Assembly (NCBI GenBank): GCA_001600815.1
Contig: BCKZ01000008.1
Span: 961,885 to 1,025,884, forward strand
DNA from: Alloascoidea hylecoeti
Taxonomy: Eukaryota
DNA length: 64,000 bases
Direction of reading: 5' to 3'
Positions 1 through 64,000 of the stretch are shown piece after piece. A program made the position numbers and the translations under genes. The notes beneath the pieces are model-generated. The model was given only the letters and a program-made list of their open reading frames with translations, was not told where the DNA came from and did no database searches. The number at the start of each line of letters is the position of its first letter. The first letter of the stretch is position 1.

Positions 1-11
1 ATCACTTTACA

Positions 12-1391
12 ATGAAGAATAGAAATGAATCAGACTCATCTTTCACCTCTGGGGCTGAATTTAGTCAAGGCTTCAGCTTTAGAGATAATTCCAATGCTAG
101 TTTATCTGACTATAGTTCTAATACTGGAAATTCTGGTGATAGTCCGATGTCAAATAAATCTCAATTACATGAAGCTTTTCCACAATTCCCAAGCGGTTTG
201 CCTATGATGGCGTTAACGCTAAGTAATCGGGCTGAGATTCATTCTCATATATTACTCCTACTTTCTTTTCTTTCTCAATCCACATTGAAATTAATTGCAA
301 AACATTATATTAAACATTTGGAACCTCGAAAGCAATCGTTGTATCCATATTGTAAAGGTGATGCTTCAAAACCAGACTGGTGGCCAAAAAAAATTAGACA
401 TCGTGAACCTGATCATTTGAATAGATTTGAACGAGGCGCGGTTATGGTTGATTTACTTCGTTATGTTGCTAGAAATGATATTAAGCAAAGAGGCAATATT
501 TTAATGTCACAAAATACTGATAATCAACGCATACGAAAGGAAGCAGACTCTGGTGAGAAAATGACAATTTCTGATCTTAAAACTATATCACTAAACCAAA
601 ACTTAAAATTAACGCTTAGAAAAAAACAAATTCTATCATTAATTTTTTTAATCGTTGAAAAAGAATCAGAATACAACTTAGGTTTGATAAAAAATCAAAA
701 ATTTTTTATTACTAATGTTAAAAAAATACCAAAGCAAAATACTCTTGATAAATGCCATGTTTGGAAGAATATTATTCCTGATGGTTCAAATTCTAGTAAT
801 CCTAGTGATAATGATGACAGTGAAATGGAAACAATTGACGAAGAAATGGATTTAGATATTTATAATTCTGCGGATATTACGACCCTAACAAATAAATCGA
901 CATCATCTGACGGTTTGGTTACTATCATTAAAAAAGGCACTACTGCTAATTATGAGGCTGTGAAAGAGGGAGTAAATTTTCAACACTTACTGAGTAATCA
1001 TGGTTTAATGACTTCGGCACTACAAAATCCAATATTAGACTCCGGCACAACATTATCACCACCATCTATACCACACAATCCTTTATCATATTCACACTTG
1101 GACAATGCTGATAAGTCAGTTATGTCGTATGGATTATCATTAGACAGCTATAATCATACTTATAATATTCCAAACCTCTCATTGTCGGCCCCCTCAATCA
1201 TGGATTTTAAGCCTACAACCACAAGGTCGTTTCAATCTTCAGATCCTTTTTCAACGCAAATTTCGACAATGGGAATGATTGCCCCACACCTAAGCAGTAC
1301 CGAAAGTGCACCATCACTAAATAGTCATGTTTCTCATTCTTTACATATTGATGAAGACTTAATCTTTTCTACCCATTTCGATGACATTTGA
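12..1391 (+). CDS. DUF2841-domain protein (YDR124W-like), 459 aa
   Basis: ORF contains KLIAKHYIKHLEPRKQSLYPY..KPDWWP..RHREPDHL, the typical fungal DUF2841 signature, followed by a Ser/Pro-rich tail. Confidence 0.75.
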   Translation: MKNRNESDSSFTSGAEFSQGFSFRDNSNASLSDYSSNTGNSGDSPMSNKSQLHEAFPQFPSGLPMMALTLSNRAEIHSHILLLLSFLSQSTLKLIAKHYIKHLEPRKQSLYPYCKGDASKPDWWPKKIRHREPDHLNRFERGAVMVDLLRYVARNDIKQRGNILMSQNTDNQRIRKEADSGEKMTISDLKTISLNQNLKLTLRKKQILSLIFLIVEKESEYNLGLIKNQKFFITNVKKIPKQNTLDKCHVWKNIIPDGSNSSNPSDNDDSEMETIDEEMDLDIYNSADITTLTNKSTSSDGLVTIIKKGTTANYEAVKEGVNFQHLLSNHGLMTSALQNPILDSGTTLSPPSIPHNPLSYSHLDNADKSVMSYGLSLDSYNHTYNIPNLSLSAPSIMDFKPTTTRSFQSSDPFSTQISTMGMIAPHLSSTESAPSLNSHVSHSLHIDEDLIFSTHFDDI

Positions 1392-1754
1392 GATGTTTTA
1401 CTACGGATAACTTTATTATATAATATTAAACGATAACTAAAGGTAGGAAAAAAAGGACAGTTTGCTTAGTCAATTGCAAAATCGCGGTTTACCTGGGTTA
1501 TATATACGCTTATGTTATGCCTGTAGTTTATCGTGAGCACTAAATATGGGCCACAGTGAGGACTAAACCAAATTACAAATTACATAATTGGTGTTTCGAA
1601 TATATTCCAATACTGAATAATTATTTAAGATCTTATATATCATTTAGTTACCAGTAATCGAGCAAAATATTTAAATATCTATAATACTGTTGAAGCAATT
1701 CACTAGAAAGTTAATTATATTGTATTGTAGCTTTCATTTGCAATTAATGATCAA

Positions 1755-2000
1755 GGTCTCATATGAAGAAAAGCGACACCCTGGTCCACATTCCAGTCTT
1801 AAGCTTTGCCTTGTTTTTTTCATTGGCCTCCCCACTAGCATGGATAGTAGCATCCACTCTGGTACCCTGTTTCCTCTTTCGGATTTACCGAAGTTTGCTT
1901 ATAATTACAGTGATAACGAGATTATTGTTCTTTCTTATCTTACACCTTAAGTTTTCTGCCAATGGTTTAACCTTCAACCGTATTCGCTAATATTGGCCTT
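1755..2000 (-). mobile_element. Possible highly decayed Tc1/mariner transposase fragment
   Basis: Minus-strand frameshifted reading gives TIGRKLK (HTH-like) and DWNVDQ(W)CRFSS(Y)ET, resembling the Tc1 'DW..QW..V.FSDE' motif. Very degenerate. Confidence 0.25.
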
Positions 2001-2297
2001 TACAGTACCAAAAAGGATTGGCTGTGTATTTTATGAAACTATCTGGAAGCTTTATATCAATTTTATAGCACATAATGAAAACATATAGGCCTATAGCTAC
2101 GTTTTGAAAAAAATATTTACTATACCTAGACAAGTTTTTAGATTTATCGATATAAATCGAGAAATCAATTATATTAATTATAATCTTAAACGGTTGACGT
2201 TTATAACAGATCTGAAGATAAAAACAAATAGCCAAATGAAATATAAAATAACAACATCCTAAAACAAAACCAACAATATTAATAATAATTATTATAA

Positions 2298-3034
2298 TTA
2301 TAATGCAACAGGAATTGATCTCTTTGGCTTTGTCCTTAAGAAATGTGAAGGACATTCAGTTTTTGTTGGATTCTTGAAAATATATAATTGATGATATTCT
2401 TCAGCATCCCAGAAATTTTCAATTGGTTCAAAGGCAGTTACAATTTCATCTTCTGGATAATATTTTAATTGAACTTTTTGTTTGATTATTTCAGCTCTTC
2501 GTTTTTGTTCTTCGGTATGGTAAAAAATTGCTGAACGATATTGAATTCCAACATCATGATCTTGACGATTTAATGTCGTAGGATCGTGTATTCGAAAAAA
2601 GAAATCGATCAATGTTTCAAATGTCACAAGTTCTGGATCATATACTAACTGTAATACTTCAGTATCTATATGGAAATAAATAGATTGTTAGATAAATAAG
2701 TTATCGTATTAGAAATATAAGAGTACTTACGTCCAGTTGTGTCAGTTTTGACATCTTTGTATGTAGGATTTAATGTTGTTCCATTAGCATAACCAACTCT
2801 AGCATCAATTAACCCTTTTCCATTAATTGCAAAAAACTTTCTATAAAGAGATTCAATACCCCAGAAACAGCCACCAGCAATTGTTATAACTTCATGTTCA
2901 GGAGCAACGGTAATAGATCTTGAAATAGTAAAATCCTGTGGGTTATTTAAATCAGGAAGAACATTAACCGTTATTATAGATTCCTGCAACTTTGGGTTTA
3001 CGTTTGTTATTGTATCTGGAGTTTCAACAGTCAT
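2298..3034 (-). CDS. MXR1: Peptide-methionine (S)-S-oxide reductase MsrA; 2 exons (3034-2731, 2665-2298), 223 aa
   Basis: GGCFWG catalytic motif, then HDPTTLNRQ..DVG.QYRSAIF and AEEYHQLY. The 65-nt GTAAGT...TAG intron (2730-2666) joins the two ORFs in frame, restoring TGHTEV. Confidence 0.93.
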
Positions 3035-3607
3035 TTTAACGATTTGTCAATTTTAGTGCAAAAAAAGGATAAAAAGTGTAAAATAGGAATATCACCTCTA
3101 TTTATATATCATGAGCTATTTAACTATAGAGTCCTCTCGGAATCTTTTTTTTTTTCCGTTATGCCAGTTTTGCGTTTTTACACGTGAATTCACCAATACA
3201 ATTAGACAGCTTGATGAGTCAGACTTGACTGGGATATTTAAATCCTCCAGCTCGAGAAAATATTTTTAATTATAAAGTTTATCAAAAAATATATTGCTTT
3301 TAGTTTAAATTATAGGATTTTTCCAATTAAATATGAGTATTGCAATTGAGTTTCAATTGATGGAGCGTTTCGTTGGACTTTTTACTTCACAGTCTTACTT
3401 ACCACAATACACTATAGCTATAGCGCTAGCTATAATGATGGTATCGACTTAACTAATTATTTATATCATGATCATTCTATTTGAATAAATCTGATCAAGT
3501 TCAATTGTAAAGGATATACCCAACGTCTAGTGGTGTCGTGTAATTGTCTAAAATAACCTTCAAATTAAATGATTTCTCATGATTTTATATTACCGTAGAT
3601 CGTCATA

Positions 3608-4831
3608 TTATACTAAAGACACTTCAATAATTGATCTAGCAACACCCTGACTTTTGATCTCAAAAACTGTTTTATGCTTGATATTTAATTCCGTTTCTCG
3701 GATTCGAGAATCTAAACATTCTGTGAATTCTCTTGTACCTCCTCCAACTCCAAAATATATATTTTTAGCTGCTACTAAAGATCTGTTTTTGAATATTTTA
3801 TTTTTATTTGGTGAAGGACGTCCAAGTTTTAGCAGCATTTCAACAAATAACGGTATAGTTTTAGGTTCATAGATAGTTTCACTACCAAGTATTAAATCAT
3901 ATCCTTTTTCTGTTTGAGATATTAAATCAATAAAATCTTTTGACCAGCCACCAGAAACAAAATCAACGACGATATTTAACTTTTGTAAATCTTCAATCAT
4001 AAAGTTGATAAGTTTGGAGGTTATTTGTAATTCACCTTCTCTCGGTGGAGCAATATTTTCCCATTCGTTATCCCCCTTTTGTAAAGATTCAAGGAGTGAT
4101 GATGATATTGATTTACTCCAAGCTATTATGATATTCACAGCGGTGACATACTTAATAACAGGATAATTAAAGTCAGCAAGTGTGAATCTAATTTTTGGTT
4201 GTTTTGATATTTCTTCATCACTTTCATCATTATTTCGAATCTGAAATCTAGTTTTTAGAAAATTTTCAAAAAGATAAACAGAAGGTAATGCAGTTCCACA
4301 ACCTAATTCCAATATTCTCACCTCATCTTCAGACTTATCATTAACCCAATTCCAATTCCAATTACTTTTATCTGAGTCTAAAAAATCAATTAAATCAAGG
4401 GTAGATTCCCACATTTTTAATCCCCCTTCATAAATATCTCTTCTTAAATCTTCATTATCTAAGACACTCATTAATTTTGTTCCATCATTTGCAATATCTT
4501 CGTTTTTGTTAATCTTGTCTTTTGTTTTCATATCTTCTTCAAGCATTAGTTGAAATTTGACATCAAATAAGTCTCTACGTGACAACACAACACCACTATT
4601 TGTTTTGATGTCTGAATACGAAATCCGGACCCCAGCTGATGATGATAAAATGTCTTTCAATGTGAATAAATTTGGTTTATTCGAACTTGTAATTGTAATA
4701 TCATCTAAGGGATTTCGTACCAAAGAAGTGAAGGTTGGAGGATTAGCCGATGGAGAAGATGAACCATCATAATTAGGAGTTGACTCGAAGTCAGAATCAG
4801 AATCTTCAGCAAAATCAAATTTAAATGACAT
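3608..4831 (-). CDS. HPM1: Histidine protein methyltransferase (METTL18 family)
   Basis: RRDLFDVKFQLM, YEGGLKMWES, LELGCGTALPS (SAM motif I), LGSETIY and YFGVGGG. Confidence 0.9.
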   Translation of the reverse strand: MSFKFDFAEDSDSDFESTPNYDGSSSPSANPPTFTSLVRNPLDDITITSSNKPNLFTLKDILSSSAGVRISYSDIKTNSGVVLSRRDLFDVKFQLMLEEDMKTKDKINKNEDIANDGTKLMSVLDNEDLRRDIYEGGLKMWESTLDLIDFLDSDKSNWNWNWVNDKSEDEVRILELGCGTALPSVYLFENFLKTRFQIRNNDESDEEISKQPKIRFTLADFNYPVIKYVTAVNIIIAWSKSISSSLLESLQKGDNEWENIAPPREGELQITSKLINFMIEDLQKLNIVVDFVSGGWSKDFIDLISQTEKGYDLILGSETIYEPKTIPLFVEMLLKLGRPSPNKNKIFKNRSLVAAKNIYFGVGGGTREFTECLDSRIRETELNIKHKTVFEIKSQGVARSIIEVSLV

Positions 4832-5346
4832 TTTTAGACAAATGTTTTATACATCTTTGAAATTTTCAGTGATCTTTATATCCGGGTAAATTATGAAGTT
4901 TCAGGTACACGGTCACATGATCACGATGTTACACAAAGCACAAACAAAATTATGGGAATATACAAAAGTAAGATGAAGGAGTAAAAAGAAGATATTGATT
5001 AATAAATGTTGATTTTGTAAATATTATTATCTACATTCAACTAAATCCCGGGTAATGGAATCTGTTTCCCGTGGATGCTTATTTCATTACCAAACAAGCC
5101 TATACCGATATCCCAAATGTTTAAGAAGCATATTCATTATTATCAGGTACTGAAATAATCTCTACGTGATAATAATCTAATGGTTATGGTTGTATTTCTT
5201 CTTTGGGGCACTATTCATACTTTCATTTATATTGTTTATGTGCGACTGAACGGCTCGCAATTGCATTGATCTCATGATGCGTTTTCAGCCACCCCAGCCA
5301 CACTAAGATAATTTTATATTTTGTTCATTTATGTAAAATGTATGTA

Positions 5347-5814
5347 TTATTTCGACTGGACATAATTAACACCACCGCTGAAAGGTTCTGCATTCTTACT
5401 GTTAAGATATTCCGTTGATTTCTCTTGCCATTCCCTATTCAGAGAAACAACATCATCTGGTGCTGTAACACGAGTGATCACAAATAATAATAGTCCAAGT
5501 CCAACACCAAGAGTCGTTCCCAAAACAATCTTCTGAACATCACCTTTCCCGTGTATTGGCTTTCTAGGTCCCCATGAACCGTATGCAATGTACCATGCTG
5601 CCTTTTTCTCATGATCCGTCAATTCACTCCACGGTCCTTTTTGACGCTCTTCAAGTTGATTGACGATCTCACGTTGTTGTTCTTTAGATAAATTAATCCA
5701 ACGATTAGGGAGGTCTGTGATTGTTGGGGCCGAAATGTGAGCAAATCTAGTAGCGCTGACCCGAGCGATGGTAAAACTTGTAGGACGAGAAAAAGCTATG
5801 ACAGATCGTAACAT
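5347..5814 (-). CDS. COX5: Cytochrome c oxidase subunit V (COX4/COX5 family)
   Basis: Mitochondrial presequence, then LPNRW...ERQKGPWSELT..EKKAAWYIAYGSWGPR, a single TM helix and EWQEKSTEYL. Confidence 0.93.
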   Translation of the reverse strand: MLRSVIAFSRPTSFTIARVSATRFAHISAPTITDLPNRWINLSKEQQREIVNQLEERQKGPWSELTDHEKKAAWYIAYGSWGPRKPIHGKGDVQKIVLGTTLGVGLGLLLFVITRVTAPDDVVSLNREWQEKSTEYLNSKNAEPFSGGVNYVQSK

Positions 5815-7235
5815 TTATATTATGTTGTAAAATACGGCCCTAATTATAAAAAATGAAAATACATAGGAAAGAAAACGAGGATAACATGAATATATATGGA
5901 ATTGATATACAAACTAGCCAATCCTAAATCAATAGATAATAAAAACAACAAAAGAGTTAAAGTTTAAAAAGCACACCACTCTTCAATTAGAATCCAAGAA
6001 TTTCATTAACATAAGCTCCACTTCAAATTGATAATAGAACTATTATTGTGCGGGCGCCTTTTCACATGAATGATCCTATTAGAAGACAGATAATTTGTTT
6101 TCATAATCAGTATTGGTGATATTTTGATTGAAAATGAGAGTTGTTTATTGGCTCAATTTTTAATTTTGGTATCTATTTTTTTGCATTCGCAATACTATTT
6201 ATGATCAGACCACTTCCATTTTTCAGATATATGTTGTTTTACTTTTTGCATGACAAGTTAAAAAACACTCTTTTCAAAATCACTATTGTTGATCAGGGAT
6301 ATCGATATATCATTAATACTAATTTTGCCGTGTAAATTGTAATCCATAACGTTACTTTGATCATTATCCTTGTGCACATGTTTGTTAATTACTATAGGAA
6401 GCCCCTCACTTTTTCAGCGAGCAATCACGATATCATATTTGAAAATCACACTTAAAACTGATTATATTTCATGATAAGTATAATAAGTATTCAAATTGCA
6501 GGAGAAAAACCTTATACATTATAATTTGAAGTCAAAATATTTAAGTGTGAAATATCGCTTTATTTATAGTTTCGATATAATTTCTAATTTTCATTATTTA
6601 TATTGCTCAAATTTTACTCATTTCCTTAATAAATCTAATTTTTTTCGAGCTCTAGTGCTGATAAATTTGCAAAATTATAAATTGTTCCCGTGTAATTATA
6701 ACGGCTCACGATCAATTAAAGTATGATAACCAATTTTAATATTTAAACAACTAGATCGATCCCCTTCATCATAAATTAATAATTATTAATTAAACTTCTA
6801 TAGCTGTCTACCTCGTATATCGAATACACCACGTACTAACTCGTACTTATTTACGATTGATAGTATTAATTGTTTTTAAATTTGTTTTATTAATAAAATA
6901 TTTAGTTTCATGATCATTATACATTTAATCATGTAGCTATCTCTTATCTTTAAGTCGATTTAGAATTGTTACAATCCCTTTAAACTCAAAAATAAATCAT
7001 ATTTATATTAATATAGTACAAGTAAAATTTCAGTTTCAGTTCCGATTTCATTTCATAACATTTTTTAATAGTTTTTTTCCTTCATATTATTCATTTATTG
7101 AGTTGTTGTGCTTTTTCTAGACTTCATCCGTTATTTTTATTTATTTAGTTGTATAATATCCAATATATCAAACTTTCATGCTCAAGTTATTTAAGTACCG
7201 TTCCATAAACGAAAAATGTGTGTCTCTATAAAATC

Positions 7236-10200
7236 TCATTTCATTAATCTCACTCTCATAGGTGTACTGTCATTATTAGGATTTGCTACCGTATGACTGA
7301 CTGAATTTAATGAATTAGATTGTGACTGTGATTGTAATGATTCATCTTGCAGCCCAATAGAATACAAACTACCTTTGTTGATTAAACCCACAACAGTATG
7401 ATATTTCTTTTCAATCAATGAGAGTACCTCATCAGCCCTAAGCCAGTGCAAATCTAATCGACAGAATTTCTCTTTATCCTTAGATTTAGCCTTTAATCGC
7501 GCATCAAGAGGAATATGCTTTTGTGATACTGGGTCCGATAGAAAAACATTAAACACTCTCCAAAGCTTCTTTTTATCATCAATAGATATCCTAATTCTTG
7601 TCAAGTTAGGATTTAAACTATTAAAATTAGATAAACCAAGCATTAAAATAAGTTGAATGTCGACAACAAAAAGTCCTTTGTAGCCAGATGTGTCAGATCC
7701 AATATCAAGAGTGATTTCATCGGAAGAAATCGAATATAAGGGAACATATCGTTTAGTAGTTTCAATCGAAACCGTGGAACTAAATTTCGCATTTAATAGA
7801 CCCGAAGGATAGCCTTTTCGAATTAACAAACGTTGTTCTCTATCTTTACGTTCTTCTTCTTCTTTGATCTTTACAAGTAATTCTGCTTTCTTCTTTTCGC
7901 TTAACTCCTTGGCCTTTTGCTTTCGATCCTCCTCCTCTCTTAATTGTTGATTTTTCTCCTCTGTTTTTCGCTTCTCAATACTTTCCAGTCCATGGAGAAT
8001 GGCTTGTTCCTGTTGTCTTCTTTTTAATAGCTTCTTCTGTTTATATAGCTCCCTCTTCTTTTGCTCTTCTTTCTTTTGCTCTTCTTTCTTTTGCTCTTCT
8101 TTCTTTTGCTCTTCTTTCTTTTGCTCTTCTTTCTTTTTGCCTTCATTCTCGGAAGTTGAAGTTGGAACATTCGAGTTAGAAACTAGAGGTTCCTTCTCAG
8201 AAGCAATGGTCAAATTTGTTGGTGATTTTGAGTCAATATTGCTATTATTGCCTGATTCCTTGAAAATTTTCTTTGGATTATTATAGTCACTATCATAAAT
8301 TGGTTCTTTACTCTGGAGCCTAAAGTGATCGTGATTTATAGAAATTTCGCTATCTTGAGGAAATTTATCCTTTTTATTTTTCTTCCTTTTTTCCTTGTCA
8401 TCACGCGTTGTTGAGAAATTTTTGTCAATAGAAGATATTGAAGACTTTTTGTGGAGACTAGTATTATAATCATTAAAAGAAATTACTTTTTCAATGGGTG
8501 TTGTTTCCTTGCTCTTAATGGCTTTGCTTGTAACATCGTCTGTGGATGTGATAGAAGGAGATATTAATCTATCATTATTACTACTGTTATTCTTTACTTT
8601 AAATTGCTTTAATTTTTTGTTATTGGTATTTTCTAATCTAGAAGAAGATTTTGATTTATTACGACCGTTGTATTTCATATTTTTGTCATTATTAGATTCA
8701 TTAGCTTTTGCACCTTTATCATCATTATCATGTTTAATTTCATTTTTAATCTCATGTTCGACTTGAGAAGACTTATTAACATCGATATTTTCGACATGTA
8801 TTTTTTCCTTGGGTCGAATTTTAATTTTTTCTCTTCCTCTCTTTGTTTCACTTTGTTTGAAAATGTCAGATTTAGTCTTTGAGCTAGATATAGGACTTGA
8901 AGTTTGCGATTGGGATTGAGTGAGAGGTGATTTCATACTAATTTCTTTGAATCTATCATCAGTAGAATCTTCCACATGTGGTGATGGAGACATTGAGGAC
9001 ATAACATTTCCTTGTACTAATCTTCGTTTCTTAGTTCGTCTTCCATGTTCGGAATCATGACCATTCGAATTTGCATAAGATTTTGTTTTCTTTTCACGTT
9101 GTTGGTCTTTACTATCTCTATCTCTTTTTCGATCTTTAGTAACGTTATTGTTCGTATTCTTAAGAGGTCGTATTTTCTCTTTGGTATCATGCTTTTCTTT
9201 ATCTTGTTGTTTATCATTATTATCATTATCATTATCATTATCATCATTATCCTTAATATTATGTTCCTTTTTATAGTTTATGATTGCTTCACGTATTAAT
9301 ACTGTTTCTTCATCATCAGATCCTAATAATTCCTTTGCAACGTCCAATAAAGTTCTACCATCAACCGTTCGGCGGCATGGATTTGCACCTGATTGTAATA
9401 ATAACTGAACAGTTTCTAGATGACCACGTCCAATGGTTTCTTCTAAAGCAGTTGAACCATCTTCATTAATTGAATCGCTTTCGGCACCGAATGCTAATAG
9501 TAAACTAACAACATTTGTATGACCATGTTTTGCGGCCAATGATAAACAATCTGCATTTGCTGTACCTCCATTTTCAAGATAATTACCAACAAATTCCATA
9601 TCACCATCAGCGGCTTTACTATAAACTTGTTCTCTACCTGTTCTAGTAGTAAAATCCATCCATAATAAATCATTTCTTGCAGGGTGAATTCTTGAACCTC
9701 CTCTTCGGTTTTTACCACTTGTTTGTTTCTGTTGTTGGCCATCTGCAGTAACTGATTGAGAACGGGAGTAAACACCATCAGGAGCAGGACTTCTACTATG
9801 TCCAGTATCATCTTCATTACTTTGTCTCCTTTTATTTCTAAATTTTTTAGAAACTTCTCTTAAAATTTGATATAATTCTTTACTGTTTTTACTATCTTCC
9901 TGAATACCATCCATTGCATTCTGACCTTGATAATTTGTAATCCTTGGGTCAGCGCCACGTTCCAATAGTAGTTTTACAGTATCGATATGATCATTTGAAA
10001 CCGCATCAATCAATGGAGTATCTTGAACAGGAGTATTTGACATTACATTAATTATTGCCCCATGATCTAACAAAAGTCTTACTAATTCAGTATGACCTTT
10101 TAAAGCAGCTTCGTGTAATGAAGTATTACCAGCATAGTCGCAATCGTTAACATCAGCACCATCTAGTAATAGTTGTTTAGCTTCATTGTATTTACCCTTG

Positions 10201-11813
10201 TCACAGAATCGTTGTAATCTTGATCTCCCCCCTGAATCACGACCAACCTTACCAGATTTTCGTCGAATATGTGCGACTCCTTGCTTTCGTGGCATCATGG
10301 TTGATTTAGAAGAAGAACTATTTTTAGAGGTTGGTGGATTTTGACTTGCAGAATTTTTTATAGGGGGTGTTGACCGAGATTGATCGTCGTTATTGCTATA
10401 AACAGGCGAGCTTGAACGGGATTGATCAGAACTACTAGTGTTGGTATTATTATTAGCAGTGTGAGGATAATTTTGATGGTCAATAATCAATCTTTTTGCT
10501 ATTGATTGTTGTTGAGATTTTTGATTTGTATAATGTGATGAAGGAGAAGTCGAATTAGAATGAGAATGGGAAGGAGAACGAGAACGAGAACGAGTTTGAG
10601 AGATTGGTTGTGGCGTTGGACTGGATTCATCACCTTCCAGTGCATCTTCCGAGTCACTTTTGACCTCACGTCTTTGACGTTTTATCCGTCTTCCTAATCG
10701 TTTATGTTTATGTTTGTGTTTGCGATCACGAGATGGACGTGGCGGAGAATCAGCGATATCAGTATCTGCTTCAGAATCAGATGTCATTATATTACTACTT
10801 TGACTTTGACTAAGGCGATGATTAGCGCGAGTTGTGAGGGTATTTGGTTTCGGAGAAATTGTCGTTGATTCAAATTCACTATATATTGTACTCTGTGGTG
10901 TTTTAGATGCTGATCTCGACCTTGATCCCGACCTAGATCTCGATCTTGAGTTCGATTTTGACTTCGATTTAGTCGAAATTTTTGAACTTGAATCTAAGTT
11001 TAAATTCAAATTTGATGTTGGAAAAGGAGACGAAAAAGAGGTTGGAGATTTTGCTGATAATTTTGAAGGGTGTGATGTTGTTGAAGTAGAATCATGATGG
11101 TCTTTTGAACTTAAAGTCGACGAAGAGCCACCAGCTGATTGATAATTTATAGAGAAATTATTAATATTATTCGTCGTAGGCTCAGATTTTATCGATACTT
11201 CTGTTTGAGGACGAGGAGACGATAAAAAATTTGAAGAGTGTTTATTTGAAATTTTAGAAGAAGTGGATGGTGAAGATGTTGTTGTAGGTATAGAGGGCGT
11301 TATTGAAGATATACTTGGAGGTTTTATTTTTGATGCTTTCAGGGATGTAATCGCAGATAAATTGGAATCATGATTAAGGTGTTTATCACGCGATGATATT
11401 GAAGAAGATTGTTTTTTATCATAATCTTTTTCTTTGTCTTTAATATTCTCATTGGTTATAATATATTTTTTTTGTGTATTTGAATTAGTGTGTTTTTTTG
11501 ATACCATCTTAAGCTTTGGTGTTAGTGGCGACGACAACCGTGTCGCACCCATGCTTTTGTGTCCCGAAAATATAGAAGATGTTTTTTTATGACTAGTCGG
11601 ACCAACGCTCATATTAATGGTATTACTACTCACAGCTGGTGTATCAGAATTAAGATGGTTTGCCGCTGAGGGGATGGATTTATTTGTCGAAGAAGAAAGT
11701 GCTGATGTGTTGTTATTATTTATGTTGGTAGCGCTATTATTGGATGAAGCCTGTGACTTTGATTTCTTTAGAAAACTATACGATGAACTCGTGTTATATT
11801 CTCCCATTTCCAT
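7236..11813 (-). CDS. HOS4: Ankyrin-repeat subunit of the Set3 histone deacetylase complex; first ATG 11813 (ORF track starts at a TTG, 11918)
   Basis: GRSRLQRFCDKG...AGNTSLHEAALKGH...DTPLIDAVSNDH ankyrin repeats inside Ser-rich and Lys-rich low-complexity sequence, the Hos4 architecture. Confidence 0.75.
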   Translation of the reverse strand: MEMGEYNTSSSYSFLKKSKSQASSNNSATNINNNNTSALSSSTNKSIPSAANHLNSDTPAVSSNTINMSVGPTSHKKTSSIFSGHKSMGATRLSSPLTPKLKMVSKKHTNSNTQKKYIITNENIKDKEKDYDKKQSSSISSRDKHLNHDSNLSAITSLKASKIKPPSISSITPSIPTTTSSPSTSSKISNKHSSNFLSSPRPQTEVSIKSEPTTNNINNFSINYQSAGGSSSTLSSKDHHDSTSTTSHPSKLSAKSPTSFSSPFPTSNLNLNLDSSSKISTKSKSKSNSRSRSRSGSRSRSASKTPQSTIYSEFESTTISPKPNTLTTRANHRLSQSQSSNIMTSDSEADTDIADSPPRPSRDRKHKHKHKRLGRRIKRQRREVKSDSEDALEGDESSPTPQPISQTRSRSRSPSHSHSNSTSPSSHYTNQKSQQQSIAKRLIIDHQNYPHTANNNTNTSSSDQSRSSSPVYSNNDDQSRSTPPIKNSASQNPPTSKNSSSSKSTMMPRKQGVAHIRRKSGKVGRDSGGRSRLQRFCDKGKYNEAKQLLLDGADVNDCDYAGNTSLHEAALKGHTELVRLLLDHGAIINVMSNTPVQDTPLIDAVSNDHIDTVKLLLERGADPRITNYQGQNAMDGIQEDSKNSKELYQILREVSKKFRNKRRQSNEDDTGHSRSPAPDGVYSRSQSVTADGQQQKQTSGKNRRGGSRIHPARNDLLWMDFTTRTGREQVYSKAADGDMEFVGNYLENGGTANADCLSLAAKHGHTNVVSLLLAFGAESDSINEDGSTALEETIGRGHLETVQLLLQSGANPCRRTVDGRTLLDVAKELLGSDDEETVLIREAIINYKKEHNIKDNDDNDNDNDNNDKQQDKEKHDTKEKIRPLKNTNNNVTKDRKRDRDSKDQQREKKTKSYANSNGHDSEHGRRTKKRRLVQGNVMSSMSPSPHVEDSTDDRFKEISMKSPLTQSQSQTSSPISSSKTKSDIFKQSETKRGREKIKIRPKEKIHVENIDVNKSSQVEHEIKNEIKHDNDDKGAKANESNNDKNMKYNGRNKSKSSSRLENTNNKKLKQFKVKNNSSNNDRLISPSITSTDDVTSKAIKSKETTPIEKVISFNDYNTSLHKKSSISSIDKNFSTTRDDKEKRKKNKKDKFPQDSEISINHDHFRLQSKEPIYDSDYNNPKKIFKESGNNSNIDSKSPTNLTIASEKEPLVSNSNVPTSTSENEGKKKEEQKKEEQKKEEQKKEEQKKEEQKKRELYKQKKLLKRRQQEQAILHGLESIEKRKTEEKNQQLREEEDRKQKAKELSEKKKAELLVKIKEEEERKDREQRLLIRKGYPSGLLNAKFSSTVSIETTKRYVPLYSISSDEITLDIGSDTSGYKGLFVVDIQLILMLGLSNFNSLNPNLTRIRISIDDKKKLWRVFNVFLSDPVSQKHIPLDARLKAKSKDKEKFCRLDLHWLRADEVLSLIEKKYHTVVGLINKGSLYSIGLQDESLQSQSQSNSLNSVSHTVANPNNDSTPMRVRLMK
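8056..8136 (-). repeat. 15-bp coding tandem repeat, (KKEEQ)x5
   Basis: Repeated TTCTTTTGCTCTTCT units inside the HOS4 ORF. Confidence 0.9.
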
Positions 11814-13149
11814 AAATTCAGAAGTAACATTCCATATGTGTACAAATAAAAAATAAAATCCTTTAAAAAATTTTGCTTCAAAAAAATTCCCTTTGATTTC
11901 CCTTTTTTGTAAGATCAAATATAATACTTGTTTATTAGTCTAAACAATATATGATAAATAATAAGTATGAAATCAATACCAAATAATATAATATTATATT
12001 TGTGGAATAAGTTGAATGGTTGAAGATCTGACGAGTTGTTGCTGTTTTTCCGAAGTGAAGAAAATTAATATGGGCAGGGTAAGCATTATACAAACACCCA
12101 TGCACCTACGGCATTGTTGTTGCAATTGAGATTACATGCTTAATGGGATATAATTAAATATTAACCTTAACTTCAAACTAAAAAGTAAGAAAAGAAAATC
12201 CAAACTTTTTAATTTAAAATTCTCATTCTTGTTAAAACAGGATTCTTTGGTCATCAGATTGTTAGACGCTCATCATAAATTACGATTATTGATTATTGAT
12301 TATGGTCACGGGTTAACAGTGAAACATTCATAATATTCATGTAATATATACCGTCATTTATTTGTACAAGGAAGCCCTGTTGATGTGTTATAATTTTTCA
12401 TTTAAATTTTTTAACATTGAAAGTTTTCAAAATTAGTACCCATTGAATTATAATTATTCACAATTATAATGAGGCTTATACACATTCTGATTATAATTTG
12501 GCAGGAATACAAAATATACAACTTTTTTTAGAAATATAATATTAATAAGATTGAAAATTCGGATCTAATGGTCATATATGATAAGTTTTATATATAGATT
12601 TGCGTAATATATAGTATTAAAATTTGATTGATGATCTATAAATAAATTAATATTTCAATGATTGTTGATGTGAACTCCAGTGAGGTGAGGTGAATCACCT
12701 ACAGATGATTAAAGACACATATGATATATATGAGTTATGCAATTTTAATGCTTGAACAAATAATCCTCTTATACGCCTGCTATCGGTCAATGCCACTATC
12801 CGCAATCCGTGATCCTAGTTCTACTCCTTGATATAACACATAAATCGAAAAAAGTTATGAAAGATTATATGAAAAATATGCTAAATTTAAACTTGATATG
12901 ACTGCAACTTTGTACATGCAAGAATACAGTATCGTAAAACGGTTCTAAATTCTAATTATAGATTTGGCAGGCATAATACCTTATGCACACAAAGTTCACA
13001 AACACAAAAAAAAAAAAAAACATTTCATTCATTAATTTAATTAATTAGTACATAACAAACCAAAACAATTACAAAACAATTACAAAACAAAACCAATTAC
13101 CGTTGTTCTCATAATAATGTATAAATATATATATAGGTAAGTTGTATAA

Positions 13150-14460
13150 TTAACAGTTTATGATGATTTGAGGTTGTAAAATATGATCTTCTTCATTTTT
13201 TAATGCTACTTTTGTTGTATCTAATCGTAATGATTGCTGCTGTTGTTTTCTAAATCTTTGAGATGGCGAGCGGTATATCCGTGGCTTTCTAATCTGTGTA
13301 TGCTGTTGTTTTATACTGTTTGAAGTAGGTGGTAATAATACCGATCCATGACGCCTAGTATGTAAATTTGCATTCCTATTCATAGATATCGGTAGATCTT
13401 TCACCTCAACATTTACATTAGAATTATCATGATCAACCTCGATGTTTGGATTCGATAGACTTCGAGGCAACAAAATCGGTATTTGATCATTTGATTCAAT
13501 ATCAGATGAATTTTCTCTTTCTTCTCCTATATTGAAACTTGATCGTAATGGGCTACTCGTTGTACATCGTGCTTCAAACACGTCTTCTTCATCTTCGCTG
13601 TATTCATGTTCCACTTCAAACGCCGTTTCACTTTCATTTTCATTTCTATTATCATCTTCAAACTTATCTTCGTAAACATTTCTATTCTGTGTAAAACGCC
13701 CCCATTCCATAAGTTGAAATACCAACATCATATTTGGTCCAATTTCAGGAGCCTTTTCTTTAACAAAAGTATAAGCTTCATTTAAGCCCCATTTGTTGAT
13801 CTTCATTATATATGCTATTATTAGTGATGCTGATCTTGAAACACCACACTGACAATGAACCAATACTTTTTTATCCGCGTCTAGCGATTTTGAAATTAAC
13901 TCTGTTAAATATGGTAGTGATGATATGATTTTTGAATTATGATCCCAAGGTATATGATAATATTCAATATCGTCAAATGTTGTAGTTGTGGTTAATAAAG
14001 GGGAAGTGACTTCAGTTGCGACGTTTATAATAACATCATAATCCATTATTTCATTTAAACTTGGTTCATTATAAAGATGTAAATTTTTCAGGATTTCGGC
14101 CGGACCATTTGGATAAGCATTTTCTATATAATCGTCGTTGTGATCAGTTGGATCATACATGTAGGAGGCCTGTGTGACCATAGGTGAATATACAATCTGT
14201 GGCTGGATTTTTTGAGTGGAAATTATTGGAGTAGAGCATGATGAATCGATGGTGCTCGTGTCATGATCGTTATAGCTACTTGACGAGCAACTTGTAGCGG
14301 CACTTAATAGCCCTAAGCTGTTGATTTGATTTGTGGATACGGAAGAAGGCAATTCGCGGGTGGGACTGGTGGCCAGAGAGGTATTTAAGGAGAGAATCTT
14401 CCTATGATTAGCGGCGGTGTGTAGCTGAGGAACGCCAGAAAAAGGAGGAGTCACAAACAT
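13150..14460 (-). CDS. MSG5: MAPK dual-specificity phosphatase (Msg5/Sdp1/Cpp1 family); likely ATG 14460
   Basis: AYPNGP, LYNEP, YYHIPWDH, VLVHCQCGVSRSASLIIAYIMK, and I.PNM.L.FQLMEW. Confidence 0.82.
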   Translation of the reverse strand: MFVTPPFSGVPQLHTAANHRKILSLNTSLATSPTRELPSSVSTNQINSLGLLSAATSCSSSSYNDHDTSTIDSSCSTPIISTQKIQPQIVYSPMVTQASYMYDPTDHNDDYIENAYPNGPAEILKNLHLYNEPSLNEIMDYDVIINVATEVTSPLLTTTTTFDDIEYYHIPWDHNSKIISSLPYLTELISKSLDADKKVLVHCQCGVSRSASLIIAYIMKINKWGLNEAYTFVKEKAPEIGPNMMLVFQLMEWGRFTQNRNVYEDKFEDDNRNENESETAFEVEHEYSEDEEDVFEARCTTSSPLRSSFNIGEERENSSDIESNDQIPILLPRSLSNPNIEVDHDNSNVNVEVKDLPISMNRNANLHTRRHGSVLLPPTSNSIKQQHTQIRKPRIYRSPSQRFRKQQQQSLRLDTTKVALKNEEDHILQPQIIINC

Positions 14461-14661
14461 TTCTTGGTGAAGAGGCAGAAAAGCAGAGAAGGCAAAAAAG
14501 CGAAAAGGTACAAGTCTTATATATATAGAATTGGGCTGGTAGCAAAACATCCACACGCCCTTCTATTTTTACTCGCTGCATCTCTTGATTTGGGGTAAAT
14601 ATGACCGTTTGCGGACCCGTGCAGTGATGCATGGGCCCGGCTAGATCGTGCAAGTCTGTGG

Positions 14662-14671
14662 CTATTTATAG
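14662..14671. promoter_or_regulatory. Rlm1 (MADS-box) consensus site upstream of MSG5-like gene
   Basis: CTATTTATAG matches CTA(W)4TAG, about 200 bp upstream of the ATG. A TATA-like run lies at ~14518-14527. Confidence 0.5.
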
Positions 14672-14864
14672 TATGTGCACCACTGCATCGTGGTGCAGTT
14701 AGGCACCCTCACACACCTACATGCATGTATTCCGATATCGATATCGATTCCTTTTGATATTTGTAATTATATAACATATAACTAATGTTAAATCTTCCTT
14801 CTTCCTCACAATCATCTTGTATACATATAATTACCCAATTGTATGCTCTGTTCGGTTCGTGCGA

Positions 14865-15596
14865 CTATCGGAATGGAGCATCCGCATCCAAGTTAGCTTG
14901 AACCTCAATCTCCCATTTATCTCCATTAGCTAATAGTTTTTCCTTATTATATAACAGCTCTTCTCTCGTGGCTGTCGAATATTCAACATTTGGTGTTTCA
15001 ACAATAGCATCCACAGGGCAAGATTCCTGGCAATATCCACAATAAATACATTTCGTCATATCAATATCATACTTGACCGTACGTCTCGATCCATCAATAC
15101 GTTCTTCGGCTTCAATGGTAATTGCTTGTGCGGGACATATTGCTTCACATAATTTGCAAGCAATACAACGTTCTTCCCCCGATGGATACCTTCTCAACGC
15201 ATGCTCTCCACGAAATCGAGGTCCAATTGGTCCCTTTTCAAAAGGATAATAAATTGTATAGGGTGCTCTGAAAAACATTTCCAAAACAACGTACATTCCT
15301 CTTGCCATCTCAGCCATAAAGAAAAATTTGGTCGCTTTACTTAGGGCTGATTCGGCAGATTCCTCCCACGTTTTAGGTCTTGGAATTCTGAATCCATCAG
15401 GAACTGATGATGATGTTGATCCACCTGTAGCCGAAAATACACCAGTCACAGCTAAAGAATCAGATTTTTCTGATCCCGATGTATTAAAAGATCTGACAGA
15501 AATTTGAGAGCTGATAATTCGGTTTATCTGAACCAATTGCCGACTAACACCAACAGGTCTGGCTGTCTGTCTTAATGTACCTGCAATAAACGACAT
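14865..15596 (-). CDS. NUIM: NADH:ubiquinone oxidoreductase 23-kDa (TYKY/NDUFS8) subunit; ATG 15596
   Basis: [37 protein letters not shown] and [12 protein letters not shown] (2x[4Fe-4S]). Confidence 0.96.
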
Positions 15597-16599
15597 TTTT
15601 ACTCCCACAATCTATAACTTTTTCCCCTCAATATTTAGTTGGTTTAGAAAATTATTTTCTTATGCTGTATAATTAAGAAAATAAACAAATAATAATAAGT
15701 CCCCTTAGAGTACTTTTTGTAGTGGTTGAAGTTTTAGTTTAGCTAAAAAAGATGTTGAATAAACCAGACAAAAAATACACCCTTCTAAACAATTTAAGGT
15801 TGACTAAGAAATCTTACACAAAGTCGTTTAGAGCTACGATGATTGGTTGTTCACTTGAGGTAGGGTAACTATGGGTTACCCCGCCGTAGATTTTATAAAT
15901 AATTAAAGACAAGTAATTGTGTATATCCTGTTAGTAGCGTTTTTATTTCCCAATATTATAAACTTAGGAATCATTTTCATTCATATAATATGCATTTCAC
16001 GTCATTCAAGCTTAGGCCTTTTTAATCTGAAGGTGCATTTTTATAATTAGCCATTTAATATGTTTTATTTTTACTATTTTTACTATTATATTATACACGT
16101 ATGTAACAGCGGCGGTGTATTTACATATTTTTCGGAAGTTTCAAATGATATCATCTTTTTTTCCTGTTAATCATGATATCATATATAATAAAGATTGTTC
16201 TAAATTTGGATTCATTATTAAGTGTCAAATGATCGGTCAGGGAAAGTGCTCCTGATTAATTTTTTCTTTTTATTTATTTGATTCAATTATACAATTGCAA
16301 GCATTGTAGCTGGGCGAAGCCATCATCATCAATTGCATGAGCTTTACTTCTAATATATAGACGCGGTTATAGGGCTCATATAGCTATATTATATTGATCT
16401 TTATAATCAAAATTAGGATCAGTTATTGTTTGGGCTTAAGTATTAAATTGAATATAATAATGGTCAGCAATCTTAAGCCACAACTAACAATTTTGAATTC
16501 AAAAAACATTTCAGTATCATCATACATCGAAGAACTTATAATAAGGGGAAATTCTTAGATCAAGATGGCCCGAGCTCTATTAGGTTGGATCTAACCGCA

Positions 16600-18300
16600 A
16601 TTTAAATTGAATTACTAGGCCAATAACTATAGATGAGATTTGAGACAGATAAATGTGAGGGCGTCACCATCTCACTCAAAAGGGATTGTTCTTGGATAGT
16701 TCATCTTCCGTTTCTCTTCAACTATATTTAAATCTATGCAAATTATTCCTTGATCAATCTCTGTTCTACAAAGGGTAATTATCAGAAACTTGACAATTAG
16801 AAACTTAAATCAAGATTTCAGTTGAATGGTAAACGCCAAAAGTAGACGACTGAACTCATTTAACTACCAGTACCAATAGTTAATCGAGCTCTATCGAGGG
16901 GTAATTGTATTTTTATTAATAGTTAATATTACAAAAATATACTGATACATCCGACCCTGTTGGACTTTCAATTTTTCTGTATTCATTAACATGGCCAGTA
17001 TATTATTTTATACAATTGCATAATCATCACCTATAGCGGCATCCATAGTCATAGAATCTTTTAAGACTATATATATAGTGTTATGTAGGGTAACCTGTAA
17101 AACATGGTTTATATGTCAGAAATGTGTCTCTTGGCCGATATAATGAAATTTCAAAGTGCAAAGAACTTAAAGTTGATTAACTCCACTTTCAATTACGATT
17201 TATCGATATTAATCAGATAATTGTGATCCACTTTTTGTAAGAAAAATGTTAAATTATAAAAATCACATCTTATATATGGTAATCACATTTAATTTCGTAC
17301 AGTTTAATGTAAGATAAGCTTAAGTATAAGTTTAAATTTAGTTTCTTTTTTTAATATTTAAATTAACCATCCATCAATTTATTTATAATCAGTTGATTAA
17401 TTATATACGGGCCTTCTATAACACCATCCTTTACCACTTTAAAGCACAACCTTAACTATTGTGATCGCATTAAGATAAGGCACAACTTCTCCAACATAGG
17501 ATCCAACCAGGTTCAGAAAAACCTAGTTTTAATGACTGGTATAGACTGAGCGTTAATTTGATCAATTTTGAATCTATCGTTCTCAAAAGATTTTTCATCT
17601 AATTCAGTGAGGGTGTTTAGGAATACATATTCGGAAATTGTAAACCTGACATAACCATCTTAACAGGAGCAATAAGCCTAAGTTGTGAATCTGTGATTTG
17701 AAAAAGAAGGAAAAATATATCTGTATTAAAATATTTATTTGGATTTATAGGATTTGAGTTATTTACACATGGAGAATAAAGAACAGTCTACGATTTCATT
17801 TAAATATTCAATATCGCGAGATATCATCAAGATTTAAATTCGTGTTAATGACTTGAGTGTAGTATTATAATTTATATTTTCTCTTGACAATGAAATATAT
17901 TGGTCATAGTTGTCAACAATCTCAACGAGTTTAGTAATATATTCTTGAAATTCATTATGAGCATTTAAAATATTTTTAACTACCAATGTGGAGCGGGAAC
18001 TCAATTATAATTTATGTATTGATACTTACATTTTTATTGCTTACGATAATTTTAAACGGTTTACTAACTTCTTTATACTTTAAAACATTTAAATTAGCAT
18101 TTGGTCCAGTTTCCCGATATATCGATTCAAAAATTCCGAATTTTTTTTTTAATTTTACAGGTCCTATTCATGGACGAAGCCTTACGTTAGTAGACTTCTG
18201 GATAAATCCAGGACCCAGGCACACTAAAAAAAACCCCAGATATTTTCACCGTAAGCACTCTAGTCATGGCTTCTCAGCCAAGATGACAAATGTCTAATAG
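16600..18300 (-). other. Decayed endogenous viral element: SF1 helicase + RdRp of an alpha-like (+)ssRNA virus (Alsuviricetes-like); boundaries approximate
   Basis: Motifs in the correct order on the minus strand across stops and frameshifts: SVPGS (18225-18211), IGKLDQ (18118-18101), LSSRSTLVVKNILN, HNEFQ (17959-17945), QYISLSR (~17902-17882), IDKS* (17207-17193), CFTGYPT-NT (17104-17077), AAIGDD (GDD at 17031-17023) and VYFC (~16942-16931). Confidence 0.55.
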
Positions 18301-18387
18301 TCTTTATTTGGGTGTAATTCCCAAATCTTCTTGTCGCGCAGAACCTAAGTCGACGATTAAGAGTGGTTGTTAATTAGTACGCACCAC

Positions 18388-19380
18388 TTTTTTCATTTTT
18401 AACTTTTCATATATTTTCCGATTAAATTATATAACTAGAAATTATGTAAATTCCAAGGAAATCTCTACTATATATACTTGTAAATAGTGTAATAAAAACC
18501 TTTTTATCATTTCTTTTTATTTTTGTATATTCTTGACACACATCTTTCTTCTCTTCTTATGTACCTTTTTACCTAACAATTTACCTAGACCACCTCAAAA
18601 GTAATTATTTTTTCTTTTTTATTAGATTTTTTTACTTTTAAATTTTTAGATATTAGAATCCCCCAGTCAATCTCATTTAATATTTGTGGTGGTGTCTCTG
18701 AAAATCTAATGTTTTTTCTTAGCTCTAGTGCCTTTTTAATAAAAGCCCCATTTTTTTCTATATGGTTATCTTTTGTATTTATGATCAATAATTTGATCCC
18801 AATTCTATCGCTTCCTAACATCAACTTCTTTAGTATTCTTATGGTTGAGCAATCTTCAAATAGGTGTAATATGTCGTCTTTACCTTGTTGACATAAACTA
18901 CAAATATCAGATTTTTGCCACCATTGTTTTGCTTTTTTGTTATGATGTAGCATATGAGTAACATATCCCAAGCTGAGCAAATGTATCCATTGTGTCTCCT
19001 CAGGGTGTTCCTTATATGTTTCTTTGATAAATCCCCACCATTTCTTCCAATTTTCATTTGTTTGGTTTGAATATAATTTTGTTTCTATTATACCACTTCT
19101 GGCTTATTGATTTAATCGAGTATTTGGATATGTTTTCTTAGTCTTTTATTCTTTTTTCGATAGCTTCTCCTGCTGGGTTTTCCACTAGTTTTTGTAACGC
19201 TTCATTTGTCAATTTTGGTACCGTTTCCGTAGTTGGTATATTTCTTATTTTTGTGTTATTTATTATTATTCTCCACGCTTTCAAGTATATAATTAATCTT
19301 CCTTTAAACTTATTCGGATTTACTGGAAAGAGTACATGATTCCTGTAGATTCTCATGAAAGGTCGAAAACTTTGCAAAAC
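18388..19380 (-). mobile_element. 5'-truncated non-LTR (LINE/L1-like) retrotransposon relic: ORF2 C-terminus, 3' UTR and degenerate A-rich tail
   Basis: Reads NENWKKWWGFIKETYKEHPEETQWIHLLSLGYVTH...CSLCQQGKDDILHLFEDC (zf-RVT-type CCHC knuckle), with in-frame stops and a frameshift near 19060-19140. ORF stop at 18585. A-rich tract (T-rich on +) at 18388-18407. Confidence 0.8.
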
Positions 19381-19388
19381 AGTACAAA

Positions 19389-19471
19389 GGTAATCTGGCC
19401 GAGTTGGTCTAAGGCGTCAGGTTAAGGTCCTGATCTCTTCGGAGGCTAGGGTTCGAATCCCTAGGTTATCA
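19389..19471 (+). tRNA. tRNA-Leu(AAG), intronless
   Basis: Acceptor stem GGTAATC/GGTTATC-A, A-box TGGCCGAGTTGG, anticodon arm TCAGG-TTAAGGT-CCTGA, long variable arm, GTTCGAATCC T-loop, and a T6 terminator at 19476-19481. Confidence 0.95.
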
Positions 19472-21099
19472 TTAATTTTTTGTTAACTCACAAAATACTA
19501 TTGTCCACCCACCGGTCCTGTGCCGCAGCGGTTAAACCTCTAGATCTTGTATGTATCCATTTCAAATTGAAACCTACTGTTACCGTTTAGATATCATTAG
19601 ATCATATCACGATTGAAAAAATAAAAAAAAAAATTAAACTTTCTTCGATAGTGGGTATGTTGAAAAAAGTACGCTTACGTTTTTCGTCCATAATCGGAGT
19701 TCCCTCATGTTAACCCGATAAAGTGCGCGTTCCCAAAAATATTAGGAATAAAAATAAAACAAAATATTTCTCATCTACGCTCTTTTTACTAATATAAGCG
19801 ATTTTTACTTTTAAACAATTGTGGGCAAATCTATTTTTACAATATATATAGATAATACAGTGTATACTATAGCTATCCACTTTTAAGTATTCCCTAACTC
19901 TTTTATCCTTCTTCTTTGGTATACTCTCTGAGTTTATTTATTATTGCGATAAATAGAATTTACCTAAATTGATATGCACAATAGATCTGATAATAAAGAT
20001 AACAACAAGGTTGACGAGATTTATAAAGACCTTAGAACAACAAAGAACGAATCCGTTAAGGATGAAGCCATAAAGGATCACTCTGTTCAATTACTCTTTT
20101 GTTTCTACTATTATAATTAGATATTGTTTTGCTTATATAAACTCATCGGTAGCGCGACCTGTTGAAGACGGAATTCGAACCTGACTATGCACATATGCAT
20201 ATGCATAAGATTCACATACAGTTGAATGCATAGAATCGCAATAGTACATAGAAGAAAGTAGAGATCCATAGAATCGGCACATCGCCAATTAAGTAAGTTT
20301 TGGGGAATCCGTCAGCTTCATTATTTTGCTTCTTTGAAATTGTATTTTTTTGGTGCCGAAATACAACTATCATTATTTTCTGTCTTTATCTTAAGTCCGG
20401 TTACGTTGTATTCCGACCTCTAGGTTGTCTTGGCCGAGCTGGCAAGCGTAACTCAGGAATAGTGGTCTTTCCATCGTTGTGTTAATCGTGGCGTCTGGAA
20501 AAAAATTATTTTTAGGAATCCTACACATCACAATTTCAAAACAATACTAATGGGGATTTATCACTATGTGTACTTTGTGTTACCGTGTAAGTTTAAAAGG
20601 TAGATAGGAATTCACCCAATGCTCACTTTAACCTTAATGATTTAATTGAACTTATGTATTAACTTATAAGTAGATAAATAATAAAGAAAAAAATATAATC
20701 TATAAAATGAGAATACTCCCTTGTATTTATAATAAAATAATGAAATAATATCTTATTGATATTTATTTCCTAATATGAACATCCAGCTGCGTTCGTTTAC
20801 ATAAATACCTTCTAGCTGAGTTTGTTTACCAGTATGTAAATACCATCTTCAAGCTGTATTTGTTTATTATTATCGTGTTTTCTATTTGTTTTGATTGTTT
20901 ATATGAATGTAAGCTTTGTGTTGTAAATGAATATAAACTTCTTATTATAAGCAAAATATAAACTTCTAATTGTATTAGAATATAAGCTGTTATTATTAAT
21001 TATCATTTGGGACTGTGATAAATTCCCCGACCAGAAAAAGGTTACTTTCGAAAATTATATCATGGACAGTCGTTACAATCAACATGTGGTTGATATTGT

Positions 21100-23320
21100 A
21101 TTGAATTATATTTATGGAGCATGAAGGCTTCAAATATTAACAGATATAATTGGTACACAACAGTTCCAGTATCTGGCCTATATTTCAACCATTAGATATC
21201 TTATCCAATATTTTATATGGTATTGGATTCCATATTTGTAAAAACGAGTTTAATCATTCTTCATGAGTAATATAATTAATTGTCTTCTCTTATAGAAGTA
21301 AGCAATCGATGAGTATATGGATCTCTTGGTATAATATAAATTAATTGATAGTGACTTCCTCAGTAATATGATTAATGTTCTTCTCTTCTTAGGAGTAAAC
21401 AGTTAAAGATTCTTTCTTGGAATTCTGAGATAATATTATAAATTAATCTCTCATAGAAGTAATTGAGGAGTATATCGTCCTCTTGGTTTAATATAAATTA
21501 ATTGGTATGGACCTACTTTTAGTGAAGCAACAATTCAGTAATATATTGCAAACTCACATATCTGTAAATTACTGGCCAGTTAACTTTAGTAGGAGACCAT
21601 AGTTTATAATAAGAACGAAGAAAATAGTGATGGATTTCATCTGACTCTCAGTATCTTCATTAGTCATCGAGTGATAAATATTCCTCATTATTAACAACTA
21701 TCTACAGTGGTGATTTTATTGCAGGATTAGCTGTACTTGTAGCAGCTATTGTCTTAGTTTTGGATGTATCAGGCTCATTATGATGTTTGTCTCTATTGGC
21801 ATTCAATATCGTTTGTTATGAGTGTCCATTTGTTCATGTGGTATCTCATTAATATTGTTGTGCTTAGAGTAATGAGTGTCTGCTCTCAATTCCAGTATCT
21901 CATATATATCATTTTTGATTCTTCGGTTCTATGTAACGAAAAGAAGTTCTACTTGTATTTAATTTGAAATCACAATTTAATAAAGAATGTAATTTTTTAT
22001 TCAAATGATTACCTTTTACAAAATGTTTAGATTGTTTAAGTGAAAGTAATATTTTATGATTGTATATGATCTGTTGTCATTGCAATATATCTTTCTTATA
22101 AAAAATATTTTTTTAAAAATGTTCAATACCATCATAAAAATGTTTTACTGTTTTAAGAGCTTGTAATCTCTACTATTATAATTGATTTTTAGGAGATTGT
22201 AACTTTACTATTATTATTTCTTTTTAGGAGCTTATAACTCTACTTTTGTTTTAATGTCTATTAGACAACTTAATACCGTCTCTTGATCTGTTCCCGCCTA
22301 GGAGTTGAATAATCCTCTGGTTTTGGATAAGCAGATTTCTTTAATTCAGGTATTTGACCATGGAGCTTCTATCATTTCAAGTTTTTTTTCACAGCTCTCA
22401 AATAATTAGTAAAATTCCTTTTATGTATTTTAATTTGGAATCAAAATTTAATAAATAGATTGAAAAATTCGATTCAAACGATTATCTTTCAGGAAAAGCT
22501 TAGATGGTTTAAGTGTAAGTAATGTTTTGATTTGTTGTCACTTCAAAGTCTTTTGTACGAATAAATTTCAAAATGTTCAATCATAATCAAAGTGTTGTAT
22601 TGTTTTTAGGAGATTGTAACTCTACTATTGTTATAATTATTTCTTTACAGGTAATGTTAAGGCAATATTAGGATGCACAACACCAGTATTATTTGGTAAA
22701 GCATCTTGGTTCAGTAATACTTCCTCTTCTTGAACATGTTTTAAGACTTCTAATATTGTTTTTACTTATATTTTTAGTTTATCTTCTTTTATTGTGACCA
22801 AATTTCATAGATTTTTGGGGATGCTGACCACTATTTTTGTGACTAAATCTTTCCAAGCACTAACTATTTCATAAATAAATCTCATGATAAATTTGATTTG
22901 TCGTCGCACCACTTAAATATAAGTAACAAAAGGGTGAGGGTGAACTAACCATACTACAATAACTTTTCTGATAATGAAATAGACTGCAGATCATTTGTTT
23001 GTACCAACTCAATGACCGGTAATTGGAATAAGCAATAGTCCTTTTAACTCAGATACTCATGCTTAACTCTCACTCAAGTTAGGTGTAATGGTCAATCAAA
23101 GATATAATCTTGATATTTTCTAGTAAAAAGGGGTAGTTCGTTTATTAAAAGAATGATACGGTTCGACTTTATCAATAGCTGAGAAGAAAACGTGTGCAAA
23201 TGATGTTATTGTCAAACCTGATTCGATTATATCGTCTAAGTCGTTAGTACAGAGTGAACAGACTGGCGTCGCCATTTCAGCAGCTGATGAAAATGAGTCT
23301 CCTTTCACCTCTTAAATTGG
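21100..23320 (-). pseudogene. Decayed gene with N-terminal RING-like motif and internal repeats; boundaries approximate
   Basis: CSLC..DL...ITSFAHVFF...RTTPFY (23308-23120) resembles a C3HC4 RING with Cys-to-Phe/Tyr decay. Patches of coding-like frame broken by stops continue toward ~21100. Confidence 0.35.
22007..22640 (+). repeat. Diverged ~170-bp direct repeat (22007-22180 vs 22479-22640) plus ~30-bp subrepeats (TTTTAGGAG.TTGTAACT.TACTATT)
   Basis: Blocks TTAGAT.GTTTAAGTG.AAGTAAT, GTTGTCA and AAAATGTTCAAT recur in the same order. Subrepeats occur at ~22150-22250 and ~22603-22630. Confidence 0.65.
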
Positions 23321-23699
23321 TGTTGCCCGAAACAATCATTGTTGGGTGCGGCGACCGATGATACAGTCCCACTCTGGTTTTTATTTATTTACTTAACAAA
23401 TTAGTAGTTTCCAATGTTTTGAGCATTATAGATTAAAGTAAATATTAATAGAACTATATATACAACATTAACAAGATTATTATATAAATTCTTAAATGAT
23501 TATGGAGAATATTATTTGGGTGTTGGTGTAAATTCAGTTAAACCTTACCAGGCTATTCAAACCACTCAAATACAGAATTGGAAAATATCTGATAACATTA
23601 AAATCTCAATTAAAAATCTCAATTAAAGATCAAAAAGAGAAATCAAAAAGGAATTTAATAATCAAACAATTAGATACTTCAATATATTAAACATCCAAA

Positions 23700-24416
23700 A
23701 TAATCAATAATTCATATGCGATGACTTGTTTTCTGGTATTAGGATCCTCAACCATGTTCTATACGGAGAAGCAATGCCCCATTTCCAAAACTAAGCCTAC
23801 ACCTTATAAAGTCTTAGATACCTAGACTTATATTATAAATATTTTGAAATCCAAAGGCCTGGTGTGACTGCCGTCAAGGATATACTTTTCCAGATCAGAT
23901 TCCTATGTGACGACAGAACATTAGTAGTTGAATACCACACTATTCCTGAGACGGCTACAATCCATCTTTACATCTCATCCGTTTGTTCTTCAGATTCAGG
24001 AAAATCCATTCACATACCGAGAATATCATTTTATGTTTTTCACAGAAGATGGTCCTTGATATTCTAATGTTGGACTTTGAAGTCGAATCTCCAAACGAAC
24101 TCAAGGGAGAAACTTTTACAAGCCACAAACTTTGATCTATAGCTCTTTAAAAGTTATTTAGGCTCTTCTTATTAATCGGAAGTTTTGCAGTGGATGAGCT
24201 ATTTGTTTATACGGTGAACCGGGGTTATTCTCTCAGCAATTGAGAAGCCATTTTTATTCAAATTACATATATAAATCCGTTTAATTTATTGATAGTTATT
24301 TTTAAAAATATAATTACTTGAAATCTAGCTTAACTAGAAGAATCCTAGAAGTAATTTTACGTACATTTGGGAAAAAAGGGTTCAAAAATTGGTGTTCCAT
24401 TTTGTGTGCTATGCCT
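23700..24416 (-). mobile_element. Truncated Tc1/mariner relic related to the 46690-47936 element
   Basis: Shares TCAGCAATTGAGAAGCCAT and following sequence (24233-24380 vs 47736-47890) and CTGGTATTAGGA (23733 vs 47206). The end resembles a Tc1 TIR (rc CAGGCATAGCACACAAAATGGAACACC). Confidence 0.6.
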
Positions 24417-24472
24417 GGATACAACGGGGTTTAAAGTTTATTTCCGTTAAAACCATATTAGCGTTTATTTCC

Positions 24473-24733
24473 TTATAGCCAGCTTACATAAGCAGAGTAT
24501 ATTTTTGTTCTGTTGCAGAAGATCAAACCATATATAAATTTAATAATTACTCGGTTCCTACCTATTTTAAAAAAAGGTCTTCCAAAGGGCGAAAGATTCA
24601 CAATTAATTGACAAAAAATAATCAATTTTTTCTTCAAAATCGGCGAAAAGTCATGCATGTAAACACACAGATTACCTCTGAATGGCCCAATGTTAATTCC
24701 CCACCATATAACGAGCGAATAGCTAGTATTCAT
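24473..24733 (-). mobile_element. Second decayed Tc1-like DDE fragment
   Basis: LVIWWGINIGP..., VYMHDFSPIL and NLSPFG resemble Tc1 'VMVWG.I...GP', 'MQDNAPIH' and 'DLNPIE' with internal deletions. Confidence 0.35.
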
Positions 24734-25734
24734 GTAATTAGAATATTTTCTACTTAAGTATAATTTGTTAATTTTACTATTGGTTTATATTAAGATAAGC
24801 ACGTGCTCATGAATATTTTTATACGGAGATGATGAATGAATATTAATTGCATTATTTTATGATCTAGAAATAGACTAGATATAATCTAGATCATGTAAAT
24901 AATATTAAAAAAGTTCCCGGATTTGGTATATCGTTATTATCGACTAATTATAATTCGGCAAACTAATCTTTAAATCCTTCCTAGATATATCACATTGGTT
25001 ATGATGTAGTTATTCACAACTCTGCCTGGGATTGCTATAAGGAGATAAGGTCGAGACAATGTCTCGATAACAACTTAACAAGAATGATATCATGACAATT
25101 AAGCTGGTTTTGAAATATAAATCTTCCGCGGCCGGATTATGAGTCTAAAATTATAATTAATGGCGTTTATCTGAGAATCTGGGATTATAATTTTCGGCCA
25201 TTGATGCATAAGGTCATTTCTATATATAAGGACTATCTAGATCTCTACAATATCACTACTATCATTTACATTATCCGATTGCAATTCAAACTAGGCTATG
25301 TTTGGGGTTGTTAGCCAATGTTAGCACTATTTCGTCCTCCCTTTTCATCGATTCCAAACTTACTCTATTAATACCCTACCGGTTGGGATAAGAAAATTAA
25401 AATTAATTATAAAAAATTGAAAATTAAAGGTGATCATGATCATGAACAATTGAAATGATAATATAATAATTATTAATCAAGTTTTATAAAACATGATACG
25501 GTACTTATAATAGTAACTTCCAGAATCTTCAGACTTAATTACTTCGCCTCTTTATCAGATGTTAATCGGTATATAAAGTTTAATTATCCCACCATTACCT
25601 TTCTTACTTTTATTATTTTATCAAATATTTTCCTCTGTGTGTTCCTTACCACAAATCGCAACTCTTGATAAATAAAAAAAAATACAAAACACAAAATCCA
25701 ATTAAACAATACTACAAAGCTACAACAGATAAAA

Positions 25735-25911
25735 ATGCAATTCAAAAAGATCGTTATTGCCCTCGCTTCAGTTTCAGCAGTTTTCGCCGCAAATAATTCA
25801 TCAAATAATTCATCAAATAGTACAACTACAGCCGGAGCTCCAGGAAGTGTTGCTGTACCTGCTGGTATTGTTGGTGCTGCAGTCGCAGGTATCGTTGCTA
25901 TTCTCTTCTAG
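25735..25911 (+). CDS. 58-aa secreted, probably GPI-anchored small protein (YDR524C-B/YCL048W-A-like); missed by ORF track
   Basis: MQFKKIVIALASVSAVFAANNSSNNSSNSTTTAGAPGSVAVPAGIVGAAVAGIVAILF: signal peptide, N-glycosylation sequons and hydrophobic C-terminal GPI signal. A-rich start context and TATATAAA at ~25571. Confidence 0.85.
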   Translation: MQFKKIVIALASVSAVFAANNSSNNSSNSTTTAGAPGSVAVPAGIVGAAVAGIVAILF

Positions 25912-26296
25912 ACAAATTACTACTGGTCAATTGACTTTATTATAACAATGGGGTGTTTTTCCCTTATCTATGGATATATTAATGATATATGGTTGTGTTA
26001 GAAATGTTATTTAACTGCTTTCTATATTTAATTTACTTTAATTTAATTTAACTTCTCTCCTTAACAAATAGCTGGGTAAAAATTAGTGCACGTGCACTGT
26101 AGATCAGCCTACTTCTTTTAGGAATAGTTTCTGATATTCTACGTACGAGGACGAAAACCGAATAATAGAAGACAGCTTAGCTATGCATTGACTGACAAAA
26201 TTTGAGAGTTTGTCTTCATTGTAGAGTCAGTCTAGGTATGAATTTTAATCATAGGAGAGAGATTCCAAGACAAGGTAGGCGGCATCTTTGTAAACA

Positions 26297-27272
26297 ATGA
26301 AAAAAGAACGAGATTGTTATCGAAACCGTGAAACTGGATTATTTGCTCAACAAGAAGAACAGAAAGAAAAGGTAAGTGAATATAACTTATTATTTATATA
26401 AGTAAAATTGTTTTTGGTACTAATATTATTCATTGTATAAGGATGATTTTACTATATTTATATCCAAATAAGGGGATAGTGATGTTTTAAATTGTTGGTC
26501 AGGTATGGTTAGGACATTCAAAGATACCAACATTCCCTAGCACTATCCCAGTAAAAGTGAGATTCAAACTTTCTGGTACACTTTTTTACAACAATAGGAA
26601 TATTAAGGAATATAGAGGAATAGGACAAGTGGAAAGCAACTCATAAAGGATTTGATGGACATATTCAAAGTTGATTCCGGGTATCATTTTACAAAGAACT
26701 ACTATAAAGATGCCTGAGTTTTATTCAGCTGTTCAGATTCGAAAGAAATAAAAACAATAATTGCAGGTATGAGCCATTTTCTATGGTATTGAATGAATGA
26801 CCATGTTATTGATTTAGAAAAAGGATTATCATTTTCTAGGATAGCCTAATCGATTGTGAAGGAACGCTTACATTGCGATATATACGTTTTGTGGAAAATT
26901 TCGTTATCGATTATTATCATATTCATATTCATAAATACTCTTTTTCATAAATACTCTTTTTCAGATTGGCTTCCTCAGGCCTTAAAGGACAGAAATGAAG
27001 GTGAGGAGGTAAACCAAGAGCAGAATTTTGAATGTGTTCAGAATTTAGGAGATGAGATAATAGAGATGCCTATTGATAAAAATGTTAACGTTGGTGAAAC
27101 TTTGAATGACGGTGAAAATACTCACAATGTGATTCAAGAATTTCGTCGAGCTATATATTGTCTTGAACAGAATGGGAGATGCGAAAATATTATTAGATGG
27201 TTAAAGAGAGAACTTTTGGCTAGATTTTCTGGAAGGAATAGCGGTATGGGAGTTGAATATCCAAGAAACTAA
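26297..27272 (+). pseudogene. Intron-containing gene relic of unknown family
   Basis: ATG 26297, an intron-like GTAAGT...TACTAAT...AAG (26372-26441), then coding-like frames with in-frame stops. The last exon-like segment follows TTTTCAG at ~26964 and runs to the stop at 27272. Confidence 0.3.
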
Positions 27273-27638
27273 TGGTTACCGCAATTTGGGTTCTACTGCA
27301 ATACTGTAGTACTATCTTCATCTTTGTCTTCAAAATTCAATTTGGAATCAAACTCATTTCACATATCAATATAAATATCTCGTCTCGATCTTTCTTAATT
27401 CGATTTTTAACAGAAGGCTTAATGAGATATTTCAGAAAAATCCACCGTTTTAAGATATTGATGTATTATTATTATGGGATTTACAAAACCCCGAAAGAAA
27501 AAAAAATCATGCAAAACTTCCGGAGTATGAATTTTAGTCTTATAATCATACATTTGCATTGTGTTGTTTATCAACTATTCTTATAATCAAATTAATATGT
27601 ATTAAAGATTTACTTCTCTACATAATATATGTAAGTTA

Positions 27639-28760
27639 TCATTTAGTATCAGAAGGCCTAATAACTAATTTTTCATTAGATACTTTATCATCTTTAGATA
27701 ATAAATATCCAGCAATAATTGAATTAAATCCATTTGGAAGTACTTTAATTGGAATATGTTTAATTAATCCTTTATTGAGAGCATCAGCAACCATCGGTTT
27801 AATAATTTTAACAAATTCTGCAATTTCTGGATTAGAAACTTTTTTAACTCTTGACTGAAATGGATAAAAAGGATCACCAAATGAAAAATATGCATTTGTT
27901 TGTGTAATTTTAACATTTGATTTAAGGTTTTTAATATCTTTTGATTTAACTTCTAATAAATTATCCAATATAACAGGTTTTGTTGAAGAAACTGAATCAT
28001 GGGTTAATTTTATAGTATTTGGTAATGAAATTGTATCTAAAGCATAAACAATATTTTCACCACTAATTGATTTAATTTGTTCAACAACATCAATATCATG
28101 ATAATCAAAAATAAAATCAGCTCCTAAATTTTTTAATTCATCATGATTTTTTTTTGATGCAGTTGTAATAACTTTCCATCCAATTAATTTACCAAATTGA
28201 ATTGCAATTTGCCCTGTTGATGAAGAACCACCCCAAATTAATAAATATTTTTCAGATTCTTCTGGTTTTGATTTACTTAATCCAAATGTTCCTCCTAAAT
28301 TATGAAGTAAACTAATTATAATAGTTACTAAAGAAACTCCTAATGATGAAGCACCTTCAAAAGTAGTTGGAATACCTCTTGGAATATCATTAGATTCTGA
28401 TTTTTTTAAATTATTCAATTTAAAAAATGTTTGAGATTTAACTGCAGCATATTGTGCAAAAGATCCAGTATCTGGTCTAGCTTTATTTGAACCATATACA
28501 AAACCAATTCCAGTATCATCAACTGAGATATCAGTAACCTCAGACCCAATTTTTACTACAATACCAGCTAGATCACAACCTGCGATGGCATCAGGTACAG
28601 ATAAGCCAAAAAAGAGATGTTTCCAATCTGTTGAGTTAATTGCAGCAGCTTCGACTTTAACAAGGACTTCATTTGGTTTTATGGATGGGACTGGAACTTC
28701 CTTCATGATAAGGGAATCTGTTCCAGTGACAGCGGCTGTTTGTTGTGATGGAATTGGCAT
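27639..28760 (-). CDS. Zinc-type alcohol dehydrogenase-like / enoyl-reductase-like MDR protein (YNL134C/YCR102C family); ATG 28760
   Basis: EVLVKVEAAAINSTDWKH, GCDLAG.V, GSFAQYA, LIWGGSSSTGQ.AIQ and LGADFIFDYHD. Confidence 0.88.
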   Translation of the reverse strand: MPIPSQQTAAVTGTDSLIMKEVPVPSIKPNEVLVKVEAAAINSTDWKHLFFGLSVPDAIAGCDLAGIVVKIGSEVTDISVDDTGIGFVYGSNKARPDTGSFAQYAAVKSQTFFKLNNLKKSESNDIPRGIPTTFEGASSLGVSLVTIIISLLHNLGGTFGLSKSKPEESEKYLLIWGGSSSTGQIAIQFGKLIGWKVITTASKKNHDELKNLGADFIFDYHDIDVVEQIKSISGENIVYALDTISLPNTIKLTHDSVSSTKPVILDNLLEVKSKDIKNLKSNVKITQTNAYFSFGDPFYPFQSRVKKVSNPEIAEFVKIIKPMVADALNKGLIKHIPIKVLPNGFNSIIAGYLLSKDDKVSNEKLVIRPSDTK

Positions 28761-29792
28761 TTGATTTTCAATTGATGATAAATTTGAAAAGAACACATGG
28801 GGTTGAGCTTGGTCTTTTATACTGCACTGTTATAATAATATATGAAGATGGTGATAACTTTGATGGTGTTGATTATGATAATACCATAGAAACTTGCATT
28901 GCTTATTAATTATATTCGAAGAAAAAAAACCGATGTTAGCGAAGCTTGATCAACCAAGCGGAAAATTGCTTTCTTTACCATGCGGAATTAGCGGAACAGA
29001 TCACACAATTATAGCTTCTTCATAATTGTATGAATTTGGTGAAAGATTATTAATAAATGAATTTCACCTGAAATTTTAAATTCAAAGCTTAAGGAGGTTT
29101 TAAATGTAATACTTGTTTGAATAAACAGATCGGATTCTTAATCAATATTGATTATAAATCAGACAATATACAATAAACAAAATACACTATGAATAGTCCC
29201 TTAAACCTGCAGGTGTCGATTTCTCAATATTAATATTAATCGTTATTTAATTTTAAATTCGTAGAAATTTAATTATTATATATTAGTTGACTGGCGGTAC
29301 GTATTAAATTGGTAACATGTAGTTATTCTTTAGCTATAAACCCCAATATCTTGCATCCCCCCAAAAAAAGATAATTAGGAACATGCTCCAAAAGTTTTCA
29401 ATTCAAATAAAGAACTTTAATTGAGATCTCCCAATTCCATTAATTGTTCAGAAGGTTAAGAACGGAACGCAACTTCTTTTGTAACTCACATAATAGACCA
29501 ACCACAATTCCTTATGCTACCTACTAATATTTTTCAAGAATTGAACGAACCACGGGTTTCATATTACTTGCAGTTTAATTTACTGGCTTCCAGGGCACAA
29601 AAGATGTTGCAATTGCATATGGATGGTCTGCTTATTAAAATAAACCTAAGGACCCGACGTTAAATTTGGAGACCATATCGCACTATTTTGTTATTTAAAG
29701 AGCAGTCCAATAGAAATTAAGCGGCCCAATGCTCATGGAATTGATTTCTAGCTTAAAGCCGTATGATACTCGGTACAATAGTAAACTCGGCC

Positions 29793-29906
29793 ACGCGTAA
29801 AATACAGTACGGCTGCATCGAAAAATCGTCTTTTCTGATCTACTTTTTGCAGTATTAGGATACCCGGAAATATGAGTACAAAACTTACGGGATGGAGAAG
29901 ACGCGT
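29793..29906. promoter_or_regulatory. Two MCB elements (ACGCGT at 29793 and 29901) upstream of RFC2
   Basis: Exact MluI cell-cycle boxes 60-170 bp upstream of a DNA-replication gene in very AT-rich DNA. Confidence 0.65.
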
Positions 29907-29962
29907 CCTATTCTTCAATTGATTTCACCCTTTACTCTTAAATACAAACAATCCATATAAAA

Positions 29963-31215
29963 ATGTCAAATTTTTTCCAACCAAAAGGTGGTATCAATAT
30001 ATCCAAAAGAAAGGTAAAAGGCGCCAAAAAATTGGAACCTCGGGTTGTTCCATGGGTTGAAAAATAGTAAGTACTAAATATTAAAACTCTTGATCCTTAT
30101 ATTAACATGTATTTATTAGTCGTCCAAAAAATCTAAATGAAGTATCTGCACAAGATCATGCTGTTCAAGTATTAAGGAAGACTATTCTTAGTGAAAATCT
30201 ACCACATATGTTATTTTATGGTCCACCAGGAACAGGGAAAACATCAACAATTTTAGCATTAACACGAGAATTATATGGTCCAGAATTAATAAAATCTCGA
30301 GTTTTAGAATTAAATGCATCAGATGAACGTGGTATTTCAATAGTTCGAGAAAAAGTTAAAAATTTTGCAAAATTAACAGTATCAAAACCAACACCTGAAC
30401 AAAAATTAAAGTATTCTTGTCCACCATATAAAATCATTATATTAGATGAAGCTGATTCAATGACAAGTGATGCACAATCTGCATTACGTAGAACAATTGA
30501 AACTTATTCAAATATTACAAGATTTTGTTTGGTTTGTAATTATATAACAAGAATAATTGATCCATTAGCTTCAAGATGTTCAAAATTTAGATTTAAAAAA
30601 TTAGATGAATTAAATTCTTTAGAAAGATTAAAATTTATTGCAAATAATGAAAATTTATCATATAATGATAATGTATTAGAAACTATTTTAAAAGTTTCAA
30701 ATGGTGATTTAAGAAAAGCAATAACTTATTTACAATCTGCTGCAAGATTACATTTACAAAAAAATCCAAATACAAATGAATATGATGAAGATGGTGATTT
30801 AATAGTAAAAGATGTAAATATAGTTGATGATAAAAGTACAACAATTACAATTGAAAGTATACAAGAAATTGCAGGAATTATACCAGATCCAATTATAAAT
30901 CAATTATATTCATTAATTAACTCAAATCAATTTGAAAATAGCAACTCAATTTCAAGTTTAAAAATTTCAAATAATAAATTATATTTAAAATTAATTCAAT
31001 TAATTGATAATATTGTTTTATCTGGTTGGAGTGGTTCACAAATTATAAATCAAATTCATGATAAATTAATTTTAAATGATGAAATTAATTCAATTGATAA
31101 AAATAAAATTTCAAATATTTTATTAATAACTGATAAAAGATTAAGTGATGGATCTGATGAACATATTCAATTATTAAATTTATTTGCACAGTTGACAAAA
31201 ATTTTAAATAAATAA
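29963..31215 (+). CDS. RFC2: Replication factor C subunit 2; 2 exons (29963-30066, 30120-31215)
   Basis: Intron 30067-30119 (GTAAGT...TAG) restores PWVEKYRPK. Also GPPGTGKTST, LELNASDERG, PPYKIIILDEADSMT and SRC. Confidence 0.95.
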
Positions 31216-31260
31216 ATAGTAAAGTTCTAACTTTATTTCTAATTATATCTACATCTATAT

Positions 31261-31800
31261 CTATATTGTATAATCTTCCATTCTTGTAGCTTCAGTTAAT
31301 AAACTTAAAGCTTTCCTTAAACTCCAATCAATTTCATTATTATCTATATGTGATAAAACATTTAATTTTTTAGCTTCATTTATTCCATAACTAAATATTT
31401 ACATTGAATAAATAAATGTTAAATCAAAACACCATTCTGGTCCATCATTTAATTCAAATAAAATATCTTTATCATCATCATTATTAATATTTTTAATTAT
31501 CTTTTTAATCCAATATTCTTTTCCATAACATACAACTAATTTTGATAATTTAATAAGTGTAAATGTGATGATATATCTAATGTTGTAAGTATATAATAAA
31601 AATATGATATTATAAAAATATCTTCTTCTTTATTAAAAAAATTCATTTATTGATGGTTGATGAATGCCATCAAAACTACATAGTTCATGTAAACAATGCA
31701 CATCTAAATTTAATATTTCTTTTGTTAATTCATAACGATTATTAAGAGATTATTGTTTATTATCATTTAATGTTGGACCTTTCATTCTTATTATTTCTGG
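31261..31800 (-). pseudogene. GDA1: Pseudogene fragment of Golgi guanosine diphosphatase (C-terminal third)
   Basis: CSFDGIHQPS..F...DIFIISYFY, VCYGKEYW, ELNDGPEWCFDLTFI and EIDWSL..ALSLL, interrupted by stops and frameshifts. No N-terminal apyrase motifs nearby. Confidence 0.72.
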
Positions 31801-32245
31801 TTTCCTATTACCTATAAATTATGAGTGAAATGTGTCTAGATAACTTCGGGAGAGATATATGCTATTTATTTCGTTTAGAACTAGAAATATTAAGTTTATT
31901 ATTAATGAACTTTTCGGGGCTTAATATTCTAATGATAATTAGGAGGGAAGAATTTGACTCATTTTCCGTGAGTACATATACGTATACTCAATGTACTCAT
32001 ATTTTATACTGTAATGATAAGGGGCCTATACAACTGTTTATAGCTACATGTATGTAATGAGATGATATCTCCATTTAACCCCAGTTGAAATTTTGGATAC
32101 GCCACTGATCATACATATTTAGAGATTTTATAAGATAATAATGACTCATAATTAAATAATCATTCAACACATATATGTTCCAATATTCCTCCTTCAATGT
32201 ATTTCATAATATACCGGTATCCACAAAAGGGTAGACAAATGATTC

Positions 32246-34312
32246 ATGTCAAGGAAAAGGAATAGTAAAAGTTTAAGCTCAGGCATGAACGTGTTTGAAG
32301 AAGTTGATCAAGATTATTTACCTGATTGGTCCAGCTTGAGAATACGAAAGACCTCAGAAGAGTCTTCCAGATCTGTAAATATTTCAATCCCACAGTCAAA
32401 TTTAACTATAGAAAACGATGTCAATAACTCGAGGTCAACAACTGCTTCTACAACTTATGCTCAGTCAACCGTTAATGCAACTAATGTAATAGAAGAGGAT
32501 TATCATGAAGCTGCTCCCACAAAAAATTATATCTGGCAGAGAATTTTGCAGACATCCATCAAATTATGGGAGGACGAAGGAACTCCTAATAATATTCATG
32601 AAGATCTTCTGAAGGAGTATTCAATTGGAGAAATTGTTAAAGGTTCCTTTACTCTAACAAATACATCTGAAGAAGAAGTCCGTCTTTATGATTTTTTAGT
32701 CACATTGAATGGAACAGTTAGTGTTCAAAGAAAGAAACCAGATAGCTTTGGGTGTATAACTTCTAAACAAACATTCCTTTATCAAATAGATCATAAAGCA
32801 AGTAATTGGTTTGGTGATAGATCTCACACTTGTAATCAAAGTTCATTAAGTATTGATGAGAATGGCACTATAATTGGCTTACCAGATAGTGGAATTTTAA
32901 AACCAAAGATGAAATTTGTTATACCTTTTCAATTCAAGCTACCATATACTCTGTTAGAAGAACAAAATGAACTCAAATCACATTATTGTCAGATTCCACC
33001 TACTTTTGGAATAGATAAAGATATAATTGGGTATAAAGTAACAGATTGGAAAAGTGATTATCCAGAAATTAATATAGATTCAACTACTGGATATGCAAAA
33101 GTTCCACATCCTGCCAAACCACTTCTAGTTGTTAATGATAAGGCTCCAAAATATTGTTCTGTATCATATACCATTTCTATCAGAATTATTGGATATAATC
33201 ATTTTTCAAAAACTGAACCAGTAGAAATATTAAAAGAAATAAAGCAAAATATTAGAGTCATTTCGACCGGTTATCATTATGATTTTGAAGAAGAAAAGGC
33301 ACAAGACTCCAATTTGTTAGGAATAATAGAAAGGAATCGGAAAAATGTTAATCCTAGCTCCGGATCTAGATCTGGTGTATCTTCTAGTTGCAATTCCAGT
33401 TCGAAAGAAGCTAATATTTTATCAGATATAAACTTAAATACAACAGAAATCCCCAGTTCTTCATTAAACATACAAACTGAAGAAGTTCAAAAAAGTTATA
33501 AATTATCAAAGTATTCAGATAATACGATAAAATTTAATACTTGTATTGGATCTTTAGATTTAAAAGCTAAAGTTCCAAAAAGGGGGTTTCAATACGTTCC
33601 ACCAAAGTGTTTAAAAAAGCTAAACAAAAAAAAAAAATTAAAATCTCCTTTGCCAGGTATTCCTCCTCCTGATTATAATTCTATTCTTCTAGATCCCACG
33701 GATTTGATTCCATCCGACTTTAAAGAACTAAAGGATATTTTGATAACAGTTCAATATCATATGCATCATCCTAGGATTATACCAGTTATTTCACATGTCA
33801 TGACATATCTTAATGTCTTCACTTTTTTCAATAATCAAAGAAATCCGATACTTTTTAATACTGATATGGTCAATAATGGCCTATTATCACATCCAAATAT
33901 TGATGATATTGATGAGTTAAAAGAATTAGATTGGACTGTGTATAGGATACCTCTATGTAAGAAATCCAAATCTCGGAAAAACTTGGCTATAGGAGGTTCA
34001 TCATTGAAAAACTTTGTCTCTCTACTCTCTAACAAATCTACAGTTAATGATTATGAGGAAGACAATAGCATTATTTTATCTGATTGGAAGCTTGATTCAA
34101 AACATGATGATATTTGGGAAAAAGAGATAACAATGAAATTAGATTTCGTTGAATTGATGATAAAACAAAATATTTGCCTTGTACCTAGCTTCCATTCGTC
34201 ATTAATATCAAGAATATATGAGGTTGAATTTGAATTAGAGATGGAGGATCAAATAAAATCAGATTCAAAAATTTCTTTAAAAATACCTGTTCGTATCAGG
34301 AAGATGAATTGA
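32246..34312 (+). CDS. Bul1/Bul2-like Rsp5 adaptor (arrestin-like)
   Basis: LKEYSIGEIVKG..TLTN, FLYQID.KAS.W, IGLPD..ILKP, FQFKLP..LL, IPPTFG (Bul1 N-terminal domain) and LVPSFHSSLISRIY (C-terminal domain). PPDY PY motif. Confidence 0.8.
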   Translation: MSRKRNSKSLSSGMNVFEEVDQDYLPDWSSLRIRKTSEESSRSVNISIPQSNLTIENDVNNSRSTTASTTYAQSTVNATNVIEEDYHEAAPTKNYIWQRILQTSIKLWEDEGTPNNIHEDLLKEYSIGEIVKGSFTLTNTSEEEVRLYDFLVTLNGTVSVQRKKPDSFGCITSKQTFLYQIDHKASNWFGDRSHTCNQSSLSIDENGTIIGLPDSGILKPKMKFVIPFQFKLPYTLLEEQNELKSHYCQIPPTFGIDKDIIGYKVTDWKSDYPEINIDSTTGYAKVPHPAKPLLVVNDKAPKYCSVSYTISIRIIGYNHFSKTEPVEILKEIKQNIRVISTGYHYDFEEEKAQDSNLLGIIERNRKNVNPSSGSRSGVSSSCNSSSKEANILSDINLNTTEIPSSSLNIQTEEVQKSYKLSKYSDNTIKFNTCIGSLDLKAKVPKRGFQYVPPKCLKKLNKKKKLKSPLPGIPPPDYNSILLDPTDLIPSDFKELKDILITVQYHMHHPRIIPVISHVMTYLNVFTFFNNQRNPILFNTDMVNNGLLSHPNIDDIDELKELDWTVYRIPLCKKSKSRKNLAIGGSSLKNFVSLLSNKSTVNDYEEDNSIILSDWKLDSKHDDIWEKEITMKLDFVELMIKQNICLVPSFHSSLISRIYEVEFELEMEDQIKSDSKISLKIPVRIRKMN

Positions 34313-34416
34313 TTATAAATTGGGTTATACATATCTATTTCTAACTCTTTAATGATTCTTAGGTATCATATTTATAGAAGTAAAGTAGAAATATAATTTT
34401 ATTAAGAGATATGNAC

Positions 34417-35097
34417 TTTTTTTTTTTTTTTTTTTGAGGTGGTTATGGTTATGTATCTGCAATAGCCGGATCAGGTATAAAAAAAAAAGGTAAATGAAAT
34501 ATATTATTTTCACCTATTAATATTTCATTATAAACTAAGTAATTTACATTTATTTTTTTGGTATTATTATTCATTTACTTGATATTAATACTTAAGAGTA
34601 TGTCAGTTATTTTTCTGATCACATGTATTGGTTGTCGATTCTTTTCATATATCACTTTTTACCACAGTTAAAATTTCTTCATTTGTTGACTCCAATGTCA
34701 TTATCCCAAATCTTCTTCTGTTCCACATATTTATAATTGCTTCACCGATGTCATTTATTTGGATTAATTTTTTTGTGTTTATTGCCGTATCACAAATCAA
34801 TTCATTTAGCTAGTAATATTTTCTCATAAAATGTTGAAATATGATTTTTTTGGGTCTTGCAAGATTGAAGATGTGATCTTCAGCTTTTACGACTGGTTTG
34901 AGACGTACTATGGATTGTTCTCTGCTTCCATTTTCTTTGAAATTTGGTTAGTTTTTATCCTCCATATTGGATATTTGAGTCCGATGGGTGTAATTTCTCA
35001 AACTTAGTCTATGTAGGAAATGGACACTACCTGGTTTTTCTTTATTGATTTTTTGAAGAATCCCCCATCAGTTCTTCCATTCTGATTCATTTATTTT
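34417..35097 (-). mobile_element. Second 5'-truncated LINE relic of the same family as 18388-19380
   Basis: Reads EWKN*WGILQKINKEKPGSVHFLHRLSLRNYTH...EDHIFN...IGEAIINMWNRRRFG, aligning with NWKKWWGFIKETYKEHPEETQWIHLLSLGYVTH...ILHLFEDC. Stop at 34647-34645. A19 tail candidate at 34417-34435. Confidence 0.68.
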
Positions 35098-35149
35098 TTA
35101 AAAATAAAATTTCCACCCAAAATAAAAAGGTAACGAAATAGAAAAAATA

Positions 35150-35223
35150 TGATTTAACCCAGGATCGAACTGGGGACGTTCTGCGTGTTAAGCAGATGCC
35201 ATAACCAACTAGACCATCAAACC
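35150..35223 (-). tRNA. tRNA-Val(AAC), intronless
   Basis: rc GGTTTGATGGTCTAGTTGGTTATGGCATCTGCTTAACACGCAGAACGTCCCCAGTTCGATCCTGGGTTAAATCA folds as a cloverleaf with anticodon AAC, followed by a T6 terminator. Confidence 0.96.
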
Positions 35224-35314
35224 AATGCGTTGTGATAATGTAATTATTACCTAAGGTTTATGTAATGATATACATTTAAACCTCCTAATAATTGTCACCA
35301 ACTTCAACATTAAG

Positions 35315-38300
35315 ATGAGTGATGATAATGAATATGAATCAGATCTTGACAATGTTAAAGTTGATATCAAAAGCATTTTAGTAATAACAACTTCAAATAA
35401 TTTAATTGGTGGATCTTTTTTCAATCTTGACACTCAATGTTTGGAATTATTATGTGATGTTGAGTTATCATTAGCAATTGATGATAATGAACAGGAAGCT
35501 CTTTTCATTATCGAGAATTTATTATACCAATTGAAACCAGATGTTGTTGTTATTTCATCTAGGGTGTCTGATAAAATCGAGGCCTTTTTAAATCAATTTA
35601 AAAGATCTAACGATATTGATCACGATAAAGGGGGTTTGAATTTTGAAATTGAAATAAGACCAAGTAATGAGTTTTCAATTACTAAATCTCGTCAATATTT
35701 TGATAAGTTGATTAATTCAAAAATAAATGGGTTTGGACTATTGGAAGGTTTATTCAATGAAATTAATGCTCCATTGGTGGCAAGTATTTTCTCTCACTTT
35801 TTACAATATATAATAATGTTATGATTCAATTTTTTTAATCATTGTATTCTCATTCTTTAGTTATGTTCGTTTTCATGTCTGATGAAATATTCAGAATTAA
35901 AAGGAAATTTTACAATTGTTGAAATAAAATTATTCATTTTAGAAGATTCATTGTTTATTGATAATGAATCTCTAATATCTCTTCAAATTTATTCATCATC
36001 ATTAACTCCTACAAATCATCCGAATTATCATTCAAAATCAAAAACACCATCATCGAGAAATATAACTTCTACCTCTAAAAAAAATCAATTACAAAATTTA
36101 CAAAATTTTAAACTTACACTATTTGATATCTTAAATTTTACAGTTTCAAATTTAGGATTTCAATTATTTGAAAATTGGTTTAAAAGACCATTATCAAATA
36201 TAAAATTAATTAATCAAAGATTAGATTGTATTAATTTTTTGATAAATCCAAACTATACTGGGAATTTGGAAATTTTAATTGATGAAGTCAAAGGAATTGG
36301 AAATATTTGGAATATTTTAAAAAATATTAAAGTAGGAAAAATAAATTTTAATGGATGGAGGCAATTAGTTGAATTCAATGAAAAATGTATCAAGATCAGA
36401 AGAATTCTTATTAATAATATGAATGATGATGATAATGATGAGTTGCAATTACCTGAAATATTAGCTGAGGTATGCTCTTTTGCTCTTAGATTATTACAAC
36501 TAATAACTAATTAGAATCACTATAATAGATCTGCGATTCGATAAATGAAGAAGCAATGCATTATGCTTATACTTTAATAACAACAACAGTCGATTTTACA
36601 TTATCCAAAGAATTAAACAGAACAACCATAAATTATGGTCATGATACATATCTTGATGATCTTCGCACAACATATAATGAAATGGATTCAATCTTATCTT
36701 ATGCTTCAAAAGAAATATCAAGAGGTTTGCCTGATTTAATTTGTGATTTAATTAATGTTGTTTATTTCCCACAGGTTGGATACTTATTGGTACTACCTTT
36801 AGAGGTTGATATCAATAATGTTGATGAAAATGGTAATAGATTTGGCGATTTGGTCGAAGATATTAGAGATTGGAATGAAGTTTTCAGAACAACAAGTCAT
36901 ATTTATTATAAATCTGGTGAAATGGTTAGGATGGATGAATACTATGGAGATATTTATGGACTTATTTGTGGTGTGTATTAAAAGGACACACTTTATGGAA
37001 ATCTAATGATACTAATGATATAAACTAGATCGGGAAATTGAAATTATATATGAAATGCAAACGAAAATAGTTGAGATATCAAATAAGTTTCATAGTGCAT
37101 GTTCTGGAGTTGCCCAACTTGATTGTTTGTTATCTTTATCTCGTGCTGCTTTAATCCACAACTATAATAGACCAGTCATCTCGCCAGACCCAATTTTAAG
37201 GATCAGACAAGGACGGTATGGTATATAATTTCTCTTTATGTTTTTGATAACTTACTCATAACTCTGTTTTTTAATCATATGCTACTTTTTTAATTACAAT
37301 TTCAAGCCATCCATTATACGAAACACTTGTTCCTTCATTCATCCCTAATGATACCATTATAAGTGCTATTTCGACACCAGATATCCCTAATGATAATGAC
37401 CAAGAATCAGAATCAGAAATTCCTTCTATGAATAATAAAGATGGAAATGATACCTCCTTAATCTTATTAACTGGAGCAAATTTTTCAGGAAAATCCGTTT
37501 ACTTAGCTCAAAATGCACTGATTACATTTATGGCACATATTGGAAGGTATTTCTTTTTTTGTTCACTCATAATGAAAATTTGATTAGACTTATGGATTAA
37601 CTAACTCCCTTTTCGATCTACGTATTTATAGTTATGTTCCAGCTCTAAGTGCAGAAATTGGAATAACAGATAAGATACTTACTCGAATAGCCACAAGGGA
37701 ATCAGTTATGAAGGTAAATATTTGGATAACCCATTGCCAATTATCAATATTATAATACCTCTGTTTATATTTATGTTCGCTAACTACTTTTTTTCCTATA
37801 ATTAGAACATAAGTTCCTTTGTGATTGATATTAATCAGGTTAACAAAATTATCTCATTAGCAACAAAACAGAGTCTTGTCATTATCGATGAATTTGGAAA
37901 AGGAACTGATATTATAGGTAAGTATGAAAATATGTATATTCTTACAACCTATATACTAATATTCGATCTGAATTTGAAATATAATTATAGATGGGCCTGC
38001 TCTCTTTGCAGCGGTGATTAAACATTTTGATTATAAGAATGAAACAGGGGCCAAATTTTGTCCAAGATTAATTGCTGCTACTCATCATCATGGTAAGATC
38101 ATGAGATAATTTTATGATATCACTATAATACCCACATATATGATTGAAATATTTAAGTTTATTATCATCTTATAACTAACAATTTATGTACTATTTTCAA
38201 AAAGAACTAATTGAAAATGATATCCTTAAAGAAGAAAATGGTCTTAAATATAAACACATGGAAATTATGATTTCAGACGACAACCCTGGTGCACAAGATT

Positions 38301-39005
38301 CAGATTTACCAAAATCAGATTCAATCACCTATTTATACAAGTATGTGCCAAGTTTAATTAGAATTAATTGTAATTGATATCATAAAAATGATACCTTGAA
38401 TTAATATTATAACTGGTCTTATGATTATAATATCCGATCAAAAATATTCAGAAGTTGGCGAAATTATTAGATAGGGCAACATAACTAATAATTATATTAT
38501 TATGAAGGTTAAAAAATGGTAAATCCAATGGAAGTTTTGGAACCTTGTATGTATCGATAATAATGATTTGATATCATACTACAATTAATAATAGAGTTAT
38601 AAATACCTTGAATTTTGAATACACATCCTATTATAACTAACATACAATACTACCTAATAATAGTTGCGCAGCATTTTGCGGTATCAGTCCTAAGATTGTT
38701 AAGAGAGCTCAAGAATTATACAATTTAATATCAAAAAATGAAGATTTGGTTAGTATTTATGATGATTTAACTACTGAAGAAGAACAGGCGATATCAAATG
38801 CTGTAAGTTTTCGTTTAAAAATCAGACTTTGTGATAACCCATCTAATATTGAAAACTTTTCTTTTCATCCTTTAAACAGAAGAACATATCATTGAAGTTT
38901 CTTGATTTGGATTTTGAACAGCTTTCAATCAATCATGAAACGAATTCAGATGGCGATGGGAAGGTTAGAGAGATTCTAGAAAGTATCTTAAATTTAAAAG
39001 AATGA
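35315..39005 (+). CDS. MSH5: Meiotic MutS homolog 5; 12 exons, 892 aa. Introns 35780-35860, 36470-36528, 36971-37028, 37216-37306, 37547-37631, 37714-37805, 37918-37990, 38093-38204, 38341-38507, 38547-38663, 38803-38879
   Basis: Splicing restores a continuous 2679-nt frame with [76 protein letters not shown] and SFGTFCA..CG. Confidence 0.9.
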
Positions 39006-39562
39006 TAATCTTTGTTGGATTAATATTGCAAGTGAAAACTTTACTAGCTATAATTTGGCAAATAGTACTAGATTTAAGGCTAAATAACGCTAATATAATA
39101 ATTATACATCTGTAAGTCAGCTATATGAATTTTAAATGTCTGTGTTTATTGGTACAGGATGCTATTTTTCTCCTAATAAATACATATGGAGAAGGAGTAA
39201 TCAGCACGCTAAGAATATGGTCCAATAAATATATTGAACAAGTGACAAATTATCATTATGAACAACACGAAATATATGGCTTGCAAGAGGTGAATAAATA
39301 ATTATTCAGTTGCGATTAGCCGAGGCAAGTACCGGGTAACTACCTAACGGCTTAGCACGTGATGTAGGATATCTGCAGAGCTGAATTGGGTTATCTTCCT
39401 CTTTCATCTTCCATCTCCACCACTTTATTCACCTCATTTTTATTCCTTCCTCTATCTTGTTGTTATTTTTGCCTCATAACTAAACTTATAAGCATTCATA
39501 CCCTCTTTTTTTAATTTTCTCTCCTTATTACTTCGAACAATTTTATTGAAATCATTTGAAAC

Positions 39563-42218
39563 ATGTTAAGATCTCTAGGTTTTGGTAAAGTTGCAGAGCC
39601 AAATTTATCGAAATCAGAAATCTCTTTGAAGATTCTTGAAGAAGTTCGTGATTGTAAGCCAAAAAATTTCATACATTTTATTATTTAACAAATTTGAATT
39701 TATTTTCGCCACTATTTTGGAGGCTGAAACGGACATAACTATTTGCTTAATAACATTCATTAATATCCGAAATGTTACTCTGACGGAACTTTCGGGTTGT
39801 TTAATAATAAACTCTAACCTATATTTGTTTAGTTGAAACGGCTTTAAAGGCTATGGACTATGTTCTTGATGACAGGAAAGACGAAGGTTTGAAACTTTTA
39901 GAAGGTGGCAATGAAGCGATACATGCTGTAAGTCGACAATATCTATTTTTAGAAATATTATCGAGACAGTGCTAATTATATTTTTAACTTAATGATAGCT
40001 TGCAAGAGGAGTAATCGAATTCATTGAATCTACTCTTGGTTTCGAGCCGGAAGATATGAGAAAAGCAGGTCTTACACTTGGTGAAGCAGAGACCTTGTCT
40101 TATAAAGAACGGACAAAATCTCAAAGCTTAAATTTAAAAACCTCATCGATTTATCCACCTGGGACTGAATATGCTATAACAGCTGCCGAAGCAAATTTAA
40201 TGCATGCTTTGATCATGTTATTATCAGAATCTTTTATTGAATCTGCAAAAGCTTTATATAAACTTCGTAGAGCTTATAACATTTTAGATGAGGTACACAA
40301 ACAGACAATTGCCTATAGGAAGAAGAAATTAAATGATGTTACTTCTGCTTTCGGTGGTAATCCAAAGGCAAAATCTGCACTCGAATTGAGTACCTCATCC
40401 TCAAGTAAAGTGGAATCAAGTCAATCATCAATTACATCTAAACTTTCCAATATTAATCTTACGTCTAATTCAGTTTCAGGTTCAGTTTCTAAATCTAATT
40501 CAACAATTGACCTTCCTTCGGCAACAGAAAAAGATATTTTGAATAAGGATGTTATCGAGAAATCTAACTTGGTAAAAGAGATGAGACAAAATAGACTTGC
40601 AGGAACGCATATTAATGATATCAAAACGCTAATGAAACATAAATCAAAGTCAGTTGATGATTTATTAAAAGTACCCGATAATAATGATATTGATAATCAA
40701 GATGCAATTGCAGAACAATATTCAGATGAGATTTCAACAATTGATGAATTTATTGAATCCGGTTCAAATTTATGTTTTGGTGCTCTACAAGTTGTTTTAT
40801 CTTTATTGCCATCAGGTCTTGGTTCAGTTTTATCAATTATTGGGTTCAAAGGTGATAGAGAAGAAGGTTTAAAAATGTTATGGAAATCTGCATTAACAAG
40901 AAATATCCATGGCGGTCTAGCATTATTAGCATTATTATTATTCTACGATGGCCCATTTCAATTTAGCGATATCAATATTCAGGATGCTATTGATGCTGAT
41001 GGTGTTCAATTAAAGGAAAAAGAAACTAAATCTGCTAATGATGATTTCCCATTTGATGTTATGAAACCAGGCCATGTTCTTGAAGAAACTTTATTAAAAG
41101 CAAGTAATTTATTCCCGAATTGTGCTTTATGGATATTAGAAGAGGCAAGAATGTTAGCATCAAAATTAAAATTACATGATTCAATTAAATTAATGGATTC
41201 CGTTACAAAACCAATTCAAACTGCTCAAATTGAAGCTTTATTTATTTTTGATAGAAATCTATGGTTGTTATTTACTCATCAATATGATAGAGCAGCAGAA
41301 GATTTTATAAAATTAATTGATATTAATACTTGGTCTCATGCTCTTTATATGTTTTTTGCTGGAAGTTGTCATGTTGATCAATATAGAAAATTCCTTAAAG
41401 AAGGTAACCTAACTGAAGCAGAAAACTATAAAAAACTAGCAAATGATTGCTTAGTTAATGCACCTGATTTAATTGGAAAGAAAAAATGGGGTTCAAAAAT
41501 GATGCCTTTTGATGTTTTCTTATCAAGAAAAATTAATTATTGGAAAAAAGTTGCTGAAACGGAAAAAATTGATTTTGTTGATGCTATTGGAACATCACCT
41601 ATTCATGAATTAATGTATTTCTATAATGGGTTTAGTAGATTGGATGAAGAAAACTCTAAAACTGCTTTTGATTTATTGCAATACTCAGCAACATCTGATG
41701 ATGCTGATGCTGATGCTGATGCTGATATCAAAGAGAGTGAAGTTAAAGAAATAGGGGAGGCTGATGATGATATAAAAGATACTGAAAACGAAACTACATC
41801 TAAACCCAAATATCCTTTGATTAAAGAAACGGAAGAAGAAGGATTCATTAGGTATGTACTTCAATCTTTGGCGTTAAGATCACTCAATAGAACAGAAGAG
41901 GGAATGGAACTTTTAAACAAACAAGTTATTTCAAAAATTGTTACATTTGAGAATGGTTATAAAAAAGATGGTAAAACCTTAAGGTATCACTTTAATAAAC
42001 AATATAATTTAAATCCATGGGTTTATCCAGTTTCATTATATGAATATGCGGTTTTCAATTGGAAAGTTAATGGAGTTAAAGGTATTGAAGATACAAAAGA
42101 ATGGTTAAGAAAATCGTTAGCTTGGTCTGATGATTATGAATTAAGTACAAGAATTTCTTTAAAGGTTAAAGCTGCCCTTGATCATTTAAATTCAGTCGAT
42201 TTAAAGGATTTAAATTAA
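39563..42218 (+). CDS. IML2: Iml2/TTC39-family protein; 3 exons (introns 39654-39832, 39928-39998)
   Basis: AMDYVLDDR, GVIEFIESTLGFEP, IYPPGTEY, KALYKLRRAY, IGFKGDREEGLKMLW, WSHALY and DYELSTRI. Confidence 0.9.
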
Positions 42219-42559
42219 GAATTATGGTGAATTGTGATAAATTTATGTGATAAATAAAAGAGTGGAAGATTATAGCTATAGATTGATAAAGAAAAAAAAG
42301 AAATATTTATAAATGAATATAGATGTAATATATAATTATATTATTTGGTTGTTAACTTATGAATTCTCTGGTGATCTTCTTTAAATTGTTTTGAAATCAC
42401 TCAATATTTGCAATTGTATTGTTGCTTCTTCATCTTGCTATTTCGTCACCAATTAGACTACCTGCTATCATATGATATAGCAAGTTATTATTAGCAACTA
42501 CATTCATAATACTTTTAAGGTACGAGATCTCGATAAGGAGAGTGTTTAATCTTCAACTT

Positions 42560-43380
42560 TTAAATTTATTCTAAATTTCTAATTTATGATACCTGCATAT
42601 AACTGCATTCTTGTAAAATAGAGGGTGAAGTTCCCTGTAGCTGATTTATTAATTAGTCTTGGATGGTAATAGGTGGTGGGAAACTTGTTGCCAAATCTGC
42701 TGTAAAATATGTTTTAACAGAAGCATCATAAATATCCAAGACCATAATCAGCTGTGACTTACCTTTTAAGCACCTTAACCTATCATGATCATCTCTCATT
42801 GTGTCATCGATGCTTCATCGGTGCCAACATGGGACTCCATTACCCTGCAGAGAGCTCATACCATACAAGGTTATAGCATACCCTTTATAATCAATACAAC
42901 TTATAATACATATAACATTTGAACACAGTCTCTTATTCTTCTATTCATTAGACTACGGCTACTCTTATTCTTCTATTGATAGTTTCTATTTAAATAATAA
43001 ATTTAAAAAAAGCCACTGTTTTCCCCTTGTATCTTTATTCTGCGCGCTTGTTACCAAAATATCAGAATCCAAAACATCCCTAGAGCCATACACCCAATAC
43101 ATTAAATTTTGATAATTCTGACAAAAATTGTATTAAGAATCTGAGTTGCTTCTATCTTAAATTGAACAACTTCGTAAATCTCTTTATTAAGAGCAAAGGA
43201 TTAAGCACCTCTTTGTGAGAAATATCTCATTTGGTTTTCTCTACTGCATTATTTGCAAGTCAGATCTATTCAGTGTCGTAGAAAATGTTTCGAGCTCCTT
43301 TCATTTTTTCTCTATCATAAGTTAATACAAGGTTAGGTGTCAATTGAAACGTTTCAGCATCACTCCATATTTCCTCGTCT
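42560..43380 (-). other. Decayed endogenous fragment of a negative-strand RNA virus L/RdRp gene; boundaries approximate
   Basis: One frame reads REKMKGARNIFYDTE*I*LANNAVEKTK*DI (motif F-like; stops are TAG/TGA where Q/R are expected), then FLSELSKFN (motif A-like, 43127-43101). About 100 codons further are LQG (42850-42842) and SIDD (42814-42803). Confidence 0.5.
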
Positions 43381-43530
43381 TGAAGCATTTTACACGACTC
43401 TAAATAGATCTAACTTGCAAATAATGCAGTAGAGAAAACCAAATGAGATATTACTAACGAAGAAGAGCTTAATCCTTTGCTCTTAATACAGATATTTACG
43501 AGGTTATACAACCTAAGAAAAGGCCAACTC
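43143..43530. repeat. ~152-bp inverted repeat (43143-43294 / 43379-43530) with 84-nt spacer
   Basis: Arms align without gaps at roughly 84% by manual count, including a 40-nt perfect core ACTTGCAAATAATGCAGTAGAGAAAACCAAATGAGATATT. Confidence 0.92.
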
Positions 43531-44399
43531 TAATACTCAAACTCTAATACCACTACCAATTCAATCATTTTCAATGACCTTGATGCCATATTTGTCAGTT
43601 TCTTCTACGTTAATGTTTCCTATTTTCTGTAGCTGTCAGCTGTCACTAGCACAATAATACAGAATCAATTGAAAATAGAGCAAGGTGTTGTTAATCTATT
43701 AGAGGCATTCTTGAAAATACCCTATTACTAATTTTAGAGCTACAGCCGAGATTTCTTAATGCCTCATGGCCAAAACTTGATCTCAATACCAAACTTAAGA
43801 ATAATGGCACAATTGCTCTTATATGAGTGCTGACTTATAACATATGTCTCTATATATACTTTTATGTTGTATAAGTTTATATATAAATATCAATTTATAT
43901 CCATACATAAATAAATTGAACTGTAATTATTACCATAGCATAAAAGAAAGTAACATAAAAAGCACATGCATCTTGAATATGTAATTTTATATATTATTCT
44001 ATTAGTATGACTGCTAGCCAAGGTTGCAATTGCAATTGATTATGCTAATTTTACTTAATATAAGTTATAAAATTGTTGTAATTGAAATTCGGATTACAAG
44101 GAACATTAATCGTTTATTATTTGAATTTAATTAAGTTTGGATTATCAAAAATACTTGTGCGGCCTTGTGAATATATAATTTGTAATATATTTACTTACCC
44201 TTAATGTTAATTGTTAATTGTCTACTCTGAAATTTGAAATTTTAGTGAATAGCAATACTACGTACCCTCAATTTATATTATTCGAAGGTTATATTTATAC
44301 CAGATATTTGCCTACCCGCACGTAGAGCAATAGAAACAAATATTTTCTTAATGAATTATACTATTTACCTTAGGTATGACGATCTAATTAATAACTACT

Positions 44400-44780
44400 C
44401 GATTGGGAGCTATCCATTATTTGATATTGATACGCGCAAGATTAACTTTAGCCTTATTTATGAAGAAGCAGGGAAAAACTCTAAGTGTAAAGCAACTTTT
44501 GACCAGAGATAACTAAAAAGACTGGGTGAAATTATGAAGATACCGATGACGCGTTCGTATTTATAAACATTCTACTTGTATATGCGTGTTTTCAATGTCT
44601 TAAAACGGAATTTATAGGTTTATGAGAACGATAAACATTCACGATAATGTTGATTCATTAATTTGGGGTCATATAGGGTCTATTGATTCAGATATTTGGT
44701 ATGTAAGAATTATGATAGGGTCTAGTGCTGACAGCTCAGGGTTTCTTCTCAGATTTGTTGATGTTTGCCCCAAAATGTCG
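44400..44780 (+). mobile_element. Possible decayed Ty1/copia gag fragment
   Basis: VKQLLTRDN*KDWVKL resembles the copia gag 'L...NY..W...M' start, and IHDNVDSLIWGHIGSIDSDIW resembles the UBN2-type gag segment. AT-rich LTR-like DNA lies upstream (from TGTTG at ~43866). Confidence 0.3.
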
Positions 44781-44963
44781 TTAATGATTAGATCATAGCA
44801 TTATAGGTTTGCAGATGACACATAACTGTGCATGAGAACGCAACTAATTAAATACCAAATCCATTATAAAACTTTGTATAAAGGAATAGGAAATCCTATC
44901 TTTTAATTTTATTTTTTCTTCTATAAAATTTATCCGAACTTATATATAACTTGAAGGAAAAAT

Positions 44964-46064
44964 ATGACAAATCAGCTAGTAAAGAAAAAATCTAGGAGAT
45001 GGTTGAAATCTACTCCTTTGAATCAGGATCCAAAAGCTAAAATATCTGGCCCGATTTCTTCTTCTGCTACAAAGAATGAAAAGCCTTTAGAATTAAAAAA
45101 TGCTGTATTTATTAATACAGTAGAAAAAGAAAACACCAAGCAACATTGGCAATCGCAGTCGGGAAATGATAGTATTTATTTTGTTGATCCCCAACCCGAA
45201 ACATCACTAGATTATAACGTTATAACTAGTATATCACATATAAAAGAAGAAGACATGACTTATCGGGAGTTCCCAAATAGTATTAGAAGACATAATACTC
45301 AGATGCATAAACCATCAATAACCCACCTTTTTTCACATTTCACTTTGAAAAAGCAAGATACAAATACAAGTCCTGTATCTAGCTACAGAGGATCAATTTC
45401 AAGTACACCTTCCAGTCCTATATCTCGAAATTCAGTTTCTCTTCCTTCTCCTCGACATACGCTGAAAAATAAAACTAGTGCTTTCTTTTCGTCACTTCAG
45501 CCAACATTTAAAGAAAAGCAACGTGAACCCCTTCCAATGAATATAAAACCAATTGAACCAATTGAACCGATTGAACCAATTGATATCGATAATGTTTTTG
45601 GAACAATTTGCAGGGAGTCTAACTTTTTCGGCGATGCCGAGAATCAATTTGATAATATAATTAACTCACTAGGATCGGGTAACGGTCGAATCCAAAAAGA
45701 TATACCTGGTGTTTCAATGGCTCCATCATGTTCCATTTCGTCTGTTCCAACTTTTGAAACTGTATCAGAACTTCCAAGTTCTCGAGACTCATCTTTGAGA
45801 CGAAATTCGAGTTCATCATCGCTATCTTCTAATTATGAACCATATCTATCGATTTCATTTACGTCACAGACATTTGATCCCTCCGAACAGTTAAGGAAAT
45901 CTACTCATACTCTAACTTTGGCAAGTGGTGGTAAGCTAAATACGGAATTACCTCTCTTGCATTCTTCGAGTAAAAGAAGTTTCAGAGATGTCATTAATTT
46001 TTATAATATTAATGAAACCCATATTTTTGGTGATGATGATGCAAAGGATATATTTGATGATTGA
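44964..46064 (+). CDS. Ser-rich protein of unknown function, 366 aa
   Basis: Long uninterrupted ATG ORF with TATA-like elements upstream. No domain recognised. Confidence 0.65.
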   Translation: MTNQLVKKKSRRWLKSTPLNQDPKAKISGPISSSATKNEKPLELKNAVFINTVEKENTKQHWQSQSGNDSIYFVDPQPETSLDYNVITSISHIKEEDMTYREFPNSIRRHNTQMHKPSITHLFSHFTLKKQDTNTSPVSSYRGSISSTPSSPISRNSVSLPSPRHTLKNKTSAFFSSLQPTFKEKQREPLPMNIKPIEPIEPIEPIDIDNVFGTICRESNFFGDAENQFDNIINSLGSGNGRIQKDIPGVSMAPSCSISSVPTFETVSELPSSRDSSLRRNSSSSSLSSNYEPYLSISFTSQTFDPSEQLRKSTHTLTLASGGKLNTELPLLHSSSKRSFRDVINFYNINETHIFGDDDAKDIFDD

Positions 46065-46689
46065 ATATCATGATTAACTTGGTGGTTCAATTGTTACAAG
46101 ACGCTGTATGTTTATGCCTAATTAAGGCTTTTGGTAGTGCTGGTTCGCCTGTATATATAATTTATGATATATATAATGATAGACATGTTAAATGAATTAT
46201 TTCTTTATGATATTGGGAAGGTATTTAGCTATAGAATTGTTTTTGTTTTTCATAGATGTATGTAAATAATATATTAAAAATTGTATTACTTGAAGTTTTC
46301 TAGTACAGCATGTCTGTTGCTTGTAATTTTGATACAATACCAATTAAAAATTCTTGAAATTTGGGTCGGAAAAGGTGATCATGAGATATCCGAAATAAAT
46401 CAGGTCTCACCTTGAAACTTTTAGTTCTCCTCAATGTCCTCATGTAGCAAGAAAGAACAAACGTTAACCAGCTCTAAGAACATTAACAGCAACAATGAAA
46501 ACATTCGATTCAAAAAAAAAACATTCCAACGCAAATAAGAATAAGAATTTTGTCTGAAAGTGAGCGGCAAGGTGATTTTGAATTGGACACCAAACTGTCA
46601 AAGCTTTTATTTCTTGATCCACATCTGATCCAAAGTTGATCTGTATTATCATTTTGCTATTATGTGACACATGTAACAAATTATATGCA

Positions 46690-47936
46690 CAGTCGGTCCT
46701 GAATTGGAGTTGCTAATTAAATATGCATACCAGTATAAGCTTTTTGGATCCAACTCCAAAAATGGAATCATAACCAGCTACAGAACACTCTAGAAGGCCT
46801 TAAGCAGTCATTAAATAGTGCCTAAGGTTTCGTAAATTCAAAATGGAAATTTATATATAAACTAAGTGTTTAGTGTTAGCGCCCTTAATCCCATTAACGG
46901 CTTTTATAATTGATATCCTGGGATCGCAATACTTTGAAAGTGGTTCAAAAGATAAATTTGCCTTTATTCCTACGCCGCGTAGACTTCATAATTGTAACCT
47001 TGTGATAAAATTTCTTGAGAAAACAGGTGCAGTGAAAAAAGTGGCCACTCCAATGCCTCTATCTCCTTCTCACAAAACCCATTCTTCGCTAACACGGATA
47101 GCTGTGTTATCTTGCTTGAATATGAGGCCCTTAAGGGTTTCATAAAAGGCCTCGTCCAGAAGGTTTATGTAGGAATTCAAACGTGCGGTAGATCCTTTAT
47201 TTCTGCTGGTATTAGGAATCACTACCACCCTAAACAGTGAAACACCGCTTCCGTTCCAAATTTCAATACCTCACGTCTTACTGATCCAGACTTCCTTTTA
47301 TTGTAAGTATTTCGAAGTTAAGCTCAAATGCCTGTCGTAACTTTCGTTGCCAGTATGCTTTTTCCAGAATGTGAAACGTCTGATCATTCACCACTAGATA
47401 CAAAAACACCCCAAATTCTCTGAGGCCACTCCAATATCATTCTATTTCGTTGGTTTACCTCATGCATATAATACCATTCATATGCCAAAATTATTCAATA
47501 TTCATGTTTTTACAGAAGGGTTATTGGGTGGTCTTTGATATCTTAAAATTGAAATTTGAAGTAAACTCCTCAATCGTATTCAAAGGGGAAGCCTTTAAAA
47601 TCTTCAAAATTTGATCTACTTCCATTTCAATAGTTACATGGGCTCTCTAGTTCGAGAAGGTGTTACACAAAAAGTGTTGTTGGTATATTTCTTTACAGCT
47701 CACAGTTGAAGGGTTAATATTTAAGCATCTATATTTCAGCAATTGAGAAGCCATATTTTCTCAGAATACACATTTTAATCCACTTAATTTGTTGCAATCT
47801 CTTTTCAGAATTGCAATTACATGAAATATCGCTTAGCGGAATTCTGGAAGTCATTTCATGTATTATCGTGATTTATATTTGGAAAGAAGGTTTTTTCTGG
47901 AGTGATATCTTAGCAACTTTAATTCAAGACCAGCTG
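46690..47936 (-). mobile_element. Decayed Tc1/mariner DNA transposon with both TIRs (~1.25 kb)
   Basis: 26-bp TIRs CAGTCGGTCCTGAATTGGAGTTGCTA (46690-46715) and rc CAGCTGGTCTTGAATTAAAGTTGCTA (47911-47936), 21/26 identical. TA at the right flank, CA at the left. Relic DDE motifs YINLL..LIFKQDNTAI, IEALEWP and KAV.GIKGANTKH*. Confidence 0.85.
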
Positions 47937-48697
47937 TAATTTTACACCGAATGTTATAGATCAATAATAGTATAAAAAGGAATTTAAAACCGTTTTAGCT
48001 TGAGAGAAGGGTAAAAGAACTTGAAGTAAAAGTGATTTATCATCCAACAAAAAGACAATCCGTCTTTAATATAGGAATCAATTTGACAAGTTAAAACGAA
48101 GTCTAAATATTAACTAATTCTTAATTCTTAACAACAAGTGATTATGTATTTATCGACACCCCTTTAAGAATTAACCACAAGATATACAGTACATACAGAA
48201 ATATATAATTTTAAGATATAGAATCGATTAATTGGAGTTACACTGTATATTAATATGATTTATAACTTACACTAATCCATATATGGGGCCGGGTTCTAAA
48301 AATTCCCAACAGAACAATGAGGGAACAAATGTAGTTTCATTCTTGATCCCAGAGAATACATTAATTGCAAATAGGTTGATTAAATATAAGATTTAAGCTC
48401 ATGTATCGCAAACCAATAGTAATAATACAATAGCGCGTCATACTTCCCAACAAATACCATGATCAGTCCCTTTGGTTCTACGATTAATATTGGTACATAT
48501 ATAAAATATGTCTTATTATTAATTGGATTAGTGATTGATTATTTCTGACTCAACAAAAGAGCTCGGATATATGAAAAGACAATCAATATTGATGATGCTC
48601 ATTTCCCATTTATTTATTTGAGTATAGCGAGTACTAAGTTTTGTAAAGAGTAGTAACAATATGCTTCGATTTATATTAACTTATTGAGTTAATGATG

Positions 48698-49247
48698 CTA
48701 TAAGAACTTTTTCGCTAGTGCTTTAACTCTCAAGTCAAAAACGTCGCTGGTAATTTGATCATTGACTGAATAAAATGGAGATAACAATGTCTTGACATAT
48801 AAATCATTAACCTCCACAAAAAATTGTCTTATTGGTTCCTCAGACTTTGCCTCGTGCAAAAGTAGGAATTTTATATCTAAAGTAAATAGTTATTAGTAAT
48901 GTGTTGGATAATTTTAATCACAATATTAATATTAATGGAGTTACGTACTTCCAGGTGTAACATATGCTGATATCAAGAATCCGTAGAAATTATCCACAAC
49001 TTTTAAATACATGGCATTTGTTGTCCATTGAACATCTTCAACAATATCAAGGGCTGAATGGAGAATAAAAGGGTTTAATTCTCTCATCTCAGTTGTGAAC
49101 TTGTAAAGTTAGTGAGATTTACTATTGAACCTAGAAATAACGATCACATACTTTTGATTTCCCATCGCCTCCCTGTCGAAATGTTCCAAATTCCGACTCA
49201 TATATAATATTATCTTTCGTTCCCATTATAACAAAATAGAAAGACAT
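48698..49247 (-). CDS. TRS20: TRAPP subunit Trs20 / sedlin; 3 exons (49247-49152, 49099-48949, 48876-48698), 141 aa; missed by ORF track
   Basis: MSFYFVIMGTKDNIIYESEFG...ELNPFILHSALDIVEDVQW...MYLKVVDNF...AYVTPGNIKFLLLH...LYVKTLLSPFY...FDLRVKALAKKFL. Canonical GTATGT/GTACGT donors with CTAAC/CTAAT branch points. Confidence 0.95.
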
Positions 49248-49648
49248 CTTTGATGTTGGATTTATAATCTGTGCAACAATAATGGGGTTATTGAAACTCT
49301 GTTGAGTCTTCTTCGACGATTCACGTGACTCGGAAAATAAGAAGTGTGTAAGACATAAATATTATGGCTATAATTTCAAAGTATTTATATAATATCAATT
49401 ATCTGATTTTGGAAAGCTCTTTTTGTTTATTTGCAATTAATTGAGGTAAGTTCTGATAATAAGATAACTTTTGCTTGATTATTTTCACTTTTTATATCCA
49501 CTGACCTGTTTTCCATGACCAGCTTATAATTAGCTAATAGGCTTATTATTTTATAACATCTAAGGGATTGTTTTATACTCACCCTTTGATGTCCCCTGAA
49601 ACCTGGAAATAGTGGTAGCCTATTATATATTATAAACTCAAGACAAAA

Positions 49649-51604
49649 ATGACCATTTGCCTCTCTTCAAGTAGCTCAACTCATAATTTGTTAACTTGTC
49701 CTCCAGAGATACTGCTTCTTATCTTACAATATTGTTCATACGCAGATTTTGTTAACTACGTTTCGACATGCCGCAAGTTCTATTACTTCTATAAAGACAT
49801 TTCAAATGATAATTTACTACGAGATATTCTAAAAACAATGAATCCTCTAATATCAAATAAAATTCCACACTCATACCCTATGAGGTCCAAAAAGAAAGTT
49901 AATTTAGAATCACATACAACTTCATGGAGATTAGCCGGAGAACGATATTTTAAGTTTGCAAAATGTATCGAAAAACCATTAATCACTAAAAAATTACAGA
50001 ATTTAAAAGATATCAGACAAAGTCCATTCACGATACACTTTGATGAAGTACCAAAAGAAAAGCCCAATTTAATATTTGCTGAGAGCGATTGGTGTTGCAT
50101 TGAGACATCATCATTAAATTCATCTGAATCAGTGAAAATCACAACTGCCTATTTAGATAATCTCGAAGCTCCTTATGTTATGATATATGACTTTAATAAA
50201 CCAAATCCAACAAATGATATTAATAGATTAAATTCTATGGATAAACCAATAGATAGAACTATACCTCCGATACATAAAAGTCAATATCTTAAACTTACAA
50301 ATACTTCAATTCCCGATCCCCAAATAGAAACCATTCATAATAATTCAAATCTTGTATCTCATGTTGTTCCCTATCGTTCAACAGAATTGAATGCTTTATA
50401 TTGGGCTAATGGGAAATTTTCCGTTAACGCTGAATCTATAACTGATTATGAAAATTGTATTTATGATGGAATATTTTATACTACTAAAATGGCTGTTAAT
50501 TTTCATTCCAATACAATCTGTATAGCATGTATGGCGACGGATGTCAAGACGCCCAAAAATTCAAAAGTACATATCGATGGTGAAGGTTCAGATGAAGATT
50601 CAACTAATGCAATTCATGCTACTCTTTTTGATGCATCAACAACAACAACTGCTCCTACGATTAGTCGTCAAAATGATAATTTAAGATGGATAAGTTTAAT
50701 AAGGAATGATGAAATTAATTATATTGAAGATAAATGGAATACTTGTGCTAATAAAGATTATGTGTTTATAATTGGTGTTCATTCAGAAATGATTGTATTA
50801 TTACGAGAAAATGGAAAATTACTTGGATCAGCAAGTTTATTACCAGATGTTAGAGATTTATTATGGGAAAGTAAAGTTTTGGCAACTTCTCAATGGTTAT
50901 TCTCTTTGAATAGAACATTATTAATTTCAACTCCAATTTATCAAGTATTAGCACATTTAAATGTTGAATCTTATATACAAGTTAGTACACATGTTGAACT
51001 AATAAATAAAGAACCATATATTAATTTTCAAAAAATTAATAAAAATTATTGGAAAACATTACGTTGGCCAAAACCTTATGTTGATTGGCATATTCAAAGA
51101 CTCTTAAATTATTTCCTTGGTGATAAAAATGTTGGAAATACAATTAGAACTTTAACTTATGTTCAACCAAAATTATTTATATCTGAAAATGAAAGATTTT
51201 TATTTATTAAACCAAGTTATCGTCGAGATTTCTTATATATTATTGATACTTATTGTGACTCAAATTGGAGGTTTTATTATTTGGTTATACCCAAGTCTGA
51301 TTACGATTCAGTTGAATCTTCTTCCAAACGAGTTATTACGAAAGCTTTCACTTGGTTACTAGAACAAATGTTTCAAACTAAAGGTTTTAGTTTTGTTATA
51401 GATGAAAATTTACATCTTTATGTTTGGAAACATTCATTGGTAGGCCCACCACCTGAAGGCACAACTCAGCAATTGTTACAACTAGATATTTATATACATT
51501 TGTTCTTTGTTACTCTCAGCGTTTTAGTATGGGTTTGGGTTATGTATTGGTTATTCAGATTACAGATTAACAGTATGTTTAAATCTGAAGCCTCTCATAA
51601 CTAA
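49649..51604 (+). CDS. F-box protein with C-terminal transmembrane segment
   Basis: N-terminal LLTCPPEILLLILQYC...DFVNYVSTCRKFY (F-box). Hydrophobic IYIHLFFVTLSVLVWVWVMYWLF near the C-terminus. Confidence 0.75.
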   Translation: MTICLSSSSSTHNLLTCPPEILLLILQYCSYADFVNYVSTCRKFYYFYKDISNDNLLRDILKTMNPLISNKIPHSYPMRSKKKVNLESHTTSWRLAGERYFKFAKCIEKPLITKKLQNLKDIRQSPFTIHFDEVPKEKPNLIFAESDWCCIETSSLNSSESVKITTAYLDNLEAPYVMIYDFNKPNPTNDINRLNSMDKPIDRTIPPIHKSQYLKLTNTSIPDPQIETIHNNSNLVSHVVPYRSTELNALYWANGKFSVNAESITDYENCIYDGIFYTTKMAVNFHSNTICIACMATDVKTPKNSKVHIDGEGSDEDSTNAIHATLFDASTTTTAPTISRQNDNLRWISLIRNDEINYIEDKWNTCANKDYVFIIGVHSEMIVLLRENGKLLGSASLLPDVRDLLWESKVLATSQWLFSLNRTLLISTPIYQVLAHLNVESYIQVSTHVELINKEPYINFQKINKNYWKTLRWPKPYVDWHIQRLLNYFLGDKNVGNTIRTLTYVQPKLFISENERFLFIKPSYRRDFLYIIDTYCDSNWRFYYLVIPKSDYDSVESSSKRVITKAFTWLLEQMFQTKGFSFVIDENLHLYVWKHSLVGPPPEGTTQQLLQLDIYIHLFFVTLSVLVWVWVMYWLFRLQINSMFKSEASHN

Positions 51605-53068
51605 TTATGAATTTATGATATCAATTACTTTACTCGCGAAAATTTGGATTTTTTTATATGCATAAGAGCTAGCTAAATATTAAATAATAGAGTAACACCT
51701 TTCCCCCATTGGAAGCGAATCTCTGGCTTGGGAAATTTGCTTATGGGGGTTTACCTATAAAGTTTATAATGTATTTGCTCAACTGCTCTTAGTAAAATTA
51801 GTATTGATATTCTATTCGGTATGGATTTGTATTTATTTAATTTATATTTGATGGTAATAGCTGAACCAGATTTGTTTGCTACTTTCCATAAAGACTTCAC
51901 AATAAACAACACTTTCCATTGTGGAAAAGATTTAGTAAGCCAGATGATGACCTCTTTTTAAATATTAATATCCTTAGTTTTAACTAAAGCTTTCTTATTT
52001 CATTCTGTTAATATCACCAATGTTCAGGAGAGAGAAGAAAAGTATGTTAATTTCAGGTTAAATAAAGTTACTGATTGTTTATAATTACTACTGTGTTGCT
52101 AATCAATATACTGGTTTTAAAATGGTTAACATCTTATAATTATTTATTAAGTATGGTAACAAGAAGTCTCTCTACTGGATGATGATATTATTTATTTTGG
52201 AGAGTAAGTTTGATTAATAATGATATAAGTGACAGGAAAAAGGATAATCAAATCTTCATTAAGATCTAGATGAGAAATCGCCATACTAAAAACGTGTCTA
52301 CTGATAGTATGTTACATCTAATCGCATATCTCCGATAATATTATAAACTAACTTACATAATTATAGCATTATATGGTATACCGGTAATATAGATTTGAGA
52401 AGAAAAAAGTGGACATTTGAAGAATTACTATCAATATAAGTTTATATAGGTAATTTATATAGGGGAAAGCTAAATTATAACACCAGTTTAATTTAATTTA
52501 ACATTTAGCAATAATAATAATAAAAAGGTAAAAGAAATAATTATAAAATGCAATTGAAAATACCAAAAAAAAAAAAAAAGACTATATAAGAAGAAAATAA
52601 ATAATTAATAATAGAAATAAATATAGAAAATATAAATATAACAAAAAATATTAATTGATATGAGATAGTTATTTATACATAACAATTGAAAATTCTCAAA
52701 TTTATATATAAATTTAAAAAGATAATAATTAATTTAGATAATATAAAATAGTAAGAAAATGCTTGTTTGAAAATCTGTTAAACGTTATCATAATTCAGAT
52801 CATAAGATTTCACAAATCAATAAAATGATGTTCGTTGTTGTTGTTGTTGTTGTTGTTGTTAATGTTAAATGTTAGATGTTGGTTGAGCTTATAATATTGA
52901 TGAAATCTCCCGTGAGCATATACTACCATGTGCAATTTGCCAATTAGCAAATTTAAATAACGAAGAAAAAATAATAATAAAGCAACTAAAAACATAATTA
53001 TTTGGTGAGAGTTAAATCAAATTGTGATTATTATCTAATATTATAACTAAATCCCCCTTTCCTCCACT

Positions 53069-53069
<1 letters not shown>

Positions 53070-53123
<54 letters not shown>
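53070..53123 (+). repeat. A54 homopolymer
   Basis: Uninterrupted run of 54 A about 85 bp beyond the STS1 stop codon. Confidence 0.9.
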
Positions 53124-53124
<1 letters not shown>

Positions 53125-53207
53125 CAGATACTTCTAATGAAGGAGTGATTGAAATATCAGATTGTTATAGCTTATTGTGTTATGTTGATACCCATTTGTT
53201 ATTAACA

Positions 53208-54182
53208 TTAATAATTGTAACCATTAATAAAAGAACTTGAAGCAGTAGAATGACCTAAAGGACTATTCTCTTGACTAAAATTAACATTAACCAATTCTTT
53301 AATTTTTGAAGGAGTACCAAGATCATGAAAATATTTATTATTTTCAACATTATTATTAACATTAAATTGAGATTCTAATTTAATCAATTGTAAAACATTT
53401 TCAAATTTATTACCACTTAATTCATCGTGACGTTGTAATTTATTTTCCCAATCACCAGTTATTAAAATCATTGGACCTGATTTTATAACAAGATCAGGAA
53501 TTATTAAACACATTGTATTTGATAATTCTTCATATGCTAATGATTTATGACAATTTAAGGCAGGTTCATCCCAGTTTGGTAATTTGTGTAAAGCATCAAC
53601 AGCGCCATCCAAAAATGCCAAGGTTATATTTGGATTTGATTCATTTGGGGGTAAAAAGTTTAAAGTGAAATCCGAAAGGGCTTGATAAAAATCATCCAGA
53701 TATGGTTTTACCTTAATATAAGCATAATCGGAATGTTGATCAACCTTGAAAGGAAAATTGGCATAAATTGTTTCAACGTATTGCTTTAATATAAATAAAC
53801 TGGAAGAAACAGATGGAGTTGGAACCAGGGCAGAAATTTGTTTTGAAATATCAGGATGAGTAGAGCAAATATTTTCTAATAAAGAAGCCAAAGTTTGTTT
53901 ATCCAAAGAATTTAATAATCTTGACATTGGAAGAGGCCTTCCTTGAATTGTATTTGAAGTTCTTTGTTTTTTATTATTGGTGGGAGATTTTTTAATGACT
54001 CTCGGTTGTCGCACATGTTGCTTAGAGACGCTGTAACTATGGAGAGGTTTGCTGTTGGCTCTATGTTCTGAATCATCCGCTTTCCGTTTCAAGGAGGACT
54101 TTTTGGAAGGAGAGCGAGGCATATTATTGTTGTTTATTGGTTGTTTTCGGCCAGCACCCCAAGAAAAACCAGAAGTGAGCAT
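53208..54182 (-). CDS. STS1: Nuclear proteasome tether Sts1/Cut8
   Basis: KRKADD NLS, IQGRPLPMSRLLNSLD...L..LL, SDYAYIKVKP.L, LPPNE and FLDGA...LH.LPNW. Confidence 0.92.
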   Translation of the reverse strand: MLTSGFSWGAGRKQPINNNNMPRSPSKKSSLKRKADDSEHRANSKPLHSYSVSKQHVRQPRVIKKSPTNNKKQRTSNTIQGRPLPMSRLLNSLDKQTLASLLENICSTHPDISKQISALVPTPSVSSSLFILKQYVETIYANFPFKVDQHSDYAYIKVKPYLDDFYQALSDFTLNFLPPNESNPNITLAFLDGAVDALHKLPNWDEPALNCHKSLAYEELSNTMCLIIPDLVIKSGPMILITGDWENKLQRHDELSGNKFENVLQLIKLESQFNVNNNVENNKYFHDLGTPSKIKELVNVNFSQENSPLGHSTASSSFINGYNY

Positions 54183-54634
54183 GATGAGGAAGAGAGGATG
54201 ATTGTGCGAGGAAGAAAAAAGAAATATTTAATGGCAGAAATAACAGAGAATCCGGCACATCTGCGGGGTGTGCGGTGCGCTTATGCCATTGTTTACATGT
54301 CACTTAATTTGGGCCAAACTGGCTTATGAATTGGCAGAAATATATCGATCCTTGATTTCGTTATAATTATGATCTTTGGTTTGCATTCGTTTAGAATGGG
54401 CTTCAATGAATTGTATCTAGTGTCACTGTATTTACAGTATTATCTACTTGGATATCCCTTCAACTATCTCTTTGGTTATAAGTGTAGCACAGAAGCAATC
54501 GAAACCTTATATGGATCCGGATCCTTATAATTTACAAATTGGATATTAACATAATAATAAAAATGTATCTTTTTTTATATACTATTATATATACACAGAC
54601 ACTTAAAAATTGGTAGCCACTATCGCTTTTAATT

Positions 54635-55207
54635 ATGGGCAATGGATATCAGAAACCCCCCAATCCCAAGTTCAATCGCTTTTTCCCTCCTGACTATAAA
54701 CCCATCAAACCAGTTCAGCAGCTGAGTCTATACGAAATCAATCAGGCGAAAATAGCAACGAGCCTTGGACCCTTCAAAGTAGACGAGCTTGAGTTCCGCG
54801 CAGAAGACATAATACCAATTACCGCTGAGGAGTTAAGACAGAGGAAAACGCTCCAATCCAATATTACTAGCTATGGACAACGGAAAGGCAGTGTATGTGT
54901 TGGAGAAGGAACTGCAAATCATAACTCATTGCCAGTAGTTAAGCCTCGAGAACTGAAGCTTTTCTCACGATCATCTAGGGGTTCTAGAGAAGCACTTGAG
55001 GTTGACAGTAATAAACCTTGCGACGACACTAAAAAGAAGGCCAATTACAACTCAGAGTTAAAACGTAAAATGTCTGATTGCACTGCCCACAACTCCAACC
55101 TCAAGAGGCTCAAGACAAACAAATTCAAGATCAGCAAACACGATCGATCCAAACAGACCCACACAGCCAGACCTCATTCTTGCTCAGGAAAACATCCTCC
55201 CCGTTAA
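54635..55207 (+). CDS. Basic orphan ORF, 190 aa
   Basis: ATG-initiated 190-codon ORF with higher GC than the flanks. No family recognised. Confidence 0.45.
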   Translation: MGNGYQKPPNPKFNRFFPPDYKPIKPVQQLSLYEINQAKIATSLGPFKVDELEFRAEDIIPITAEELRQRKTLQSNITSYGQRKGSVCVGEGTANHNSLPVVKPRELKLFSRSSRGSREALEVDSNKPCDDTKKKANYNSELKRKMSDCTAHNSNLKRLKTNKFKISKHDRSKQTHTARPHSCSGKHPPR

Positions 55208-55458
55208 AACTCCACCAGTCAAAAGGGATCACGTGGTGCTATATCTTATACTGAGGATCATCCTTTCTCCTTTTTTCTCCTTTTCCTTTATTTCCATCAA
55301 TAATATTTGTTAGCATTCTTTTTTTCGCTCGTTCACTTTGGTTTTTTATTTGCTTATTAAAAACAACCCATTCTTTTTTGCAGTCTCTTTCCGAATATTT
55401 CAAAAACGTCAAGTCTAAAAGTTCACAAATTTAAGAGAAAAAGAAATAATAATAAATA

Positions 55459-56412
55459 ATGCAGCTATCTCTATTCTTAAAAATAACGATATTTGCCTTA
55501 CCAATATCTATCAAAGCATCGACTGTCTATACCGAGTACGGATGTTACTCTTCCATTCCTTCATCTTTTAAACTAAATAACGTCTATACCTATGAATCTG
55601 TCTCTTATTGTTATGAAAAATGCTCGGATGATGATTACTCAGTAATGGCCTTAACTAAAGGCAATACCTGTTATTGTGGTAATTCTTTACCTGACAGTGG
55701 TGATGAAGCTGATGACAGTGAGTGCAGTATAGATTGTACGGGGTACCCTTCGGAAATTTGTGGTGGGTCTAGTGCTTACAGTGTTTGGAAGACAAATACG
55801 GGTACTATTTCAGATAACGATGATTCCTCAAGTTCTGGCTCTTCTGATACAAGTTCGACTGGTACTACTGCTAGTAAAACGACCAAAGCTTCTAGTTCAA
55901 GCTCATCCAAATCTGAAACTTCCGTATCTACAAATGACGATAATTCTGCAACAACAAGTGCTACTCTTGCTGCTGAAGTACAAACAACGAAATCAACAAA
56001 AACTGCTATTACTACAGATTCAGAAGGTAAGACACAAATAGTAACTCAAATAATAACAGCAACAGCTACAGCTACAGCTACATCATCGCCTTCTGGTGCT
56101 GCAACAACTCATAAATCTAGTCTTTCAACAGGTGCCATTGCTGGTATTGCTGTTGGATCAGTTGCAGGAGTTGGTGCCATTGTTGCATTTGGTCTACTTT
56201 ATTTGTTAAAAAAACGGGGCAATGATGATGGTGGAGATTATCCTTCACAATTTGAATCAAACCCATTACCTAATCCTTTCTCAACCCCTGATGCTAAAGA
56301 TGGTTATGGTTATCAAATGTTAGGTAATAGAAGACTAAGTGAAGGGACATTAGCTGATGAAGCTGACTATTCAAGAAAAGTATTACGTGTAGCAAATCCT
56401 GATGATTTGTAA
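55459..56412 (+). CDS. WSC-family cell-wall stress sensor (Slg1/Wsc1-like)
   Basis: Signal peptide, 8-Cys WSC domain (YGCYS...CYCGN...C.GYPSEICGG), S/T-rich stalk, TM GAIAGIAVG, and C-terminal DYSRKVLRVANPD. Confidence 0.92.
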   Translation: MQLSLFLKITIFALPISIKASTVYTEYGCYSSIPSSFKLNNVYTYESVSYCYEKCSDDDYSVMALTKGNTCYCGNSLPDSGDEADDSECSIDCTGYPSEICGGSSAYSVWKTNTGTISDNDDSSSSGSSDTSSTGTTASKTTKASSSSSSKSETSVSTNDDNSATTSATLAAEVQTTKSTKTAITTDSEGKTQIVTQIITATATATATSSPSGAATTHKSSLSTGAIAGIAVGSVAGVGAIVAFGLLYLLKKRGNDDGGDYPSQFESNPLPNPFSTPDAKDGYGYQMLGNRRLSEGTLADEADYSRKVLRVANPDDL

Positions 56413-57110
56413 AATTAATTAATAACATTATAGAAATGAATAAAAGAAGTTTTTATTTTTTGTTTTCTAAGTTGCAAAGGGGTAGAAAATCGTTATTATC
56501 GCATGATTTAAAGTTTATACAAATAAAGGTGAGGATTATGACAATCGATTATTGAAAAGTATTCATTATGATTAATGAGGATTCAAAAAAATAACGATAT
56601 TAATCTTATGATCAATTAAATTATAAAATTACTATATTATTATTATTATACAATTTATACTGCTATCATGTTTAAAATTATTTTAAAGAAAAAGGGAACT
56701 AAAATGTGTGAAATTTTAATAAAAACGCCTTAATTTAGTCTTTTTTAGTCTCTAATTGATTCTTTTTGTCTTTGTACATGTTTTATTTAGTTCATGATTA
56801 GTTTAAAAATTTACTTTATAATCTTTAAAAAGAGAATATATAATTAATAGTTTTTGTTTTTGAAGTAAATTTGGTTTTGTGTTCTTTAATTTTTTTCTCA
56901 TTTACCTATAATTTGTTACTCTTATCTTAATTAATACCTTGTTCTTATTTTTAATACCTTGTATCTTTTCATAATAAGATTCACTTGTCATATTTCTTCC
57001 ATATTTTGATTACGTTTTAATTTATAGTTACATTTGTACCTTCCTTTAATTTTATGATATTTACGATAAATAATCGAATCTAATAGGTAAAAAATCGAAT
57101 ATATATAAAA

Positions 57111-57497
57111 ATGGGGAATAAAACAAGTAAACAACATAATCCAAATTCAGCTACAACTACAACTAACGCTAATTATAATCATCCTTCACCCATTGCTACT
57201 GAACATAAGACCCGCTCAGTTCCTCATTCTCCAATACAACAACAAGGCAAAGGTAAAAGAAAAAGTTTAGCGGGTTTATTACGTTCAAATAAAAGTTCAG
57301 GTGATTTAGCTTTAAAAACCCCTGATAGAGAACATTTTAAACAGAATAAGAATTCAAATTCCTCTAATGGTAGAAATTTAAAGCCTACTGTTGAAAATTC
57401 CGTTTCAACTTATAATCATGAAAGTCCAACATTACAATCGGTACACAAAACAGACTCGAATACAAAAACAAAAACAAATTTAAGCCCTACAGTTACA

Positions 57498-57534
<37 letters not shown>

Positions 57535-57891
57535 TAAAACAAAAACCACCAAAAATTAATACTGATTTAAATATAAATTCAAATTTAAATACAAAAGATT
57601 TTGAAATTCCAAATGTTTCTTCTTTTGATTTGGCGGATGATGAAGAAAAAGAAGCCCCGGTTTTAATGGTTAAAAATCTAGACCTGAATGTGTCGGTCCC
57701 TTTAAATTTAGACCTTGGAATTGAGGATTTTGGAACAACTCTTAACTTTGATTTTGATTCTTTTGATAATTTAACTGATAATAATAATAAAAAAGAAGAT
57801 ATTCCATCTAAAAAGGATAAAAATAAAGAAATTATGACTAAATCAAAAGATGAAGAATCTAAACATTTAAATGATGAATTAAATGATGCTG

Positions 57892-57934
<43 letters not shown>

Positions 57935-59978
57935 ATTGTCTTTAACCCCATCTAAATCCAAGGATAATTTAATTAATAATAAACCAAAAGATCTTGACCT
58001 TGAAAAAATCAAAAAATCAAAAGAGTTTGATCATGTTGTTTCCGAATCTTCAAACTTTTTGGAAATATCACCTGAACTTTTAGCATCTATTTCTCAAGAT
58101 AATCCAACAGATGATGATAAGGTTTCTTCGGATAAACTTGAAAAACAACAAGATGAAACATCATCCGAAAATGATAATCAACAATATAAAAGTCTTGCAC
58201 CAAAAAAAGTTATTAATGAATCACCAAAATTTGAAAGTTTCTCGAAAGATAAAGTTATAAATGAGCCAAGAAAACTTGAAGATTCATCATTGAAAGATAA
58301 AGTTGAAACAGTTAAAGAAACTGAAGTTTCAAAAGAAGTTGAAGCTAAGACTGGCAAGGATGAAGTAATAAAGAAAGTTGAAGTTATAAAAGAGACTGAA
58401 GTTATTACAGAAGTCGTTGAACCAACGGTTATCCCTGATGAGGATAAACAAACTGTCGAGGAACCAAAAAAGAATGAAAATGAAGTTATTGAAGAATCAA
58501 AAGAGATTAAAGCTGAACCAACGGTTATTGCAGATGAAGATAAACAGGCTGTCGATGAACCAAAAGAACAAGATATTGAAGAATTAAAAGAAAATGTTAT
58601 TGAAGAACCAAAAGAGACAGCTGAAATATTAAAAGAAGAAGCTCACGACTTAGAGAATTCTGTTGTAGAAACCAAGATTATTGAAGAGGAAACGACAAAA
58701 ACCGAAGTTATCAATGAATTAAAAGATGAAGTTGAAGTTAAATCTATAATAGAAACTAAAGTTGTAGAAACAATAATTAAAGATGATGAAAATTCCAGAG
58801 AAGTTGAAGAAGTAATAAAACCGGATCTTGATGTAAATTCAGACATCATCAACAAAGAAGAACCAGAAGAAGATAAAGGGGTTGAAGTTAGTAAAGAGAT
58901 TATTACAGAGAAAATATCAAATAGTGATGAAATAAAAGAAGCTGTTGAATTGAAGGAAACCGAAATTGTTAAAGAAGTTGACGTTAAGGAAGATGAATCT
59001 AAAGAAGATGAAGTTAAAGAAGTCGATGAAGTTAAAGAAGTCGATGAAGTTAAAGAAGTTGATGAAGTTAAAGAAGTTGATGAAGCTAAAGAAGTTGATG
59101 AAGTTAAAAAAGTTGACGTTAAAGAAGCTGATATTAAAGAAGATGATGTTAAAAAAGCTGATGTTAAAGAAGATGAGGTTGAAGCCGATGTTAAAGAAGT
59201 TGACCCCAAAGAAGATGAGGTTGAGGCCGATGTTAAAGAAGATGAGGTTGAGGCCGATGTTAAAGAAGATGAGGTTGAAGCCGATGTTAAAGAAGTTGAC
59301 CTCAAAGAAGTTGACGTTAAGGAGGTCGACGTTAAAGAGGGTGACGATAAAGATGCTGGCGTTAAAGAAGTTGAAGTTAAGGATGAAATCAAGGAGAATG
59401 GTGCTGATGTTTCCAAAGAACTTGAGGAGCCAAAGAAAGTTGATGAACCAGAGGAAATTGTAAATGATGCTGAAAAATCTGATAAGACAAATGATATTAA
59501 GGAAAATGCTAAAGAAGATTCTGATACGACTGCGGTTGCAGATGAATCCCAAACATCTAAAGAAATAGATCTTTCAAAATTAAAAGGAACCGAGTTTACA
59601 AAAGAGGTTGAAACACCTACGTCGGTCACAACTACAACCTCAACCACACCAATTGATTCAATTCAAAAAGAGGGAAAGGAAGAGGAGTTTGTAAAGGAAG
59701 ACTTACCAATTTATGTGTATACTTCATTAGCAGGAGGAGGTCGCAATCTAATGGCACATTACAATCGATTAATACAAATATTAAGTGCTAACAAAATAAA
59801 ATATACAATTGTTGATGTTGGTTCAGATGAAAAGGCTCAAAAGTTTTGGAGATGGCATAATAATGGTAAATCATTCCCAGCGGTTGTTTATGATGATGAA
59901 GTTAAAGGTGATTGGCAAGATTTCGAGGATGCCAATGAATTTGGTGAAGTTAAACAACAAATTTATGGTTGGAATTAG
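57111..59978 (+). CDS. AIP5: Aip5/YFR016C-like: long acidic disordered protein with C-terminal SH3BGR/glutaredoxin-like domain
   Basis: C-terminal IYVYTSLAGGG..YNRL..IL.AN.I...DV..DEKA...WR...P.VV..G...FEDANE. N-terminal MGNKTS myristoylation-like motif. Confidence 0.72.
58970..59380 (+). repeat. Coding minisatellites (EVKEVD; EDEVEADVK)
   Basis: 18-bp GATGAAGTTAAAGAAGTY and 27-bp GAAGATGAGGTTGARGCCGATGTTAAA units. Confidence 0.9.
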
Positions 59979-60332
59979 TATAGAAAATGATTATATTTTA
60001 TAATTATAAATAAGAATAAATTTAATTTTGATTTCTATAAGTGGTTAATTGTAGCTTACATCTGTAACAATTGCTTTATAAATATTAATAGTATTTTGAC
60101 ATTAACTACCTATAGCTACCTTATAAATAAATAATTAGAAAATACAGTTTGTGTATGGTGGTGAAATAATACAGTTAGATCTTACTATTTTCCCCCAAAC
60201 CTTTAGCTCACTATTAATTAAACAATTGCAACAACCACAAATACGGACATTGAAATTTTACAAGCTAGATATATTCATATATAATATATATATATTGTTT
60301 TTAAAGGATTAATACTCAATTGCTAAAAAAAA

Positions 60333-62248
60333 ATGAATTTAAACAGTAGAAAAATCACATATCGCAAAGAAAATGTTGAAAGGTTAGCGCCTATAAATGA
60401 AATGGATGTTGATGATAGTCCTTCAAATGATAAATTAGAAGATTCAAATACTTATACTGGATCTGGTAAAGGCCGAAGTGAACCCGTTTCCTTTGACATA
60501 TATGAATATGAACGTACTTTAATGGGTTCAGATGATCAAGAAAGCACGCCGAGTTCTCATATTTTTAGTCCAAAAGGTAATACAAGTATAAATTAAAAAA
60601 GCAATCATAATGTTAATATTAATATTAATAATTAAAAACTAAAAAAATTACAGGTAGTGACAGCTCTATCGAAGATGATACTCTAGCTCAGACAGATGAT
60701 ACCCCGGTCAATACAGATGATACTTTGGCTCATACAGATGATAATTATGAATATTTGAAACTCACTGCTCGTTATGGAAAAGAGTATGATGTTAGTACTT
60801 TTCCATTTAAGTTTAAATGCTTTACACTTGATAGTGATTATTTTGAAAGCATTCGAAATTCTTTATCTGCCCCAGCTAAATCTCTTTTTGAACCAGTTCC
60901 GGAAGGAACTTCTATATTCATGTGTGATAACTGGGACTGTCCTATGCCATGTACACCTTTGTCTGCTGTGACTTTATCTTGTGGTCTTAAACATTGTTTC
61001 AATTGCTGCCGATATTATTTCCAGGAAGAAATCAACCATGGGAAGGTACAAATAAGTTGTCCAGATCCAAAATTAAAGTGTTCAGCTAAGTATGATAATA
61101 AAATTGTTCAATATCTTGTTAGTGTGAAATCTTTTGAAAAATATATTTCAAATATTGATAAGAAGATTATCGAGATAAATGAAACTCTTAAAAAGTGTAT
61201 TAATCCTGAATGTGATTTAATAATTCGATTGGAATGTAATGATAAAGGAAAATTCAATTTCAGTTCAAATTTATCTAGTATGATACCATTTACTAAATGT
61301 GCTAATGGTCATCATCAATGTTTTGGATGTGGTATGGACGAAGATCATTCACCATTACCTTGTCATTTAGCAAAATTATGGAAAGATAGAGATTCAATTA
61401 CTAATTATAAGGCTCTAAAACCTCCTATATCAATAGGTTCAACACCATGTCCAAATGCATCTTGTGTTGGTTTCCCATTGGAGAAATGCACTGATGAGGA
61501 AGGTAATTATTTACATTGTGATGAATGCGATTCTGTATATTGTTGTTATTGTGGGGATAAATGGATTCATGAAATAAATCATGAATGTTTAAATCCTTGG
61601 CCTAAGAAAACTAGTTGGTCAAGTGATTACGAAACTACAATTGAGAAACATTTAGATGAACGACTTAATTTTTTTTATTATTATACACGATTTAAACATA
61701 TTGAAAATAAATCAAGTCGAAAAGATAATATTGCGTTATTAGATGATATTGAAGAAAAGTTATATACTTTATCAAAAGAAAAATCAATACCTTTGAGAGA
61801 AAGTGTCTTTATATGGAATATAATGAATTTTTTATTACAATGTCGACAGACTATTAAATGGACATATCCATTTTTATTTTTTTTATCAATTGGTGGTCAA
61901 AGTAAATCATTTATGATTAATTTTTATAAAGAAATTCAAAAAAAATTAGAATTTGGAATTGCAAATTTAGAAATGTTATATATAAATCCAATTGAAAGTC
62001 TTTTAGAACCTAAGTTGAAAGGGAAACTTTATAATTCGATTGAAAAAGTTTTCATTTCTTGGGAAGCAGTTTTATCCTTTTGGCCACATGGATTTCCAAA
62101 AGCTAGAAGTGGAGAATTAAAAGTATCAAGAGAGCTGCGATGGTTTAAAGCTGAAAGAGTTATTTATGATTATAAAGAAATAGAAGACGAATTTATACAA
62201 GATATGCAACCCACATTTGGTGGGATTAATGAGAACTCAAAGATCTAG
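60333..62248 (+). CDS. Divergent Ariadne/Hel1-type RBR E3 ligase; 2 exons (intron 60577-60653)
   Basis: The intron joins the 87-aa and 507-aa ORFs in frame. RING1 (C..HC..C..ISCP..C), IBR (CINPEC..C..GH..CFGC..H.P.PC), RING2 and Ariadne domain (YY.RF..., CRQTIKWTY.F.F). Confidence 0.82.
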
Positions 62249-62539
62249 TTAGCTTGAGATGTATATATGATAACATAAATATATTTATTAGGGCTATTTA
62301 AATTATTACCATTTTTAGCAACAGATCTGCTATAATTTTTCAAATCATCATTGTTCGTACGTATGATCAATCTATGGTGTTAATTAACCCATTTTCAATG
62401 TAGTCAACTTTCAGTGCTTACAGTACCAATATTTAATAGTTGCAATTGAAATCAAGAAAACTGAATTTTGTATGGCAATTGGGATATTATTTTACTTAAT
62501 TTAGGCCATTCGGATTACTAATTATCGGCTATTCCCATA

Positions 62540-62840
62540 ATTAATTTTAGACCACCTTATGGCACATTCATATGCAGTCCCATTGCAGGATATGGAACAA
62601 CTCCAGGAGCCAAATTCGGCCAAAACTAGGTTAATTGGAATGGCCTAAAATAAGTAGAACGAGTCCATTTAAATCCAATTGGTAAACTTTTAAAAGATCA
62701 TGTTAGAGGAGAAACTTTATGTAGATCCATTGAAAGTTTTCATTGGTTGGGAAAATATCATATAGGTATGCCATTCGGAGATTCAGAATCCTGAAATTAT
62801 ACTACTACAATAAAAGCGGTATACATGTAAAGCTAAAAGA
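62540..62840 (+). mobile_element. Decayed Tc1/mariner transposase C-terminal fragment
   Basis: LQD, LEWP....HLNPIG and GMP in order, resembling 'QDN', 'WP..SPDLNPIE' and 'SMP.R', with frameshifts. Confidence 0.4.
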
Positions 62841-62993
62841 GTTAGTGAATAGGGGTAGAGAAATAATAGATATAAGAATATATCTCATTGAAAATTTAAA
62901 GATCTAGTAAGCTAGAGATATAGTATTGCATAAATTAAAACAAAAATCTATTTTTTTAAAGTCACATATATATATATAAAATCATTACTTTTT

Positions 62994-64000
62994 TCAATTC
63001 CATTTTTCAATAGCACCATTTAAAGATGTTAAGATTTCAGTTGTTTGATTCCAATTTATACCATTTCTTGATAAACTTTCACCAGATTCAATTAATAAAC
63101 CTAAGACATTTTGATTTTTTAATTTATTATTATTAATATTTTCAATTAAATTATTAATTATTGATTTAATATGATTATAATTTGAACCACCACAATTAAT
63201 CATAACTCTTTTACCAGGGAATTTTTCATCATTTATAATATTATCATATTTTAAATTAATATCATTTTCATTTTTATTTTCTAAATTTAAATTTGATTCA
63301 TCAATAATAATAAAAGAATCTTCATTACCTGTTGTTCCAATAACAGCAGTTGTACCATATTTAGTAACAGATAAGAAATAATGTTCACTATTAATACTTT
63401 CCATACCATTTTTAGCAACAGATATACTATAATTTTTTAAATCACCATCTTTAGTATGAAAACCAATTGGATATGATAATCCACTTGCTAATTCTCGATG
63501 TAATTGACTTTCAGTACTTGCAGTACCAATAGTTGTAAGTGAAATTAAATCAGATAAATATTGTGGAGCAATTGTATCAACTAATTCACCACCAATTGGT
63601 ATATGTTGGGTTAATTCAAGTAATAGAGATCTTGCTATTGTCATTCCGGTATTTATTGTATATAAGCCATTTATAAAAGGATCGGAGATTAAACCTTTCC
63701 ATTCATTTTTACTAGTTACATTTCCATTTCCATTCTCAGTTATATTATTGTTATTGCTATATTGTGAAGGACGTTGATGTAAATTTGTCCTCATTATTAA
63801 TATTAAATTTGGACATAATAATTGTAAAGATGATAATTTTTTAGAAAAATCAATTGCTAAATCTTTTGAAAAAATAGCATCAGGTCCAACAACAATAACC
63901 ATTTTTTGAGATAACCCATGTAATGATTTAATTATTTCATTTCTTGAGCTTTGAATTATATCATAAGATTTTTTAGAAACTGGGAATTGAAATTGAAGAG
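62994..64000 (-). CDS. DAHP-synthase (Aro3/Aro4)-like protein with degenerate active site; N-terminus lies beyond the window
   Basis: Frame is open to base 64000. It has WKGLISDP, ELVDTIAPQYLSDL, TESQLHRELASGLSYPIGF, F.SVTKYG..A...T.GN and GLLIES. Confidence 0.85.
   Translation of the reverse strand, partial: LQFQFPVSKKSYDIIQSSRNEIIKSLHGLSQKMVIVVGPDAIFSKDLAIDFSKKLSSLQLLCPNLILIMRTNLHQRPSQYSNNNNITENGNGNVTSKNEWKGLISDPFINGLYTINTGMTIARSLLLELTQHIPIGGELVDTIAPQYLSDLISLTTIGTASTESQLHRELASGLSYPIGFHTKDGDLKNYSISVAKNGMESINSEHYFLSVTKYGTTAVIGTTGNEDSFIIIDESNLNLENKNENDINLKYDNIINDEKFPGKRVMINCGGSNYNHIKSIINNLIENINNNKLKNQNVLGLLIESGESLSRNGINWNQTTEILTSLNGAIEKWN

Follow-up and report, generated by a model that had tools for sequence, protein, structure and literature searches.

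A probable tRNA-gene-targeted L1-like LINE family in a budding yeast

Introduction

[quoted passage not shown] According to Table 1 of PMC5911963, in the part of that source available, such targeting is confined to LTR elements in yeasts, and among LINEs to those of social amoebae. Of the yeast LTR elements, Ty3 acts via TFIIIB and Ty1 via Pol III subunits, the flanks of tRNA genes being described as safe harbour (PMC5911963, available part). In Dictyostelium discoideum, TRE5 (TRE5-A, formerly DRE) inserts 40-54 bp upstream from the sequence of the mature tRNA in the opposite orientation, and NLTR-B of Polysphondylium pallidum inserts 39-64 bp upstream of the tRNA (PMC5911963, PMC5006619; available parts). 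Both are listed under the L1 clade in the available text of PMC5911963, where the ORF2 of TRE5 is described as carrying APE, RT and a zinc finger, the last of which is replaced by an RNase H domain in NLTR-B. TRE3 (TRE3-A, formerly Tdd-3) of D. discoideum inserts 40-150 bp downstream in the same orientation, and downstream insertion is known, as far as the same text goes, in dictyostelids alone (PMC5911963).

The budding-yeast LINEs are described differently in the available parts of the sources. Zorro3 integrates into poly(A) tracts with no regional preference (PMC7175516, PMC3956500), and template switching is described for it in Saccharomyces cerevisiae (PMC7175516). Zorro1 and Zorro2 are subtelomeric (PMC7175516, PMC5014426, PMC3956500), and Ylli of Yarrowia lipolytica is without recognisable target-site duplications (PMC5014426). 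In our literature search, no report of a yeast LINE targeting tRNA genes was found, in agreement with the original prediction for this locus, which had named none.

Here, two LINE relics are described from one window, i.e. the whole stretch of DNA that was analysed (64 kb), and they probably belong to an L1-like LINE family of a budding yeast that is targeted to tRNA genes.

Results

tRNA genes and LINE relics in the window

In total, two tRNA genes, tRNA-Leu(AAG) and tRNA-Val(AAC), were identified by ARAGORN in the 64-kb window, and both scored as intact genes in Rfam. The Rfam match of tRNA-Val was obtained from a narrower search, as the whole-window Rfam run missed this gene. Only two loci matched the C-terminus of LINE ORF2 when the window was searched by tblastn with 16 proteins of the family as queries, the full-length P0017 among them, and the family HMM returned the same two loci alone from the six-frame translation. 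Retroelement Pfam families were found in none of the 41 other stop-to-stop frames of at least 70 amino acids outside the large ORFs. Similarly, no RT or APE was found in the window by tblastn with the family proteins, both copies being truncated before RT. Both counts, i.e. two tRNA genes and two LINE-like relics as the sole ones of the window, had been read earlier from the bare sequence and are upheld by these searches.

A further tblastn match at 23171-23263 (E 0.25-0.9) was rejected as a chance CxxC, and was not returned by the family HMM.

Relic 1 beside tRNA-Leu(AAG)

The features at the first locus are, by position in the window:

18200-18387, no strand assigned: low-copy repeat adjoining the 3′ end of relic 1 (depth 3-6x single copy), context outside the LINE
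18388-19328, minus strand: relic 1, a 5′-truncated L1-like LINE copy that lies head-to-head with tRNA-Leu and consists of the C-terminal part of ORF2, a 3′ UTR and an A-rich tail
18388-18584, minus strand: 3′ UTR and A-rich tail of relic 1 (tail at 18388-18400), from sequence, loose ends and depth
18588-19103, minus strand: open frame of 172 codons, corresponding to the C-terminus of ORF2; its stop codon is at 18585-18587
19055-19059, minus strand: frameshift site with ca. 29 bp deleted in comparison to other copies, from loose-end letters in runs X1, X3 and X4
19141-19328, minus strand: upstream ORF2 piece of ca. 63 codons in a frame other than that of the 172-codon ORF, with a stop at 19138-19140
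19329-19388: single-copy spacer of 60 bp from the tRNA-Leu 5′ end to the 5′ junction of relic 1, from contig depth and a loose end
19389-19471, plus strand: tRNA-Leu(AAG) gene, neighbour of relic 1 (ARAGORN; Rfam tRNA, 49.7 bits), followed by a T-run on the plus strand

The 172-codon frame showed 37-87% identity to short ORF fragments, and contained a CX2CX8HX4C motif at 18849-18902. The upstream ORF2 piece was at multi-copy depth, was joined to other copies via P0013 (tblastn, 19134-19057), and aligned weakly, in colinear order, with P0017 residues 992-1033 (E 0.2). The loose-end letters at 19055/19059 encode WMQLIPELK, which is present in P0013 and P0015 and absent from the window. At the 3′ end, loose ends with differing flanks were found at 18388 and 18396, and the summed depth over 18388-18481 was very high, which may reflect short truncated copies in arrays, a SINE-like partner, or an artefact due to organelle or AT-rich DNA.

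The 5′ boundary was set by contig depth in 47-bp bins, where depth is not equal to copy number: in run X1 the summed depth was 636 in bin 19281-19327 versus 62, the single-copy level, in bin 19328-19374. A loose end was found at 19328, and contig record 7 spans 19237-19418 with 0 differences. Relic 1 had originally been drawn up to about 12 bp from tRNA-Leu, and no stop interrupts its frame up to the tRNA, but the other genomic copies are homologous only as far as about 19328, so the junction is placed ca. 60 bp from the tRNA, across the 60-bp spacer.

Relic 2 beside tRNA-Val(AAC)

The features at the second locus are:

34417-35097, minus strand: relic 2, a LINE copy that belongs to a diverged lineage, is 5′-truncated and heavily decayed, and lies downstream of and co-oriented with tRNA-Val
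35098-35148, minus strand: spacer on the downstream side of tRNA-Val, containing T-run terminators and, directly ahead of relic 2, a stretch rich in A, from sequence
35149-35224, minus strand: tRNA-Val(AAC) gene, neighbour of relic 2 (ARAGORN; Rfam, 50.4 bits, E 2e-9)

Relic 2 has its conserved block at 34981-35088, four in-frame stops, and a tail of A19 at 34417-34435. Its 5′ end is uncertain between 35088 and 35100, so that relic 2 starts 49-61 bp beyond the downstream end of tRNA-Val and shares its orientation, close to the predicted ca. 50 bp and on the predicted strand. The block that both relics had been proposed to share was recovered as 32 amino acids (tblastx within the window, E 1e-4; BLASTP, E 2e-6), and in each relic the conserved W codon lies ca. 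661 bp away from the 3′ end (19049 to 18388, and 35079 to 34418, respectively). Relic 2 also aligned with the family profile (hhalign, E 6e-6) and with P0017 residues 1093-1125 (E 8e-6), so that the equivalent position is matched in a full-length ORF2 which is independent of the relics. The two relics are strongly diverged, as had been noted, and represent separate lineages with unrelated 3′ UTRs.

Identity of the family

On the basis of these alignments, A-tails and 5′ truncations, relics 1 and 2 are real non-LTR (L1-like) fragments, comprising the C-terminal part of ORF2 and the 3′ end. A profile of 13 family members matched P0017 (1245 aa) with an E-value of 1.8e-55, and the 172-codon ORF of relic 1 aligned with P0017 residues 1086-1184 (E 8e-10; 25% identity over 99 aa). 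P0017 carries RVT_1 at 496-750 (E 4e-33), zf-RVT at 1124-1167 and a weak Exo_endo_phos match at 15-222 (E 0.19), and the same three domains are present in its Atlas look-alikes. The closest solved relatives of P0017 are human LINE-1 ORF2p chains (PDB, E ~3e-37). No full-length copy was recovered for the family itself, and no ORF1, APE or RT of its own; RT, and weakly APE, were seen only in the distant relative P0017.

The C-terminal CCHC zinc knuckle of L1-like elements was recognised in the CX2CX8HX4C motif and in the alignment to the zf-RVT-bearing C-terminus of P0017. Against the zf-RVT profile, the 172-codon frame of relic 1 gave a weak match (E 1.4e-3; 19.6 bits, under the 27.5-bit cut-off of Pfam), and matches were obtained in 4 of the 13 family members (E up to 0.1), all under the curated cut-off. 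The 3′ A-tail and variable 5′ truncation typical of L1-like elements were present as the A19 of relic 2, the A-rich tail of relic 1, and three different 5′ ends. No convincing target-site duplication was seen at either relic when the flanks were inspected by eye, the copies being old.

The family profile gave 0 matches against PDB at E-values up to 10. No family relatives were found in metagenome contigs (queried with the 172-aa protein and a degenerate pattern of the CSLCQQGKDDI region), in viral contigs (P0017 and the window ORF) or in genome contigs (CSLCQQGKDDI pattern), and the plasmid search was empty. Two proteins from the representative search, P0010 and P0011, were dropped as repetitive proteins without a retroelement Pfam domain.

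Copy number and truncation

The family is multi-copy and variably 5′-truncated in this yeast. In run X1, 167 contig pieces were placed on 1.4 kb, of which 141 were less than 99% alike, and the summed depth over the ORF part was 1000-3200 versus ca. 57 in the flanks. Joints that go back along the element show that, elsewhere in the genome, short tails are arrayed head-to-tail. Three separate 5′ truncation points were identified, i.e. in relic 1, in relic 2 and in the protein fragment P0004.

A third junction and the distances to tRNA genes

P0004 reads through a reverse-complement tRNA, then a spacer of ca. 56-59 nt, and then the element, which is truncated at another point than relic 1, so that the head-to-head upstream geometry is repeated. 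The tRNA signature comprises a B box, a 5-bp T stem, an A box 55 nt upstream and 7/7 acceptor pairs, and was passed by 1 of 5000 shuffles; this tRNA was inferred from the protein translation (degenerate back-translation), and the test was designed after the pattern had been noticed. Two cloverleaf scores had proved too permissive, and the stricter box-and-stem test was used in their place: in the first the observed value for P0004 (27) equalled the top of 60 shuffles, and in the second the observed value was 25.4, with 24.0 as the highest among 40 shuffles, and the layout was implausible.

In all three copies with a visible 5′ flank, i.e. relic 1, relic 2 and P0004, the nearest tRNA end is 49-61 bp away; a further 14 protein fragments are without flank. 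Both upstream copies are head-to-head with the tRNA gene and the single downstream copy is co-oriented (n=3). The spacers of relic 1 and P0004 are alike in distance and orientation and unrelated in sequence. Taken together, the three junctions suggest that insertion by the LINE family is directed to tRNA genes.

Discussion

Comparison with known systems

The geometry had been likened in the original prediction to that of TRE5 (upstream, opposite) and TRE3 (downstream, same), and the distances and orientations agree with those in the available text of PMC5911963. Relic 1 (60 bp) and P0004 (ca. 56-59 nt) resemble TRE5 and NLTR-B in their upstream position, and TRE5 in the opposite orientation as well, but the host is a budding yeast instead of an amoebozoan and the distance is slightly larger. 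ORF1, modular UTRs and the TFIIIB interaction belong to TRE5 and are not known for the yeast family, and the comparison is one of geometry, not of phylogeny. Relic 2 resembles TRE3 in lying 49-61 bp downstream, co-oriented and with an A19 tail; it differs in that only one copy was found. TRE3 uses an external B box, and we know of none in yeasts.

Zorro3 of Candida albicans and Ylli share with the present family a budding-yeast host, L1 type, poly(A) tails and many 5′-truncated copies, as described in the available parts of PMC7175516, PMC5014426 and PMC3956500. In contrast, Zorro3 targets poly(A) and Zorro1 and Zorro2 are subtelomeric, and for Ylli no tRNA preference is stated in the available parts of the same three sources. 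The flanks of tRNA genes also serve Ty3, Ty1 and other LTR retrotransposons of yeasts, whose genomes are compact, as safe harbour (PMC5911963, available part), but these elements have LTRs and an integrase that inserts double-stranded cDNA, with no target-primed reverse transcription. Insertions of Ty3 fall 1-4 bp from the start site, and those of Ty1 in a window that spans ca. 1 kb, compared to the 49-61 bp from the tRNA end of the relics.

Proposed origin of the relics

The relics are dead, 5′-truncated copies of a multi-copy L1-like non-LTR retrotransposon, whose ORF2 is expected to hold APE endonuclease, then RT, and then the CCHC zinc knuckle. Copying would proceed by target-primed reverse transcription, in which the target DNA, once nicked, acts as primer, cDNA is made starting from the A-tail, and this synthesis often stops early. 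The insertion complex could be positioned on tRNA genes by the Pol III machinery (TFIIIB and/or TFIIIC). In the upstream copies the 5′ end of the element would then face the tRNA gene, as in the TRE5 pattern, and the lineage of relic 2 would integrate ca. 50-60 bp downstream and co-oriented with the tRNA gene, as in TRE3. We infer this downstream preference from one copy (n=1). What the data show is that the copies are LINEs, truncated, tailed and multi-copy, and how far three of them lie from a tRNA gene; active targeting, a host factor and a split between upstream and downstream lineages are proposed beyond this.

In its fullest form, which is put forward tentatively and to which we give rather less than even weight, a budding-yeast L1-like lineage may on its own have come to integrate at Pol III complexes with a set position and orientation, as is seen in Dictyostelium. 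Insertion would be ca. 55-60 bp upstream and head-to-head in one sub-lineage, and ca. 50-60 bp downstream and co-oriented in another; repeated hits at the same site would build the head-to-tail arrays of short tails, and a large share of the tRNA genes would carry relics.

Alternative explanations

Among the alternatives, a passive association survives best, yet it is unlikely. An ordinary L1-like LINE could nick A/T-rich, nucleosome-free DNA or poly(A) tracts, which the flanks of highly transcribed tRNA genes supply, with no recognition of Pol III. The sequence directly before relic 2 is TAAAAAATAAA, adjoined by T-runs, in a genome of 31% G+C, and as this flank is A-rich, a preference like that of Zorro3 for poly(A) tracts (PMC7175516, PMC3956500; available parts) could explain relic 2. 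However, A/T tracts occur throughout the ca. 32 kb of non-ORF DNA, and still all three junctions are ca. 50-60 bp from a tRNA end. The upstream pair agrees in distance and orientation across unrelated spacers, and the 5′ flank of relic 1 is without an A-tract.

Chance or survivorship is less probable again. Here, insertions would be random and the copies beside tRNA genes would persist as harmless, so that two or three such cases reflect coincidence or a filter of selection. The sample is small, and relic 1 lies in a 12-kb stretch without large ORFs, beside another repeat, which suggests a tolerant region; since relic 1 adjoins this repeat, tRNA flanks may be mere accumulation zones of transposable elements. 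Nevertheless, for two random sites in the non-ORF DNA of the window (ca. 32 kb, including the 12-kb stretch), the probability that both fall within 61 bp of a tRNA end is 6e-5, or 1.5e-4 with a 100-bp limit. Selection for harmless sites would permit the whole ORF-poor stretch and not specifically 60 bp from the tRNA, and P0004 repeats the geometry independently.

Chimeric retrocopies comparable to those of U6 and L1, in which RT leaves the LINE RNA and continues on a tRNA transcript as template, the tRNAs thus being themselves parts of the inserts, are very improbable. The order of tRNA, truncated LINE and poly(A) in a single orientation at relic 2 would fit, as would the template switching of Zorro3 in S. 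cerevisiae (PMC7175516, available part), but tRNA-Val and relic 2 are ca. 50 bp apart, with genomic T-run terminators in the spacer, both tRNAs of the window score as intact genes, and the opposite orientation of relic 1 and P0004 to their tRNAs cannot be produced by template switching. Finally, it is hardly credible that the relics come from a host family of zinc-finger genes in decay, or that their similarity is due to chance, for all that the zf-RVT matches are under the Pfam cut-off, the window is without RT or APE and the profile has no PDB match, as both relics are homologous, at the same position, to the extreme C-terminus of the RVT_1- and zf-RVT-bearing P0017, and the family has A-tails and many diverged copies with different 5′ ends.

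Implications

In the fullest form given above, the family would be the first fungal LINE aimed at tRNA genes and the first downstream-targeting retroelement outside dictyostelids. If targeting by the family is real, it would be a further independent origin of the safe-harbour strategy at tRNA genes. Target-primed reverse transcription would then be steerable by the Pol III machinery in fungi, and the question could be taken up in hosts well suited to genetics, so that both the targeting protein of the element and the host factor (TFIIIB, TFIIIC or Pol III) could be found. A route to programmable insertions at safe sites would also be possible.

Additional observations at the relic 1 locus

The repeat at 18200-18387 had no match in Pfam or Rfam, and joints connect it to LINE pieces at other loci. 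In run X9 (organism B) the matches were confined to the tRNA, which was not counted as absence of the element. Runs X3 and X4 had almost no depth in the spacer bin 19328-19374, a hole which proves nothing. A joint from 18339 to 19396 was confined to the same two runs, and it could be an insert-free allele or a paralogue.

tRNA genes and LINE relics in the window

Two tRNA genes were identified in the 64-kb window by ARAGORN, and both were confirmed by Rfam; tRNA-Val was missed by the whole-window Rfam run and recovered in a narrower search, and no Rfam family other than tRNA reached the threshold within the window. The LINE family likewise occupied two loci, relic 1 beside tRNA-Leu and relic 2 beside tRNA-Val, according to a tblastn search whose 16 family queries included a full-length ORF2. 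The family HMM returned the same two loci and no others from the six-frame translation, and retroelement Pfam families were found in none of 41 further stop-to-stop frames of at least 70 aa outside large ORFs. The original prediction of only two tRNA genes and only two relics was thus borne out.

19389–19471, plus strand: tRNA-Leu(AAG) (ARAGORN; Rfam 49.7 bits)
35149–35224, minus strand: tRNA-Val(AAC) (ARAGORN; Rfam 50.4 bits, E 2e-9, narrower search)
18588–19103, minus strand: open frame of relic 1, 172 codons, left of tRNA-Leu
19141–19416, minus strand: second open frame, upstream of the 172-codon frame (open-frame listing)
18388–18400, minus strand: A-rich tail of relic 1 (sequence)
34417–34435, minus strand: tail of relic 2, 19 A's (sequence)

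In Pfam, the match of the 172-aa frame to zf-RVT was weak (E 1.4e-3) and fell short of the curated cut-off. When 1.84 billion representative proteins were searched with HMMER, 13 matches were obtained, from which P0010 and P0011, repetitive and without a retroelement Pfam domain, were dropped as family members; the remaining 11 are fragments of 63–270 aa with 37–86% identity to the window frame, and P0014–P0016 were gained from word-indexed searches. zf-RVT was detected at E up to 0.1 in 4 of 13 family members, and the 13-member profile retrieved a related full-length ORF2 of 1245 aa (P0017, E 1.8e-55) with the following domains (protein residues).

496–750: RVT_1 (Pfam, E 4e-33)
1124–1167: zf-RVT (Pfam)
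15–222: Exo_endo_phos, weak (E 0.19)

The solved structures closest to P0017 were human LINE-1 ORF2p chains (E ~3e-37), ahead of R2 proteins, and its Atlas look-alikes, as a lead only, have the architecture Exo_endo_phos, RVT_1, zf-RVT. The window frame aligned to P0017 residues 1086–1184 (25% identity over 99 aa, E 8e-10), and relic 2 to residues 1093–1125 (E 8e-6); a weak but colinear alignment placed the upstream piece of relic 1 at residues 992–1033 (E 0.2). In both relics the conserved W codon lies ~661 bp from the 3′ end. As judged from these alignments, the A tails and the equal length, both relics are 5′-truncated remnants of an L1-like non-LTR retrotransposon, as had been proposed, each retaining the ORF2 C-terminus, the 3′ UTR and the tail; from copies of the family itself no RT or APE domain was recovered. 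The relic 2 frame, on the minus strand just downstream of tRNA-Val, has four in-frame stops and carries the protein block said to be shared with relic 1, a resemblance recovered by tblastx within the window (E 1e-4) and by BLASTP (E 2e-6).

Junctions between relics and tRNA genes

Relic 1 had been described as running up to tRNA-Leu. Its frame is indeed open into the tRNA gene, but likeness to other copies ends near 19328, where a loose end lies and the depth in sequencing run X1 drops from 636 (bin 19281–19327) to 62 (bin 19328–19374); a contig of single-copy depth spans 19237–19418 with 0 differences from the window. The head-to-head spacer between the 5′ junction of relic 1 and the mature 5′ end of tRNA-Leu is therefore ~60 bp (19329–19388). 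Loose-end letters at 19055/19059 encode WMQLIPELK, a stretch present in the family fragments P0013 and P0015, which shows that relic 1 has a ~29 bp deletion there, the cause of its frameshift. Relic 2 is co-oriented with tRNA-Val, and its homology begins at 35088–35100, past the T-run terminators and 49–61 bp beyond the tRNA 3′ end (35150), in agreement with the ~50 bp predicted.

A third junction was found in P0004, a 159-aa family fragment from a different contig, in which element homology begins only at residue 95/96, a truncation point different from that of relic 1. When back-translated (with degeneracy) and reverse-complemented, its N-terminal part accommodated four features of a tRNA at once: the B box GGTTCRANNCC, an A-box-like motif 55 nt upstream of that box, a T stem of 5 bp, and an acceptor stem with 7/7 pairs. 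The A- and B-box motifs are general consensus sequences. The test, designed after the pattern had been noticed, was passed by 1 of 5000 shuffled versions of this peptide, and two looser tRNA scores did not discriminate P0004 from shuffles. From the candidate tRNA 5′ end to the last base of the W96 codon is 62 nt, giving a head-to-head spacer of ~56–59 nt; as this spacer and its tRNA are unlike those of the window, the locus is an independent one.

Relic 1 and P0004 thus resemble Dictyostelium TRE5 (upstream, head-to-head), and relic 2 resembles TRE3 (downstream, co-oriented), the geometry originally predicted. In the sections available of PMC5911963, TRE5 is placed 40–54 bp upstream in the opposite orientation, TRE3 40–150 bp downstream in the same orientation and NLTR-B 39–64 bp upstream; all are dictyostelid elements under the L1 clade, downstream insertion is given for dictyostelids only, and the yeast entries of Table 1 are all LTR elements. 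Among yeast LINEs, poly(A) tracts are the target of Zorro3 in Candida albicans, while Zorro1 and Zorro2 occupy subtelomeric sites (parts of PMC7175516, PMC3956500); Ylli is described as truncated, with poly(A) tails but lacking target-site duplications, the portion available mentioning no tRNA preference (PMC5014426). As the prediction had assumed, no report of a yeast LINE targeting tRNA genes was found in the mostly open literature covered, subscription journals being largely outside its scope.

Family copies in public sequencing runs

Logan contigs of four public runs were placed on 18200–19600 at 80% likeness. X1, X3 and X4 each gave 167–169 contig pieces, 141 of the 167 in X1 being <99% alike, and for X9, a run of another organism, all 18 pieces fell on the tRNA. 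Summed depth in X1 was ~55–60 in the flanks and 1000–3200 in the ORF part, which shows many diverged copies and gives no count, as summed depth does not equal copy number (the tool's own warning).

The last ~90 bp of relic 1 (18388–18481) reached a summed depth of ~190–400x the single-copy level, with backward joints from 18569 to 18396 (separated by 22 nt) and from 18449 to 18399. The joints suggest that very short tails form head-to-tail arrays at other loci; the depth could otherwise come from a SINE-like partner with a common tail or from an AT-rich or organelle artefact. Adjoining the tail, 18200–18387 is a repeat (summed depth 3–6x single copy in X1, X3 and X4), elsewhere joined to LINE pieces in inverted orientation (18228 to 18404, 18228 to 18868); Pfam and Rfam searches gave it no identity, and it perhaps stems from a solo LTR or another tRNA-associated element. 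In X3 and X4 only, a contig of single-copy depth joins 18339 to 19396 (shorter side 23 letters), omitting all of relic 1, the spacer and the first tRNA-Leu bases, and could come from an allele that lacks the insert or from a paralogue.

Likelihood and possible mechanism of the proposed tRNA-directed integration

With ~31,900 window positions free of large ORFs, tRNA genes and relics and available to random insertion, one site falls ≤61 bp from a tRNA end with p = 0.0078 and two with 6e-5 (1.5e-4 for two within a 100-bp limit). A 5′ flank is visible in three copies, P0004 among them, and in all three a tRNA gene lies 49–61 bp away; in the 14 remaining fragments no flank is seen. Both the LINE identity of the relics and their TRE5/TRE3-like arrangement are genuine and would be unlikely to arise by chance, and the third junction agrees with them. 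Integration directed by tRNA genes is on balance the likelier explanation, and family-wide targeting rests on three junctions. The original prediction is supported in part: the tRNA-targeting LINE is probable on these grounds, and the downstream lineage rests on one junction.

In APE-type LINEs target-primed reverse transcription is established, and the nick that primed relic 1 would have fallen on the plus strand ~60 bp upstream of tRNA-Leu. Since tRNA transcription starts ~10–12 bp before the mature 5′ end (PMC5911963 and PMC5006619, in part), this site would be ~45–50 bp upstream of the start; the ORF1 protein of TRE5-A binds TFIIIB subunits (PMC5911963, in part). An element protein might read the TFIIIB/TFIIIC/Pol III complex. 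The position ~45–50 bp upstream of the start presumably marks the upstream limit of the region bound by TFIIIB, as for TRE5-A.

The main rival to directed integration, in which the element passively favours the accessible A/T-rich DNA flanking Pol III genes, appears unlikely; the 5′ flank of relic 2 is A-rich. Chance or survivorship is less probable still: the values calculated for the two window relics speak against chance, and as relic 1 sits inside a 12-kb stretch without an ORF of at least 150 aa, mere tolerance of insertions there would not fix it at 60 bp from the tRNA. Template-switch chimeras, or relics that are not retroelements at all, are both very improbable.

Genes and the gene-poor stretch

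The 12-kb stretch (15600–27640) has an ordinary G+C content (27–33%) and small internal repeats only; ORFs of at least 150 aa cover ~44% of the window, a low share by budding-yeast standards. Genes at 32246–34312 and elsewhere (Bul1_N/Bul1_C, a YDR124W-like protein, Iml2, Cut8, WSC, COX4 and an RFC subunit) fit an ascomycete yeast. A methionine sulfoxide reductase (PMSR) gene at 2301–3046 is split into two overlapping frames, which points to a frameshift and not an intron. Adjoining tRNA-Val, a MutS-family gene (35315–38018) lies in at least five pieces, with stops and frameshifts, and is either a pseudogene or affected by assembly indels; its Pfam domains are as follows.

35882–36514: MutS_III
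37275–37580 and 37806–38018: MutS_V
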